41,820 nucleotides of DNA, from NCBI GenBank assembly GCA_001275005.1, contig JWZX01003044.1, forward strand, positions 1-41,820, written 5' to 3'. The position numbers and the translations under genes are program-made. This document shows, piece by piece, positions 1 to 41,820 of this stretch. The notes beneath the pieces are model-generated. The model made no database searches and was not told the DNA's origin. It saw nothing but the letters and a program-made list of their open reading frames with translations. This DNA is from Chrysochromulina tobinii. Lineage: Eukaryota. Position 1 is the first letter of the stretch, and every line of letters starts with the position of its first letter.

Positions 1-410
1 AATGATATAATCAAGATATAAGATGATATATAATGATATCTTGTATTGAAAATTCCCTTTTCTTGTATTGAAAATTCCCCCAATCCCGGCGCTCCAGGGT
101 CCGGTGAGTTACTTCAGCTACACACGGACACGCACGTTGCGGATTGCGCTTACCGCTTTGCGGTTATTTTATATTTATGGACGATAAACGTCGCGCGGCG
201 ACCACGTCGTACGTCGGTCATCGCATGTCCGTAGACGTCTTCAAAGATCTTCGCTTCGGGTGTTATTCGGGTGACGCTAAGGGTGACGCTTATTAGAGAT
301 CGCCGGTGCGTGACCCAACCGACCCGTAGGTTGTTATACTACTGGCGTTCTACTGGCGCACAATCCGCTACAGCCCGTACCCCGCCGTTAATAATATGCG
401 TTAACGAGCC

Positions 411-1601
411 CTATTGCCGTCTAAGGACATGTGCACACGCCGTAAGCGACCCAATCAACATGTGATGCCGCCCGACCTTCACCCAAGCGGGGTCGGCCGA
501 CACCGCCTCCTCGAGCTCTGCTTTGCAAGTCGTGAGGAGCACGGCGCAGCCTCCCTGCCTCAAGACGCGCCTCCATTCTCGAAGGGCCGCACTGTACAGC
601 CCCAGCTTGCGACCGTGCTTGCGCCCAAACGGCAAGTCGCTTAGCACGACGTCCACGCTGCCATCGTGGAAAGGCAGTTGGGTCGCATTGGCGTGCAAGA
701 GTAGCAGCGGCAGCATCCCTTGTCGCGCTGCGGCATGAGCGTTGGCGGCCGCTCCCTGAAGCTGATCACTGCTCTTGTCGCAGCCGACGTATGCAGACGC
801 TCGAGGCTGCAGCCGAGCGGCTTCGAGAAGAATGCCCGCTCGTCCGCACATGGGATCGAGTACTCGACAGCCCTGCCGCAGCTCGGCGAGCGCCGCGAGC
901 GCCCACCCTATCGGCGCGTGCAGTGCAGGGACGGGGCAGTAGCTCCTTGCACTCAGCCGTCCTGTCGTGAGCCTATGTGACTCGGTGTGGGCCGGAAGTT
1001 CGATCAATATTTGCGCGCTGCTCTACTGCAGCAGAATATCGAGCTCGTAACCACGCGCCGTGGCGCGAAAGCCGCCCGTCGAAGCATCATGCCACGCCTC
1101 AGCCAGCATCCGCCCGAGGTCCTGCCGTGACACGCAACTGCCGTCGTTGACGCCACCACGACGTGCCGTCACGCGGAAAGGCACGCTGCTGGCTTCAGCA
1201 ACATCGAAGCCGACCGCAATTCGCCAAGCCTTCTCGAGCGTCGCCGCCTGTGGAATCACGTGACTGGCGAGCAGGTCACGAAACGCGTCCGAGAAGGCCT
1301 CGTCGCCGGCAGGCATGCTCGGCATAGGCGATAGCCAGCAGAGCAGGCTCACGCTCTCGGCAGAGCAGAGCAAACGCACGTCCGCGAGGGTACAGTCGGT
1401 GCGAAAAGCCACTCTGCCCTGCAGGACGGTGACGTGCGTCGCTCCGAGCGCCTCTGTGACTTCAGAGGCCGCAAGATGCTCGAGTCCGATGCCCACGTGA
1501 ATCACGTAGTGCGAGCCGTCGCCATGCAAAGGGAGAAATGGTGAAACGAGTGTTGGACACGGGCTCTCAGTTGGCCAATATCGTGATGCCGGCAACAACA
1601 T
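411..1601 (-). CDS. THUMPD2: THUMP-domain + class I SAM methyltransferase (THUMPD2-like RNA m2G methyltransferase), interrupted by one in-frame TAG at 1025-1023
   Basis: ORFs 1023..1607 and 411..1007 are in the same frame, joined by TAG plus 5 sense codons (DILLQ*SSAQILIELP). N-half is THUMP-like (FRVTARRGG...SRQDLGRMLA). C-half has VLDPMCGRAGILLEAA, YVGCD and VDVVLSDLPFG. The segment LSARSY...ALHAPIGWALAALA resembles THUMPD2. First ATG at 1601. Confidence 0.75.
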
Positions 1602-1916
1602 GACCACTTATGGGGCACGACGGACCCGCGGTCGGCCCCCCTCCTGCCATCGTTTTCGGCAGTGACTTCACGTCTCTTCGCAGAAGCGAGCGCGCGCCGA
1701 TCTGCGATACATGTAGTTATGCCTACCATAGACGAGCCCCTCAGCAAAAACTTTTCGTAACCTTCCGACGGAATCGAGAGGCCTGGGACGCCTTTCGCTC
1801 GCTTTTTGTGGACGCTGTCAGGCTGACAGACGTCTACGCCCATTTCGCCCCAAGCGCCGCCCGCCTCGTTGCCGAGCGCCTGAGCGCCGCTGCCCCGGCG
1901 GCGGATCCCTCGTCTG

Positions 1917-4304
1917 ATGGCATCCTCGAGCTCGTCTCCCTGGACGGATGGCCCTCGCCATGGCACTGCCTGGGATGCTGGCGGCGACAATGGTGGCCTA
2001 GTGGGAGAATTCGAGGACTTGTCGTTGCGCCCACCTGTCCTGAACCATTCGGCCAGGTGCGAGCAGCCGCGTGATGGCTTCGCGGGCATCGATGACGAAC
2101 CCAACTCTCCGCCGCGCTACCGAAGCATGGACTTGGGTGACTTTGAGGCGACTGTCTACCGCTCCGCTGCCCGTGACGAGAGCTACCGCTCGGACGATGA
2201 CGACGATACGAAAATCCCCGTCTACCGCTCGATATCGTCCGGACGGCTCCCCCAGGCGCATCTGGTGGTTCGCCACCCGTGGGACAAGGTCGTGACGCCG
2301 TCGTCCGATCTGGACCTGTGCACACCTGCGCCCAGCAGGAGCATGGACTGGGCTTCTCTCACGCAAGCCACGGTGCTGCTGCCGCGCGAGGACGCTGCGG
2401 AAAAATTCGCCTTCGAGCTGCCGATCGACCTGCTCGAGGCCGTGCTCAGTCTGCTCTCCTCCAGCCCCGGTGCGCCACCCTCACACGTGCTCGCCCCTAC
2501 AAGCATGCAAAAAACACATAAAACATACACGCCCACAACCATAAAACTCCCCCTCTCCAGCTGGCTGATTGCGTGGTCGATCGCGCTCGCTTGACCGCCG
2601 ACTTACCGACCCCGTGCGCATTTCCTCCGTGCAGATCTCTTCATCGTGATGCGCGTCTGCAAGGCATGGCGCCGTGAGGCCTGCGCCCATTACCTGCGCC
2701 GCGTCGCCATCGTCCCTCCAACGCCCGACGCGCTGCTCCGCGCCGTCTCCCTCGCGCGCGCGGGGGATACGCTGCGCCTGCTGCCCGGGGAGCACCGGCT
2801 CACATCGGAGCTGACCCTCGACACTCCCCTGCGCGTGCTCTCCGATGCCGAGGCCGAGCGCGCTCTCGCGTCGCTCGTGGCCGCTTCCACCGCAGCCTCA
2901 CCATTGGCGAACCCCACCGTCCGCGGCAAAGCGCCGGTCACCGCCGTCGCTCCGACCCCGTCGCCGCTCTCGTTTTCCGGAGCCGCGACGGCGGCCGCCG
3001 TAAGGGACGCCGGCGCACCCTCCTCGTCGAGTGGCGGTGGCGACGTGGTTTTGGTCGGCACTCTGCACGTGCTCCTGCGCACCCGATGCACCTCCCTTGT
3101 CGCTGGGATCACGCTGTGCCGGATGGGCGACGAAGTGGGATACCCCAACGCCGTCACGTACGCCGAGGGCGGACTTTTGCGCATGGAGCGCTGTCGCATC
3201 ACGTGCGGCGGACCCGCCACCAGCGTGCCTCAGGCACTGCTTGCCTTTGCCGGCGCGCCCGAGCCGGGAGCAGTGCGGCGGCCGTGCGCCGTCTCGGACG
3301 ACGGGCCGAGCACGGACGAGCAGCCGGCTGCGAGTGAGGGCGGCGGCCGACTGCGCCAGAGCCTGCGCCAGAGCAGCGAGACTGACCTGGGCGAATGGTC
3401 GAGCTCCGGCAGCCTCGCGACCACCGATGCGGTGCCCTTGCCGCCCCCGACCTTAACTGGCCGCTCGCAGGGCGCCATCGGCGGCTTTTGGGGCGGGGGC
3501 GGAGGCGGCGGCGGCAGCGGCTTCGGTGGCGGCTTCGGTGGCGGCTTCGGTGGCGGCTTCGGTGCGCTTGTGGTAGAGGGCGCTGCCGAGGGCAGCGGCG
3601 AAAGCGCCGACGTCATGCCTGCACGCGGTCCATCGGATGAGCGCTCGTCGTGCCCTCAGTCGGGGGTGTGGGTGGGTGCCGCCGCGTCCGTCGTGCTCCA
3701 GGGCTGCACGATCTCGGCTTGCATGGGACCCGGCGTCAAGATCTACCGCGGCCGACTGCTCGCGCAATGCAACACGATCGCTTTCTCGTCGCGCGGCGCC
3801 AACGTCGTCGCCAACGGCGGGTATGTCGAACTCGAGAACAACGACATACGCGGCGCCAATGGCGACGGCGTCTCCTCCTGGAACAACTCGGTGATGCGCA
3901 TTGAGCGGAACTCGATCCATTCAAACTCGGGCGCAGGCATCGCTGTGAACACTGGCGGCGGTAGTGTCACCATCGCCCACAATTCCGTCTTCGACAACGC
4001 GTGCCAGGCCGTCCTCTTTACCACATCCTCGGCGCATGCAACGCTCAAGGACAATGACTTTGACGGCGCCACGACCAAGGAGGGGCCGCCACCGCCACGC
4101 AGAACCAGCCGCGCGCACACGGCGGCGGCCAAGGCGGCGGCCGACACGGCGGCGGCGGCAAAGGCGCAGCAAGAGGCAGAAGACACTCAGCTTGCTGCAG
4201 CTTTCGCTGCGAGCCTCGCCGTCTCCGTCCCTGACCCACCACCTCCCCCGCCATCTCTAGCCGGACGTGTCAGCAAAGCAATGAGGGAGTCCGGCCCTAC
4301 TTGA
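1917..4304 (+). CDS. F-box + right-handed parallel beta-helix protein (FBXO11/FBXO10-like) with a C-terminal UIM-like motif; exons 1917-2469 and 2635-4304
   Basis: Removing the GT-AG intron 2470-2634 joins the two ORFs in frame and rebuilds an F-box: LPIDLLEAVLSLLSSSPDLFIVMRVCKAWRREA. Also AGDTLRLLPGEH, PbH1-like repeats (NNDIRGANGDGV, RNSIHSNSGAGIAV, HNSVFDNACQAV) and EAEDTQLAAAFAASLA near the C-terminus. Confidence 0.8.
2470..2634 (+). other. Spliceosomal intron (165 nt)
   Basis: GTGCGC...pyrimidine tract TTTCCTCCGTGCAG; removal restores the F-box frame. Confidence 0.85.
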
Positions 4305-4711
4305 TGTTCAGTCATCGTGTGCATTGCCGGGGCTGCCGAGGCAGCAGTGATCTTCGCGTTCATTCACAGCTTTGCGGGCACCCCGCAAAGCGGTGAATGT
4401 CCTTCCCGGTGGCGGATCATGAGTTCGAGATAAGAACAGAGTGGCATGTTTCTTGCGACGCGAGTTGTTGGTCGCGGGCGCTGTAGGTCGCCTTTTCGCG
4501 GGGCTGCACATGCGTTCCTGTCACGACAGACTGCGATTCTCGTCTTCATCCACAAACTAGAAACTAAGACATAGACACTCGAGAGGATGCGGTTAACACT
4601 AGTTCACTAGTTCACAGGCCGCGGAAGTCGCGGAAGCCTCGCCACGGTCCCAATCCTGCTGTGGAGGCATCGGTCGTCAAGGCCTCCTGTCGGTCCAGGC
4701 TCGTGTCAGAC

Positions 4712-5803
4712 ATGCACGGTGTCAAGAGATTCACACCAGAGAAGCGCGCAGCGTTGCGCAAGGAGAACGAGGAACGTGCGGCCTCGTACCGTAGCCGCTC
4801 CGCCGCGGCCATGGAGCGTCGCGCAGCCAAGGTTTATGACGCCGCTTCTCTTGAGGCGGTCGCCAAGGTGGTGACGGAGAACCCGGACTTTGCAACCATG
4901 TGGAATTTTCGGCGCGAGGTGCTTGGGCACATGTTTCCCGACGCTGACGTCGCGGCGCGCAAGGCCGCGTGTCTTGCGGAGTTCGCGCTCACGCAGGAGT
5001 GCCTTGGCATCAACCCAAAATCGTATCCAGTGTGGTACCACCGCGAGTGGGTGCTGCTGTGGGGCGAGTGCGAGTGGCAATGGCCCGTGGAGCTCAAGCT
5101 GACCGCCAAGCTGCTCGCACTGGATGACCGCAATTTCCATTGCTGGACGTACCGGCGCAACGTTGTGCGCGTGGCGGGCGTTACTGCTGAGGCCGAGCTG
5201 GCCTTCACCACCACCAAGATCCAGGCCAACTTTTCCAATTACTCCGCGTGGCACTACCGCTCGAAGCTGCTGCCCGCAGTCCATGCGAGCGCAGGCGCGG
5301 AGGGCGCCGCCCAGCTCGGCGCCGTGCTGCGAAATGAGCTCGAGCTCGTGCGCAATGCCTTCTTCACCGCCCCGGAGGACTCGTCCGCATGGTTTTATCA
5401 TCGGTGGCTGATCGCGCAGCTAGCGCCCGGCGCGGCCGCAGCTCTTCCACCGGCCGAGTTCGAGGCGCTCGTGCGCGCCGAGCTCCAGATGGTCGACGAG
5501 CTCCTCGAGCTTGAGCCCGAATGTAAATGGCCTCTCGCGGCCGCAGCCTTCCTCGGCCGTACGCTCGACACGCACCAGATGGGCTCGGAAGAGACGACTG
5601 GTGCCGCCGCCACACGCATCGGCGAGCTGCGACGAGTCGACGCGCTGCGGGCGCGCTACTACGATTCGGCGGGCGAGGCCACGCCCACCATGGCGCGCAT
5701 TGGCGCCTCGACGCCCACCATGGCGCCCACAGGCAAGTGGTACCGCCAGAAGGGCAACTTCTACTCGACAGAGCCCACAGAGTTGGCCTCCGAGCTTCAC
5801 TGA
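4712..5803 (+). CDS. RABGGTA: Rab geranylgeranyltransferase (type II) alpha subunit
   Basis: Characteristic MHGVKR start and PPTA repeats: NPDFATMWNFRR, NPKSYPVWYHREW, DDRNFHCWTYRR, NFSNYSAWHYRS, PEDSSAWFYHRWL. Confidence 0.92.
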   Translation: MHGVKRFTPEKRAALRKENEERAASYRSRSAAAMERRAAKVYDAASLEAVAKVVTENPDFATMWNFRREVLGHMFPDADVAARKAACLAEFALTQECLGINPKSYPVWYHREWVLLWGECEWQWPVELKLTAKLLALDDRNFHCWTYRRNVVRVAGVTAEAELAFTTTKIQANFSNYSAWHYRSKLLPAVHASAGAEGAAQLGAVLRNELELVRNAFFTAPEDSSAWFYHRWLIAQLAPGAAAALPPAEFEALVRAELQMVDELLELEPECKWPLAAAAFLGRTLDTHQMGSEETTGAAATRIGELRRVDALRARYYDSAGEATPTMARIGASTPTMAPTGKWYRQKGNFYSTEPTELASELH

Positions 5804-6256
5804 GTCCGCGGGTCAATATGGAAAGTTGCCTACGAGAAGATAGTGGCGACACGATGCGCGGGGCTTAGCTGACGCCGCGAGATATGCCGAGACGTGATGC
5901 CGAGCAACGATCAGGCCCCGGTGCCCAAGCGCAACCGGAGTGAACGAGCGACCAGAACGGGACAGCGCGGACCCGACCGCGGAACCGCGCGGTCCGCGCC
6001 GCGTCCCGCCCGCCCTCTCCCGCCTCCCGGCACTCCGCTCTCCGGGGCAGCGCCTACCGCCGTACCGCGACTGGACCGCCTCGTCGCGCGCGGCCTTCCC
6101 TGGAGGCCAGAGCCGGCCTCGCCAGTCTAATTTTGTTTTCCGTTTTGATTTGTGTTTCGTCACAAACAACTGGTTTCGCGTTTATTGTGGTCTCACTCTG
6201 CTCTCTGTAACTGTATGCTCTCTGGCCTAAGAAATCACGCCCGTAGGCCGCTATCC

Positions 6257-8449
6257 CTATGCCGCCATGCCGGGCATCGTCGTCTCGGGCAGTCTCTCGC
6301 CGGAGCCAAGCGATCGAGCGAACATGTCAGTACGCTGCGAGAACATGGACACGTTGGCCGCCCCGCCCGTGCGCGCGCTCGCGGGACGCTTGTTGGCGAC
6401 GATCGCGTGAGCGGTCGCGGAAGCGCGTGCGGAGAGCGCCGGTGAGTGCGACGCGGGCGGTACAAGCACGCGGCCGCCCACCTCACGCCCAGCGCCCACC
6501 AGCCGACCGCGCGAGCCGCCGGCGCCACTGAGCGGCGTGGCCCCTTGGTCGGCATCGGCGGGCAGATGGCGCAGCAAGATCTGCTCTGAGGTGGAGACAT
6601 AGGGCGTGCGCGCCGTCTCCTCGATGCAAGTGGGCACCTCGCGAAACTCGGCGGTGCCGTCGAGGTGCCCTTGCGAGCCTCCACCTCTGTGGGCGGAGGC
6701 GCTGATGGGGCGCGAGGGGCGGCGCGCCGTCGACGAGATGGGCTGGCCGGGCGGCAGCGGGTATGGCACCGTGAGAAGTGGCTGGATGCCCAAGGGCTGG
6801 CCTGGCTTGGGACGCTGCTGCAGCTTGTGGACCAGGTGCAATAGCTCCTCATGGTTGGCTTTGGATTGTTGGATGATGCGGATCTTCTCAGTGGCCTCGG
6901 CCATCTGCTGGTCCTCTACCCGCGCGCGCATCTCAGCGTCGCGTCGCGCCTGCGCCATTCGCTCCTCGATCTCGCGCGCCAGCACGTGCAGCTGCTCGGT
7001 CAGGTGGTACTCGGTCGTACTCGCTGCCGCCGCCAGGGTACGATGCGTCACCTCATGCTGCGCGAGCTGCTTGCGGAGCGCGGCTATCTCGAGGCGTGCC
7101 GCCTCGAGCTCCGCTCTCGCCGCCTCCAGCTCCCTGCCGTCCGGCTTGTTCAGCAGCTCCTCGCGCACTGCGTCGCGCTCGAGGGCCACTTCCTCTCGGA
7201 GCTTGCGCGTATGCGCGTTGATCTCCTCGCGCATCGCATGCGCGTCCTTCGTGATCTCGCCGCGCAGGATGGCGCTCGCCTCCTTGACCTGATCGCCGAG
7301 CACCTCCAGGTTCGGTCCGAGAGCCCAGTGCAGAAACTCCCTACGCCGCTTCCCATCGATCAGCCCGAGCCACGCACGGAAAGCCATGCCGGCGACTGAG
7401 ACGCCCCAGCAGACGCGCTTCTTCGCCCGCAGCTTACGCATGTACCACTCGAACCAGGCGCGCACCACCTGCGCACCGAAGAGCTTCACCTTGCGCATGA
7501 GCTGCTTGCGCAGCACGGCCTCGCGCTCGGCGATCTGCGCACGCGACGAGTCTCGCCACGCGCCGAAGGCCTTGCATTCAGTGCCGCGGAGAAGCATGGC
7601 CATACCCTTTGCGAGCCCGCGGTTGCGCTCGGCGACGGCGGCGCGCACGTGGCGCTGCCATGCGACGAACGTCCTCACCATGCCCTGGAAGAGCCATGTG
7701 GTGACGAACTTTTGGAGGCCGCGCTCGTGCCGGACCGACGTGCGCCACGAGTCGATGATGTGCTGCTTCCACCATTCGTCACGCCCCATTAAGTACATCC
7801 TCAGCTTCTTGTTCTTCGCCTCCTTGTCGCCAAAGTGCGCGGTGCGCCACCTATCGAAGACCTTCAGCTTGAGCGCTGTATCGCCGCCGCGGATCATCGC
7901 CGCCGCGCGGCTCATCTGCGCCTTCTTGGTCGACACTAATTTGTGAAGTGCATGCAGGCACTTGCGGCACGGAGCGTACCGCAGGTTGCCGATCACCGCC
8001 ATGCGCTGCGCGTTCAACCTGCGAACGAGGTCGCGCCAAGCGTTGAATGCGGCCGTGGTGCACTTGCCCCTCCACTGGTTGATGGTGCCCTTCATCAGCT
8101 TGAGCTTGGTCTCCTGCAATCCAGCGTAGGCACCATTGATTCGCTCTGACAGGCGCACGACCGTCTGCGTGATCACACGCAGCAGCGCGCCGAGGCGCGG
8201 ATCGAGTGGCGCTAGGCCGTGCATCTCGCCAAACTCGATGGCTCCGCTGGAATCCAGATCGAATCGGCGCAGCAGCATCTTCCAGCTCACCTCGTGGCTC
8301 AGCCCGGGAGCGTGCAGTGCGGCGACGCCTCGCTCCCAGTCCTCACGCGAGACGCTCCCGGATTCCTGGAAATCGAGCATCGTCAGCAGAGTGAGCAGGA
8401 ACGACAGATTGTTCCTCTCCGAGTTGAACTCGTCGTCATCGGAGGACAT
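6257..8449 (-). CDS. EF-hand pair + Sfi1-like (centrin-binding type) Trp repeats + coiled-coil protein
   Basis: Long ORF with likely ATG at 8449 (MSSDDDEF). EF-hand loops DFQESGSVSRED and DLDSSGAIEFGE. Recurrent F/V-x-x-W motifs (AAFNAWR, KVFDRWR, RTFVAWQ, KAFGAWR, MAFRAWL), followed by an E/R/L-rich coiled coil. Confidence 0.7.
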   Translation of the reverse strand: MSSDDDEFNSERNNLSFLLTLLTMLDFQESGSVSREDWERGVAALHAPGLSHEVSWKMLLRRFDLDSSGAIEFGEMHGLAPLDPRLGALLRVITQTVVRLSERINGAYAGLQETKLKLMKGTINQWRGKCTTAAFNAWRDLVRRLNAQRMAVIGNLRYAPCRKCLHALHKLVSTKKAQMSRAAAMIRGGDTALKLKVFDRWRTAHFGDKEAKNKKLRMYLMGRDEWWKQHIIDSWRTSVRHERGLQKFVTTWLFQGMVRTFVAWQRHVRAAVAERNRGLAKGMAMLLRGTECKAFGAWRDSSRAQIAEREAVLRKQLMRKVKLFGAQVVRAWFEWYMRKLRAKKRVCWGVSVAGMAFRAWLGLIDGKRRREFLHWALGPNLEVLGDQVKEASAILRGEITKDAHAMREEINAHTRKLREEVALERDAVREELLNKPDGRELEAARAELEAARLEIAALRKQLAQHEVTHRTLAAAASTTEYHLTEQLHVLAREIEERMAQARRDAEMRARVEDQQMAEATEKIRIIQQSKANHEELLHLVHKLQQRPKPGQPLGIQPLLTVPYPLPPGQPISSTARRPSRPISASAHRGGGSQGHLDGTAEFREVPTCIEETARTPYVSTSEQILLRHLPADADQGATPLSGAGGSRGRLVGAGREVGGRVLVPPASHSPALSARASATAHAIVANKRPASARTGGAANVSMFSQRTDMFARSLGSGERLPETTMPGMAA

Positions 8450-8615
8450 CCTCCTTTCGCTCGACCCAGCACCGGGTTGTTGACCAGCGCAAACCGGGAG
8501 CTCACCACAACGCGCGGCCTTCGAATGGAATTGACTTCTTCGGTTTCTCACGCTCGGTGCATTCGGTAACGTTTACATGTATCACTACATTGCACCTGAG
8601 GCTCGGAGATTTCAC

Positions 8616-9031
8616 ATGAGGCATTTCATCTTCGCGCTCCTCGCCGCCATGATGACTGTCACGGCCGGCTTGAATTCAGCCTTGGCCGCTACCAGCCGGC
8701 GAGCAGCCGTCGCCGGGATGGCGTCGGTTCTGCTGCCAGTAGCGCCGCGTGCAGCTCGCGCCGGTAAACTATTTCCTCCTGCACGTCAACGTTCTGGTGC
8801 TGCTCACACACTGTCTCCTCTGCCGTGCGCTGCCTACTTGTGCACGCAGATGGGTCCAAGACCGACAAGTCTTTTACGGAATGCTTGTCCAAGTGCCTTT
8901 ACGAGAAGACGAAGATCACCAAAGGCATCGGGCAGGTTGAGGTGGTGAGCCGTGCGGACGCCATGCTTGAGTGCAAGCCGAAGTGCGCGACGAGCAAGGC
9001 TCAGCTCTTGATTGGGCAACCGAAAAAGTAA
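8616..9031 (+). CDS. Small Cys-containing protein with signal peptide + twin-arginine lumen-targeting-like presequence; exons 8616-8763 and 8850-9031
   Basis: Intron GTAAAC...CGCAG (8764-8849) joins MRHFIFALLAAMMTVTAG-LNSALAATSRRAAVAGMASVLLPVAPRAARA to DGSKTDKSFTECLSKCLYEKTK...ECKPKCATSKAQLLIGQPKK. RR, a hydrophobic stretch and an AxA cleavage site are present. Confidence 0.75.
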
Positions 9032-9445
9032 AAGGCTCTTGCAGGCATTCCCGCGTTCCCTCTACATGGCGCCAGGGTGTCGCAACTGCACAGATGACGT
9101 GTCTACGCGTTTCACGCGACCCAACGAGAACATCAACGAATATATATATATAGTGACTCCAGTCAAAAGCACCACAGGCACTCCCAGAGTCACACTAATC
9201 TCCGCATCACCGCATACGCTCGCCGAACGACAACGAGAAACCGTCACGTCGCCCACACCGTAATATCTCGCAACCATCTGCACATGCCACATCGCACTGT
9301 GTGTCTCTACTCCGGTACTCGACTCTCCTCTTCAATCTATGGCAGCCGCAGACACTTGCCACGGCTCCATGGTCACCCGTGGTGCGACCGAGTGCTGCCA
9401 GGCGCTCGCTCGCACGCGCAAAGTGCCGTTCGTCGAAGCGCACAC

Positions 9446-11159
9446 CTAAGCGGCCGCGGCCGCGACGGGCGCGGGCAGCTTGCTCAGCGCCGTCTCGAGC
9501 GCCTCCATGCGCTTCGCCAGCGGCACGATCGGCATCTCGTCAAGTTGCAGCGACTCGTGTGCGAGCCCGAGCACGGCGAGCTGCGCCGGGATGTCGGGAC
9601 CGATCATGCGACCCGTCATCACGATGCGGAGCGGCATGAAGAGGTCTTTACCCTTACGACCAAGAGCCTTGCCGGCCGCCGTCACCCACTTCTTCCACGC
9701 GCCCTCGAAGTCGGGCGCATCGAGCGCGGGTAGCTCGCCGGCCTGGTAGGCGCGCACCACTGCACGGCCCACCTCGAGCACGGCGGCGTCCTTGACGAAG
9801 GGCGCGGCGGCCTCGGACGCCAGTGTCTCCTCGAGCGGGTACGAGAGCGCATCTCGCACGAGGGGCGCGGCGTCGTTAATGAGCTCCACCTTCTCGGCGA
9901 CCATGCTCGCAACGGCCGTCGCAAAGGCGCTCGCACCGGGCGCATCGGCAGCAAACGTCTTGGCCTCGGCCCACTGCTGCGAGATGAGGCCGGTGAGCTC
10001 GGCTTTGGGCAGCGCGCGCAGGTGCTGCCCGTTGATCCAGCGCAGCTTCTTCATGTCGAAGACGGCGGGGGATTTTGTGATCCTGTCGAGCGAAAAGGCC
10101 TGCACGAGCTCGTCCACGGTGTAAATCTCCTTGTCTGTGCCGTCGTTCCAGCCGAGCAGGCACAGGTAGTTGATCATCGCCTGCGGCAAGAAGCCCTCGA
10201 GCCGGAACTGATTCACCGACGTCGCGCCGTGCCGCTTCGAGAGCTTCGATCGATCCTCGCCGAGGACGAGCGCCAGGTGGGCATACGTGGGCACCGTAAA
10301 GCCGAGCGCTTCGAGCACGAGCACTTGGCGCACGGTGTTGGTTAGGTGCTCCTCGGCGCGGATCACGTGGCTCACCTGCATCGTCGCATCGTCCACCGCC
10401 ACGCAGAAATTGTACACGGGCATGCCACCCGAGCGGAGCAGGATGAAGTCGCCAACGGTCGCCGCGCAGTCCCAGGAAACCTCGCCGCGCACCTTATCCT
10501 GGATGGTGACCTTCTTGCCGCGCGGCACCTTGAAGCGCACCGTGTACGGCTCGCCTGCGTCCTTTCGCCGCTTCACCTCTGCGGGGTCCGCGTCTCGCCA
10601 CGTACCATCGTACTGCGGGTTCTCGCCCTTCGCCTCGGCCTCGAGCTTCTTCTTCTCAAGCTCCTCGACCGTGCAGAAGCACGGGTAAGCGTGTCCGCTT
10701 TCCATGAGCTGCTGCGCAAACTCCTGGTAGATTCCGGCCACCATGCGCTCCGACTGACGATACGGGGCCTTCGGTCCGCCGGCAACCGGCCCTTCATCCT
10801 GCTTGAGGCCGAGCCATTCGAGGTCGGCGAGCACCGACGCCTCCGACTCGCGCGTGCTGCGTTTCTCATCCGTGTCCTCGATCCGGACCAGGAAGTCGCC
10901 TCCTTCCTTCTTCGCCTTCAGCCAGGCGAAGAGAGCGGTGCGCGCACCGCCCACGTGCAATGAGCCGGTCGGCGACGGAGCAAAGCGTGTACGGGTATTC
11001 GTCGGGCTCTCGACGGCGCTTGCCCGCGCCGCCTCCACGACGCGCGAGGAGATCGCCTCGCGCGGCTTGCTGCTGGAAGGGCGATGCGGCCATATAGGCT
11101 GCCAGAGTGCATAGCGGACGCGCGCTCACGGCCAGCAGGCCAAAGAGGCGTCGGGCCAT
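9446..11159 (-). CDS. gltX: Bacterial-type (organellar) glutamyl-tRNA synthetase; the N-terminal presequence is not in a single frame
   Basis: RTRFAPSPTGSLHVGGARTAL (HIGH-like), RIEDTD, PYRQSER, AYPCFC, HVIRAEEH and KLSKRHGA (KMSKS-like). The open frame 9446..11038 has no upstream ATG; the plausible ATG at 11159 (MARRLFGLLAVSA) is out of frame. Confidence 0.93.
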
Positions 11160-11426
11160 CGCGAAGCGATGGTAAATGAAGGAAAAGTAGAAGGCCTTTT
11201 GAGGTGCCGGAGATCGGATTGGCGTAAGTTCGCGTAGCGACTTACTGGACAGCAGCACCATTTCGAAGTTCGCATCGCTGTCTTCGGTGTCCTTTTCCAC
11301 ACTAATGAAGTGAAATGTCGTTACGGATAGGAAGCAAGTTCCGCGCTCCATCGGCAAGATGCTACCCATCCACCGCGCCCCGCCGCCGCGCCGCCGTGGG
11401 ACTGCCGCCCCCTGTCCTCACACGTG

Positions 11427-14093
11427 ATGGCTCATTCAGCAATGGCTCCCGGCTGGGACGTGGGCGAGATGCCCAACGTGGGCATGCCCTACATGGAGTA
11501 CCCGCTGTATGCTCCGCAACAGTACAGCCAGCGCGACCAGGATAACATGCGCACGCTGGATCCACACGCTGTCAAGCTCGAGGAGCAGCAGCGTGAGCAG
11601 AGGCGTTCTGAGACCGGGTGGGCTTCATCGACGCGTGGCGCGTACAAGCCCCTCGGCCCGCCCGACCTCACCCTGCCGGAGTCGGGAAGTGAGCTGCGGC
11701 GGATCAAGTACGCGGCAGCCGAACCTTCCAAGCCACACCTCGTTATGCCTGGCCAGCGCAAACGAGGTCAGGCGGCCGTGCGTGAGGTCGGCGAAATCGA
11801 GCAGCTCGAGCTTGACCAGCCAATCAGGGCGTCGGTGCGCCAGTTTTGCTATGCGTACTACGTTGTTACGCTGCGAGAGCGCTGCAACTTGCGCATCTCG
11901 GTCAAGGCGATCTCGGGCGATCCAGATGTCTTCGTGTCGACCGATTCATTGTTCCCGACCATCGATGATCACTTGTGGCGCTCGGGAGGCAAGGGGGACG
12001 ACGTGGTGCTCATCGAGACGGACCACCCGCGCTACGTGACAGGCCCTCTCGCGGACTACCACATCGGCGTCTACGCCATCTGCGACTCGGAGTTTGAGCT
12101 GACAGCGACGCTCGCCGAAGTGCCCCTCACGAACAGCATGAAGAAGTTCGATGGGGCATTGGGCAATGGTTACGGCACGCTGACCCAGCTGTTGAGCAAG
12201 GCCGAGGAGCGCCGCCGGCTGTGCTCCTTCGGCAGGCCCGCGCTCGTCAAGCCCGTCATCAAAGACACAAGCACCCTCTACCGCCATCTTCCGGCGCACC
12301 TCAAGACGAAGCTCCAGCCAGCGAAGCCGTCGGCTGCGCCTTCGGCCGCTCCCGTCGCCGCGAGTCCGGAGCCGTCTCCCGCCTCGCCGCCCCCCGCAGC
12401 CGCGCCTCGCCGCCAAGCTTCCTTCAACCTCCCATTGGGCGAGTCGACCTCCCCCAACGCCTCCCCCAACGCCTCCCCCGACAACTCCCCCGACATCTCC
12501 CCCGACCACTCCGCCCAGGGAGGCGAATGGCCCGGGTCCGGTGCGAGGCCTGCCCATACTCCGCTCTCGGTGCTGCTCACGCCGTACCTAGCGACCGCCT
12601 ACTTTGGTGCGGGCCTCACGCCGCGCATGGGCGGGCCCAAGCAGGCCGTCGCCGCGCTGCCGGCCGCGACGCCGTCCGCACAGTCGGCCAGTGCCCATGG
12701 CGGTTCCATCGATCGCCGCTCATCGATCACTATCACGTTGACCGAGCCGCCTTCAGCGCACGCGCCGAGGCCGCCGATGCACCCGTGGTTGCCGGGGGCG
12801 TCGGAGCCGTCGATGATCTCCGAGCTGGAGGAGGTGGCTTCGCGAGCCTCACCCGACCTGAGACCGCTGATCATGAACCTGAGGCACACGGCGCTGAAGG
12901 AGGACATGGCTAGACAGATGGAGCGGGTCGCCTGCGCGCTGGAGGCGGAGCGTGGCTTCATCCTCGACTTGAAGCACACGGCGCTCGAGAACATGCTCCG
13001 TGCGACGCAGGAGAAGATTTCTCGGGGTGGCGAAGTGTCCGTCGCGGCGGAGGATCCGACCGACTCGTTACGCGCCATGCGCTCCGACGCGAACCGAATG
13101 TGCGAGGCGTTACTCAACGAGCTACGCGAGGTGGCGCAGTTCGAGCACCTCAGGGAGCAGCAGCAGGCCCGGGCCTCACCTCTCAAAGGAGAGAGCGCCC
13201 CCAAGAGTGGACGGCAGAGGACGTGCAGCAACGAGGTCGAGCCGAGCTCCGAATCTCCGCGCGGCGCGATCGAATCTCCGAGGCGGAGATCGGGGCAGAT
13301 CGGATCGCCGAGGCGGAAGACGGGGTGCAAGAGTCCGAGCCGTGCGAGCAGCATGCTCTCGTCGCCGAGCCCGCACGCTAGCGACGGTACGGTCGACGGT
13401 ACCGGTACGCTCCCGCTCTTGTCGCCCTCTTCTCGTGCACACCTCCCTGGTGGCGCCCACGGCGGCGCGTCGATGGGCGCGGCGGGGGCGGCGGTCGGCA
13501 GTGACGCGAGTCGACTGTCGTCAAACTACCCGGTCTGCCTGCCGCTGCTACAGCTGAGCAGCCCAACACGTCGCGTTGGTGCGACCGAGCCCGCTCGCTC
13601 CCTTGGCGGGCTCGCGATGCCGATGCCTCCACGCGAGGCGGGCCGTGCGCATGGCGCGCCTGCGCCGTCGACCGTTAGACCGGAGGCTCCGGGGACGACG
13701 GCGTCGCCCTCATCGCCCTCGTCGCCCTCGTTGCCCTCGTTGGCGGATGGGAGGCACGGCGCGATGTTCGTGTTCGAGGAGGTCTTGCCACCGCCCATAG
13801 AGTTCTCTCTCAACGCACCGAGCCCACCCGACCTCAGCAAGAGCCTCGCCACCTCGCCGCGTTCGAAGCGCAAGGCCGCGCCAGCACCTGCGCCAGTGCT
13901 CGAACTACCACGGCCCAGCGATGGCGATGCGAGCGACGTGGCAGGAAGTAAGCTGGCGGTGCGGACGCACGTCAAGAAGGACAAGCAGCTGTCGCGCCCC
14001 TTCTTGATCAGTGCAGCCGCCGCCCCCCCCGTGCGGATGACAGTGCCTCCTCCTGCCGCGCCTCCCGCGGTGATGGTCCCGTCCGATTCATAG
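11427..14093 (+). CDS. Hypothetical protein with a PPC-like beta-sandwich domain and long P/S-rich disordered regions
   Basis: 889-codon ORF. YYVVTL...LRISVKAISGDPDVFVS...WRSGGKGDDVVLI...YHIGVYA...FELTA resembles the pre-peptidase C-terminal (PPC) fold. Central helical segment. Confidence 0.65.
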   Translation: MAHSAMAPGWDVGEMPNVGMPYMEYPLYAPQQYSQRDQDNMRTLDPHAVKLEEQQREQRRSETGWASSTRGAYKPLGPPDLTLPESGSELRRIKYAAAEPSKPHLVMPGQRKRGQAAVREVGEIEQLELDQPIRASVRQFCYAYYVVTLRERCNLRISVKAISGDPDVFVSTDSLFPTIDDHLWRSGGKGDDVVLIETDHPRYVTGPLADYHIGVYAICDSEFELTATLAEVPLTNSMKKFDGALGNGYGTLTQLLSKAEERRRLCSFGRPALVKPVIKDTSTLYRHLPAHLKTKLQPAKPSAAPSAAPVAASPEPSPASPPPAAAPRRQASFNLPLGESTSPNASPNASPDNSPDISPDHSAQGGEWPGSGARPAHTPLSVLLTPYLATAYFGAGLTPRMGGPKQAVAALPAATPSAQSASAHGGSIDRRSSITITLTEPPSAHAPRPPMHPWLPGASEPSMISELEEVASRASPDLRPLIMNLRHTALKEDMARQMERVACALEAERGFILDLKHTALENMLRATQEKISRGGEVSVAAEDPTDSLRAMRSDANRMCEALLNELREVAQFEHLREQQQARASPLKGESAPKSGRQRTCSNEVEPSSESPRGAIESPRRRSGQIGSPRRKTGCKSPSRASSMLSSPSPHASDGTVDGTGTLPLLSPSSRAHLPGGAHGGASMGAAGAAVGSDASRLSSNYPVCLPLLQLSSPTRRVGATEPARSLGGLAMPMPPREAGRAHGAPAPSTVRPEAPGTTASPSSPSSPSLPSLADGRHGAMFVFEEVLPPPIEFSLNAPSPPDLSKSLATSPRSKRKAAPAPAPVLELPRPSDGDASDVAGSKLAVRTHVKKDKQLSRPFLISAAAAPPVRMTVPPPAAPPAVMVPSDS

Positions 14094-14632
14094 GCACAAG
14101 GATGGCTCGACTATAAGGAGAGGCCGACACGTTGGATACGAGGCTTGTCGTGTGTTCCACGAACGCTCGGCGACGAAACACCGAGATCCTTCCGAGATCC
14201 GGAGATGCCACCGGAGATGTCGGTATGCGGTGAACAATCGCCCGGTATTAAGCGCGATGAGCCGGCCCGGGACGGCTGCTGGACGGATGGACGGCTGCTG
14301 TGACGTGGCGGCCACGGCGGGCGCACCGCGGGCGGTAGCGGTCGCGCCCCGCCGGGTGCGCGCCGGCGCGCGCGGCCGGTGAGCGGGGTGTGGCTCCGCG
14401 GTCGGGTGTCGCGCGCCTCGCCCGACTGGGTGCGCGGCCGGGCTCGTCTCGTCCCTGCATTACGTATTCGCAGTCCAGTCAAAAGGTGTCTAAACTCACG
14501 CCTAACAGACAAACACGCGTGCATGATAGAAGGAGTCGGCAACTCGAGCCCCAGCTCTCGACTCCAAGTCGTCGTCACGATTATCTTCATCTGACATCTC
14601 TCGCGCCTTCGCTCCGGCCCGGCGCTTTCTCC

Positions 14633-16430
14633 TCACCTGCCGCCCTTCTTGACCGCTCCGGTGCCCTTCTTCGCCTCCTTTCGCTTCTCCTTGTTCTCCC
14701 GCTTGTGCAGCCCGCGCATGGTCTTCGCTTTGAGTTCGTCACGGCTGTACGGGCGGTCGTCGTCGTCCTCATCTGAATCCTCTTCGGAGTCGTACGCCTC
14801 GTCAGTGGTCGTGGGCGCCTGGATACTGATGGCGTTGCGGCCGGCCGGCACCTGCGGGCCCTGGCCGAGGATCGAGGAGACGGGCGGCACCGGGTTCCCC
14901 TGCGCGTCGAGCACGCCTTCGCGTGCCTGCGTGGCCGCATACAGCTGCAAGATCTCGTTGGTACGCTGCTCGATGATGCCCAGGTACTGCATCATGTTCG
15001 CTTCCGTGACGCCTTCGTTGCCGAGCATTTCCAGGTTGGCGGGCGTGTTGCAGCCGATCTTGTTGAAGATCGACTGGATGCCCACCTTGAGCGCGTTCAC
15101 CGTCTTCATCGCCGCCTCGTACTTCTTCTCATACTGCTCCGCCTTGGCCTCCGTGCGCTGGAGACGGTCCTCGAGATCCTTGAGGATCTTCTTGCGCTGG
15201 TTATCCGTGTTGAGGCCCTGCCCCTTGTACTTCTCGATCTCGGCCTTGATGTCCGCGATCTGCTCCTCGAGCTTCTCGCACTCGCCGTTGAGCTCGTTCA
15301 CGTAGTTGAAGAGCGCAAAGTTCTGATCCTCGGCGTTGATGAAGGTGGTGACGAGCTCGTCAATGTCCTCGATGCCGGTGGCCGCCTGGATCTTGGCGAA
15401 GGCCTCCTCGTACGACTGCACCTTCTCCATCGAGGCGTGGATGGACGCCTTGTCCTTCGCGATGCCCCAGTTGCCGCGCAGCACCTTCTTCTTGAGCGAC
15501 TGCTCTTGCTCGACGGTCATGTCGCCGCGGTGCTCCTGCTGAGAGAGCTTCTCGCGCTCCTTCTTCATGAAGTCCTTCATCTTGCGGTCCTGCTCGATCA
15601 TCTTGCCAAGCTCTTTCCACTCCGCCTCGAAGTCACTCTGTTCCTTATCCGCCTGCGCCTTGAGGGCCTGCATCTCCGACTGCGCCGCGTCGCGTGCCTC
15701 GTACGCCTTGTTCGAGATCTCGATGATGCGCGCCATCTCCTTCTTCTTCTCGGCGAGCTCCTTCTCGAGCTTCTTGTAGATCTGATCGTACACGAGCCGC
15801 TCGCGCCGCAGATTGTCGATGTTCTCGCGCAGCCGCTTGTTGTTCGCGAGCGCCTCGTTGTACCGCTTCAGCGCCTTGTCAAGCCTGTTCTCAAGGATCT
15901 GGATCTGCTTGGCGATCGCCTGGTTGTTCTCGCGCGAGGCATTGATGCCGCCCATCTTCTGCCGCTGGTCCCAAATCTTCTTGTGCATCACCTCCATCTG
16001 CTTGTCCAGCTCCTGGATGCGCCGCTTCTCGAGCTCGATTTTGCGCGTATACATGTCGCCGGTGTCCTGGAGCTTGGCGATCTGCGCCTGCGCCGAGACG
16101 CTGTCGTACACCTTTGCATGGCGTCGCTCGAGGGAGAGCTCCTCCTTCAGCTGCTCATTGTCATCCTTGAGCTTATCGATCGTCGCCCTGCGAGGTCGGG
16201 ACGCGCGGCAGCGGTGAGCATGCCGGGCACGCTTTGACAAAGGCGCCTCGGAGGAGCACAACGTGTGTGGGAAATCAGTGCGGCCGTGTGTGGGCCATTA
16301 GTGCGGCCGAGTGGTGCGCGCAAAGCGCGCACCGTTCGTTGGCGAGCAGCTGCTGGCTCTCTGCGGAAAGCCTCACGCCCCCTTTGCTCGCCTGCGACGC
16401 ACGGCTGAGCTCGCCTTCGACTCCTGACAT
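14633..16430 (-). CDS. ODA1: Outer dynein arm docking complex subunit DC2 (Chlamydomonas ODA1 / CCDC114-CCDC63 family); exons 16430-16333 and 16187-14633
   Basis: Conserved segments ILENRLDKA, LRENIDNLRRER, YEEAFAKIQAATGIEDIDELVTTFINAEDQNFALFNYVNE and GVTEANMMQYLGIIEQRTNE. Intron GTGCGC...TCGCAG (16332-16188) joins MSGVEGE...LANER to ATIDKLK in frame. Confidence 0.92.
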
Positions 16431-16620
16431 GGAGAGTCGGTTCACTCTGGGACAAACAACTGGACTGCCAGACCATTCACATTCATACTGCAAAAAAGCG
16501 AACATGAATGAACAAGGGCGACGCGGATCTAGCTTTCCTTACTTGTAGGCGCGGCCCTGTACCATTCTGAGAAGTTTTGGTGGCGCGCGCTCTGCAGCCC
16601 TGACAGGTAGGAAGGCAGCC

Positions 16621-17450
16621 ATGTTCAGCCCGACGCTTGAGCCCGACTGGTCAGAGCAAGATGGCCGCCCGGCCTCGGTCCCAGGCTGGATCCCCTCGAT
16701 CCAGTCGCTCAAGGCGCCGTTCCCAGCCTCGATCATCAACATGAAGGCGAACATCACGGGGAGCAAGAGCACAAGAGATAAGGTGATTGAGGGCGCCTTC
16801 GTCGTCACGGAGGGCATCGCCTTCCTAATGGTCATCCTCGGCCTCGTGCCGGGCTACCTGCCCTACAACCTGACTCGATTCTTGGGCTTTGCTCTCATGG
16901 TCCTGGGTGCCTTCTACTTCCTGGCCGCGGTGGCCTTGGTCGGCGCGAGGCTGTCGTTTCTGCCCTCTCCGCTCAAGTACCAGGACGTCGTGGGCAATGA
17001 CGGCGCTCAGTCGACGCGCCTCGTAAAAAATGGCGTTTATGGCCACTGCCGGTGCGCGCGAGCTCTGCGCACCTGCCGCAAATAGCCCACAAAAGCCTGC
17101 AAGCCACCCGTCACTGGCTCGTTAATACCGTCTGGCATCGGTCGGTCTCTCTGCCCCGCAGGCACCCTATGTACTTTGGTGTCTTGGGCTTCTGCTTGGG
17201 CTGGTCGATGGTCCTGATCAGTGTCGAGCGGCTCTTCTGGTTCGCAGTGCTCTACATTGTGCTCGATGCCAAGGCGGACATCGAGGAGTCCCTCCTTCTC
17301 AAGGGCGAGTTCGCCGCCGACTACGAGCCTTACGTTCTGAGCAAGCCCAAGTTCATCCCGGGCCTGTATCTGCTCCTGACCGGCAACACTGACGGGGACG
17401 TTCCTCTCGATGGCGAAGATCCTTCGAACGTCAGCAAGATCGCGGAGTAG
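16621..17450 (+). CDS. Membrane methyltransferase of the PEMT/ICMT family; exons 16621-17051 and 17162-17450
   Basis: Splicing out 17052-17161 (GT...CGCAG) gives LVKNGVYGHCRHPMYFG, then TM helices and KADIEESLL...FAADYEPY...PKFIP, the typical family signature. Confidence 0.85.
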
Positions 17451-17894
17451 AGCCGCCGACGCACAATGAAGGGATGCAGGCTCGACCTTATGGCATGGAT
17501 GTAGTCGCGCCATCAGGCCGCCTTGGGAACGCATGCGATCGAGGTGCATCACAAGACCGCAGACGCGACGGACCGCGCCACTCGTATGGCGCGACCGGAC
17601 GTGGTCTACCACAGTATTGTAAGGGCAACTAGTATTCATAAGGAGCCATGCGGCCATCTCGCGTGCACGGCTGTTGACGGCCGGCCACGTCGGAATGTGA
17701 CTATTCTGAGTACTGTAAGCATATAAGGTATGTGCGTGCGAGGAAAGCATGAGATCAGGTCAGGTAGGATGTTGAGCCATTCACAGCCCTGGGCTGCCGC
17801 TTCGTTTCGTTTCTTACAAGTTTGGCAGGTCAACAGTGCGCGGCGCAGACGGAACGCTATTCCGTCCGGGCGCGGCGCGCGCGCCGTCTACGCG

Positions 17895-18719
17895 ATGGGT
17901 AAGGAAGAGAGAGGCTACACACCCCGTTCTGGAGAGAAGGGCGCGACTCCGAACGTGCACATCGCCGGGTCCTGGAATCCGCTCGCAGGCAATCAGTGGA
18001 CCGGGCAGCAAATGACCCTCAACGAGTTGAGCTCCCGGCCGGCCTCGTCGACCCAGCGCTACAGGGATGGTACCATCCGGCCGAATCGCGCCGAAAAGCT
18101 GCTGGTCAACGAGCCGCATGGCCTGAATGCGAAGCGCGGCCTGAAACAGCACGAGACGAAGCAGAAAGATGGCAGCCCATGGGAGAAAACACCGGCTTGC
18201 TTTGACCTAGGCTTTGGCGCGGACTGGATTACAACGACCGGCGGCCAGCACTCTGGCCCGCCCGATGACGCGTATGCACGGCCCAGCCGCCATGCGGACG
18301 CCCTGGCGCGCCGCTGCACGCCGCACATGTACCAGTGCATCCAACAGACCAAGGCTGTGCCGTCGTATGCATACGTGGCCAAGGCTGGCGCCGCTGTTGG
18401 CCCCTCGACGGGGCCGACGGCGCCGGACTGGGCGATGAACCCAGCGACCGTGGTGGGCACATCACGCGCGACTACGCGGCTCAACCCTCCGACGCAGTCG
18501 CCGCGCCTCCTCAAAGCAGAGAACGACTTAAGGATGCAACTGCTCGAGTTGCGCATCCGCTCAGAACAGCGCGCGAGGCAGGCTGCGCTTGCCCTCGCCA
18601 CCGACATCGAGAAGCAACCTCTCTGCGACCCGGGGTATACGCCCCTTCCTTCGCCACGCATGGTCCTTAGCCCGCGTCTCGTGCTCGCCAGTGGGAGACC
18701 GCACACCTCTGCTGTCTAA
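17895..18719 (+). CDS. Hypothetical protein
   Basis: Long ORF with coding-like composition from the ATG at 17895 (MGKEERGYTPRSG); short C-terminal coiled coil; no recognised domain. Confidence 0.55.
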   Translation: MGKEERGYTPRSGEKGATPNVHIAGSWNPLAGNQWTGQQMTLNELSSRPASSTQRYRDGTIRPNRAEKLLVNEPHGLNAKRGLKQHETKQKDGSPWEKTPACFDLGFGADWITTTGGQHSGPPDDAYARPSRHADALARRCTPHMYQCIQQTKAVPSYAYVAKAGAAVGPSTGPTAPDWAMNPATVVGTSRATTRLNPPTQSPRLLKAENDLRMQLLELRIRSEQRARQAALALATDIEKQPLCDPGYTPLPSPRMVLSPRLVLASGRPHTSAV

Positions 18720-19272
18720 TCCGCCGCCCGCGTCCGGTGGCTCGTGCACGCGACGCTGCGCGTCGTGCGACGGGCGGCGGGGCGGGAGGCTCGGTCGACC
18801 CGACGACAGGAGTCGAGGGCGTTTTTTAGAGCGTTTTGTACATGTCTGATCATGCGATTAGATGAGATCCTCTGTTTGAATACGTAGTCAGGAAACTGTC
18901 TACTGTGGATCACAATGACGATCTACTTCAATGTCGAATGATGTCGTGTGGTCCATACATTTTTAGATCTCCCCCAGCATCCAGGGGAGGCGGTAATTTA
19001 CGTGACTCGTGTGTCGTGAGTCGGTGACGCGACCTCCGTGCTTGAGCTCCGTCGAATCCGCGAGATCCATGCGAGATCCGTGCCTCGTTGCCGTTCTCGT
19101 CCGGGTGTGTCGCCACTCGCTCTCTGAGACAGCCGCGCTGAAGACTGCTGTGCTGGTTGCTGATCACACAAACCCGGCGCTGCCACCCACCAAGCGCCGC
19201 TGCCCACAGCAGTGGCACCCTCGCGAGCGCCGTCGCGGGCACCATTGCGAGCGCCTTCTGCTTCGGGAGCTC

Positions 19273-19379
19273 CCTCAAGACGAGGGGGTCGGCAGAGACC
19301 TGAGCAGCCTCATGACGAGGGGGTCGGCAGAGACCTGAGCAGCCTCATGACGAGGGGGTCGGCAGAGACCTGAGCAGCC
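19273..19379. repeat. 35-bp tandem repeat x3 spanning the stop codon of the minus-strand LRR/SAPS-like gene
   Basis: Unit cctcatgacgagggggtcggcagagacctgagcag at 19273 (one substitution), 19308 and 19343. Confidence 0.95.
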
Positions 19380-21320
19380 GAATCAGCTCGCCCATCTCGC
19401 CGCTCATACCTCCCATCGCGCCCATGCGCGCCGGCGGCGCGCCGCACTTCCAGAGCGAGCTCGGGTGCTCGGGCAACAGCCGCTCGCGCATGGGTGCGAG
19501 CTGCTCGCTCACCTCGGCCCACCGGGGATCGGCTTGGAGCAGCGTCTTCGCCTGCTTGTCCGTGGCAGCGGCCTTGTCAATTGCGCACGCCATCTCGAGC
19601 CACAGGGGGCGCGAAGCAAGAGGCACGCCGCCCGGCGCGCCCTCATCCGAACAGAGCGCCGCACTCAGCAGCGCGGGCAGCGACGATGTAGTCTCGCTCG
19701 CGCCGCTCGCGCCGCCGCCGCCGCTCAGCAGGGCGATGCGCAGCGGCTTGGCGAGGAGGGCGGAGCGCACGAGACGGAGAACGGCGGCGCCGAACACGCC
19801 GCTCGCCGGGTGGCGGTAGAGCACATGGATGGCTGCGCTCAGCACGGGCGGGCTGGGCTCCGCGAGCGCCGTCGTGAGCACCGGCCGTTTCGCATTCACG
19901 AGCTTCTCGAGGATCTCGACGACGAGCAGCCGGCGCGCGCCGAGCCGGCGAGCCCATGCATCGGCCACGGGTCCCTCGCCGTAGCTCACTCGCGGGCGCG
20001 GAGGGGGCAGCAGCAGCGCATGGAGCACGCGCAAGTGCTGTGAACACCACTTGAGCCCACGCGGAAGCAACTTCGTGTTCGCCACCGGTGCATCGCTCTC
20101 AGCCTCCACGTGGCTTAGCACGACACGCAGTGCGTCGACCAACTCGGCGGCGTCACCGTCATGGCTGGGCACGCCCGTCGCGCCGAAGCTCGCGAGCAGC
20201 GCGATCGCCTTGTCAAAGTCCGGCGGTTGCATGCTCGCGAGGACGGGTGTGCCCACCTCGACGCGTCCATCCGCACCTGTGGATAAGGGAGCAAGGCGCC
20301 GTGGTGAGCACGTGCATGCTCAGCCTCTCCGTCCGGTGAGGGGGGCACTCAGACGCGTCCATCCGCACCTTGCGCAGGCGGGCCTTGCCAAGCTGGCGGC
20401 ACATCGCCCGCTGAGCGACATGCAAAGTAGGTGTCGACGGCTCGAGCGGTTCGAGCATTCTCCCCAGCGCCGCCCGTGCTGCCGGCGGGCGGCTGGGAGA
20501 GCTCGGGGAGGACGAGCGCCACCTCGGGCCGCTCCTCGAGCATCTTCGCGCACAGCTCGGCGCCAACGTCCCCGAGAGGATTACCCACCAGAGAGAGGAG
20601 GGTCAGTCGTGGCGCGAGGCGCCCTTCGGCGGTCAGTGCAGCGCACAGCTGCGCGGCACCCGCGTCCGACACGACGTTGTGAGCCAGGTCGAGCGTCTGG
20701 ATGGCGCACTGGGCGCCGCGTGTGCGCACGGCACTTGCGAGCATGCGCAGCTTCTTGTCCCCCAGCCCGCAACGTGCGAGTTGAGCCACGGGCGCCTCGC
20801 GCCCCTCCTTGAGCGCATCGAGGAGCGCCTGGAAACGAGCGTGGGCATCCTCCGTCGGACCGGAGGGCGCCGCCGCAGCGGTCGTACCGCCGCTGCCGCT
20901 GCCGCCGTCTGCGATCGAATCGGTACCGCCACCGGCGGCCTTCTTGCGAGCGGCTGCCGCCTTCGCCTTCTCCCGTTTCTTCTTTGAGGCGCTCATCCCC
21001 TCATCAGGATCCTCGTTGCCTTCACCCGTGTCAGCTGGCTCCGGTGCTGCAGCTGGCGCTGCCTGCAAGGGTTCCGATTCCGCCAGAGGCATTGGTTCTG
21101 GTTCTGGTGCTGGCGGCGCTGGCGGCGCTGGCGGCGCTGGCGGCGCTGGTGGCGCTGCTGGCTTGGCCTCATTTGCAGGTGATTCGTCGTGCAGATCATT
21201 TCCATCGGCTGCGCCCTCACCCGCCTTCTTCTTCTTCTTCTTCTTCTTCTTCTTCTTGGCAGCGGCATCGGCAGCATCTCCGACTTCGTCCTCCTCGTTC
21301 TCCACCTCTTCGTCCTCCAT
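19345..21320 (-). CDS. Acidic/poly-Lys/Pro-rich N-terminus + RNI-like LRRs + SAPS (SIT4/PP6 regulatory subunit)-like segment; exons 21320-20369 and 20276-19345
   Basis: LRRs: LARCGLGD, IQTLDLAHNVVSDAGA, LTLLSLVGNPLGDVGA. Intron 20368-20277 joins the ORFs in frame (AQGADGRVEVGTP). HLRVLHALLLPPP...LGARRLLVVEILEKLV...LYRHPASGVF resembles the SAPS domain. Alternative ATG at 21344. Confidence 0.7.
20277..20368 (-). other. Intron (92 nt) bounded by a perfect 19-bp direct repeat
   Basis: gacgcgtccatccgcacct at 20260-20278 and 20352-20370. Minus-strand GT...CCTTATCCACAG; retention gives a TGA. Confidence 0.85.
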
Positions 21321-21836
21321 GGCCGTCGACTTCCACGTGGACATTCACACTTCTTTCACAACGTTCAAGATCGGCTCCTCGCCCCCCAGCCACTCTCGTT
21401 CAACAACAAAGAGACACAAGAGACAGGATGGACACGCATTTGCTCTCGGACGCAGTTGTCAGAGCCACGTGCAAATTGCAAGCATCACCTCGCGACCGTT
21501 TATCTGAAACAGTTACACAGGCGTGCACTCGCGGCCGCTTTCAAAGGAGGGCTAGTAATTGCCCCAGAATGATAGGTATCCGCTAATAGACGGTATCAGT
21601 ATACTCATCGTCAGGACTCACCATGTGGGACTCACTAACTTAATCGCCGCGAGAACCCCGTAACTCGACGCTCTGCTCTCGCCTCTGCCATCTGCGAACT
21701 CCGCAATCCGGTCTCCGGGCTCAGAGAACGCGTACGCGGACATACCATTGCGGTTGCGGTGGCTGACCAAAGTAACCGAACCTCGAGGGCCTCAAAACAT
21801 CTATCTGCTCCTTCCATGGGCGCGACGTCGCCAAAT

Positions 21837-22412
21837 TTATGAGGCGCATTCGCGAGGCTCGCCATTCTTGAACCAGGGCGTCGCACGCTGCAGCCATGTT
21901 GGGGATGGGCATGAAGGTGGTGGTGCTGGTGGGGCCCAACCGAGCCACTGTACCATTGCTTCCTTGGCTGCTGCGACTGAGCCGTACCGCTGGCGGCTCC
22001 AGGTGAGCACAAACACAAGTAGCAGCTGTCCAATGAGGACTTTCGACGGCAATGCCACCCGTGTAGTCTCACGCGCAATGCGGGCGCGCTCGTAGCGTTC
22101 AGTAAATTGCGCCTCAAAATCCTTCGCGCGACGTTCAGCCTCGGCCTTCGCACTCTCGGATGGCTTCCCGAGCGGCCATACTTCGCGCATGTCCTCATCG
22201 CTGAGCGCAGTGATACCATTCTCAGCCGCAAACTCCTGCAGTTCTTCACGGGATGCGCCCCATATCTGAGCACTGTCTGTGAGCTTCGTCAGCAACAGCA
22301 TCGAAAGTTCTTGCGTTGTCAAGTCCTCCACCGTTGGGCGTTTGGATGATGTTGCTGCAGCCGAGTCATCACTTGTACACACCGCGGCTGCATCAGTCAG
22401 TTGGGCAGCCAT
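21837..22412 (-). CDS. Hypothetical protein with one predicted TM segment
   Basis: About 190-codon ORF from the ATG at 22412, with helical charged segments and a hydrophobic stretch VLIGQLLLVFVLTW. Confidence 0.55.
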   Translation of the reverse strand: MAAQLTDAAAVCTSDDSAAATSSKRPTVEDLTTQELSMLLLTKLTDSAQIWGASREELQEFAAENGITALSDEDMREVWPLGKPSESAKAEAERRAKDFEAQFTERYERARIARETTRVALPSKVLIGQLLLVFVLTWSRQRYGSVAAAKEAMVQWLGWAPPAPPPSCPSPTWLQRATPWFKNGEPRECAS

Positions 22413-22940
22413 CGAAGCCCCGATCACGGATCAACCACACGCACTGGCCACGGAACAAAAGTGTGTTGCGACTACAGTAGGAATCCTTGGACGCACGCAC
22501 GCACAGGCCGTCCTCGCGGAAAGACTCGTCTTCGAAGACTTTCTAAGTTTGGGACTAGCTTTAGCTACCGGTACTTCTGACGCTGCGCTTTTTAGTGCTC
22601 GGGCGCCGCGCGGCAAAAACGCCGAACCCTGCCACAATAGAGAATCCAAGGTTGGATAACAGTACTCACACTTGTACTACAGAGTACAGTCACTAGGTGT
22701 GTATGTCTCTGTGTCATGGATACAAGCGTCAGTCGAGACACATACGCCCACGCGTCATCAGGTCCGACGAGAGAGGTTGTCCACAGCGCCTCGCCGCGCG
22801 CCGGGTCTCGCCCTTTGCGTCATCAGCTGCATCCGAATCTCCCACACGCACGTGTCAGCGCTGACCGCCTCGGAGCTCAGTGGCCTTTGGTTGGAAGCAC
22901 GCGGCAGATCGGTGCGCGCATCAAGGGCCGGCGGCCAGAA

Positions 22941-25900
22941 TCACTGTGGCTCCTCCCGCCGCTCCTGCAGCCTGGCGAGTTGCACGACTAGCTGCTGCGC
23001 CTCCACTGGTGCCATCAGTACCTCATCCTCCGAGCCAGCCGACCCCACCGCGTCTGAAGCTGTCGAGGCGAGCGCACAGTAGCGTGCTGAGAGCGCGTGC
23101 AGGTTGAGCCGCGACAGGAAGGCGGCGTACTCGAGGACCACTCGCGCTGCACCACGAAACGCAAATCCGTTGGGCGTTCCACGGCGCGCCGGGTGAGGCT
23201 CCCGCAGTGCACACAGGAGGAGCGCCGCCTTGTCGAAAGCGCTTTGCTCGAGCAGCCGCTCAGCGACCTCCTGCACTCGCCCGAGGGAGAGAAGTACCTC
23301 GATGCCGCGCTGGTGCTCGCCTGAAGCGAGCAGGTGCTCAGCCCACTTTCCTAGGACCGTATCCCGCTCCGACGCAGGCAGCGATGCCTTTGCGAGGGTT
23401 GCGGCATGCTCCCAACGGCCAGCTCGCTGTAAACGCTCGCATGCCTCAGCTCCTCTGCCAATCAGGAAGAGCAACGGCACGGCCAGCGGCAGCTTGCCTG
23501 CGGCGCACAGTCGGTCGGCACTGGAGGTGATCGCGGCGACCTGATGAGGGAGGCAATTCGAGTTCATTAGAAGCCATTCGAGGCCATCAGAGGCAATCAG
23601 AGTGCCATCAGAGGTGATCGCAGCGACCTGCATCTGCGGCGACACAAAGCCGGCCACAAGGCACGCGAGGAGAAGGTCGCGCTCCGTCTCCATGCTCGCC
23701 TCTGAGGCGTCCGAGCCACCGCCCGCCGTGAGGAGCAGCGAGATGGCAGGCAGCTTGGCGTCGAGTGAGATCGCATGGAAAGCCCCGCGGCGACACCCGT
23801 CGGCGGGAGGTGCGCGCGACGGAGCCATGCGTTCCTCGAGACGGTCAAGCTCGGCCGTGCGCACCTCCGCCGGCTCGCGGAGTGCGCCGTATATGGGGGG
23901 TAGATGAGGCGGTTCGAAGCCGCGGTCGTCGGATGGCGCGGCGCCAGCGGCGACCCCTGCGCCTTGCCCACCCTCAGAGGGTTCCGACGCCGTGGAGAGG
24001 TCACCGCAACCGATCGGCAGCGCGGGCGTGTCCGGGAGGTGTTGCCCCGGGGATGGTCCCGGGGATGGCAGCGGCGGCGGCGCGCTGGCGCGCCAGAGCA
24101 ATGCCTCCGCGACCGACCAGAAGCGCGCGTCTTGCTCGCACCCGAGGAGCTCTGCGGCGAGCCGGCAGCGCGTCGGCAACGTCGGCGCACCCCGCAGCTG
24201 AGCGACTCTCTCGCTCGGAAGGTCCGGGAGTGGCACGTCTGCCTTCGGTTCGAGTGAACCCCAGATATCGAGGTGGACCAAGTACGTCTGGTGGAGCAGT
24301 CGTTCGCGCCGCGAGGCGAGAGGTAGGCACTGACTCGCCGCTATCAAGCTCGTGCTTTCAGTGAACGTGAGCACCGGAGTGTTGCCTCGCGAGAGGTCTG
24401 CACGGAGCAGCCGGATGCAGCCATCGTCACACGCGATGAGCGGCTGGCCGGCCGTCGTGAAGCCGATCGCGATGGCGCGCGAGGGTGGCTGGGGCATCGC
24501 GCCGCTGATGATGCCCCGAAGAGAAGAGGACGGCTGGGGCAGCGTCCACGGTGGCGCGTGTGGCAACGTCCAGAGAGCCTGGTCCCCATCGGCAAAGAGG
24601 ACGAGGAGGAGCCACGCCGCCTTGGTGGGGCTGGGCGCATGCAGCGCGATCGACTTGACCATGCCGCGGTGCGTTGCGAGTGAGTGCCGGCACGCTGGCT
24701 CGGTGGCATGCCAAACCGAGAGCATCCCCTCGAGCGTGCCGCTGATGACCCACGGGCCACCGAGGGCGAGGGCCGTCACCACGCCATCCGCCAACTCGAG
24801 CTGCTCCGTCGAGCGATCTCCCGAGCGAGACGAGAGCAACTTGATCCCTCGCACCTGTATGTGGAAGAGCGAGCCATCCGGCACTGCGAACACCAGCTCC
24901 TCCGAGTCAATCAGCTGCGGGTCGGAGGCGGCGGGGTCGTCTGTCTTTGGGGCGGGCACGCTGCTCGCCGCGCTCAAACGCGAGGCGTCCGGCAGCCCGG
25001 GGCGCCAATCGAGCGCCGCGCCGCTCGGGAAGGCCACAAAGTGCGTCGCGAGAGGCGTGCGGGAAGGCAAGTCCCAGATCTGCAGCGGAGCGTCCTTGAA
25101 AATCAACACGAGCCGACGACCAGAGGGGGAGAGGCGCGCCCCGATTAGGCTGACGGACGCGCCGCGCCCGAGTGGGCACGCCTCCTCGCACCGCCCTGAC
25201 GGCAGCCGCAGCCACTGCACCGAGTTCTTCCACTGATCGCGCCCCTCCTGCACCGAGCTATAAGAGAGGACAGAGCGCCGGCCCAGCCATTGAAGCCCCT
25301 TGGCCGCTGACGCATGCACGTCGAACGCGCCGACGACCTCGGGCTTGCAGGCTGTGCGTCTTGCCGCGCCGCTGCTCGTCTCATCGCCCGCCCGCCCGAG
25401 GTCGATGAGCAAAATATGGCCGCTCTCCACACCGACGGCAAGGCAGCGCGAGGCTGTGTCCGTCGCGGACGATGGCAATCGAGTGTCGGCAGCAGGCTGT
25501 ACTGCAAGCGAGGTGATGGGAGATCCGATGCTTGCAAGCAGGCCGCATTGCTCTAGCTGCCACCCCTCGCCCTTAGCGCGGCCACCGGGCGCCGTAGCGG
25601 GCGGCTGATCGTACGGGAGGCGCCACAGCCAGATGCGTCCATCCGCCGAGAGGCCTCCGAAGCGCTCGCCGTCCGGCAGGCTCGGCCGGAAGCCCAGCAG
25701 GGAGCAGCCGCCCCCCTTGAGCAGCGGCACCATGGCGCGGAAGCCAAAGACCACGCGCACGTCGGGCGGTGCGGCTGGCAGTCGACCGCCTGGTGGTGGA
25801 CCGCCCTCGCACGCGGCATCGACTCCGAGAGTCACCGCTCCTTCCTCCCTCCGTCCCTCCTCCCTCCGTCCCTCTGCCCCTGAAGGCCGACCCTGGGCAC

Positions 25901-26864
25901 ACCGTTCCCAGCGAGAGAGGCATCCATCGTGGTGGGTGCCAAGCACCGTGGACGGTAGCGCGAGCGACTGCGCCATCGAGGTGAAGTCGTGGTCCGTGCG
26001 GTCGAGCCACACGTTGCCTAGGACGGTGCCTGCACTCAAATCCCACAGGATCAGCTCGCGCGGGAGCAGCAGGTAAAGTTGCGAGCTCTCATGCAACGAG
26101 TACTCGAGCTGCAGCAGACGCCCCTTGTCGGCAGGCTGCTGCCGACCGCGAGCGCCGCTGCTGCTGCCGCTGCTGCCCGCGTCCTTCTCGACGCCCGCGG
26201 CGTGACCAGGCACGAGGTGCGCAACCGACTGCATGGTCAGCCTCTGGGGCGGCTGACGAACCTCGAGAGGCCCGAACTGCATGAGGATGCCCTTGCCGCA
26301 AAACGCCGCCACGCGGCCCCCATCATGAGCGTCGAAGGCAGCGTCGTAAATGCTTTCCGGAAGGTCGACACGCCAAATGAGCGAGGCCGGGCCGACAAGT
26401 TTTCCGTCTACCAGGTGGCCAACCATCTGGCCGACCTGGTAGGCGGCGATCACGTTCGGCGAGTGCACGCAGACCAACACGTCGTGCCGACGCGGCAGCC
26501 AGTGCATTCGCAGCGTAGCTCGAGCGGGGGAGCCGCCAACGTCCGAGAGCCAGCAAAGAGGCACGCCGCGCCGCACGTCCCATATGGCACACTGGCCAGA
26601 CGCGTCAGCGGAGGCGAGGAGCACCGTGTCGGCATATCGCTCGTTGTCAAGCATCGTACATCGGGCCGTTGGCCGGGGCGCCCATCGTACCTCGCACACG
26701 TGCGCTTTGTGGCCGTCGAGGGATTGCACAATTTCTGCCGTCTCAGGGTCAACAATATTGATGACATGCTGCACGCCCACTGCCAGTAGCCCGTTGCGCC
26801 AATCGAGTGCATTGCGATTACGCTCGTGCGCGAGACCGGTGATCGTGCATGGCGAGGGCGGCAT
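22941..26864 (-). CDS. WDR11: WD repeat-containing protein 11 homologue; probable intron 23627-23541
   Basis: The N-terminus TITGLAHERNRNALDWRNGLLAVGVQHVINIVDPETAEIVQSLDGHKAHVCEVRW and LASADASGQCAIWDV match the WDR11 start. Also LVLIFKDAPLQIWDL and a C-terminal helical region (AVPLLFLIGRGAEACERLQRAGRWEHAATLAK). Likely ATG at 26864. Confidence 0.85.
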   Translation of the reverse strand: MPPSPCTITGLAHERNRNALDWRNGLLAVGVQHVINIVDPETAEIVQSLDGHKAHVCEVRWAPRPTARCTMLDNERYADTVLLASADASGQCAIWDVRRGVPLCWLSDVGGSPARATLRMHWLPRRHDVLVCVHSPNVIAAYQVGQMVGHLVDGKLVGPASLIWRVDLPESIYDAAFDAHDGGRVAAFCGKGILMQFGPLEVRQPPQRLTMQSVAHLVPGHAAGVEKDAGSSGSSSGARGRQQPADKGRLLQLEYSLHESSQLYLLLPRELILWDLSAGTVLGNVWLDRTDHDFTSMAQSLALPSTVLGTHHDGCLSRWERCAQGRPSGAEGRREEGRREEGAVTLGVDAACEGGPPPGGRLPAAPPDVRVVFGFRAMVPLLKGGGCSLLGFRPSLPDGERFGGLSADGRIWLWRLPYDQPPATAPGGRAKGEGWQLEQCGLLASIGSPITSLAVQPAADTRLPSSATDTASRCLAVGVESGHILLIDLGRAGDETSSGAARRTACKPEVVGAFDVHASAAKGLQWLGRRSVLSYSSVQEGRDQWKNSVQWLRLPSGRCEEACPLGRGASVSLIGARLSPSGRRLVLIFKDAPLQIWDLPSRTPLATHFVAFPSGAALDWRPGLPDASRLSAASSVPAPKTDDPAASDPQLIDSEELVFAVPDGSLFHIQVRGIKLLSSRSGDRSTEQLELADGVVTALALGGPWVISGTLEGMLSVWHATEPACRHSLATHRGMVKSIALHAPSPTKAAWLLLVLFADGDQALWTLPHAPPWTLPQPSSSLRGIISGAMPQPPSRAIAIGFTTAGQPLIACDDGCIRLLRADLSRGNTPVLTFTESTSLIAASQCLPLASRRERLLHQTYLVHLDIWGSLEPKADVPLPDLPSERVAQLRGAPTLPTRCRLAAELLGCEQDARFWSVAEALLWRASAPPPLPSPGPSPGQHLPDTPALPIGCGDLSTASEPSEGGQGAGVAAGAAPSDDRGFEPPHLPPIYGALREPAEVRTAELDRLEERMAPSRAPPADGCRRGAFHAISLDAKLPAISLLLTAGGGSDASEASMETERDLLLACLVAGFVSPQMQVAAITSDGTLIASDGLEWLLMNSNCLPHQVAAITSSADRLCAAGKLPLAVPLLFLIGRGAEACERLQRAGRWEHAATLAKASLPASERDTVLGKWAEHLLASGEHQRGIEVLLSLGRVQEVAERLLEQSAFDKAALLLCALREPHPARRGTPNGFAFRGAARVVLEYAAFLSRLNLHALSARYCALASTASDAVGSAGSEDEVLMAPVEAQQLVVQLARLQERREEPQ
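23541..23627 (-). other. Probable intron (87 nt, frame-preserving) made of a duplicated exon start + 10-mer CTGATKGCCT tandem + CTCATCAG
   Basis: 20-bp direct repeat at 23524-23543 and 23611-23630 (19/20). The translated ORF shows QVAAITS twice around a non-homologous insert. Confidence 0.8.
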
Positions 26865-28071
26865 AGCGCCTTTCCGGGTGCGGCTGTCTTCGCACAAGAC
26901 TTCGTTCGAAGACTTCGTGTGTGGGGGAAGGGCCGCCCAGCCCCTTGGTGGGGGGCGCGTCTTCCCTCGCCTCATTCATTATTAGGAAAACACACCACGC
27001 ATAAAACAGCATTCACAGCAGGAGAGAGATGCTGCGAAGGACCCTCGAAATGAGACACATCATGCAGACGGAGTCGGAGAGCGGATCACGACTGACGACT
27101 GCACGTGCACCCTCACATGAACGAAGATGAAGCGAATTGCCATGCGAATTCCACACATGCACCGTGATATCGATTAGATATCGAAAGGATTAGAGTTGTC
27201 TGTTCGAAACGGTCAAACAACTGCGCTTTATCCGGATATGTCATGCTTGACCTTGTTCCGAGCATCCGAGGTGAGAGAGTCTGTCTTTCAGAGTACACTT
27301 CATACTAACATTTGACTCTTCACTCTAGTATACAACGAACTCCGGAACACGACACACTAGGACGAGGAGAGCGCACAGATACCCGTCTAGCGTCTTCTCA
27401 CAGCTCATCACGCGGCGCGCAGCGGCGGCGGCGGCGGCGGAGGCGGCGGCACCTTCCTCGCGGGCCAGCGGTACGTGCGGTCCCGAAAGTAGTCGCTCGA
27501 GCGTCTGCAAGGGCGTATTGTCTCGCATCGTCGCGCCAGTTGGCGGCGAGTTTGGGGAGCCGACGATTGACGATCGCGACATGCCGAAGTGAATGGATGT
27601 TTGTCCTAGTTGGCACTCGCAGCATGCTCCTCCAGCAGCGCTAGCGCCTTGAGCAATCGCCAGGTCGGCGCGTCTTGAAGCGCTTGTCGAATTTCACTCA
27701 GCAGCGCGGTCCTGTTGTGCCCATCCTGTGTCGCATGATGGGATGCCGATGCACTTGTACTGCTGCTGCCGCGTCCACCTTGCTGTACCCGCCTCAAAAT
27801 AGCAAGCTCCTCGAGGTTGAGCTTTGTGCCGTTCGCGTACGACATCCACAGTGTGGCCGTTTGAGATTCGTAAGTTTCCGCAAGCCAAAGTTTGATCGAA
27901 TTTAACGTCTGATTACTAGCAAGATCATGTACACTTAGCCTCCTTCGCCCCTGTTTCGTCGAAAGTTGAACATGTACTTCCTCGACGCTTATGTTGTCAC
28001 GTGCGGACGGCTCCGAAGGATGCTCGACGTTTGTGAGAATCGACGAGACGCGCGGCGGCGGCTCCGCGGGC

Positions 28072-29449
28072 ATGCACGACGACACTAGCATGCACGACGA
28101 CACCAACGACCTCCTCAGCTACTGGGCTGAGGCAAAGCGCGCCAAGGACTTTGTCAAGTCCGACGCGCTGCGCGAACAGCTGCGTGCTCGCGGTGTCGAG
28201 CCTGAGCGCAGCGCGGCGGCCCCGAAGACAAGGTTGAAACTCGACGATCGATCCACAGTTGACGGGCCAGTGTTGGAATACATCACCGCTGCCGGCTACC
28301 AATCTGCACTGCCGCTCACGTATGTCAAAGCCTCCGATGTGCTGGCAGCGGCGAGAGCAGCGACCGGCATCACGGATGCCTGCGACAGCTTCATCCTCGC
28401 CTCACTGCTACGCCTGCTCGAGCAGGCCACTTCTTGCAAGGTGGTGCGGACCAAGGCATCGCATGCCAACCCGTGGACGGGCATCGCGGATGTGTATTGG
28501 GGCGTGACATGCTCGTCGCTCCCAGCCGCGCCGCTTGCGACGCCAGAGTGCTACGAGTGCAAGGACAACAAAGAGGAGAAGAAGGCTCAGCGAGCCGCGT
28601 GGCTGCGCGCGCGTGGCAAGCCGGAGCCAGACCCTCTGCGCAGCCGCATCGTCGGTAAGAATGCCGACGCGCACTATTCAATGTATACCAACGAGCTTCT
28701 CAGCTTGACGTGCGCGCCCAAGCTGCTTGAGCTCAAGCTGTTTCCATCTGCGAAGGAGCTCACGGAGAGTTTTTCATGCTTCGCCGCGGTGCGCGCTCAC
28801 CTGAGCAACGAGTTCCGGCCCGACGACCCGAGCGTGCTGCTCGTGTGCGTGGGCGATGGACTCACGCCGCGTACCGCGGGCCTCTTTTGCTTTCGGACCA
28901 AGTGGAAGTGCATCTCGGTCGACCCTCTGATGCGCGGGCCGCTCGGATTCCACAGTGACGAAACCCGCTGGTCGGAGCACATTGAGCGGCTCACAGCGCG
29001 TCGCGTACGGCTACAGGACGCGGCGCCAGTGCCGGCTGGCAAGTTTGTGGGCGAGCGCGTGCTGCTCGTGCTCCCGCATGCACACATAGGCCTAGACGAG
29101 TGCCTCCAGTGCGTGCGAGGGTCCGCCCAGCTCGGCGCGGTGCTGATAGCCATCTGATTGCCTCCCTGATGGCTACCTGATGGCCTCGCTCATCAGGTAC
29201 GTGCGATGGTCCGCCCAGCTCGGCGCGGTGGTGATGCCGTGCTGCAACTGGTACCTGGGCGCGAAAGGGTGCGGGCCACCGCTGCATGAGGACGATGATC
29301 TCGGCGTGATCTCGCCCCACCGGCAGGTCAGCATCTGGAGGTGGGCCCCGGGCGATGCACTGCCCCCTGCCGTCCCGCCACCCGATGCGGCGCCTCCGCC
29401 ACCCGATGTGGCGCCTCCGCCACCTCTGGACGAGACGCGGTTCACATGA
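28072..29449 (+). CDS. Putative methyltransferase-like protein with an N-terminal CysRS anticodon-binding-like helical motif; exons 28072-29108 and 29197-29449
   Basis: WAEAKRAKDFVKSDALREQLRARGVE resembles the CysRS C-terminal motif. The core LFPSAKELTESF...LVCVGDGLTPRTAGLF...WKCISVDP...LPHAH...VVMPCC has a Rossmann MTase-like layout. Removing intron 29109-29196 gives CLQYVRWSAQLGAVVMPCCNWY. Confidence 0.7.
29109..29196 (+). other. Intron (88 nt) made of a 39-nt copy of the downstream exon start + CTGATKGCC repeats + CTCATCAG
   Basis: 29109-29147 matches 29197-29235 at 36/39. Retention gives a TGA at 29155-29157; removal restores the frame. Confidence 0.85.
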
Positions 29450-29926
29450 GGGTGATTCCATGTAGGAAACCCCTTGGCCCAGGTGGGAAGGAACGAGGAC
29501 GTTCCACAGGACCGCGGGGCGTTAAGGGGCGGATTGCCAACTTGCATCATTGGCGTTGCCGGATCCATCCGCGGATGGCGCGCTTGAAATCACGCCGCGG
29601 TTCGGGGTTCGCCCTGCGTGGCGGCGTGGCCGTGCACAGCGCGGATCGTGTTACGACGCCGATAGTCGGCGCGTGGCGCATGCGCTTCCGCAGTCGCGGA
29701 CCGTCGGCGCGTTCCCACCTGCGTTCGGGCCCGTTGTTTCCGGCGTTCGCTGGGTTTGAATCGCGTGCGGTCGCGGATCGTCTGACTAATCTAAAATACG
29801 TAATAGCGCGGCTAGATTGCTAGATAAATACCTATGACGCCTAAACATACCCGATCTATTGGGCGGGGTCAGCCCACAGCAGTGGGGCCATTGCCTGTTG
29901 AATTGCCTGTACCCATTTCAGAAAGT

Positions 29927-31633
29927 TCAAGCGAGCAGCAGCGGCACGCCCGCATGCTTATCGCCTCGCCAGCCGCCATCGACCGTCGAGACGATCCGAC
30001 GTGGCCGAAGGGTTTGCACACAGTCGCGCAGCTCGTCAAAGGACGAGTGCTCCGAGTAGGCGACCTCGCAGATGGTGACGTCTTGGCTCAGCCGGACGGT
30101 GCGGCCCGCGGCGCCCGCGGAGGCGCCGCCGCGGCCGAAGCACCAGCCCGTCGGCCGGAAGGCGACGCAGCCTGTGAAGCGGCCGCCGCTCGCCCTGAGT
30201 AATGCCTTGAGTCGATCAGCCTTGAGGTGGCACATGGGCACAACTCTCCAGCGAGTCGAGGCGACATCGCTCGTGAGGACCGCCGCATACTCCGGCGCGA
30301 GCGCGCAGCACTCGAGCAGACGCTCCTTGGCACGTTCGACGCCGATGCGCACGCCGCACTGCTTGCCCACCTCGAGGAAGACACGCTCCTTGCCGATGGA
30401 GTAACTGCCAAAGAGAATCAGCGTGCGCGGCGCATCGAGCAGCAGCTTGCACCGGTCGACCACAGCTTGCACCACCGCCGCCTGCGTAGGGAACCTGTGC
30501 TTCGGGTCGCAGTAGGTCGTGTCCAGGTACAACATGTCGATCGGGCGGCGCAACGCACGCAGCGCTGGGTTGGCGAGCATGCTCGGAGTGTACCGAAAGT
30601 CACCAGTATGTAGCACGATACGCCCGCCGGACAGCTCGAAGAGAAGAAGCACCGCTCCCGGGCAATGGTTGGCGTCGATCGGCGTCACGCGCGCGCCGCA
30701 CACTTCAGACGGCACGTCCATTGGCAGCACGATCATCTGCGAGGGCGCCACCCCCAGCCGACGAACAACGAGGGCCGCGGTCACAGCTGAGGCGTAGATG
30801 GGCGCGCCCCACCGTTTGGTGATGCCCTTATAGTGATCGGCGTGGAAGTGGGTGAGGAAGTGCACGTCCGATGACTGCGCGCCCCACGCGAACCCGTCCA
30901 CAACGAAGGGCGTGCCCTCGATGCGCTTGAACGGAGGCACGATGCGGGCTCGGCCCCCGCCCCCGCCCCCGCCTTGCCAGCCAGCGCCACGCCCACGGCT
31001 CCCGCGGCCACGGCTACAGCCGGCCTCGGCACTGGCAGACGCCGCAACGGAGGCCTTGTTCGCGGAACCCGCAGCAGCCGCAGCCTGCATCAGGACCTGC
31101 AACGCGTCACGAGGAGGAGGTGGCGGTGGCGGAGGTGGAGGCTCGGTCCGACGGGCCCACATCGTGCGGGCGGACTGCATGAGCACTCGGAAACAGTCCT
31201 CATCAGAAGCAGCCACCATATGGCTCGCTGGGCCTGGAGTGGCAACTGCTCGTGATGGGAGCGTGTCTGCTTGCGTCTTTGGCACGACTGCGAGTGGCGT
31301 CTCTGGCATGACGGCGAGTGGGATGGGAGCGGCAACTAAGTGAGCCGGTGGGGCTGAAGCCGAGCTTAATCGCTTTCCGCAAACCATGATGTGCCTGATG
31401 CGGCACACCTTGGTGTCCAGGCCGCTGAGATCTTCAAGGCAATGGGTACACATGAATTTTATGCGGTGCGCGTGCTCACTTGTGTCGTGTCGTGGCTCTG
31501 ACGTGTTGAGCGCCAACAACTTTGCTCGTTTAGGCGCGGGGCACCCTTCAGGAGTGGCTTGATGCTTTCTCGAGGGGTTTATTTGCGTTTGCAGATCGTC
31601 AGCGTCAGCAGCATCAGTAAGCCAACCGAGCAT
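29927..31633 (-). CDS. SNM1: DNA cross-link repair beta-CASP nuclease SNM1/PSO2 (DCLRE1A-like) with an N-terminal UBZ-like zinc finger
   Basis: FVVDGF, HFLTHFHADHYKG, DANHCPGA, LHTGDFRY, LYLDTTY, GSYSIGKERV, FRPTGW and YSEHSSFDEL; zinc finger CTHC...RHIMVC. Confidence 0.93.
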   Translation of the reverse strand: MLGWLTDAADADDLQTQINPSRKHQATPEGCPAPKRAKLLALNTSEPRHDTSEHAHRIKFMCTHCLEDLSGLDTKVCRIRHIMVCGKRLSSASAPPAHLVAAPIPLAVMPETPLAVVPKTQADTLPSRAVATPGPASHMVAASDEDCFRVLMQSARTMWARRTEPPPPPPPPPPRDALQVLMQAAAAAGSANKASVAASASAEAGCSRGRGSRGRGAGWQGGGGGGGRARIVPPFKRIEGTPFVVDGFAWGAQSSDVHFLTHFHADHYKGITKRWGAPIYASAVTAALVVRRLGVAPSQMIVLPMDVPSEVCGARVTPIDANHCPGAVLLLFELSGGRIVLHTGDFRYTPSMLANPALRALRRPIDMLYLDTTYCDPKHRFPTQAAVVQAVVDRCKLLLDAPRTLILFGSYSIGKERVFLEVGKQCGVRIGVERAKERLLECCALAPEYAAVLTSDVASTRWRVVPMCHLKADRLKALLRASGGRFTGCVAFRPTGWCFGRGGASAGAAGRTVRLSQDVTICEVAYSEHSSFDELRDCVQTLRPRRIVSTVDGGWRGDKHAGVPLLLA

Positions 31634-32028
31634 GGCAAAGTTCAATTTCTCAGAGAAGGTGCTTTGAGTATGAAGGATAATCCATCGAGTGTGAAGCTTT
31701 AAGCGGCCCGGCCCGGCGGCTTATCGAGTATGGCTGTGATAATAGGGGGTCCAGGGGTCCCCGAGCTAATGGTAACCGCATCCATATGTACGCCGGTCCG
31801 GTGTCTTGGGTGTCGAATTATAATTTATAAACATTGGCTGTGAAGTGTCTTAAGTGTCGACAGTCGAAGTTGAGAGGAAACACACATTGCGCTCGAGCGG
31901 CGTGCAGGCGCAATTGCATCCCTCATCAAGGGACGCCACCCAGGCCGCCCCCCGCTCTGTGGGGAAACGTACTGTACCGGTAAAAAGACACCGGTGGGGC
32001 GGGAGTCGGCCAAAGGGCGACGGCCTAG

Positions 32029-35001
32029 GCGCTGCACGCGGTTCAGGGCGCAGTCGGCTGCCGTGTTTGCGTTCACAATCTGCGGTCACGCCCAGAACTT
32101 AATCGCTTGGCAGGCACAGTCACCTCAGTTGACGAGGCTAAAGGCCGCCTTGGTGTGCGTCTCGATGGCCAGGGCGCCCCCATCTCTGTGTCATGTCAGC
32201 ACCTCAAGAGAGAGGACAGCCCACCGTGGGACAAGTGCCGCCATGGTGGGCCACTGCCCGACCCTGCGATGATGCAAGAGTTCTTTGCACTGTTTACAGC
32301 TGCCAACCAACTCACGGCGCCCTGCCTGGAACACGTTCAACTTCTCGAGCCACATATACGGCGCTACTCTCCACCGCCCATCCTCTTCGCATCGACGGGC
32401 ATCGATGCGTACATCGAAATGGACTACTCAAACTGCCGGGGCTTTGCTGTGTGCGCGATCGTGCTCCAAGGCGTACGCGAAGAAGGCCACCGGCGCTTCT
32501 TTGCCAGCGTCGCCGCGCGATTGGGAGGCGGGGTGAGCTCTCCAGTATTGGCGACAGTAGAAGCTCAGCTGGCCAGGTGCAAAACAGCCACGGGCCTCCT
32601 CGAGGTGCTCGATTCATTTGCGAAGTGCCCCAAGGCAGTAGCAGGAGGCAGGGAATGGAGCTGCTTGCAGATCGCCGCGCACAGAGGTGTCGGGCTGAGT
32701 CAGAGCCACATCGACCCGGCACCCAGTCCCGTGGATGCCATCTATGATCGAGGTGCACATCCGCCGCCGCAGAGGACAGCTTGTTCGGCCGCGGCGCTCG
32801 CCGGAGAGAACCTCGCCCGTCTAGCGTTGCAATCTCTCGAATCTGGTCACTCGAGCAGTACGAGCACGCGCGAGAAGGCCCTGACCATCCGTGCTGCTGC
32901 CGGCGCATTGCTGGGGTTGCGTTCGGATGCGACGCACAGCGGAGAGAGGCGCGCTGAAGTGCGCGAGCTCATGCTCAGGTATTACGAGGCTGCAGAAGTG
33001 GCGGGCGGCTTCTTCATTGACGGCGGAGGCATGCCGCGGCTCGAGGCGTCGGTTACGCGATGCCTGACTGTGGGCGGCCGGCAGCTGCGCGCAGACACGC
33101 CGCTTGGTGACGAGGCGCTCCTCGCGTTTGAGATCATCAAAGAGGTGCAGAGCACGGCGGTCGCGTCTGCACTGCTGCGTGGGGGCATCGCCGCGCGCCT
33201 ATGCCACTTCATGTCCACCGAACACGATTTGGTGCTCGACCATAATGCCCTGAGCGCCTTGTGCAGTATTCTCGGGGCGGCGGAGACGACGGAGTTCGTC
33301 TCGGCACTTGGGCATGCGGCGTTGGCGCCCGTGGTGAGGCTCGCGGCCATTCTCATGCATGACTTGCTCACGGAGGACGTGCTCGACTTTAGCATGCTCG
33401 ACGTGTTGCTCCGGGTTGCGACCCTCATTGCCGGAGGCTCCGCCGAGCTTGCGCACTTGGTCGCCTCTACGAGCGTGCGTGGCATTCCATACTGCATCCC
33501 CACCTCGCTCCTTCTCATCCTCGTCCAGCACGCGCATGAGCAGCGGGCAGGCCGCACCGACGGCCCAAAGGCGGGAGCTTGCTTGAATGGGCTGGCCCAT
33601 CTCCCACCGATCTCGATGGCCCTGACCGGGCTGTACACCATCTCCCTCCACTTTGACCTTCGTGTGGTCGCGCTGTCGAACAGTGGTTCGTTTGTGGACG
33701 CTCTGGGCGAGTACGCGAGCTTTCTGCATGGGTTCGTGCATCACCAAGCAGTCGATCCGATCGCGCAGGAGTGCCTCGCGCGGCTTCGTCAATTCACGGC
33801 TTCGAGCGCCCCCCCTATGAATCCGTGTCCACTGCCGGTGGAGACGGAGGTGGAGCAGACGCGCCGGCTGAGGCAGTACGCTCGATCGCTGCACGAGGTG
33901 CGTGGGCGTGTGCGCGAGCAGCGACATGAGCAGCGCACGCGCGGTGTTGGCCCCGCCGTCGAGCGCGCGGACGACGCTCGTCAGCGCGGTAACCGTCTCA
34001 TTGAATCGAGCCGTTGGCACGAGGCGGCGGATGCGTACAGCGAGGCGGTGGCGGCACTCACAGGTCTGTTCGAAGGTCTGGAAATGGATGCCCACGCGGC
34101 GTGGTCGCTCGTGCTTGCGCTCTCGAACCGCGCCGAGGCGTTTCTTAAAATGGGGCGGCACGAAGCGGTCTTAGACGACTGCACGAACGCTTGGGTGCTA
34201 CTGGAGCGGCACGAAGGAGGCTTCGATGCAGCGAAGGCCGAGGCGATCGGCGTGAAGCTCGCACGGCGCGAGGCCGCAGCGGAGGCACAGCAGCGTGGTG
34301 CAGCACGTGCAGATGCGGCTCGACAGGCGGCGGCCGAACGCGGCCAGGCACGCACCGAGAGACGGCGCCGAGCTCGAGAGGCCCGAGTGCTGCGGCGGGC
34401 GCTCGAGACGGCGCCGATCTCGAGAGGTTCGAGCGCTGCGGCGGGCGCGCGGGACGGCGCCGAGGCAGAATCAGCGAGTGCGGAGGCTACTTCAGAGGCA
34501 CGCGCGGTTGGTGTGGGGACAACGTCAGAGGTGGAGGGGGCAGCAGACGAGCCCTACACGGTGTTGAGGGCCCTGCAGGCTGCTAAGACATCGTCGGAAC
34601 TGCGCACGGCACTCATTGCAGCCATGACGGCCGAGCGCGAGGCGCCCCTCGCCTCCGAGGCGTCCGAGATCGCCGAAGCCCTGCCGCGCGCCCGCCAACG
34701 GCTCAAGGAGCTCAAGCTTAAGGAGGATGCGGAGGCCAAGGCTGCTGCTGCTGAGGCTGCAGTGGTGGCGGCAGCTCCGGCGATGTCCGTGGCGGAACTT
34801 TCGGAGCCTGAATGCCGCATCTGCCTCGAGGGACGCGACGAAGGGGCTCTCGAGGACGTCTGCGGCCATGGGCACCTGTTGCACTTGGGCTGTGCTGCGG
34901 TGTGGCGAGAGAGGTGTCTCAAGCAGCAGCGAGAAGCGATGGAGCGTGGAGTCGCCGATCATCTGGGCCCGCACTGCCCAACATGTAGGCGAAGCATCTG
35001 A
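32029..35001 (+). CDS. Large protein with an SH3-like N-terminal module, a helical region, TPR repeats and a C-terminal RING finger; 5' end unresolved
   Basis: Open frame from 32029. VGCRVCVHNLRSRPELNRLAGTVTSVDEAKGRLGVRLD; TPR (RQRGNRLIESSRWHEAADAYSEA, ALSNRAEAFLKMGRHEAVLDDC); RING CRIC...CGHGHLLHLGC...W...CPTCR. Confidence 0.75.
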   Translation, partial: ALHAVQGAVGCRVCVHNLRSRPELNRLAGTVTSVDEAKGRLGVRLDGQGAPISVSCQHLKREDSPPWDKCRHGGPLPDPAMMQEFFALFTAANQLTAPCLEHVQLLEPHIRRYSPPPILFASTGIDAYIEMDYSNCRGFAVCAIVLQGVREEGHRRFFASVAARLGGGVSSPVLATVEAQLARCKTATGLLEVLDSFAKCPKAVAGGREWSCLQIAAHRGVGLSQSHIDPAPSPVDAIYDRGAHPPPQRTACSAAALAGENLARLALQSLESGHSSSTSTREKALTIRAAAGALLGLRSDATHSGERRAEVRELMLRYYEAAEVAGGFFIDGGGMPRLEASVTRCLTVGGRQLRADTPLGDEALLAFEIIKEVQSTAVASALLRGGIAARLCHFMSTEHDLVLDHNALSALCSILGAAETTEFVSALGHAALAPVVRLAAILMHDLLTEDVLDFSMLDVLLRVATLIAGGSAELAHLVASTSVRGIPYCIPTSLLLILVQHAHEQRAGRTDGPKAGACLNGLAHLPPISMALTGLYTISLHFDLRVVALSNSGSFVDALGEYASFLHGFVHHQAVDPIAQECLARLRQFTASSAPPMNPCPLPVETEVEQTRRLRQYARSLHEVRGRVREQRHEQRTRGVGPAVERADDARQRGNRLIESSRWHEAADAYSEAVAALTGLFEGLEMDAHAAWSLVLALSNRAEAFLKMGRHEAVLDDCTNAWVLLERHEGGFDAAKAEAIGVKLARREAAAEAQQRGAARADAARQAAAERGQARTERRRRAREARVLRRALETAPISRGSSAAAGARDGAEAESASAEATSEARAVGVGTTSEVEGAADEPYTVLRALQAAKTSSELRTALIAAMTAEREAPLASEASEIAEALPRARQRLKELKLKEDAEAKAAAAEAAVVAAAPAMSVAELSEPECRICLEGRDEGALEDVCGHGHLLHLGCAAVWRERCLKQQREAMERGVADHLGPHCPTCRRSI

Positions 35002-35257
35002 AGTTCGATAGACTGAGTGGAACGGCCCTAGACCCCTAACGGGCTAGATTCTAGAAGGAAAAGGCCCGCCTTCCCGGCCTCGAGTTTCGTCCTGCGGAAT
35101 TGCGGAAGAATTTTCCTGGAAGCGGCTAGGAAATCGAGCGCACTTGCGTTCGCGGTCGCAGTCGCTGCCGTCGCTGCGCCGTCGTTGCCGGACGTTTCGA
35201 TTTACGACGAATTTTCTCAGCGCGACCTGTCGCGCGCACCTGATCATCGGAGCAGCC

Positions 35258-37707
35258 ATGGTGTTCACACTCCTTGTCGCCAGTCTCTTCTCAACCATCA
35301 CTGTCGACGATCTTCATTCTCATTATGCTGACATCTTCCGAACGGGTAATCGCAACGCCGCATCACATCTGTGGGCAAGTTGGATTCTGGCGCAAGCGCA
35401 TCAGCTTAGCAGCGCAGACCTGGAGAGGCTTTTTTCCGGATTCTGCCCTGTGAGCGGTTCACCCGTCAACCCATCCGAATACAATTCGTTCCACTACAAG
35501 CTCCGCAGCCTCGTTCCGGGCGCGGAGCATGCCTCTGGGATCATGCACCACTGCTGCGCCCCATGCGTCTGCGACACACACGATATGATCTGGGCTGATA
35601 CAAAAACGGTGTCTCTCGCGAGCGGGTCAGCCGCACTCACGTTCGCGGTAATCGGCGATCCATGCAAACACGCCTCCGCCCTCGAGCGCACCTTTACGGA
35701 CCCTTTCTCCGGCTCTGAGACGACTCTCGGCGCGACGGCGCCAGAGGTGCAATGCAACGCCAACGGCAAGCTCAAGGGCGCAACATACAGTGATCACTCG
35801 GCCGTCATAATTGGCCTCCTCGGCGCGGCACCGGCGCTGAACACGCCACGACCCTCCGAGCCCACACCCGGCCGTGTCACCACTGTGGGGAGTCAGAGCT
35901 TTCAGGACTCACGCGAGTATGCAGGCTTCTGCGCGTCGCGCGCCTCGCAAGGTTACAACTCAGGCATGGGCATGATCTTCCGGCAGGTTGCGCAAATTTC
36001 ACCGCTCGAGGCGCCGGGCATCGCCAGCACCATCGGCGGGAGCGCCACGAGCACGAAGATCAGCGAGAGCTCAAGGTACGGATCGCCGAAGAGAGATAGG
36101 AAGGGGACCGTTGGGGAGGAGGGGCTCTAATGGGGCGGCTGGCGGCCTGAAAGTGCACACGCGCGCGCAGGACGGAGCACGCAGCCTGCCGACGCCCGAC
36201 CCCCCTCTCGCACTGGTGTGGCAGGTGTCGCACATTGCTGCCTGGCGCGCGGATCGCAAAGATCGACGATCTCGTCAAGTCGGAGCCTGTGATGATCTTC
36301 GGCATGCGGCACTCGCGCTGCCTCGCGGCCGCGTCGGAGCGGCTCGAGGGCGCGGGCGCTTGCTTTCAGCTCGAGGGCTGGGACCGGCACGACGATCCCC
36401 TTTGGCTCTACATGCAATGTCTGCACCCGAACGAATTCGTCAATGGGATGATGATGCACTCGTATGTGTACATCGGCGGCCAGTACGTGGGTAACGGCTT
36501 CGCGCTCCTGGAGTCGGCAATGAGCTCAGCCGAGCTCACGACTAAGCTGACGGCCGCCTCAGTACGCCTCACCTGCGGGCGCGACTGCGACGCACTCGCG
36601 ACTCCGCAAGACCTCACGCAGCTCGCCGCCATGAAGCGTGAGCCACTCGCGCTGCTCGGATGGTCGGGCTGTCCGTGCACCAACATCGTGCGCTCGCGCT
36701 TTGAGTCCGTCGGCGCCTGCTATGTGCAGAAGGTGTGGGCGGACGACACCGCGCCGCTGTACAAGTACCTCCAGTGCGTGCATGGGCAGCACCATCACTC
36801 CTTCGTCTTCGTGGGCGGCAACTTCGTCGGTGACGGATTCGAATTCGAGGAGGGGCGGCTGCCCGAGCGTCCGTTTGGCCAGATGCTCGATCGTGCTGGT
36901 GCGCAGCGCATGTGCCAGCGCCGCGGCGACGAGAACCTGTTTCGGCAGCCCCTAAAGTCCTGCACGCAGTCCAACGACGGCTCGACCACCGGCTGGACAC
37001 GTACTGGCTCGTGCAATTGGGATCCGAGTGACTCGGGCTATCACGAGGTGTGTGTCGCGATGAGCGACGAGTTCCTCAAGCAGTCAGCGCGGCACGATGC
37101 GAACGACCTGTCGAGTGTAGTGCAAAGCGGTGGCCACTGGTGCATCTGCGCATGGGCATGGGCATCTGCTGTTCAGCGCGATCCCCAGGCCTACGAGGGC
37201 ATCACGCTTGAGTGTGAACGCACCAACCACAAGCTTCGCGACGTGTATGAGGAGCACATCTCGACAGGTGCCGACCTTCGATCGCCTTCGGGGGCATCGT
37301 ATAAGGCCAAGGCGGCCCTCGATGCAGTCGACCGCCTATGCCCACCACGGAACGCGAGCACTTCCGCTGCTGCCGTAGGTGACGGAAAACTAGGCGAGGG
37401 GACAGCCGCGCCCGTGGTGACACCCACGCGGCAGCACATGCCGGCCCTCATTTTCTTGGCGATGCTCGTAGTGGCCGTATGGATGGGCTTGGGGTCGGGG
37501 CGCGCCCACTGCTTTGTGGTTGAGCAAACCAATTCTCACGAGCGGCTCGCGAGCGAGCGAGGCGTCGAGGAAGACAAGCTCGGGTACTACGATTCGGGCG
37601 GCGAGAGTGGTGCCGAGTGCACACATGACTCGCGTGCCAAAGCCAAGTGCCGCGCGCAGATTCGTGCTGTGCCTGCGACCCCCGAGACCAAGGCGGTGGC
37701 GTTTTGA
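35258..37707 (+). CDS. Secreted/membrane-anchored multidomain protein: Cys-rich domain + two glutaredoxin-like folds + DUF2237-like domain + TM; exons 35258-36075 and 36225-37707
   Basis: Intron GTACGG...TGGCAG (36076-36224) joins the ORFs in frame. Hydrophobic N-terminus; FCPVSGSP and HHCCAPCVCD; two Grx-like units (GCPCT...SFVFVGGNFVGDG); NLFRQPLKSC...TGWTRTGSC...HEVC...NDLS...WCICAWAW (DUF2237 pattern); TM MPALIFLAMLVVAVWMGLG. Confidence 0.8.
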
Positions 37708-38453
37708 GAGGGCGGACCCGTCATGCGGGTTTTCCGGGAAGGGAGAGGGCGCACAGCGCAGCGCGAGCCCCGCCGCGTGGCTGGCTTGCTGGCGTGCGCG
37801 TGCGTAGCGCGTGCGGACGAGCGCGAAGGGCCCCTAAGACCATCACGTGACGACGTATGACTCTGAGTGAGCAGTGCGAGTATGATGCCTCTGGTGCGCT
37901 CCGCGTCGCCTCTGCTGCGCTCCGCGTCGATCGCGCCTCGCGCGCGGTCCGGTCCCGCGATCGTCGGTGTGATCCCCGCGCCGCGGCCCGCCGCGTGTGG
38001 ACCGTTAAAATCAACGATGCGTCGTCGCGGCGCGGGGGTCGCCCGACCATTGAACACGGGCGTGCCGACTCTCTCTCGTCTCGACCCTCGTCCGTGCGCG
38101 GGCCCCTCGGCCACGCCACGCCGGCGTGGCACGCTTCCACCGTCCGCCCGCACTTGAACGTCTCGGCTCCGTATCGTATTGGCGTTTGAGCTGCAAAAAC
38201 GAATAACCTCTTATTAGACTGCGCCGCATCCCCTTTGCATACCCGCAATTTATCGATATGTTATCCACCGCACAGTGCCATATGCACTGCAGTGAGCCGC
38301 AACGTCCGACATGCCGCGTCTCGCCGCACGACGATGCCACGATCAACATGAATGTATCTCGAGGCCGGCGCGCGGGCTTGGAAATTGGTTGTGTGAAAGT
38401 GCATTCGCTCGATGCACCGCACCTCATCACGTCCGCGCCCTGCACACGATACG

Positions 38454-39629
38454 TCAAATCTTCTTCTTCAACTTGCCTTTCGCGTTCTCGGCGTCCGAGG
38501 GCATCACCAGATTCCACGCGTACCAGTGATAAATGATGGCCTCGTACACTGCCGGCGGAAGGTGACGCAACGCGTTCAGCCCGAAGAGCGCGTCGCCTCC
38601 GATCGTAAGCTCAGCCGGCGGGGCGCGCACTTGCGTGACCGCACGGGCGAGAGCCTCGCTGACACGTTCAGGGTCCCACGCCCAGTCGTCCATCATGCCC
38701 CTGGCGATCTCGAAACAGCTCTGCGCACACGCATCGCCATACATCGCCTTGACAGCCGGTGCGAGCCCACCCCACTTGCGGCTCACGGTCGAGACGCCGC
38801 CCTGTGTAAGGGGGGTGCGATGGAAGCTCGGGAGTACGGTGCACACGTGCACATTCCATAGGTTCTCCACCTCCATCCGCAGGCAGGCAGCGAAGGCAGC
38901 GGCCGCGTGCTTAGATGCCGAGTACGACGACAGGAGCGGCACGGGGAGCTTGCCCGACATGGACGAGACGATGAGGATGCGAGGGCGTGCAACGGCCGGG
39001 CCCAAGGCGGTTGCAGCATCCGCACTCTGACGGAGGAGCGGCAGGAATGCCTTGCACACGCGCACCACGCCCATGAAATTGACCGCCAGATCGCGTTCAT
39101 AGTCCTGGAGTGAGAGCCAATCAACGAAGCCGCCCGTGCCCACACCGGCGTTATTCACGACCGCGAGCACGCGGCGCGGGTCCGAGGCGTGTGCCTCTGC
39201 GATCCACGCACGCACGTCTGCGGCCACGGTCTCAACATCCGCATCTGACGTCACGTCCATCTTACAAGAGCGTGCCTTGCCCATGTTTCCCGCGGCTCCG
39301 TGATTGAGGCAACATGCAAACACAGTTAGGCCGCGCTCGGCGAGATCGATGGCGAGCGCACGTCCAAACCCTGTGTCGCACCCGGTGACGATGACTGCCA
39401 TGGCTGACCGATCTTCAACCGCAAGCTCCGTCGCAATTGCATCCGACCAAGCCTTGAGAAGGCCGTCAAGGAACACGAGTGGTGTAAGCGCTACAGCAAG
39501 CAAGCAAGTCAAGCACCAGTAAATCGCGAGCAGCAAGGGCGCCACAATTGGTTTGTGCAAAACGGCGTTGATGGTGTTGAGCACGTAGCCCGGAGGCGAG
39601 ACGCAGCGATAGGCGAAACGGAGCAGCAT
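38454..39629 (-). CDS. Membrane-anchored short-chain dehydrogenase/reductase (RDH/17-beta-HSD/BDH1-like)
   Basis: VIVTGCDTGFG, VVNNAGV, catalytic S...YSASK and an N-terminal TM segment. ATG at 39629, or 39674. Confidence 0.9.
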   Translation of the reverse strand: MLLRFAYRCVSPPGYVLNTINAVLHKPIVAPLLLAIYWCLTCLLAVALTPLVFLDGLLKAWSDAIATELAVEDRSAMAVIVTGCDTGFGRALAIDLAERGLTVFACCLNHGAAGNMGKARSCKMDVTSDADVETVAADVRAWIAEAHASDPRRVLAVVNNAGVGTGGFVDWLSLQDYERDLAVNFMGVVRVCKAFLPLLRQSADAATALGPAVARPRILIVSSMSGKLPVPLLSSYSASKHAAAAFAACLRMEVENLWNVHVCTVLPSFHRTPLTQGGVSTVSRKWGGLAPAVKAMYGDACAQSCFEIARGMMDDWAWDPERVSEALARAVTQVRAPPAELTIGGDALFGLNALRHLPPAVYEAIIYHWYAWNLVMPSDAENAKGKLKKKI

Positions 39630-40416
39630 CACACACACCACGTTTTCATTCACAACACACCTGCCAGTAGTCATGTAAGCGCGCCCCCCCCGGGACGCGC
39701 CTGCATGAGCGCCGCTGTACTGTGTGGTCCTGTTTCTAATTCACACCTACACGCACAAACCAAATTCAAAAGCGTGAAGGGCAACACCTCGCACACGTCA
39801 CAGCCGCTTCATTCTCATGCTCGCGACATGCAATGCGTGCCGCGCTCACAGACACGGTTTCATGAATACACGCAACCATAAACGGTGCGGCCGTGAACAG
39901 CAATACAGGACTCACAAAATGAGTCACATGCAGACGGAGAGCTGAGAAACAGCCACGTTTCACAGGGGACCAGGACAAGGACCAGGAGGAAATAACCACA
40001 CCACTGGCTCTACTATTCGCTGCCCGTCTCTACGCACGCCTGCAGCATCTCCCAGACGCGCCCATGACGATTGGGGTTGCGAAAAGGTCAGCTCTGAGAA
40101 CGACGATACTTGTACATGATGTAGATTGCCTCACCCCGAGACGAAAGGTAACGCGAACGCGCGAGCCACGCACCGCTGTGGTCACCGTTGCCCAGTATGA
40201 CCACAAGATGTGAGGTGATCTCACGCCGTAGCTCGCTGTTTTTCCATCAGTTTCTTTTTGTGGACTTTTCCAAATTTGGGAAGGCGCCGCTCCTTCCGAC
40301 GGAGGCGCCGTCCCAGAAAAGTTCCGTAAAAGTGCCGGCAACTCTGAGGCGCGACCTGGACCGACCTCCACCTCCAGCACCTCAGGTCACCGCCAACCAG
40401 CGGAGCAAGGGCGGTA

Positions 40417-40785
40417 ATGCCGGCGGTTCAACAGGTGGCTGCGATGCAGAGTCGCGAGCCGCGGGGGCATTTCACGCTCGAGCCGATTGCGAAAGCGCGA
40501 AGGTCGCTGAGGAAAGCTGCGCCGAAGCAGCGCAGTCCACTTGTAATTAACTCATTCCCACCCTCGCATCTGAGCTCAATGGAGCAGAAAGGAGTGCCGT
40601 CGAACCGAGGAGCTTGCGAGACGTGCGGCGCGGAGCTCCCGTCCTCGATGAGCCAGTGCCCGCGCTGCTGGTTCGAGAAGTGGGAGGCGACAGTCCAGCT
40701 ATCGCGGTTCTGCAGAAAACAGCGGAAGGATAGCGAGGAGGGTAGCGAGGAGCTTGTCGACGTCTTCCCGTCGTCGAAAGAGTGA
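40417..40785 (+). CDS. Possible small zinc-ribbon protein
   Basis: 122-codon ORF with CETC-x10-CPRC; no other support. Confidence 0.3.
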   Translation: MPAVQQVAAMQSREPRGHFTLEPIAKARRSLRKAAPKQRSPLVINSFPPSHLSSMEQKGVPSNRGACETCGAELPSSMSQCPRCWFEKWEATVQLSRFCRKQRKDSEEGSEELVDVFPSSKE

Positions 40786-41820
40786 GCGGAGCAACGGCCT
40801 ATCCATGCCTACTACCCATCATCGCATGTGTGCTCATCGTTGCATGTCTGCGTTGCGCATGGCATCCATATAATTCCAATCGTGTGCATAGCAGCCATCA
40901 TGCCGAACGGCCGGCGCGCTCAGAGGATGGGCGCGCGGCGACTGGAGCGGGAGGAATCTTTGTGTTGTGTGCGGTTGGTAGCGTGTGGCGTGGTGGCGTG
41001 TGGGACTGTAGGACTGTGACCTGTAGGGTACGACCTGCGAGGGAGGGGCCTGAGGCCACTACCCGCCGACGAGGGTGTAGGGTGGCGATCGTGGAACGAA
41101 CGGCGCGGCGTGCGGCGTCCGGGCCGCGTGGTAGCCGCGTGGTGTCCTGTGTGAAGTTAGACGCAACGCGTCGGGTCGACACAATAGTGTGTAAGTAAGT
41201 AAAACACGCCAGGCGGACGGCAGGAGGTCCGCTGCAGCGGATTCGGGGCCCGCTGCCGCGCTCGCAGGCCGCCCTAAGGTAATTCCGAATTCGCAATTGC
41301 GAATTGGAATTGCAGGCGCCCCGGCGGCACCGCGAGCCGCGGCCGCGCGCGCGCGGCGGGCCCCGGGGGCGCGCGGACGTCTCGAACGGCGGTCGATCAC
41401 CGACGGCTACGCTCATCAATCTCCGAACGTCATCACACGTGTGTCTCCGACCGGCGGTAACTTGATTTGCGGATACGCGTCACCGGGTCGGAGCGTGGGA
41501 GGGGGAGGGAGGGGGGTAAATCCGTAAATCCGTAATTACGTAATAGAACGCCCAAAACGGCGCCCATTGCCCCCCCTGGGGTGGGGCATGGTCGCCCGAA
41601 TGCTTCTGCCCCCCCCCGGTGCGAAGGGAGACCGCATTCTAGTGCTAAACTTGCGCTTTCGGCATTCGCGCATCCGTCGTCGGTCGTGACGCTCGGAGCA
41701 CCTTCCATGGACCCAGTAAAGGCTTCGAAGCGACAGCACCTCTGGTGGCGCTGCAACGCAGTCAATCGCCCGCCGACGCGCGCCCCAGCCGGCCGGGCCC
41801 ACCGACGCACGCCATAGCCG

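Follow-up and report, generated by a model that had tools for sequence, protein, structure and literature searches.

Exon-copy introns in Chrysochromulina tobinii and related algae: a probable transposase-free route of continuing intron gain

Here we show that introns carrying a copy of the adjacent exon are real and general in the sequences that we sampled, and that they probably represent a transposase-free route of continuing intron gain in the freshwater alga Chrysochromulina tobinii. We hold with moderate confidence that such introns are composed of a target-exon duplicate of 12-60 nt and a fragment of other introns, brought together by break repair with a double template switch at microhomologies. 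The anatomy of these introns, their generality in the sample, the microhomology at the joins, the local kinship of the tails and the absence from relatives (in protein calls and two DNA pairs) are established in this work. Three of them lie in the window, the 41,820-nt stretch of contig JWZX01003044.1 that was analysed (Table 1).

Table 1. Introns 1-3, their component parts and their host genes in the window
Feature	Positions	Strand	Description
Host gene 1	19345..21344	-	weak LRR_6 match
Intron 1	20277..20368	-	92 nt, sole predicted intron of LRR-containing hypothetical gene
Duplicate 1 (of downstream exon start, GT supplier)	20352..20368	-	17/17 identical
Tail 1, family B	20277..20351	-	module 20295-20319 + pyrimidine tract + CAG
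Exonic original of duplicate 1	20260..20276	-	
Host gene 2, WDR11	22941..26975	-	
Intron 2	23541..23627	-	87 nt, in frame, no stop; TPR region of WDR11 gene (Pfam)
Duplicate 2	23611..23627	-	16/17 identical
Tail 2, family A	23541..23610	-	degenerate 10-nt repeats, final letters CTCATCAG
Exonic original of duplicate 2	23524..23540	-	
Host gene 3, hypothetical	27991..29449	+	456 aa spliced
Intron 3	29109..29196	+	88 nt, in 456-aa hypothetical gene
Duplicate 3	29109..29147	+	36/39 identical
Tail 3, family A	29148..29196	+	
Exonic original of duplicate 3	29197..29235	+	

The initial annotation described three introns that begin with a copy of the exon that follows; their coordinates, lengths, GT..AG ends and duplicate lengths were all reproduced, as was the lack of an exon copy in the five other predicted introns of the window (scores 0-1). 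When GT..AG pairs 60-130 nt apart were scored in any register over the whole window, 5 of 18,137 reached at least 13, namely introns 1-3, intron 2 read in antisense, and a 41-nt tandem repeat at 19.3 kb that is unrelated to them. The near-constant length that had been proposed holds for the three introns (92, 87 and 88 nt) but not for the family, whose median is 82 nt with a 10th-90th percentile range of 68-145 nt (78 cases). Likewise, the tail of intron 1 had been assigned to the 10-nt repeat but belongs mainly to a second, non-tandem family, and no source was traced for its first ~24 nt. The 49-75 nt tails of the window introns are common to other introns, in contrast to pure tandem duplication, which involves no foreign sequence.

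Contigs of DNA run X1, which is perhaps the source of the window, cross each intron gap-free, and translated introns 2 and 3 are present in unspliced protein calls from other strains; therefore the introns are not assembly artefacts. RNA supports the predicted junctions unequally. RNA from culture (runs X11 and X13) and the polyA run X15 skip intron 2 (87 nt, CT..AC on the + strand). Intron 1 is ambiguous: X15 alone skips it (92 nt), and this run comes from another strain, in which an empty allele would look alike; a contig of run X12 ends at the matching point of intron 1 with 271 further letters not displayed. No joint of intron 3 was found among the displayed matches of six RNA runs; we call it spliced because the unspliced form meets an in-frame stop and homologues follow the spliced frame. 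A loose end at 29197 in run X14 was considered as the joint of intron 3 and rejected as the joined form of a diverged relative.

At all three window positions relatives, some of them on long contigs, continue without an intron in protein calls. The position of intron 1 is read through in 10 of 11 spanning relatives (93% amino acid identity), and intron 2 is absent from all 14 spanning sister-lineage proteins. Therefore introns 1-3 are gains, at positions that are not conserved, as expected from the earlier reading of recent insertion, with outgroup absence indirect for introns 2 and 3 and weak for intron 1. Empty and filled sites were also paired at the DNA level in L027 versus L070 (119 nt) and L036 versus L041 (75 nt, with only a 4-nt duplicate). 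Related introns thus occur at many new positions and are present or absent among relatives, as is seen for introners in the broad sense.

The wider sample comprised 122 related metagenome loci (~640 kb unique) from 34 of 64 parts of one scan, chosen for the family A tail. An exon copy was found at 98 of 220 repeat-type and 43 of 92 module-type tail ends, against 2.7% and 2.3%, respectively, in permuted controls; exon-intron similarity is therefore far above background and the intron family recurs in many genes, both of which the initial annotation had left to be checked. Moreover, a direct repeat of the adjacent exon stands at the opposite intron end above background, as in break repair of the Daphnia type. 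Family A tails are runs of a degenerate 10-nt unit, whereas family B is a unique, non-repeated module of ~45-75 nt that is 5' truncated at varying points, its nested truncations sharing a fixed 3' end on which the search was anchored. Many tails stop exactly at a fixed CAG, where the search was anchored, and an RNA end would be a simpler explanation for this. The number of units in an array varies between near-identical strains, as slippage after insertion would give.

The median duplicate length in 78 filtered cases was 23.5 nt (range 12-60, the lower bound being the filter setting), which agrees with the long, variable target duplications first proposed. Duplicate and tail lengths are anticorrelated (rho -0.70), and the flank ends in G in 56 of the 78 cases. 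Among 319 repeat pairs the duplicate gives the 5' site in 77, the 3' site in 29 and both in 43, with splice sites unassignable in 170; the derivation of the 5' GT from the duplicate is thus borne out in the window introns and in those 77 pairs. The 29 mirror forms, predicted from sequence, copy the upstream exon and so supply the 3' AG; they keep the 5' end of the donor and lose its 3' end. By eye there are no terminal inverted repeats, and five sequences gave no stable fold beyond shuffles (z -0.26 to -1.02), in keeping with the earlier description of the elements as TIR-less. A likeness of the 10-nt repeat to the hammerhead core was not supported; there was no Rfam match in three loci. Prokaryote genomes yielded no matches. 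No evidence of a viral vector emerged: scans of viral sequences turned up a match ascribed to chance in AT-rich DNA, and one contig of 68% GC whose tailed introns resemble those of the host.

Microhomology at the join could be tested in 36 of 78 cases, where it averaged 4.0 nt, against 0.8 nt, and reached at least 3 nt in 21 of 36, against 9%; a donor-like match right at the join was missing in the other 42. The best match of a tail was a same-strand neighbour within 1.5 kb in 21.7 of 63 (1.5 expected) and 27 of 157 (2.1 expected), opposite-strand neighbours being scarce (6 pairs at 0.5-1.5 kb). Pairs above the 99th percentile of unlinked similarity drop with distance (11/26, 8/75, 9/129, 3/116 and 1/91), and in six aligned donor-copy pairs, 0.1-2 kb apart, donor and copy show 1-4 differences over 42-75 nt. 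In L042 and L064 array variants are common to neighbouring introns over whole arrays. Copies in L042 bear an exon-derived tag of their birthplace, and in L064 the copied stretch spans the exon-intron boundary of the donor, so that the template there was unspliced. These joins and local pairs fit the repair-like origin raised as a possibility in the initial annotation. Introns 1-3 have no donor inside the window (best local scores 14, against 26-36 elsewhere), and distant or lost donors must therefore be assumed for them; for the polymorphic L027 insert the donor search gave only common repeat units. A distant donor was not traced: there were 43 tag matches at other loci in new contexts, and those inspected were short chance matches or orthologous copies. 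Similarity between neighbours may partly reflect gene conversion between introns already present.

We propose that an exonic 3' end at a staggered break or stalled fork would anneal through a few bases to an intron already present, in many cases on the same strand within 2 kb, or else to one of many related copies elsewhere. About 35-100 nt of the donor would be copied before re-pairing with the target 12-60 nt before the leaving point, often at AG/G, and in this way the duplicate would arise. In coding sequence the survivors would be products whose duplicate and fragment jointly combine GT, branch point and AG within a length that can be spliced, and such selection by splicing would account for the GT start as well as for the trade-off in length of duplicate and tail. 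Later slippage and unequal exchange may expand repeats and stack intron copies. Since each new intron can donate to the next, the families would propagate with no need of a transposase. Insertion templated by nearby DNA is a trait of polymerase theta; a polymerase-theta-like activity is our guess for the enzyme, and the template may be DNA or nascent pre-mRNA.

Target-primed reverse transcription of intron RNA, either SINE-like or by partial reverse splicing of an excised intron, would leave copies with a constant 3' end, truncated 5' ends and duplicates of variable length. The type I ends and the nested truncations of family B have this form in a search anchored at the 3' end, there is microhomology at the 5' join, and same-gene intron pairs in Oikopleura have been attributed to reverse splicing (as reported in PMC3879977). 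We consider this explanation unlikely, however, as the mirror forms show the contrary pattern, the L064 copy contains donor exon bases that an excised intron could not supply, inspection by eye showed no poly(A) tail and three loci had no Rfam match; the same-strand arrangement of 166 of 171 adjacent arrays would suit it but is also expected from selection inside genes. It is also improbable, in our judgement, that a non-autonomous transposon of the introner or Replitron kind inserts full-length introns, which acquire duplicates later through switches of template, either between alleles with and without the intron or with cDNA. Full-length introns of family B that possess their own GT do exist (e.g., L044:3280-3351), the G-ended flank would fit, and the length trade-off is compatible with in-register replacement; in the available parts of the sources, marine Chrysochromulina metagenome-assembled genomes (MAGs) have introners with 4-bp target site duplications (TSDs; PMC9860276), and Replitron-1 has variable-length TSDs at RG sites, with one Replitron locus in C. 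tobinii (PMC10288648). Yet traced copies are out of register (in L042, a duplicate of 26 nt and a donor offset of about 8), copies sit directly behind unrelated introns (L044, L037), terminal repeats and stable hairpins were not seen (z -0.3 to -1.0), and no same-position pair with and without duplicate occurs among 16 aligned locus pairs.

The initial annotation itself favoured a staggered cut and fill-in followed by repeated addition of a short template, as a telomerase-like enzyme would perform it. The 10-nt unit runs of family A, into which the duplicate often merges by microhomology, are what such an enzyme would leave, but the non-tandem family B module, the locus-specific unit variants shared by neighbours over whole arrays, the strain-variable array length, the mirror forms and, in sampled cases, insertions that reproduce a specific donor array base for base speak against iterative addition as the insertion step, and we give this model very little weight. 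Equally remote seems the view that no position is new and that old introns had their 5' part overwritten by spliced cDNA or mRNA in abortive intron loss. It would yield both orientations and the length trade-off; however, relatives on long contigs read through the positions, tagged copies stand at new sites, and duplicates crossed an exon-exon junction at 0 of 312 sites, a comparison of low power.

Large intron gains are mainly credited to transposons. The source of most new introns is unknown according to the available text of a Daphnia study (PMC4202315), and the introns described here bear on this long-standing gap, in that the target, the donor and both joins can be read from each young intron. 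We found no account of exon-copy intron structure in Chrysochromulina in the literature searched, mostly outside subscription journals, bioRxiv supplements and introner sequence files. An approximate density of 43 per Mb, based on 6 in 140 kb at a distance from the search anchors and 3 in the 42-kb window, would put the number of such introns in a 59-Mb genome, scored introner-free by survey, at a few thousand. We put forward, tentatively and at somewhat less than even chances, that intron gain of this kind is genome-scale, still active and transposase-free, with repeat-rich tails acting as preferred repair templates that are copied mostly locally behind long target duplications, and that it has produced thousands of introns in several Chrysochromulina-like lineages that are invisible to similarity-based introner searches. 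Because the alga can be cultured and wild populations are polymorphic for these sites, the mechanism lends itself to direct tests.

Comparison with known systems follows the available parts of the sources cited. Replitron-1 of Chlamydomonas (PMC10288648) shares variable-length TSDs, orientation-specific insertion at RG and ragged right ends, but is 0.9-3.6 kb long and has a hairpin and direct terminal repeats; we saw no such features here, where the ends are ragged and no termini are conserved on both sides. Introners, including those of marine Chrysochromulina MAGs (PMC9860276, PMC12130899), likewise place related introns at many unrelated sites in sense orientation and co-opt a splice site from the target duplication; C. 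tobinii is listed with 0 introner families in 12 of the 14 supplement files of one large survey (PMC12130899). However, introners are similar end to end with TSDs of 3-9 bp and/or TIRs, whereas here, with the MAG introners compared by description, the 5' or 3' part is a locus-specific exon copy of 12-60 nt (4 nt in one polymorphic case), tails vary with ragged ends, TIRs and stable folds were not seen and donors often lie close by; a minority of copies, full-length introns of family B, may qualify. In Oikopleura dioica reverse splicing was invoked for four near-identical within-gene intron pairs out of ~75,000 introns (as reported in PMC3879977); there too an intron was copied to a new site in the same gene, but in our sample partial copies accompanied by long duplicates are frequent, and at least one template had not been spliced. 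Tandem genomic duplication of AGGT (PMC3443670) also lets the duplicate supply splice sites and restores the coding sequence, yet has no foreign insert, while here the branch region and, in most cases, one of the splice sites come from an intron-derived fragment. Tandem duplications at breaks with overhangs (PMC8355091) are overhang-sized (43-50 nt substrates) with microhomology in polymerase-theta products, although they come from an experimental mammalian system and not from intron gain. Intron gain in Daphnia pulex by staggered double-strand-break repair (PMC4202315; review PMC3443670) shares the direct repeat of the adjacent exon flanking new introns, later internal repeats and population polymorphism; its repeats are 4-12 bp and most of its insert sources unknown, whereas the duplicates here are 12-60 nt (with a filter-set lower bound) and supply a splice site, and the inserts trace to other introns in shared families.

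The initial annotation had proposed three introns that each begin with a copy of the next exon, and their placement was confirmed, the duplicates being identical to that exon at 17/17, 16/17 and 36/39 positions in introns 1, 2 and 3. Among the 18,137 GT..AG pairs lying 60-130 nt apart in the window, their score was matched by just two others, one being intron 2 read in antisense and one an unrelated tandem repeat of 41 nt. Assembly artefact had been named as a possible source of such duplications; each intron is spanned gap-free by DNA contigs of sequencing run X1, which may itself be the source of the window. Support independent of X1 comes for introns 2 and 3 from other strains, whose protein calls are unspliced: translated intron 2 is carried by 14 of the 15 proteins listed, the 15th being the annotated spliced model, and translated intron 3 by 10 of those listed at 92-98% identity, with a duplicate variant in 3 further ones. 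RNA of culture runs X11 and X13 and of the polyA run X15 skips intron 2, as the annotation predicted. RNA of X15, a run from another strain in which an empty allele would look identical, also skips intron 1. The joint of intron 3 was not found in the RNA runs; its unspliced frame has a stop, the spliced frame is continued by homologues, and gene 3, when spliced, encodes a protein identical to one that the database names Chrysochromulina tobinii.

As judged from the sequences of relatives, the three window introns are gains. Absence was read from relatives' protein calls, in sources whose genes were called without splicing, since these calls read through into intron translations. Among the listed cluster members, all 14/14 spanning proteins of a 94%-identical lineage, whose contigs reach 27 kb, lack intron 2, and so do 6/6 at 53-71% identity. 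At the position of intron 1, 10 of the 11 spanning proteins listed at 93% identity read straight through, a set whose longest contig is 11.4 kb and whose short contigs may be transcripts; the P0108 protein ends at the very stop that closes the window frame when it is left unspliced, and no outgroup beyond the 93% relatives turned up for this intron. Intron 3 looks older because it is present, with a duplicate variant, in a 95% lineage, and its three mismatches agree with this; the contigs in that lineage (27,225, 16,051 and 7,609) match in size those without intron 2. More distant relatives read through its position on contigs of 10-268 kb, and, to judge from translations, one distant lineage (74-kb contig) probably has a tail-type intron elsewhere in its gene 3 homologue. 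When 16 locus pairs were aligned as DNA, 2 differed cleanly by presence or absence: metagenome locus L027 has a doubled insert of 119 nt, its duplicate 10 nt long, that L070 lacks, and L036 has an intron of 75 nt, its duplicate 4 nt long, that L041 lacks. Each of the two may be a gain or a loss. Other introns are kept in both empty contigs.

The remainder of each intron, its tail, belongs to one of two families in a sample of 122 loci assembled from cultures and lakes, obtained by one tail-pattern scan of metagenome contigs, biased to tail A and holding ~640 kb of unique sequence, window included. Family A (introns 2 and 3) is a degenerate 10-nt repeat ending CTCATCAG, while in family B (intron 1) a non-tandem module leads into pyrimidines and CAG, and full-length forms with their own GT occur. 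The exon copy extends beyond the window: at a score of at least 10, the downstream exon is copied at 98/220 A ends vs 2.7% of 4,400 permuted pairs, and at 43/92 B ends vs 2.3% of 1,840. Filtering for clean duplicates (score at least 12, at most 60 nt, beginning with GT or GC and unlike a tail) left 90, of which 12 immediately follow another intron and 78 follow other sequence. In these 78 the duplicate has a median of 23.5 nt and is mismatch-free in 32, and total intron length has a median of 82 (10th-90th percentile, 68-145). Tail length falls as duplicate length rises in the filtered cases (rho -0.70), from which we infer that short templated tracts are commoner and are filtered by a minimum intron length. 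Away from the search anchors there are 6 clean cases in 140 kb. Intron density is very uneven, with ~8 in the 42-kb window and many tailed introns per kb in some genes of L005, L009 and L044, which is what local seeding would give.

Donors frequently lie close to their copies. A tail is most similar to a same-strand intron at most 1.5 kb away in 21.7 of 63 cases for family B (expected 1.5) and in 27 of 157 for family A (expected 2.1), and strong tail similarity drops with distance (11/26, 8/75, 9/129, 3/116, 1/91); the overall shift in tail similarity is weak for family A (p 0.07). Six aligned donor-copy pairs show 1-4 differences over 42-75 nt. At L042, an intron bearing the tag of its own exon duplicate has one copy 352 nt upstream and another 1,007 nt downstream; the downstream copy has gained a 26-nt duplicate of its own and shows microhomology at each join. 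At L064 the copied stretch spans the exon-intron boundary of a donor 2 kb off, which makes DNA or unspliced pre-mRNA the template. Tags suggest the direction of copying in L042, L037 and L064, and it is presumed in L044 and L055. A search within the window found no donor for its three introns, and therefore distant donors must also act.

Family B tails line up as stepwise 5' truncations of a single sequence. Where the duplicate-tail join has a donor-like match (36 of 78 cases), microhomology there averages 4.0 nt vs 0.8 and is at least 3 nt in 21/36 vs 9%. At the other join, AG stands ahead of the duplicate in 29/78 vs a background of 8%, an excess that splice-site selection could equally cause. 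Automated sorting of 319 repeat pairs enclosing tail motifs, stacked copies included, had the duplicate give the predicted 5' splice site in 77, the 3' site in 29 and both in 43, leaving 170 unassigned; by these predictions the insertion geometry is symmetrical.

Each of four rivals explains some of these observations and fails on others: intron RNA may have been retro-inserted, a transposon may have been followed by switching between alleles, sequence may have been added in a telomerase-like manner, or old introns may have been overwritten. The anatomy of the inserts, as far as it can be read from sequence, fits two template switches in repair: the repair strand would depart from the exon at +n, take a stretch of an intron as template and come back n bases earlier, and slippage after insertion would produce strain-to-strain differences in array length and in stacked introns. 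Insertion templated by nearby DNA is a trait of the polymerase theta pathway. The available part of an experimental study in mammalian cells describes overhang-sized duplications and microhomology when polymerase theta acts (PMC8355091).

Head-to-tail introns with no exon between them occur at L009, L011, L013, L015, L031, L064, L065, L087 and L108, where their copy number varies among strains; they are candidates for recursive splicing.

Positions of the window introns and of further features in the window and in metagenome loci
Feature	Sequence	Position	Strand	Observation
Intron 1	window	20277..20368	-	host gene 1, hypothetical with weak LRR
Intron 2	window	23541..23627	-	host gene 2, WDR11
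Intron 3	window	29109..29196	+	host gene 3, hypothetical, 456 aa
41-nt unit x3 in tandem	window	19270-19390		at stop codon of host gene 1; units meet at AG/GT on minus strand, frame stops in first unit either way; contigs break here; possible pure tandem-duplication intron
Contig breaks	window	28845-28938		seen in DNA as well as RNA contigs, around variant positions 28848 and 28908; suggests heterozygosity in gene 3
SNM1/Artemis-family DNA repair nuclease gene (Pfam DRMBL)	window	29927-31633	-	adjoins host gene 3, probably by coincidence
Intergenic repeat	window	31621-32221		high copy in DNA run X1; summed depth ~5,700 vs ~80
Rare tail variant	L005	7464, 11799, ~19650	both	common to both strands over 4-12 kb; a hint of regional copying at DNA level
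Full-length family B form	L044	3280-3351		own GT
Complete GT..AG intron between duplicates	L048	~6565-6712		duplicates ~33 nt, a multiple of three; could add codons or allow splicing to distal AG
Complete GT..AG intron between duplicates	L088	~229-357		duplicates ~27 nt; as for L048
Host-like tailed introns	L124	2900-3060		68% GC; contig filed as viral, probably algal DNA

In the accessible articles and supplements, no account of an intron structure combining an exon copy with a shared tail was found. The available text of the genome paper holds a single mention of introns, an average count (PMC4580454), and a 2025 introner survey, in the part available, gives 0 families for C. tobinii (PMC12130899, supplement file 7). 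There is a substantial chance that these introns represent a distinct genome-scale route of intron gain. To judge from the accessible portion of the Daphnia study, the process works as break-repair intron gain does there, with repeats of 4-12 bp and sources mostly unknown (PMC4202315). It is also akin to what is found in Oikopleura, for which four same-gene intron pairs are reported in the excerpt at hand (as reported in PMC3879977), and stwintron families have no TSD according to the available sections of their description (PMC12403724). The C. tobinii introns resemble introners in their manner of spread but differ from them in failing the tests of end-to-end similarity, short TSD and TIR, as set out in the accessible part of an introner study (PMC9860276).
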